Source: Coleofasciculus chthonoplastes F2-STO-03
GTDB taxonomy: Bacteria > Cyanobacteriota > Cyanobacteriia > Cyanobacteriales > Coleofasciculaceae
Assembly (NCBI GenBank): GCA_040222015.1
Contig: JAVJWO010000161.1
Span: 1 to 15,845 of the forward strand
DNA: 15,845 nt
Reading direction: 5' to 3'
Shown: positions 1 through 15,845 of the stretch, piece by piece
Layout: every line of letters starts with the position of its first letter
Position numbering within the stretch: the stretch's first letter is position 1
The notes under the pieces: model-generated
Told to the model about the DNA's origin: nothing
What the model saw: the letters and a program-made list of their open reading frames with translations, nothing else
Database searches by the model: none
Translations under genes and position numbers: made by a program

Positions 1-11
1 GTGTAGGGGAG

Positions 12-182
12 ATGGGGAAGCTGGGAGAGCTGGGGAAGCTGGGGGAGCAGAGGAAGCTGGGGGAGCAGAGGGAGCTGGGGAAGCTGGGGGAGCTGGGGGA
101 GCAGAGGGAGCTGGGAGAGCTGGGGGAGCAGAGGGAGCTGGGGAAGCTGGGGGAGCTGGGGAAGATGGGGAAGATGGGGAAG
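12..182 (+). repeat. Purine-rich 9-bp tandem repeat (GCTGGGGAA / GCTGGGGGA / GCAGAGGGA variants), cyanobacterial STRR-like
   Basis: Direct 9-nt periodicity, e.g. gctggggaa-gctggggga-gcagaggga. It produces the low-complexity ORF 12..203. Confidence 0.9.
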
Positions 183-185
183 CCA

Positions 186-271
186 AGGACAAATGACAAA
201 TGACAAATGACGAATGACAAATAACAAATGACGAATGACGAATGACGAATGACGAATGACGAATGACAATG
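186..271 (+). repeat. Heptamer tandem repeat (AATGACA/AATGACG, STRR type), about 12 copies, running into the next start codon
   Basis: gacaaat gacaaat gacaaat gacgaat gacaaat aacaaat gacgaat... read directly. Heptamer STRRs are typical of filamentous cyanobacteria. Confidence 0.9.
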
Positions 272-2002
272 AAACTACGCTCGTTTTTTTATGCCTTAGC
301 AGCCGGTGTGGTAATGTTGCTGTTACTCGCTGGCGGTGGCTGGTTCTGGGTCAGCGCCCACAGTCCCCTAACTCTCTTGCAGGAACAGGAGGTCAAGACT
401 CCCACGGCGGCGATTTTTGTGCCGAAACAAGCCCCCGCCATGATATCGTTGCTTGTGAATCCAGACCGTTTGGCAGCGTTGCGGCAAGTGGTGGTTCCAC
501 CCCAGAAGCGACGAGGTGCGATCGCGGAATTTAAGCAACTGGAAAATAGTCTGCTGGCGAATTTAGGACTGGATTATCAACGGGACATTCAACCCTGGAT
601 TGATGATGAACTGACCCTGGCGGTAACGTCGTTAGACGTTGACCGGAATCCCGAAAATGCGGCACAACCGGGATATTTACTCGTTTTTACCACCAACGAT
701 CCTGAAGCCGCGCAGGAACAGGTTTATTCTCGACTCGCGATTACCGACCCAGCCGATTTAGTCGTTGAATCCTATCAAGGGGTCAACCTAATTTATCAAT
801 CCTCGAATCCCCCAGGGAAAAAGTTAGCAAAGGATACAGACTCTCGTCCTATCCCGGATACCTTAACCAGCGCGATTGTGGGCGATCGCTTTGTCCTTTA
901 TGCCAATCATCCTAAAGTCTTGCGGAATGCGATTAATACGGTACAAGTTGCCGATTTGAGTTTGGCAGAAAATCTCGATTATCAACACCTGCTGCAAAGT
1001 TTGACGGAACCGCGTATTGGGTTAAGTGTGGTGAATTTACCCGCCCTAGCCGCTTGGATTTCCAATCAACCGATTCCTAATCGCGAGTCATTTGAGGCGT
1101 CTAAAAGCTTGGCAATTGCCTTATCCTTAACTCGTCAGGGGCTATTGGCACAAACGGCGATTCCTCGGTCAAAATCGAGTCCAGAACCGATTACCCCAGT
1201 CTTATCTCAGCCTGTTGATGCCCTCCAGTACATTCCCACCCAAAGTGCGTTGGCAATTGCTGGGGTGAATTTAAACCAATTTTGGGAACAACTATCTACT
1301 CGATTAGAAGGCGATGAGAGTCTCAGTAGCGTAATTGACCAAGGGATTGCCCGGTTAGAGTCTCAGTGGGGGATTCAATTGCCAGAAGAGATTTTCAGTT
1401 GGGTGCAGGGGGACTATGCCCTATCGCTATTTCAGCGATCGGATCAACCGAATCCCGACTGGATTTTTGTGACGCAAACGGCTAATAATGATCGGGCAAT
1501 TGACGCGATTGATCATTTGGATCTCGTCGCCAAACAGCAGGGATTAAATGTGGGAGAACTCCCGTTTGGCGATCGCACGACGACGGCGTGGACGAAATTG
1601 GTGACAGGGAAAGCGCTGAAAAATCGCCAAGATGGGTTGTTAAGTTTACAAGCCCAAGTTCGGGGCGTTCACACCACTGTGGGAGACTATGAAGTGTTTG
1701 CCACATCCATTGAGGCGATGGACGCGGCGCTGAATGGGGTGAAGGATTCACTGGTTCAGAACCCAGACTTCCAGAACGCGATCGCCGCTTTACCTGCTCG
1801 AAATGATGGGTATTTCTATCTAAACTGGTTAGAGAGCCAACCCTTAATTGAGCGTCAGCTTCCCATTTTGCGGGTGGTGGAACTCATTGGTCAACCCTTA
1901 TTTGACCACCTGCGATCGCTAACCATCACCAGTTATGGTGTGAATCAGGATGTTCAACAGAGTCAGTTATTTTTTCAATGGGTTGATCGTTCCTCTAGCT
2001 AA
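263..2002 (+). CDS. DUF3352-type protein with N-terminal membrane anchor (start may be the ATG at 269)
   Basis: 579-aa ORF with hydrophobic N-terminus (FFYALAAGVVMLLLLAGGGWFW). Segments AAIFVPKQAP..SLLVNP, LDYQRDIQPWIDDELTLAVT and IFSWVQGDYAL resemble cyanobacterial DUF3352 proteins. Contains four HIP1 sites. Confidence 0.75.
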   Translation: MTMKLRSFFYALAAGVVMLLLLAGGGWFWVSAHSPLTLLQEQEVKTPTAAIFVPKQAPAMISLLVNPDRLAALRQVVVPPQKRRGAIAEFKQLENSLLANLGLDYQRDIQPWIDDELTLAVTSLDVDRNPENAAQPGYLLVFTTNDPEAAQEQVYSRLAITDPADLVVESYQGVNLIYQSSNPPGKKLAKDTDSRPIPDTLTSAIVGDRFVLYANHPKVLRNAINTVQVADLSLAENLDYQHLLQSLTEPRIGLSVVNLPALAAWISNQPIPNRESFEASKSLAIALSLTRQGLLAQTAIPRSKSSPEPITPVLSQPVDALQYIPTQSALAIAGVNLNQFWEQLSTRLEGDESLSSVIDQGIARLESQWGIQLPEEIFSWVQGDYALSLFQRSDQPNPDWIFVTQTANNDRAIDAIDHLDLVAKQQGLNVGELPFGDRTTTAWTKLVTGKALKNRQDGLLSLQAQVRGVHTTVGDYEVFATSIEAMDAALNGVKDSLVQNPDFQNAIAALPARNDGYFYLNWLESQPLIERQLPILRVVELIGQPLFDHLRSLTITSYGVNQDVQQSQLFFQWVDRSSS

Positions 2003-2080
2003 ATCAGAGATTATAGCGCGGGGCTTCTTGCCGGAACAGCTAAAACGAATTGGTCTCGGAATAGAGTTATCATCGACAAG

Positions 2081-2202
2081 GTAGGGGCGACCCGCTTAGC
2101 CTAATTAACAACACCAGAAACAGGGCGGGTTTACATAAGTTACCAGTTTTTGCTTACATGGTATCGGTAAAACCCGCCCCTACAGGTCGGGTCGCCCTCT
2201 AC
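2081..2202. repeat. Nested REP-like palindromic element
   Basis: Outer arms GTAGGGGCGACCCG (2081-2094) and CGGGTCGCCCTCTAC (2188-2202, one extra base). Inner arms AGGGCGGGTTTAC (2122-2134) and GTAAAACCCGCCCCTAC (2167-2183). Confidence 0.8.
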
Positions 2203-2265
2203 TCAATTGGGTCGGTTCGCCCTCTCCTCAAACCTTTGTATCAGAACGTTTTTCTTAGGAAGTTG

Positions 2266-2940
2266 ATGGAACCAACAATCCGACCCAGAGTTAAAATTTG
2301 CTGCATTGGTAGCATGAACGAAGCCAATCTCGCCATTCGTTATGGCGCTGCTGCCATAGGCTTCGTATCCGAGATGCCCAGTGGACCGGGTATGGTGTCT
2401 GAAGGCTTGATTGCCCAAGTCAGCGCTAAAGTCCCTCCGGGTGTCTCATCATTTCTGCTCACCAGTAAATTTGATACCTTAGCGATTATTGCTCAACAAC
2501 GACGCTTAGGCGTCAACACGATTCAGATTTGCGATCGCCTACAGTGGGGAAGCCATGATGATTTACGTCAGGCATTACCAGGGATTGCCATTGTCCAAGC
2601 GATTCATATCACCAGCGAAGCCGCGATCGAGGAAGCGTTAGCCGTTGCCCCCTCTGTTTCCGCGTTGATACTCGATTCGGGGAATCCCCTGTTACCAGAG
2701 AAAGAACTGGGCAGAACCGGGCGAGTTCATGATTGGACGATTAGCCGACGCATCCGGGAATTAGTCAATGTGCCTGTTTTTTTAGCTGGCGGACTCACTC
2801 CAGAGAATGTCAAGGATGCGATTCAAGCAGTTCAACCCTTTGGTGTGGATGTCTGTAGTGGGGTTCGCACGAATGGCAAATTAGATGAGGGTAAACTCTC
2901 TGAGTTCTTCAATCAAGTGTACAAAAGTTTCAGCACTTAG
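2266..2940 (+). CDS. trpF: Phosphoribosylanthranilate isomerase (TrpF family), 224 aa
   Basis: Motifs VKICCI, ILDSG, GRTGRVHDW, LAGGLTPENV and PFGVDVCSGV. Start moved from 2158 to ATG 2266 because AGGAAG lies just upstream and the ORF-track extension translates the REP element. Confidence 0.88.
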   Translation: MEPTIRPRVKICCIGSMNEANLAIRYGAAAIGFVSEMPSGPGMVSEGLIAQVSAKVPPGVSSFLLTSKFDTLAIIAQQRRLGVNTIQICDRLQWGSHDDLRQALPGIAIVQAIHITSEAAIEEALAVAPSVSALILDSGNPLLPEKELGRTGRVHDWTISRRIRELVNVPVFLAGGLTPENVKDAIQAVQPFGVDVCSGVRTNGKLDEGKLSEFFNQVYKSFST

Positions 2941-2980
2941 TTATGTTGAAACATTGGGATATCATCGTTTTACCAAATAA

Positions 2981-3071
2981 TAGGACTTACGCAAAGCCTC
3001 TATGTGTAGGGTGTGTTAGCGCAGCGTAACCCACCTTTCCCCCCATCAGTGGTGTGTCTGTGTAAGTCCTG
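2981..3071. mobile_element. MITE-like element with an internal REP hairpin
   Basis: Inverted ends AGGACTTACGCA (2982-2993) and TGTGTAAGTCCT (3059-3070). AATAA direct repeat on both flanks (2976-2980, 3072-3076). Internal GTAGGGTGTGTTAGCGCAGCGTAACCCACC hairpin (3006-3035). Confidence 0.65.
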
Positions 3072-3315
3072 AATAAGTAGGTTGGTGGAAATAAACTCAA
3101 CTCTATTAAATTATGTGAAAAAGCCGGATCTGTTATAAATGCTACCAAGTACATGTTACTATCTATACAAAGTTAAATTCAAAGAAATAACTTTTTCTCC
3201 CCCTGCTTCAGGAACGTCACCGTGTCACAGATTCCCCTTGTCCTCTCCTCTGGCTATCTACATTGATATTTTTTTCCCAGAGAATAGAGCGATAGACGCA
3301 GGGCTGTGCAATTTT

Positions 3316-3321
3316 GAGGAG
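3316..3321 (+). promoter_or_regulatory. Shine-Dalgarno sequence for pepM
   Basis: GAGGAG 5 nt upstream of ATG 3327. Confidence 0.7.
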
Positions 3322-3326
3322 TACAG

Positions 3327-4964
3327 ATGACCATAACAGCACAACCTAGAAAAACAACACAACTTAGAGCCTTGCTGAATTCTAAGCAGTTAGAGTTTCT
3401 GATCGAAGCCCATGATGGAATCAGCGCTAAGATTGCTCAAGAGGCAGACTTTAAGGGCATTTGGGGTAGTGGTCTGAGCATTTCTGCCCAGTTGGGTGTG
3501 CGTGATAACAACGAAGCCAGTTGGACTCAAGTCTTGGAAGTGGTTGAGTTCATGTCCGATGCCACTTCTATCCCAATTCTGCTGGATGGGGATACGGGCT
3601 ACGGAAATTTTAACAATGTGCAACGCTTGGTCAAAAAATTAGAGCAGCGTGGTGTGGCGGGTGTCTGTATTGAGGACAAACTCTTCCCCAAAACCAATAG
3701 CTTTATAAAAGGCACAGCTCAGCCCCTGGCTGACATGGACGAGTTCTGCGGCAAAATAAAGGCAGCTAAAGATGCCCAAAGTGATGATGAATTTGTCTTA
3801 ATTGCTCGGGTAGAAGCCTTTATTGCCGGTTGGGGACTCTCGGAAGCATTAAGACGAGCGATCGCCTATTACGATGCGGGAGCGGATGGCATTTTAATCC
3901 ATAGTGCCTTGCATGTGCCTGATGAAGTGTTGGCTTTTAAACGGGAATGGGGCGATCGCGCACCTGTGGTGATTGTCCCCACTAAGTATTACGCAACACC
4001 GACTGAGGTTTTTCGAGATGCGGGGTTCTCCATCGCTATTTGGGCAAATCAGCTCATTCGAGCTTCTGTTACCATGACCCAAAAGGTAGCTCAGACGTTA
4101 ATGCTAGAGCAGAACCTGCTGAATGTCGAAGACGAGATCGTCCCTGTTTCCGAGATTTTTCGGCTTCAAGGCGTTGCCGAACACCAGGAAGCGGAGCAGC
4201 GCTATTTACCCCAGAACGGTGATTGTGGGAGCCGCACGATTCTACTAGCCGCCTCCCGGGGGATTGAATTGGGTGAGTTCACTAAAGATAAACCCAAGTG
4301 CATGGTAGATCTACAAGGGGAACCCCTCTTATCAAGGATTGTGGAAGAGCATTACAGTGTCGGTATTCAAGACATCACTGTTGTCCGTGGCTACAAAAAG
4401 GAAGTTGTCAACTTACCTAGCCTCGATTATGTCGATAACGACGACTATGACACCACCGGTGAACTCGTTTCCCTGAGTCGAGGCTTGCAGGAGTTGCCCC
4501 AAGACGGACAAGATTGGATCATTAGCTACGGTGATGTTCTGTTCAAGACGTACATTCTGCAAATGCTGTTAGCGGCTGAGCATGACTTTGTGGTGATTAT
4601 AGATTCGAGTCAGCACCGCCAAACTCAGCAAATCCGACCCGATTACGTTGCCTGTTCTCTCCCCGACTCGACTCAGGCATTTTATCAGAATATTTATCTA
4701 CACCAAATCACTCATAACCTCGGTGATCAGGAAATCTGTGGTCTATGGACTGGATTGCTGAAAGTTTCCCCACAGGGGCAGCCAGGACTAAAGGATACCC
4801 TTAATACTCTGCTCCAGTCAGAGAACGTGCGGCAACAGGGTCGAATGCCGACTCTGATTAATGAGTTGATCGCCCGTGGCTATCCAGTACATGTGCTTTA
4901 CATTAAAGGACATTGGCTCGACATCGATCAAGTCGAAGATCTATTCAAGGCGGGAAATTTCTAG
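3327..4964 (+). CDS. pepM: Phosphoenolpyruvate mutase fused to a C-terminal NTP-transferase (cytidylyltransferase-like) domain
   Basis: Diagnostic PepM motif EDKxxxxxNS ([10 protein letters not shown]), plus [13 protein letters not shown] and VPTKY. After about aa 300 come [29 protein letters not shown] and WLDID, which fit a nucleotidyltransferase fold. Confidence 0.95.
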
Positions 4965-6107
4965 ATGATCAAATCCGAATACTTTATCCAAGCCGCCCAG
5001 AAAAAGGGTTTTGGGTTATACACTGGCGTGCCCTGCTCCTACCTCAAATCTTTTATTAACACCGTGATTGACTCGGAGCATCTCCGCTATGTCGGGGCTG
5101 CCAATGAAGGGGATGCTGTCGCGATCGCCTCCGGTGCAGAGTTGGCTGGAGTCAAGGGTGTGGTCATGTTTCAGAATTCGGGGTTTGGCAATGCGGTTAA
5201 TCCCCTCACCTCTCTGACTCACACGTTTAAGATTCCCATCCTGGTGATTGTCACCTGGCGAGGACAACCGGGTGGTGCACCGGACGAACCCCAACACCAG
5301 CTTATGGGAATGATTACTCCTCAATTACTCGATCTAATCCAAGTGCCATGGGAACTTTTTCCCACGGAAATAGACCAAGTGGAGCCGACTTTGGATCGGG
5401 CTGTTGCCCATATGCAGCAGCATCAGACGCCCTATGCCCTGGTGATGCAAAAAGGGTCCGTGGAATCTTGCCCATTAAGCTCTCAACTGGCGATGAAACC
5501 CCAGCCAATCTCCCCGACTAATCTGCCTCTGCAACAGGCTCCTGCTTTCACTCGTTGTGACATCCTTCAAGCTATCCAAGCAGGAACCGATCCCGATGAC
5601 ATTCTGTTGGCGACGACGGGTTATACCGGTCGGGAATTGTATGCGATTGAAGACCGAAGCAACCAACTATATATGGTAGGTTCTATGGGGTGTGTATCCA
5701 GTCTAGGCTTGGGCGTCGCTCTGGCTCAACCTCACCGTCGGGTGATTGCGATCGATGGCGATGGTGCTGCGTTGATGCGCTTGGGAGCTTTCGCCACCAT
5801 TGGTTATGAACGTCCGCCCAACTTGCTGCATATTCTTCTGGATAATCAGAGGCATGAATCGACAGGGGGACAGTCTACAGTGTCTGCCTCGATCAATTTT
5901 GGCGCGATCGCAAAAGCCTGTGGTTACGAACAGGTTGCTGTAGCCACAACCCCTGAACAGGTGAAAGCTTTGACTCAACACCCATCCGAGCAATTAATGT
6001 TCATTCACGTCAAAATCAAGCCTGGTATTCCTGACAAATTACCTCGCCCCAAAATCACCCCCCTAGAGGTGGCTCAACGTCTACGGCAATTTATACAAGC
6101 CCGATAA
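4965..6107 (+). CDS. ppd: Phosphonopyruvate decarboxylase (thiamine diphosphate dependent)
   Basis: Motifs TGVPCSYLK, AANEGDAVA, QNSGFGNAVNPLTSL, DEPQH, GSMGC and the ThDP-binding DGDGA...N..HESTGGQ. Its ATG directly follows the pepM stop codon. Confidence 0.95.
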   Translation: MIKSEYFIQAAQKKGFGLYTGVPCSYLKSFINTVIDSEHLRYVGAANEGDAVAIASGAELAGVKGVVMFQNSGFGNAVNPLTSLTHTFKIPILVIVTWRGQPGGAPDEPQHQLMGMITPQLLDLIQVPWELFPTEIDQVEPTLDRAVAHMQQHQTPYALVMQKGSVESCPLSSQLAMKPQPISPTNLPLQQAPAFTRCDILQAIQAGTDPDDILLATTGYTGRELYAIEDRSNQLYMVGSMGCVSSLGLGVALAQPHRRVIAIDGDGAALMRLGAFATIGYERPPNLLHILLDNQRHESTGGQSTVSASINFGAIAKACGYEQVAVATTPEQVKALTQHPSEQLMFIHVKIKPGIPDKLPRPKITPLEVAQRLRQFIQAR

Positions 6108-6158
6108 TCACACCTTGATTCGATCTGAATCTAGCCAAACCCTAAGCTCTAAGACAAA

Positions 6159-7262
6159 ATGAACCGGACGATCTTACTCAACCCTGGTCCCGTTACCCTC
6201 AGCGATCGCGTGCGTCGCGCCTTGCTCCAGCCAGACTTGTGCCATCGTGAACCTGAGTTTGCTGAACTTACCCTGGATATCAAAGCACGCCTAGCCAAGG
6301 TGTATCCCGCAGCAGCTGAGGACTATGACGCTATTTTACTTACCGGTTCGGGCACTTGTGCCGTAGAGGCAATGCTATCAACCCTTGTGCCTCATGATGG
6401 CAAAGCTCTGGTGGTAACAAATGGGGTCTATGGTGAACGCATGGCAGCGATGATTAAAGCCCATGGTAAGTCCCTGGAGATGGTTACGGCTCCCTGGCAC
6501 GAGCCAATGAACCTAAAGGCAGTTGAAACTTGTCTGAAGATGGATTCAGCCATTACCCATGTGATTGCCGTTCATCACGAAACCACCACTGGACGACTCA
6601 ATGATGTGGCTCAGTTAGGACAAATCTGTCAGCGTTACAATGTAGCGCTACTGCTTGATACTGTCTCCAGTTTTGGGGCTGAGGCGATCGAGTTTGCCCC
6701 TTGGAATTTAGCAGCCTGTGCCGCAACTGCTAATAAATGCTTGCATGGTGTACCGGGTATATCATTCGTATTGGTCAAGCGATCGATTTTTGAGACTCGC
6801 CCCTCTGCCGCTGGAACCGTATACTTAGACCTCTATCGCTATCATCAAGAGCAGGTAAAGGGTTATTCTCCCTTTACTCAAGCTGTACAAGTCGCCTATG
6901 CGCTCCAGGAAGCCCTCAAAGAGATGGAAGAAATGGGGGGGATAACCGCTAGACATAATCATTACCAGCAGCGTGCTCTTAAGATTCTGCAAGCTTTGCA
7001 AAAACTGGGGATTCAACCACTCTTGGATGTCCAAGATTATAGCTGTGTTCTGACTTCTTTTAAATTGCCCCCAGGCTACAGCTATGACCAAATCCATGAC
7101 ACGCTGAAAGCATCCGGTTTTGTGATTTATGCGGGGCAGGGGGGATTCAAAAACCAGATTTTCCGGATAGCCAACATGGGTGATATCCAACCGAGTGATC
7201 TAGAGCGTTTACTGGCTTGTTGTCATGCTTTGTTTAAGCCAAGCAGGATAACATACCAGTAA
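6159..7262 (+). CDS. aepZ: 2-aminoethylphosphonate aminotransferase (PhnW/AepZ family, class V PLP enzyme)
   Basis: Motifs LLNPGP, GSGT, NGVYGER, HHETTTG, DTVSSFG, ANKCLHGVPG (PLP lysine), FVIYAGQG and FRIANMG. Located directly after pepM-ppd. Confidence 0.92.
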   Translation: MNRTILLNPGPVTLSDRVRRALLQPDLCHREPEFAELTLDIKARLAKVYPAAAEDYDAILLTGSGTCAVEAMLSTLVPHDGKALVVTNGVYGERMAAMIKAHGKSLEMVTAPWHEPMNLKAVETCLKMDSAITHVIAVHHETTTGRLNDVAQLGQICQRYNVALLLDTVSSFGAEAIEFAPWNLAACAATANKCLHGVPGISFVLVKRSIFETRPSAAGTVYLDLYRYHQEQVKGYSPFTQAVQVAYALQEALKEMEEMGGITARHNHYQQRALKILQALQKLGIQPLLDVQDYSCVLTSFKLPPGYSYDQIHDTLKASGFVIYAGQGGFKNQIFRIANMGDIQPSDLERLLACCHALFKPSRITYQ

Positions 7263-7310
7263 TTTTTTGGAAGTGCCAGAAGGTATTCACTGATTTTACA
7301 AGATGTATTT

Positions 7311-7988
7311 ATGCAGGTTAAAAAGGAAGCTATTTTTTTAGATTTTGATGGGGTAATCGTAGATTCTCTTGAAGAATGGTATCACATTGGCGTACTTGCC
7401 TATCATGGTATCGACCAAGCTATTCCTGATAATCAACATAAAGAATTATATAAAGATAATTGCCATCTTCTTTATTCCTATGCAGATGAATATTGTTTGT
7501 TCAAAGCCTTAGAAAATCAAACCATAAAAGACTTTACAACAATTAGGAAAAACGCCAATCAAAAAGAAGTTGATACTTATAGTCAAGAATTCAAAAAAAT
7601 TAGAAAGTTTTATCAAAACAATCATTTAGACTGGTGGTGTGAGTTACATGGTCTTACCGATTATGGAAAAAGACTGACAAATCCCCAAAACACCAAAGAT
7701 TATTTTATTATAACTCGTAAGAATATGGATGATGTTTTAATCTTAAAAAAACATTTCAATATTAAAATCCCCGATATAAAAGTATTTGATTATAGTCATT
7801 CTGTCAAATATGGTGGGAAAGTAGATTTTATTGAAAGGTTTTTAGATAACCATCCAGACTATAATAAGGCGGTTCTAGTTGATGATAAAATAGAGAATTT
7901 GTGTGAATCTTCAAAAGTTACGTGTTATTTCGCCTCTTGGGGTTATGGTAAAGGAAATAATGAATTTGAAACATATCAGGGGAGTTAA
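7311..7988 (+). CDS. HAD-superfamily hydrolase or phosphotransferase
   Basis: Motif I DFDGVIVDS, motif II IITRK, motif IV VDDKIENL and C-terminal ASWGY. AT-rich coding sequence. Confidence 0.8.
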   Translation: MQVKKEAIFLDFDGVIVDSLEEWYHIGVLAYHGIDQAIPDNQHKELYKDNCHLLYSYADEYCLFKALENQTIKDFTTIRKNANQKEVDTYSQEFKKIRKFYQNNHLDWWCELHGLTDYGKRLTNPQNTKDYFIITRKNMDDVLILKKHFNIKIPDIKVFDYSHSVKYGGKVDFIERFLDNHPDYNKAVLVDDKIENLCESSKVTCYFASWGYGKGNNEFETYQGS

Positions 7989-8003
7989 ACGCTAATAAAA
8001 CTG

Positions 8004-9017
8004 ATGAATTGTAGATTGCAAATATCAAGAAATCCAATGTATGAATGCATAAAGACAATCATAGAAAATGAAAAAATTGACGGGATTGTTATCGGGCCAA
8101 CTGTCTATTTAATGAACTGCTTTTCTCCTATTTATAACCACGTCAGACAAAGCAAGCTTCCGGTTACTGTACCCAAATTCCCTTTAACGTATTCAAATAT
8201 TGACAAATTTATGTTTCCTGCCAGCGGTCAACGCTTTTTAGTTTTTGGAGGGGGGAAGCTCATCGATTTTACAAAAATTTGTGCCCAACGAGATCAAGTT
8301 TCTTTAATCGTATTGTTATCTTCTATTTCAAATGATGGGTTTTCATCTAGTTTTAGTTCCTTAAAGCCAGATGAAAAGTCATATAATCAGAGTTATAAAT
8401 CAAAACCACCTAAAGCTGTTTATGCTTGTTTGCCATTATTAAACAAGTACATGCCACATAAGTTTTGGGTTAGCGGCTTGGGTGAATTATTATCAAAATT
8501 GAATGTATGGGAAGACTTGAAAATTGACAATAAAGTCAAGGAATTTGATGAAAAGCCCTTTCATCAAATTGAACACTTTATACAAGAATACACTGGCAGA
8601 AATGAAAGGTCATTAATCGAAATAATCAAACAACTTTACTCATTTTCTATATTAATGAAAAATGATAGTAGTTGGTGTAGTCGTTCTGAACACGAATTTG
8701 AGAAGCTATATGCAGATAGTCAAGCCTCACATGGTAAATTAGTTTTGATGGGTGCTTTAGTTGCCATGAAAATAAGATCTATATATAAATTACCTCACTT
8801 ATATGAACGTTTATTGGTTGATTGTCGAAAATTAGAAATAAGTCTGGATTTAAAACAAGAGTTTGATTCTATGATAGAATTAAATACTTACAAAAGAATG
8901 AAAAATCTATCTTATGTAAGACCTGAAAGATTTGGCTTGTGGAATCTTGTAGATTCTACAAGCATTGACTGGAAAACAATCATCAAAGAAATACAAAAGG
9001 AGTTATACATATTGTGA
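8004..9017 (+). CDS. Glycerol-1-phosphate dehydrogenase-like protein (EgsA/AraM branch of the DHQ synthase / iron-alcohol dehydrogenase superfamily), divergent
   Basis: GGGKLIDFTK (NAD-binding GGGxxxDxxK), SNDGFSS, GLGELLSK, RSEH and SHGKLV match the G1PDH motifs GGGKxIDxAK, SHDGIAS, GDxxS, GSEH and HGxQV. Confidence 0.7.
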   Translation: MNCRLQISRNPMYECIKTIIENEKIDGIVIGPTVYLMNCFSPIYNHVRQSKLPVTVPKFPLTYSNIDKFMFPASGQRFLVFGGGKLIDFTKICAQRDQVSLIVLLSSISNDGFSSSFSSLKPDEKSYNQSYKSKPPKAVYACLPLLNKYMPHKFWVSGLGELLSKLNVWEDLKIDNKVKEFDEKPFHQIEHFIQEYTGRNERSLIEIIKQLYSFSILMKNDSSWCSRSEHEFEKLYADSQASHGKLVLMGALVAMKIRSIYKLPHLYERLLVDCRKLEISLDLKQEFDSMIELNTYKRMKNLSYVRPERFGLWNLVDSTSIDWKTIIKEIQKELYIL

Positions 9018-9721
9018 TTAAACCGAATCACATTACATTATTTAGATTGATTTTAATTTGTCTAGCTTTTGCCTCTTGGTATCTTGTTAACCCTCAACAA
9101 TATCCATATATCGGCATTTTATTCTATATCGCATTTTTATTAGATGCTGTTGATGGGTGGTTGGCTAGAACAAAGGACTTAAAAACAGATTTCGGTAAGT
9201 ATTTTGATCCAATCGTAGACTATATAGCATTCCTAGCTTTATATATCATTAGCATTGAAATGGGAATTCTCCCTCTATGGTTTGTTTTTCTAGCTCTGAC
9301 GAGAGATTTTTTAGCAACATTTGCCAGACAAATATTAAACTTAAACAGTATTGTGATTGAATCTAATGTTATTGCTAAATTAAAAGCAGTATACATTGGC
9401 TATCCTTTAGTGGGGCTTTATTGGTATCAAATTTATGGATTTTCCAGCCAATGGTTGTTTATTTTTATTGGTTTGCACATCCTCATAGAAGGTCGAATCT
9501 TTGGATATTCTGATCCTTTAGAAAATCGTTGGAACTTGATCATATTGTGTTTAGCGACTATTGCAGTGGTTACATTAACTAGCTTAAGACCTGCAAGTGA
9601 TAGTTTTTCTGATATGACTATATTATTCATCCTGATCACTCAATCATTGATCTGGGTGTCTGGTATTAAATATTTATGGGATGCCAGAGAATATATCATC
9701 AAATCATTTGAAGCTAAATGA
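9014..9721 (+). CDS. CDP-alcohol phosphotransferase family membrane protein (PgsA-like)
   Basis: N-terminal PNHITLFR, full signature DAVDGWLAR-x7-GKYFDPIVD and several hydrophobic helices. The GTG start overlaps the upstream stop (GTGA). Confidence 0.9.
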   Translation: MIKPNHITLFRLILICLAFASWYLVNPQQYPYIGILFYIAFLLDAVDGWLARTKDLKTDFGKYFDPIVDYIAFLALYIISIEMGILPLWFVFLALTRDFLATFARQILNLNSIVIESNVIAKLKAVYIGYPLVGLYWYQIYGFSSQWLFIFIGLHILIEGRIFGYSDPLENRWNLIILCLATIAVVTLTSLRPASDSFSDMTILFILITQSLIWVSGIKYLWDAREYIIKSFEAK

Positions 9722-9831
9722 TCGAAATCAATCTGATTTAACCTCAAGAAAACCATGTTATAATAATCGCAGCTACACTGTGACCAAAATTAAGAAGCAA
9801 GTAATTAGAGTTAGGAAAAACAGAGGATATC

Positions 9832-10479
9832 ATGGACAACAATCAACAATCTCAATTTTTTGCTAAGTGGTCTAAAGGAGGAAGTACTCAGAGCAGTGAG
9901 GTTGAGAAAGAATATGATACTCTAGCTCAAGTGTATGAGGAGAAGGTCTTAAATTGGAATTATGCCTGCCATCAAATCGCGGCTGAATTAAGCGTCAAAT
10001 TTGTGGCGACTGAGGGGAAAATATTGGATCTCGGATGTGGGACAGGATTGGCTGGACAAGCCCTTCGGGAACAAGGTTATCAAACCATAGTTGGAGTTGA
10101 TATTTCTCAAAAAGCTTTAGCCATTGCGAGGGATAAAGATATTTACACTGCTCTACATAAAGCCGATATACAGCAAGGATTGCCATTTGAAGATCACGAA
10201 TTTGCTGGAATCATTTGCACGGCTGTACTGACTTGTATGGAAACGCCAGATGTGTTGTATGAATTCTGCCGAGTCGTTAAACCGGGAGGGTATGTGTTAT
10301 TTACAAACCGAGAGGATATCCACTATCAAAAAAAATTCGATGTTACCTTGCAAAAGATGGAGTCAGAAGGCATTTTAAAACCAGCCTATCTTTCGCCACC
10401 ACAACCCTATCTACCCAATCATGATGAGTATGCTGAGAAGATCAAAGTTCTTTATTGTGCCTATCAGTTGTGCATTTGA
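9832..10479 (+). CDS. Class I SAM-dependent methyltransferase
   Basis: Motifs ILDLGCGTG, VGVDIS, LPFEDHEF and RVVKPGG. GAGG RBS just upstream. Confidence 0.9.
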   Translation: MDNNQQSQFFAKWSKGGSTQSSEVEKEYDTLAQVYEEKVLNWNYACHQIAAELSVKFVATEGKILDLGCGTGLAGQALREQGYQTIVGVDISQKALAIARDKDIYTALHKADIQQGLPFEDHEFAGIICTAVLTCMETPDVLYEFCRVVKPGGYVLFTNREDIHYQKKFDVTLQKMESEGILKPAYLSPPQPYLPNHDEYAEKIKVLYCAYQLCI

Positions 10480-10552
10480 TGTCTCTGGGGGCTGTTGGCG
10501 AAACCGGCGCCAGCCCATAGTACCGGAGATTCTAAAAGGTCGTTAATTCACA

Positions 10553-10658
10553 TACAGCGTTTTCCATGCTGGTGAGGTACATTGAGAATAAGACTTTGGC
10601 GCTCACAGAGGCTAACCTCGTCTTGTTACTGTACCTCACTAGACCGAGAAATGCTGTA
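10553..10658. repeat. Palindromic small dispersed repeat (about 106 bp) between convergent genes
   Basis: Inverted arms TACAGCGTTTTC (10553-10564) / GAAATGCTGTA (10648-10658) and GTGAGGTACA (10572-10581) / TGTACCTCAC (10630-10639). Confidence 0.75.
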
Positions 10659-10677
10659 AACAAAAAGATGAAGGCTC

Positions 10678-11517
10678 TCAACTTTGTTTCTTGTAAGCAT
10701 AAACAAAGCTTGTTTGCCCAAATTTTTGGCGCAGACTTTCCCGGTGATCAAGATACTGAACAATGCTTCCATCCTTGTTCATATTTTGAACTCGCTCCAA
10801 TGCTTGTTCTAATTCCGCTTGTGTCGCCAAAGACCAAGTAGAATCACCATTCCGATAGGTTTGCTTGAGGGGACCTTCTGGGTCAAGATAATTGTCACCT
10901 TGCATCACAGCGTGAATTGGGACGACAATGCCTCCAAAGGAAAAGCCAGCTTGATCTAACCTCTCGGTAATGCATGTTATTGGTGGAAAACGTTTAGCTA
11001 TTCTCGATACCGCGTCTGGAATCAGATCTGCCCACCAAAATCCATCATAAACCTGTTGATGACTGCTAGTATTACACACAAACACACCTTGGGGACGCAG
11101 CACTCGATATGCTTGCTCAAACGCCTGATTCAGTTCAGGAAAATTTTCCCCAGCTGCGTTCTCCGAACCCAAGTGATGGAGAACTTGGTTACACATTATC
11201 CCATCAAAGGTGTCATTCTCATAGGGAAGATCGGTAAGACTGCCTTGAGCTAAGTGAATATTGGGGTGATTGTGGAACTTTTCTGTTGCTTGCGCCAGCA
11301 TTCCCCGATTGAATTCTAGACCCCACAGGCTATTGACTTTGCTCTTCAACGCCTGGATATAGTTTCCAGTACCACACCCACCATCTAAGATTACCTGTTC
11401 TAGCAAAGGACGAGGGTTAGTCGCAAAGCAACCCAATAAAATCTCAATCCCGATTGGAATACGAGTCGTGTCGTAGCTTTTGGATGTATTTTGATAGTTT
11501 TCATATTCCTTGATCAT
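10678..11517 (-). CDS. Class I SAM-dependent methyltransferase
   Basis: Motifs ILDGGCGTG, LPYENDTFD, NQVLHHL and RVLRPQG; 279 aa. Confidence 0.9.
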   Translation of the reverse strand: MIKEYENYQNTSKSYDTTRIPIGIEILLGCFATNPRPLLEQVILDGGCGTGNYIQALKSKVNSLWGLEFNRGMLAQATEKFHNHPNIHLAQGSLTDLPYENDTFDGIMCNQVLHHLGSENAAGENFPELNQAFEQAYRVLRPQGVFVCNTSSHQQVYDGFWWADLIPDAVSRIAKRFPPITCITERLDQAGFSFGGIVVPIHAVMQGDNYLDPEGPLKQTYRNGDSTWSLATQAELEQALERVQNMNKDGSIVQYLDHRESLRQKFGQTSFVYAYKKQS

Positions 11518-11598
11518 GTCTTTGCTTGCACCATTCTCGGTATTATAGAGATGTTATAGCCACAATACCGTTTAAATATATCGATTCATAAACCACGA

Positions 11599-12345
11599 AT
11601 GAAAGTAAAAACCGCCGTTATTCTTGCTGCTGGCATGGGTACTCGACTGAAGGAAATAGGGAAAGCCGCCCCTAAAGGATTTCTTCAGTTGGGAGATAGA
11701 CCTATTATTGAAGAATCGATAGAGCAACTGACCGACTGTGGTATTCAGCATATCATCATTGTAACTGGTCATTTATCGGAATTTTATCAGCGTTTGCAGC
11801 AACGTTGCCATGATCAGATGCTCACAATCGTTCATAATCCATACTATGCTGACTCAGGTAGCATGTATTCCCTTTATTGTGCCCGCGAGTTGATTGAGAG
11901 TGATTTTTTGCTGTTGGAATCAGATATAATTTACGAACGGCGTGCCTTATCGACAGTCTCCAATTTCCCTAAGGATAATGTCGTTTTACTATCTGGCACA
12001 ACGAACGCTGGCGACGAAGTCTATGTCGGAACTTCAGGTGATACCATTGTCACAATGTCTAAAAGCAAGGCGGAAATTGGGCAAAGAATTGCTGGTGAAT
12101 TGGTCGGTATTTCTAAAATATCTTATCCCTTGTTTGAAAGGATGTTAGGGTTAGCCAGCTTAAGATTTAAAGTTGACTTGATGATGGACTATGAAACTGA
12201 CGCGCTGATAGCAGCAGCAAAGTCCTATCCAGTTTACTATACTGTCATTAGCGATCTACTTTGGGCAGAAATTGATGATCAAAGTCATCTTGTCAGAGCG
12301 AAAAATCAAATATATCCAGCAATTATTCAGAAAGATTTTCAGTAA
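11599..12345 (+). CDS. Phosphocholine or phosphonate cytidylyltransferase (LicC/PntC-like)
   Basis: Motifs AVILAAGMGTRL, PKG, NPYYADSGSMYSL, LLLESDIIY, GELVGISK and WAEIDD. Confidence 0.85.
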   Translation: MKVKTAVILAAGMGTRLKEIGKAAPKGFLQLGDRPIIEESIEQLTDCGIQHIIIVTGHLSEFYQRLQQRCHDQMLTIVHNPYYADSGSMYSLYCARELIESDFLLLESDIIYERRALSTVSNFPKDNVVLLSGTTNAGDEVYVGTSGDTIVTMSKSKAEIGQRIAGELVGISKISYPLFERMLGLASLRFKVDLMMDYETDALIAAAKSYPVYYTVISDLLWAEIDDQSHLVRAKNQIYPAIIQKDFQ

Positions 12346-12520
12346 GTTCAATCACACTTGTTCCCCCATTTGGATAGTTGTTTTCAACTCACATCTTGCA
12401 CGCTTTTCCCAGTTGTGTAGCCAATAAACGTCAACGGTTAACTCATGGGCTTTATTCCATTCTTTCAACTTGCGAAAATCCGTCATAACTCCAATTCTTT
12501 TTTCCTCATCAATTGGCTAA

Positions 12521-12577
12521 ATTGTTCATCATTCATAGCCACAAAAACCATGAACAATGAACAATAAACAATCAACC
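12521..12577. repeat. Heptamer repeats (ATGAACA-type, 4 copies) with an inverted copy; possible terminator or stabilising hairpin for the GH57 gene
   Basis: ATTGTTCAT (12521-12529) is the reverse complement of ATGAACAAT. The tandem atgaaca atgaaca ataaaca atcaacc (12550-12577) lies just past the GH57 stop. Confidence 0.55.
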
Positions 12578-12580
12578 CAT

Positions 12581-14827
12581 TTACGGCACCTGTAACCCCA
12601 CCAATTTATCCTCTGGAATATAACTATGGAACATCCCATTATCCGCAGAAACCATCACCAACTGTAGCAGATAATCCGGTTCCACCTGCAAATCTGCCCA
12701 GGGTACAGCCACTTCTAAACATTGCTTCAGCGCAACTTGGGCGCGACTGGTGCGGGGATGCCAGTGATAATAGTCTGCGGCTTCTTCTAACCAAGTCGAA
12801 CCAGTTAACAAATTAATTCCTAAGTGATGGTGAAACAAATAGTTGACCGGCGCAGTATCAGGAACCTCAGCTAAAGGGGCTGGACTATTGTTAACCGTTC
12901 GATTCGGATAAAACCATAATAAATGCAATTCCGGAGGAATATCCTGACCAATTTTAATCCCGGCTTGAAAATCCAATCGCAGGTAAAAATTCAGGTGATC
13001 CAACCCATACCATAACCGTTGAATCGCACTACTCCGGTGCATCGTTCCCCGTGCGCCACCGACATCAATTCGACCCGCTTTATCCCAATCTTGCTCATCG
13101 CCCAAGCCATCAATCACCGGATGAATAAAACTCAGGGGTCGGTGATCACCTTTCGATTCGTAGGTGTCTAGGGGTTGGGTAAGACTAGCCGGAATTGGTT
13201 CATTTAATGCCTCATAAATCCCAGTCAAATGTTCCCGGAATAACTGGTCAAAAATAGCATCTTGGTTGGATGAATGACCCTCACCAAACCACCAGAACCA
13301 ATCTGATCCTTCCGCTGCATACAAGGCTTCCCAGACTTCCGGATTATTTTCCGGTGTGGCTTCGGGATGATTAGCTAAGGTTTGCCGCGCTTGGGTGAGT
13401 AAATCCCATGCCCGATTTTTAACTGGATCACCAATCCAAGTGGTAAAGCTACCATCCACCCATGATCCACTATGGAGTCGATCTGCTGGAAGTGTGGCGG
13501 TGGGGGGAAACTGATCCAGAAATTCCGACACCGTGACCAATTTTATCTGAGGATGCGCCGAGAGTTTTTCATACAGTGAGGTGAGGAAAGGAATCCCGTC
13601 TTTTTGGTAGAATTCCCAGCAATTTTCCCCATCCAAGGCAATGGTTACCAACCACGGTTGATCTAATCCAGTCCCTCCCTCTGGCTGTCGGCGTTGGATG
13701 GAACGGGAAATCGCTTCTAAGTGACTGACAAAATCCGTTGACGCCTGCTTGGGTTCCATTGACCCGTAGGAAAAGCCAATTAAATCCGATAAGCGGTGAT
13801 CGCGAAACACAATAGCCAAGTTCCCCTGCGGTGTCTCTAAGCGGTAGGGGCGATACAGCAATGTGGGTTCCATCAGGGTTCCGGTTTCATCCCGGTGGAA
13901 AAAGTGCTGCACTGTCCACCCCAATACTGCTTCATCGGAACAAATCCACTTAAATCCCGCCTCAGCAATATAGGGTAAAATTTTCGGACTCACCGACTGT
14001 TCTGAGGGCCACAAGCCGCGTGGTGTCCGTCCAAATCGTTCTTCATACATCTGCCATGCTTTTTGCAGATGACGGGGAATATCTTCTTCCCACTGGAAAC
14101 GCTGTTGCGGTAATGTCATATCCGGAATCGCCACCCGCCCGGAATCCGTATTTGCCAGTAAGGGTAAAATCGGGTGAGTATAGGGCGTTGTTGTCACCTC
14201 CAACTGACCCGCCTCCTGCATCTGGCGATGTTGAGGAATAATCCGCTTGAGGATATCTCGTTGTTTAGAATAAATGCGTTGGCGATCGCTTAATGTAAAG
14301 TTTTGTCCTTTTTTCAACCAAGCGGCAATCTCTGGGTCATCCCAGAATATTGGGTCAATCCACGCCAAATTATGCCATGCCAGTAAATCGCTGAAATCCT
14401 GATGCGTCCAATGATCTGCACACCAAGTTTTCCCACGTTCTTGCCGCATCTCGTATAACTCAGCATATCGAGGATGAGGGTCAATCAGGGTACGGTGATT
14501 GGCATCAAAAAAATGCTCAACAATAAACTGTCGTTGATCCGGCTTGAGTTGGTCGGTTGGCGTCAGGGTCAACTCCAGATAGGGGTCAAAGGCTGTCCCC
14601 GCCATGTAATCTTCCAACTGCAAAATCAACGATGGTACCAAGTTGACCGTTTGGTGCAACTTCGGATAGCGCTCTAACAATAGCACTAAATCCAAATAAT
14701 CTTTCGTCCCATGCAGCCGCGCCCAAGGGAGGCGATACCGTCCATTTGAGCCGGACACGCTGTTGCGACTTTTATAGAGGGGTTGATGCTGATGCCAGAT
14801 AAAGGCGACGTATAATGGATGACTCAT
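12581..14827 (-). CDS. Glycoside hydrolase family 57 (amylopullulanase/alpha-amylase type)
   Basis: GH57 conserved regions WHQHQP, EVTTTPYTHPILPL, WPSE (nucleophile), LDGENCWE (acid/base) and AEGSDWFWW. Confidence 0.92.
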   Translation of the reverse strand: MSHPLYVAFIWHQHQPLYKSRNSVSGSNGRYRLPWARLHGTKDYLDLVLLLERYPKLHQTVNLVPSLILQLEDYMAGTAFDPYLELTLTPTDQLKPDQRQFIVEHFFDANHRTLIDPHPRYAELYEMRQERGKTWCADHWTHQDFSDLLAWHNLAWIDPIFWDDPEIAAWLKKGQNFTLSDRQRIYSKQRDILKRIIPQHRQMQEAGQLEVTTTPYTHPILPLLANTDSGRVAIPDMTLPQQRFQWEEDIPRHLQKAWQMYEERFGRTPRGLWPSEQSVSPKILPYIAEAGFKWICSDEAVLGWTVQHFFHRDETGTLMEPTLLYRPYRLETPQGNLAIVFRDHRLSDLIGFSYGSMEPKQASTDFVSHLEAISRSIQRRQPEGGTGLDQPWLVTIALDGENCWEFYQKDGIPFLTSLYEKLSAHPQIKLVTVSEFLDQFPPTATLPADRLHSGSWVDGSFTTWIGDPVKNRAWDLLTQARQTLANHPEATPENNPEVWEALYAAEGSDWFWWFGEGHSSNQDAIFDQLFREHLTGIYEALNEPIPASLTQPLDTYESKGDHRPLSFIHPVIDGLGDEQDWDKAGRIDVGGARGTMHRSSAIQRLWYGLDHLNFYLRLDFQAGIKIGQDIPPELHLLWFYPNRTVNNSPAPLAEVPDTAPVNYLFHHHLGINLLTGSTWLEEAADYYHWHPRTSRAQVALKQCLEVAVPWADLQVEPDYLLQLVMVSADNGMFHSYIPEDKLVGLQVP

Positions 14828-14839
14828 CGTTAATAGTAA

Positions 14840-14909
14840 GCGTTAAGGGTCTAGAGTGTAGGTGTGAAGCAGGGAGTTCTTTCACTTTATAACGCTTAAC
14901 CCTTAACGC
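14840..14909. repeat. Inverted repeat in the GH57 upstream region
   Basis: GCGTTAAGGGT (14840-14850) and ACCCTTAACGC (14899-14909) form perfect 11-bp arms. Confidence 0.6.
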
Positions 14910-14913
14910 CAAA

Positions 14914-14958
14914 GTGACGTCCTCCTACACCGACCCTACGGGTACAGCGTGGGGATGA
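14914..14958. repeat. Short hairpin element resembling IS200/IS605-type end palindromes
   Basis: GTGACGTCCTCCTACACCG-ACCCTACGGGT-ACAGCGTGGGGATG: imperfect stem TCCTACAC/CGTGGGGA around an ACCC-TAC-GGGT tip. The family assignment is from memory only. Confidence 0.4.
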
Positions 14959-14988
14959 ATCGCTGAACAAGCTAAAAACGCAGAATAA

Positions 14989-15243
14989 CTATATTACTTG
15001 TTCAACTTCAACAATCTCCGGGATAAATTCCCGTAAGCGACGCTCAATCCCCATTTTCAGGGTCATGGCAGAACTGGGACAAGACCCACAAGCACCTTGT
15101 AGCCGCAGTTTCACAATCGGACCGTCGATTTCAACTAAATCAACGTTACCGCCATCCGCCATCAGGTAAGGACGCAATTCATCGAGGACGGCTTCGACGT
15201 TTTCCGAGGTTAATGCTAAGGGGGGAGATAGTGTTTGAGCCAT
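14989..15243 (-). CDS. nfuA: NifU C-terminal-domain Fe-S carrier protein (cyanobacterial Nfu)
   Basis: Motifs [28 protein letters not shown] (CxxC) and [10 protein letters not shown]. Confidence 0.93.
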
Positions 15244-15343
15244 AATTCACCGAGTTTGACAGCACAACTAAGTCAATCCTAGCGTTCTTTGAGAATTATG
15301 AAGCGTTCTTTGAGCATTTTGAATGGTTGTCATCCTATAGAAC

Positions 15344-15367
15344 AAGGCAGAAGGCAGAAGGCAGAAG
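15344..15367 (+). repeat. Heptamer repeat AAGGCAG, 3 copies
   Basis: aaggcag aaggcag aaggcag aag. Confidence 0.7.
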
Positions 15368-15510
15368 AGTCCTTACTGGTACCTTCTCGTTTCAGCCATC
15401 AAGAACGTCCTCTCCTTTATGGCGACAGGTTTACCTTGGACTTGAATAAAACTTGGGGTATGAACCAATAATTTGTCGGACTTATCGGGATTGTCAGGAT
15501 TATCGGGGTT

Positions 15511-15570
15511 GTAGGGGCGAGTCGCTGCATATCGTAGGTGGTATGAGAATTAATCTATCTCGACTCGCCC
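15511..15570. repeat. GTAG-headed REP-like hairpin
   Basis: GTAGGGGCGAGTCG (15511-15524) pairs with CGACTCGCCC (15561-15570). It has the same GTAGGGGCGA head as the element at 2081. Confidence 0.75.
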
Positions 15571-15634
15571 TTTTCTAACGGTACGCGGTGTCCGATAATG
15601 ACTGATAAGCCGTCATGCCTTTAAATTGGGTATT

Positions 15635-15845
15635 AGTAGCGAGCAAGATGCTTAGTAGTGAGCAAGATGCTCAGTAGCGAGCAAGATGCTCAGTAGCGAG
15701 CAAGATGCTTAGTAGCGAGCAAGATGCTCAGTAGCGAGCAAGATGCTCAGTAGCGAGCAAGATGCTCAGTAGCGAGCAAGATGCTCAGTAGCGAGCAAGA
15801 TGCTCAGTAGCGAGCAAGATGCTCAGTAGCGAGCAAGATGCTCAG
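15635..15845 (+). repeat. 19-bp tandem array AGTAGCGAGCAAGATGCT(C/T), 11 full copies, truncated by the window end
   Basis: 211 bp = 11 x 19 + 2. Only 3 substitutions (units 1, 2 and 4). Each unit contains the palindrome GAGCA-AGA-TGCTC. Confidence 0.95.

Follow-up and report, generated by a model that had tools for sequence, protein, structure and literature searches.

A cyanobacterial aminoethylphosphonate gene island with a predicted glycerol-phosphate transfer module

Layout of the nine-gene island

The window analysed here is a stretch of 15,845 nucleotides (positions 1-15,845, forward strand, of contig JAVJWO010000161.1, assembly GCA_040222015.1) from the mat-forming cyanobacterium Coleofasciculus chthonoplastes F2-STO-03. 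Listing of open reading frames, combined with family profiles, placed nine intact genes between positions 3327 and 12345 (Table 1). An earlier reading of the DNA (the original prediction) had named the same nine genes; all were present with family matches, the HAD-type gene being recognized by motifs and weak folds. The start of ppd is the base directly after the pepM stop, and the GTG start of the CDP-alcohol phosphotransferase gene overlaps the stop of the G1PDH-like gene by 4 bases. The latter two genes, together with the HAD gene that precedes them and opens the block at 30.4% GC, form a low-GC block (30-33% GC, compared with 48-51% elsewhere).

Table 1. Genes of the island, with positions in the window and basis of assignment
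Predicted product	Position	Strand	Basis
PepM with fused MobA-like nucleotidyltransferase domain	3327..4964	+	TIGR02320; PF12804
Ppd, phosphonopyruvate decarboxylase	4965..6107	+	TIGR03297
2-Aminoethylphosphonate aminotransferase	6159..7262	+	TIGR03301
HAD-superfamily phosphatase-like, unnamed subfamily	7311..7988	+	HAD motifs, weak fold matches
Glycerol-1-phosphate-dehydrogenase-like (G1PDH-like) NAD(P) enzyme, divergent	8004..9017	+	PF13685 (Fe-ADH_2), folds, motifs
Class I CDP-alcohol phosphotransferase, membrane protein, GTG start	9014..9721	+	PF01066, complete motif
SAM-dependent methyltransferase MT1, class I	9832..10479	+	Methyltransf_11
SAM-dependent methyltransferase MT2, class I	10678..11517	-	Methyltransf_11
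PntC-type phosphonate cytidylyltransferase	11599..12345	+	PF12804; homology to T. denticola PntC 6PD1

The island is flanked by DUF3352, PRA isomerase, GH57 and NifU-like genes, in keeping with the typical cyanobacterial surroundings described earlier. Open reading frames and family profiles showed the window to be free of genes for glycosyltransferases, LicD, NRPS and transporters, as had been noted earlier for the cluster; no flippase or exporter was seen in the cluster, and LicD was not found in the whole genome (99.99% complete). In one sediment RNA library, contigs 97-100% identical to the island span pepM with its nucleotidyltransferase domain, parts of ppd and of the aminotransferase gene (aept), and MT1, although DNA carry-over is possible.

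Predicted functions of the encoded enzymes

The first three enzymes exceed the cut-offs of their NCBIfam equivalog models, with scores of 375.8 bits for PepM (TIGR02320, cut-off 319.55), 433.4 bits for Ppd (TIGR03297, cut-off 312.5) and 384.4 bits for the aminotransferase (TIGR03301, cut-off 360.8). PepM carries its ten-residue motif at residue 116 and comprises a PepM domain (residues ∼1-295) and a C-terminal nucleotidyltransferase domain (NTP_transf_3, residues ∼300-545; PF12804, E 3.2e-12), which gave no match to the PntC structure 6PD1 at E≤0.01. The separate nucleotidyltransferase aligned with T. denticola PntC (PDB 6PD1) over residues 3-245 (E 1.5e-48), and its E107 and E199 correspond to E104 and E196, the two Glu residues that contact the amine of 2-aminoethylphosphonate (AEP). 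PntC enzymes sterically disfavour a trimethylammonium group (PMC6697681, partial text). The island encodes putative enzymes for AEP and its CMP-activated form: PEP would be converted via phosphonopyruvate and phosphonoacetaldehyde to AEP, as equivalog-level family membership indicates, and AEP and CTP would then yield CMP-AEP, given the close homology of the PntC-type protein to a characterised enzyme. Both steps stand as originally proposed.

Judged by sequence, the sole recognisable transferase of the cluster is the predicted CDP-alcohol phosphotransferase, which scored 91.9 bits with CDP-OH_P_transf (PF01066, cut-off 22) and has a complete D44..D69 motif. Its nearest families are pgsA (TIGR00560, 74.2 bits, cut-off 109.1), archaetidylinositol-phosphate synthase and DIPP synthase (IPCT/DIPPS profile, 72.4 bits, cut-off 580), all below equivalog cut-offs. 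Residues N5, R52 and K122, whose counterparts in S. aureus PgsA (SaPgsA) contact CDP and the donor phosphate, are retained. In SaPgsA, R110, R118 and K137 are among the residues holding the 3'-phosphate of the glycerol-phosphate head group (PMC8640168, partial text), and they align with R97, R105 (R or K across the family) and K124, so that three of the four mappable acceptor-phosphate residues are kept; the fourth contact, K83, is Tyr or His in the transferase family, and Y181 was unmappable. These basic residues, like the nearest families, appear to fit a phosphorylated polyol as acceptor. The protein has ∼8 predicted hydrophobic helices, two beyond those of six-helix enzymes with soluble acceptors, and extra C-terminal helices have been associated with lipid acceptors (Clarke et al., PMC4634129). 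A better-scoring housekeeping PgsA-like gene lies on another contig, making the island gene a second copy; together with the complete motif and the lack of LicD in the genome, this agrees with the transfer step assigned to it by the original prediction.

The G1PDH-like protein scored 44.3 bits with Fe-ADH_2 (PF13685, cut-off 28) and 61.8 bits with the G1PDH model NF002022, far below the cut-off of 413. The best folds for its predicted structure (pLDDT 79) were 3CE9, M. jannaschii G1PDH (4RGQ), 5FB3 and AraM (9H4X). It retains the GGGxxxD, SNDG, SxSEH and HG motifs, GxGD appears as GLGE, and the metal-ligand Asp is replaced by Glu. Fold and motifs suggest that the enzyme supplies glycerol phosphate, probably sn-1, from DHAP.

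The HAD gene reached no Pfam or NCBIfam threshold. A profile search returned 424 relatives at E≤1e-3 (82 at E≤1e-10), and the majority of 24 sampled matched PF00702 or HAD_2 weakly. HAD motifs I-IV (DxDG, T135, K, DD191-192) were shared without change by all 11 relatives aligned, and the predicted structure was poor (pLDDT 60), with weak fold matches that all fell within the HAD superfamily. Motifs and these fold matches point to a phosphatase of HAD type.

Both MT1 (E 1.4e-18) and MT2 (E 2.3e-21) match Methyltransf_11. MT1 matches the phospholipid N-methyltransferase PmtA weakly (36.2 bits, cut-off 390), and its best solved relative, METTL27 (E 1.3e-14), is uninformative as to substrate; for MT2, too, no informative solved relative was found. 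Copies in related clusters are 80-81% (MT1, four clusters) and 87-90% (MT2) identical. In two Moorena genomes, the interval from aept to the HAD gene holds a gene of TmpA type (2-trimethylaminoethylphosphonate dioxygenase, NF049936), scoring 400.7 and 391.7 bits against a cut-off of 400, and Moorena clusters hold one or two additional methyltransferase genes. The window has no TmpA-type gene, the best matches in its genome (189 and 148 bits) being on another contig, and no TmpB-type partner was seen among the Pfam-scanned neighbours of the Moorena genes. The known TmpA/TmpB pathway, which acts on 2-(trimethylammonio)ethylphosphonate, is catabolic, whereas the Moorena gene is part of a biosynthetic cluster. 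Because two Moorena versions carry this TmpA-like dioxygenase, the AEP product is likely to be N-methylated, and the genes would imply a trimethyl-AEP moiety in this cluster family. Methylation, which the original prediction had suggested, thus gains indirect support.

Relatives of the island and spread of the low-GC module

Four records, one from Lyngbya and three from Moorena, keep the full nine-gene set with proteins 76-93% identical to those of the window, and the cluster is an accessory island of Coleofasciculus, Moorena and Lyngbya. A pattern scan of ∼185,000 species genomes found the G1PDH-like gene at 8 loci. In all eight, the CDP-OH transferase gene adjoins it or sits one gene off, and in seven a PF12804-type nucleotidyltransferase follows the pair within one or two genes. 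In M. producens 3L, where the fetched contig covers the cluster from the G1PDH-like gene onward, PntC lies ∼2.3 kb further along, beyond two inserted genes. A phosphatase gene adjoins the pair in six of the eight loci and belongs to two unrelated families, HAD in the window and the three cyanobacterial loci reaching that far, and IMPase in two of the four proteobacterial loci; the other two proteobacterial loci have no phosphatase gene adjoining the module. One locus (L005), whose contig stops inside the G1PDH-like gene, was left out of phosphatase scoring.

The module also recurs, with a nucleotidyltransferase, in Magnetococcales and Parabeggiatoa. For the Magnetococcales nucleotidyltransferase, the closest match is inositol-1-phosphate cytidylyltransferase (2XME, E 4.4e-9), an enzyme of di-inositol-phosphate synthesis, and the Parabeggiatoa one shares 67.5% identity with the window PntC across the 77 residues that its contig covers. 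All cyanobacterial module carriers have PepM within the cluster. Among the four proteobacterial genomes with the module, PepM was above cut-off in two, was present as a contig-end fragment in one (79.6% identical to the window PepM), and was not found in one. When 201 genomes of the host's order were sampled, the module occurred in three, all among the six with a true PepM. Two other cyanobacteria share a four-gene core with the island, there located beside HlyD/ABC/FtsX exporters, with glycosyltransferases in one. Elsewhere, the M. producens 3L cluster includes an OlsC/LpxO-like (lipid hydroxylase) gene with weak scores (82 and 58.7 bits), and one Moorena MAG has a TPR-LicD-like gene beside pepM, broken by an in-frame stop.

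Comparison with known systems and predicted product

Group 1 phosphonolipid, or 'Burkholderiales_CDP-OH', pepM neighbourhoods were reportedly described by Yu et al. in 2013. A phosphonolipid product was predicted for Group 1 from CDP-OH transferases beside pepM (Li and Horsman, 2022; PMC8942020), and a different phosphonolipid-type cluster was found in a lichen Nostoc (Gagunashvili and Andresson, 2018; PMC5987646, partial text). Both encode, like the window, a PepM-nucleotidyltransferase fusion, Ppd and AEP transaminase, along with a further nucleotidyltransferase of PntC type and a CDP-alcohol phosphotransferase, and the products are uncharacterised, like that of the window. The window lacks their 2-oxoglutarate/Fe(II) oxygenase and LPG_synthase_TM/HpnL-type membrane gene, and carries instead the G1PDH-like, HAD phosphatase and two methyltransferase genes; by gene content, it matches neither the catalogued Group 1 clusters nor the Nostoc cluster. 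With the Nostoc cluster on record, a cyanobacterial C-P lipid cluster would not be the first of its kind. The AEP route, CMP-AEP activation and the transferase are the supported parts of the original prediction.

The Pnt clusters of T. denticola and Atopobium rimae (Rice et al., 2019; PMC6697681, partial text) share the two amine-binding Glu residues and, in Fig. 3c of that paper, a PepM-fused and a separate nucleotidyltransferase. They pass CMP-AEP to LicD-like or glycosyl-transferase glycan machinery, whereas the window has only the CDP-alcohol phosphotransferase. Polyol-phosphate pathways (PgsA and PGP phosphatase, PIP synthase and phosphatase, IPCT/DIPP synthase and IMPase; PMC8640168, PMC4634129, PMC1224877, partial texts) share with the window the combination of nucleotidyltransferase, CDP-alcohol phosphotransferase, polyol-phosphate supplier and phosphatase, as well as the PgsA-type acceptor-phosphate residues, and the nucleotidyltransferase of the Magnetococcales module has IPCT as its nearest match. 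They use CDP-diacylglycerol or CDP-inositol, in contrast to the CMP-phosphonate predicted here, and the window transferase, with its sub-threshold scores and two extra helices, is unfused, unlike IPCT-DIPPS.

By analogy with the synthesis of PG, PI and di-inositol-phosphate, the pathway is predicted to use a polyol-phosphate acceptor followed by a phosphatase step, with CMP-AEP in place of the CDP donor. Our best reading, put forward tentatively, is that glycerol phosphate accepts the phosphonyl group of CMP-AEP and that the resulting compound is dephosphorylated to glyceryl-AEP. The membrane transferase would release CMP and form AEP-glycerol phosphate, the HAD-type enzyme would strip the terminal phosphate, and MT1 and MT2 would add N-methyl groups at one stage or another of the pathway, up to a trimethyl (choline-like) form. 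The result would be a glycerol phosphonate ester, small and zwitterionic, that is either soluble or the precursor of a head group. The cluster would then be a variant in which an AEP pathway is equipped with a glycerol-phosphate transfer module, predicted to join AEP to glycerol phosphate and not to a membrane lipid. No tailoring route of this kind was found in the literature searched.

The original prediction had allowed either a phosphonolipid or a glycero-phosphonate ester. Of these, the ester is favoured over a diacylglycerol lipid, because the module travels with a G1PDH-like gene and with a phosphatase of two unrelated forms, and because the transferase retains PgsA acceptor-phosphate residues. 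A Kennedy-type route, in which the AEP-phosphonyl group passes from CMP-AEP to diacylglycerol or another membrane lipid (glycolipid, phosphatidylglycerol) and the C-P lipid is then N-methylated, as PmtA does with PE, is rather unlikely. It would agree with the basis of the Group 1 and Nostoc predictions, the two additional C-terminal helices, the weak PmtA match of MT1 and the OlsC/LpxO-like gene of M. producens 3L. However, it relegates the G1PDH-like and HAD genes to a side role, e.g., glycerol supply, leaving the most tightly linked genes unexplained, and the conserved basic residues and nearest families of the transferase speak for a phosphorylated polyol. The window also lacks an acyltransferase as well as the membrane gene of Group 1 clusters, and as of 2022 Group 1 had yielded no characterised bacterial phosphonolipid (PMC8942020). 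Transfer of CMP-AEP, or a methylated form, to a glycan, glycolipid, hopanoid-type polyol or protein outside the cluster, with the glycerol-phosphate step making a teichoic-acid-like linker, is improbable. PntC systems characterised to date do occur in cell-surface glycan contexts (PMC6697681, partial text), and the exporter-linked cores and the LicD-like gene of the Moorena MAG point the same way, but that gene is interrupted, genes for a glycosyltransferase, flippase or exporter are absent from the window cluster, and it is the module, rather than any glycan gene, that keeps its linkage across phyla.

The low-GC module might instead be independent of the phosphonate genes and make its own glycerol-phosphate product (a diglycerol-phosphate-like solute or an unusual phosphatidylglycerol), as its base composition, the Magnetococcales loci with an IPCT-like nucleotidyltransferase and no nearby pepM, and the module-bearing MAG lacking PepM would permit. 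We regard this as highly improbable, since every cyanobacterial version places the module between aept and pntC, with the module's own nucleotidyltransferase lost, the Parabeggiatoa module is followed by a close PntC relative, and PepM accompanies the module in three of four proteobacterial and all cyanobacterial carriers, compared with 6 of 201 sampled genomes of the host's order. Least credible is that the G1PDH-like enzyme acts on a phosphonate, e.g., reducing phosphonoacetaldehyde to 2-hydroxyethylphosphonate, whose hydroxyl would serve as the transferase's alcohol. In other phosphonate pathways this reduction is carried out by metal-dependent alcohol dehydrogenases from its superfamily (PhpC; PMC8942020), and the low G1PDH score and altered metal ligand are compatible with it; yet the phosphatase would be left without a role, the G1PDH-specific SNDG and SxSEH motifs are retained, the best folds are G1PDHs rather than Fe-ADH, and the true PhpC-type Fe-ADH, which occurs in a second phosphonate cluster of Magnetococcales, falls into a different Pfam family, PF00465.

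Gene content and the aminoethylphosphonate core

The window is an entire contig of 15,845 bases from a genome of 7.7 Mb that is 99.99% complete, and the nearest relatives of its proteins belong to Coleofasciculus and Moorena. Positions 3327-12345 are occupied by nine ORFs separated by short spacers; the ppd start immediately follows the pepM stop, the GTG start of the CDP-alcohol phosphotransferase overlaps the stop of the G1PDH-like gene by four bases, and the second methyltransferase gene, MT2, is the sole member of the set on the minus strand. The nine-gene phosphonate cluster of the original prediction was thus confirmed at the gene level, by the ORFs themselves, by Pfam and NCBIfam placements, and by the EDKxxxxxNS motif at residue 116 of PepM, which PMC6697681 gives as the PEP mutase motif. 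The cluster is real and intact, and the genes on either side of it are ordinary.

Genes of the phosphonate cluster and adjoining features of the window, with profile scores
Feature	Position (strand)	Profile result
PepM with fused nucleotidyltransferase (pepM-NT)	3327-4964 (+)	TIGR02320, 375.8 bits (equivalog cut-off 319.55)
Ppd	4965-6107 (+)	TIGR03297, 433.4 bits (cut-off 312.5); residues 15-377 on profile positions 1-360
AEP aminotransferase (aept)	6159-7262 (+)	TIGR03301 PhnW-AepZ, 384.4 bits (equivalog cut-off 360.8)
HAD	7311-7988 (+)	no Pfam or NCBIfam threshold reached
G1PDH-like	8004-9017 (+)	NF002022, 61.8 bits (far under cut-off 413)
CDP-alcohol phosphotransferase	9014-9721 (+)	PF01066, 91.9 bits; TIGR00560 (PgsA), 74.2 bits (below cut-off 109.1)
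Methyltransferase MT1	9832-10479 (+)	
91-aa ORF, probably not a gene	10566-10841 (+)	no family match; overlaps the MT2 3' end on the opposite strand
Methyltransferase MT2	10678-11517 (-)	
PntC	11599-12345 (+)	
Flanks of the cluster		DUF3352, PRA isomerase, GH57, NifU-like

The stand-alone nucleotidyltransferase matched the crystallised Treponema denticola PntC (6PD1; E 1.5e-48, 243 residues), and its E107 and E199 occupy the positions of E104 and E196 in that enzyme, two residues which, according to Rice et al. (PMC6697681), touch the amine of 2-aminoethylphosphonate (AEP) and are replaced by Asp in the phosphocholine enzyme LicC. The domain fused to PepM is far more distant, and gave no PntC match at E ≤ 0.01.

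The low-GC module and its relatives

GC content is 30-33% (GC3 24-28%) across 7311-9721, the HAD, G1PDH-like and transferase genes that we call the module, 48-51% in the core genes and flanks, and 41-44% in MT1, MT2 and pntC, and the same mosaic is present in the Lyngbya and Moorena clusters. At the window and two of these cyanobacterial loci (L002 and L003), module genes of 27-33% GC sit amid neighbours of 48-53%; the proteins of these species have diverged by 12-23%, and the low GC of the module shows no drift towards the host value.

All four HAD motifs (DxD, S/T, K, DD) of the first module gene are invariant in 11 relatives. An exhaustive profile search recovered 424 relatives at E ≤ 1e-3, and most of the 24 sampled match PF00702 or HAD_2 weakly. 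The structural model was poor (pLDDT 60) since the alignment is too shallow, and the fold search is therefore weakly usable, with Foldseek TM scores of 0.35-0.40 and top matches all in the HAD superfamily. The G1PDH-like model (pLDDT 79) was closest to G1PDH and AraM-type chains (3CE9, 4RGQ, 5FB3 and 9H4X, the last AraM; TM 0.58-0.72), and the protein keeps the GGGxxxD, SNDG, SxSEH and HG motifs, but all 11 family members carry Glu in place of the metal-binding Asp of GxGD. G1PDH-like proteins at 33-34% identity also occur in metagenomes (P0017-P0020). The transferase carries the complete class I motif, D(x)2DG(x)2AR(x)8G(x)3D(x)3D, from D44 to D69, and is a second copy; contig C55 carries a PgsA-like gene with a higher score (PF01066, 137 bits). 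Querying a protein atlas with the transferase returned generic CDP-OH clusters alone, at scores <0.9, and word-indexed homologue searches with the HAD protein and the transferase returned relatives of Moorena, Coleofasciculus and Lyngbya type alone, plus one weak match.

When the G1PDH-like alignment was used as a pattern over ∼185,000 species genomes, 8 loci were found. Half of these, one from Lyngbya and three from Moorena, are in cyanobacteria and contain the cluster with proteins 76-93% identical to those of the window; because it recurs between differing flanks, the nine genes move as a unit. The remaining four, from Proteobacteria (three Magnetococcales, one Parabeggiatoa), combine a CDP-OH transferase, a G1PDH-like gene and a PF12804 nucleotidyltransferase at 29-38% identity. 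In two of the four, an IMPase-family phosphatase gene lies between the transferase and G1PDH-like genes, and a phosphatase of another superfamily therefore takes the position held by the HAD gene in cyanobacteria. The nucleotidyltransferase of the Magnetococcales module is closest to inositol-1-phosphate cytidylyltransferase, and that of Parabeggiatoa is 67.5% identical to the window PntC over the 77 residues on its contig. PepM scored over the cut-off in two of the four proteobacterial carriers, and a third has, at the end of a contig, a fragment with 79.6% identity to the window PepM; no PepM was seen in one module-bearing proteobacterial MAG. In one Magnetococcales genome, pepM-NT, ppd, aept and pntC (53-61% identical) form an operon, and the module is on a separate contig. 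Judged by gene content, the proteobacterial carriers would mostly also make phosphonates. A CysM gene after the Magnetococcales module passes the CysM cut-off; it is probably a mere neighbour.

Other features of these genomes were recorded. In the Magnetococcales MAG at locus L006, an LPG_synthase_TM (HpnL-type) gene (16361-17365) lies ∼4.5 kb downstream of the module, separated from it by thymidylate-synthase-like, HAD, ParB-CE and dCTP-deaminase genes. Magnetococcales genomes also hold a second, different phosphonate cluster (L017, G003:C177:22000-41000; L018, G002:C55), with pepM-NT, ppd, a PF01467 cytidylyltransferase, a PF00465 Fe-alcohol dehydrogenase (PhpC-like), a B12-radical-SAM enzyme, another CDP-alcohol phosphotransferase and a polysaccharide-flippase-like gene, a composition pointing to a surface phosphonate derived from hydroxyethylphosphonate and possibly C-methylated. 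Among the Moorena loci, the G1PDH-like match in a complete genome (G190:C1:4186982-4187977) contains one TAG, either a natural stop or a break. A Moorena MAG (L004) has a TPR-LicD-like gene directly upstream of pepM (3601-4659) with an in-frame stop at 4300-4302, and its N-terminal part matches the LicD-family cholinephosphotransferase Mf1 weakly (38.8 bits). In M. producens 3L (L005), a gene of the Asp/Arg-hydroxylase family (weakly OlsC/LpxO-like) and two further methyltransferase genes surround pntC (3553-4401, 4646-5344 and 6402-7229), and the first half of the cluster is on another contig; the supplement of Yu et al. 2013 may already list this cluster.

Among 201 sampled genomes from the order of the window, the G1PDH-like gene occurred in three, the window's genome and two genomes of one other genus, all among the six with a true PepM; the two congeners of the window's genome in this sample had neither. 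Two other cyanobacteria carry the four-gene core (pepM-NT/ppd/aept/pntC) beside exporters and have no module; one of them also has glycosyltransferases there, and the other an inositol-phosphate synthase. Accordingly, the cluster is an accessory island combining a widespread core with a rare module. At one core locus (L026:2892-3992, G127:C3), the neighbours are myo-inositol-1-phosphate synthase and HlyD, ABC (cNMP-binding) and FtsX exporter genes, which may represent another polyol-phosphate pairing.

Proposed product and methylation

The window shares with the Group 1 phosphonolipid clusters (Burkholderiales_CDP-OH) two PntC-type nucleotidyltransferases (one fused to Ppm), AEPT and a CDP-OH transferase. 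In contrast, it has neither the 2-oxoglutarate/Fe(II) oxygenase nor the HpnL/LPG_synthase_TM gene that stand beside the CDP-OH transferase in Group 1, as described in PMC8942020 and PMC5987646, and it adds G1PDH-like, HAD and methyltransferase genes to that plan. Likeness to the IPCT/DIPP-synthase pathway falls short of equivalog level: against a cut-off of 580, NF041135 gave 72.4 bits for PntC and 32.5 for the transferase, which are encoded by separate genes with no fusion. A search of the literature available without subscription returned no described pepM cluster with a G1PDH-like gene and no characterised transferase using CMP-AEP as donor.

PIP synthase and its phosphatase transfer a CDP-activated group onto a polyol phosphate and then remove the terminal phosphate (PMC4634129), and the di-inositol-phosphate route uses the same scheme (PMC1224877), as do PgsA and PGP phosphatase. 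At the loci examined, the transferase always co-occurs with a nucleotidyltransferase and a G1PDH-like gene, and usually with a phosphatase, a company that fits this scheme. By alignment, the CDP/donor contacts N5, R65 and K135 of S. aureus PgsA are conserved as N5, R52 and K122. The residues K83, R110, R118, K137 and Y181 of that enzyme hold the 3'-phosphate of the glycerol-phosphate head group, according to PMC8640168; R110, R118 and K137 correspond to R97, R105 (Arg or Lys across the family) and K124, and K83 is matched by Y70, a His in the proteobacterial copies. We therefore propose that the transferase would use CMP-AEP as donor and glycerol phosphate as acceptor, and that the HAD enzyme would complete the product, glyceryl-AEP. 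Computed [M+H]+ values are 200.0682 for glyceryl-AEP (C5H14NO5P) and 214.0839, 228.0995 and 242.1152 for its mono-, di- and trimethyl forms, and the phosphorylated intermediate has a computed [M-H]- of 278.0200. A diacylglycerol phosphonolipid remains a serious rival, since the transferase has about eight hydrophobic helices, not six, extra C-terminal helices being typical of lipid-acceptor enzymes (PMC4634129), and since the comparison of the basic residues took in PgsA and relatives of the window transferase. The original prediction, a phosphonolipid or a glycero-phosphonate ester, stands in part, with the glycerol-ester branch the better supported.

PDB searches for the substrates of MT1 and MT2 returned METTL27 and unassigned structural-genomics proteins alone. 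In two Moorena genomes, a gene between aept and HAD matches NF049936, the NCBIfam equivalog model of the 2-trimethylaminoethylphosphonate dioxygenase TmpA, at 400.7 bits in G206 (cut-off 400) and 391.7 in G190, and the Moorena clusters carry additional methyltransferase genes. Together these point to a trimethylated AEP moiety within the cluster family, and give indirect support to the earlier suggestion that the product is methylated. No gene of TmpA level was found in the window or its genome, where the best matches, below the cut-off, were two adjacent TauD/gamma-butyrobetaine-hydroxylase-like genes on another contig (G000:C208:16020-17920; 148 and 189 bits). Since phosphocholine is sterically excluded by PntC enzymes, as stated in PMC6697681, and the amine-binding Glu residues are kept in the window PntC, we infer that methylation probably follows activation or transfer.

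A more far-reaching reading, which we consider unlikely, is that marine mat cyanobacteria make glyceryl-(trimethyl)aminoethylphosphonate, a small zwitterionic phosphonate twin of glycerophosphocholine, as a compatible solute or phosphatase-proof phosphorus store, via CMP-AEP in a pathway of the di-inositol-phosphate or diglycerol-phosphate style, and that in Magnetococcales the module with its own nucleotidyltransferase encodes the route to a solute of the diglycerol-phosphate type.

Tailoring of lipids or glycans is the presumed role of about half of the phosphonate gene clusters of bacteria, and the steps beyond CMP-AEP have been worked out for very few of them (PMC8942020, PMC6697681). Because it is small and self-contained, in a genome without a competing LicD, this cluster offers a direct test of a CDP-alcohol phosphotransferase acting on a CMP-phosphonate. 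If glycerol phosphate is the acceptor, natural phosphonate esters would gain a new class, and the marine phosphorus redox cycle would receive aminophosphonates, some of them possibly trimethylated, from benthic marine cyanobacteria; the case would also illustrate how exchanging the nucleotidyltransferase can re-aim a polyol-phosphodiester pathway.

Regulatory scans and transcription

Scanning 2800-12700 for regulatory sites was uninformative (26 promoter-like sites with 23.4 expected; 4 terminator-like with 8.5 expected), and an Rfam scan of the window gave 0 matches. In the sediment metatranscriptome X1, contigs with 97-100% identity to the window span 3237-4954, 5169-5675, 6082-6380, 6597-6727, 9794-9981 and 10539-10672, leaving 6728-9793, including the module, uncovered, although such contigs cannot show absence, starts, ends or levels. 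No matching contig was found in library X4, two short pieces were found in X5, and X2, a library of unspecified type, holds a 90-95% relative. The X1 contigs hint at natural transcription of a near-identical cluster, with DNA carry-over possible, and the window cluster is probably expressed.
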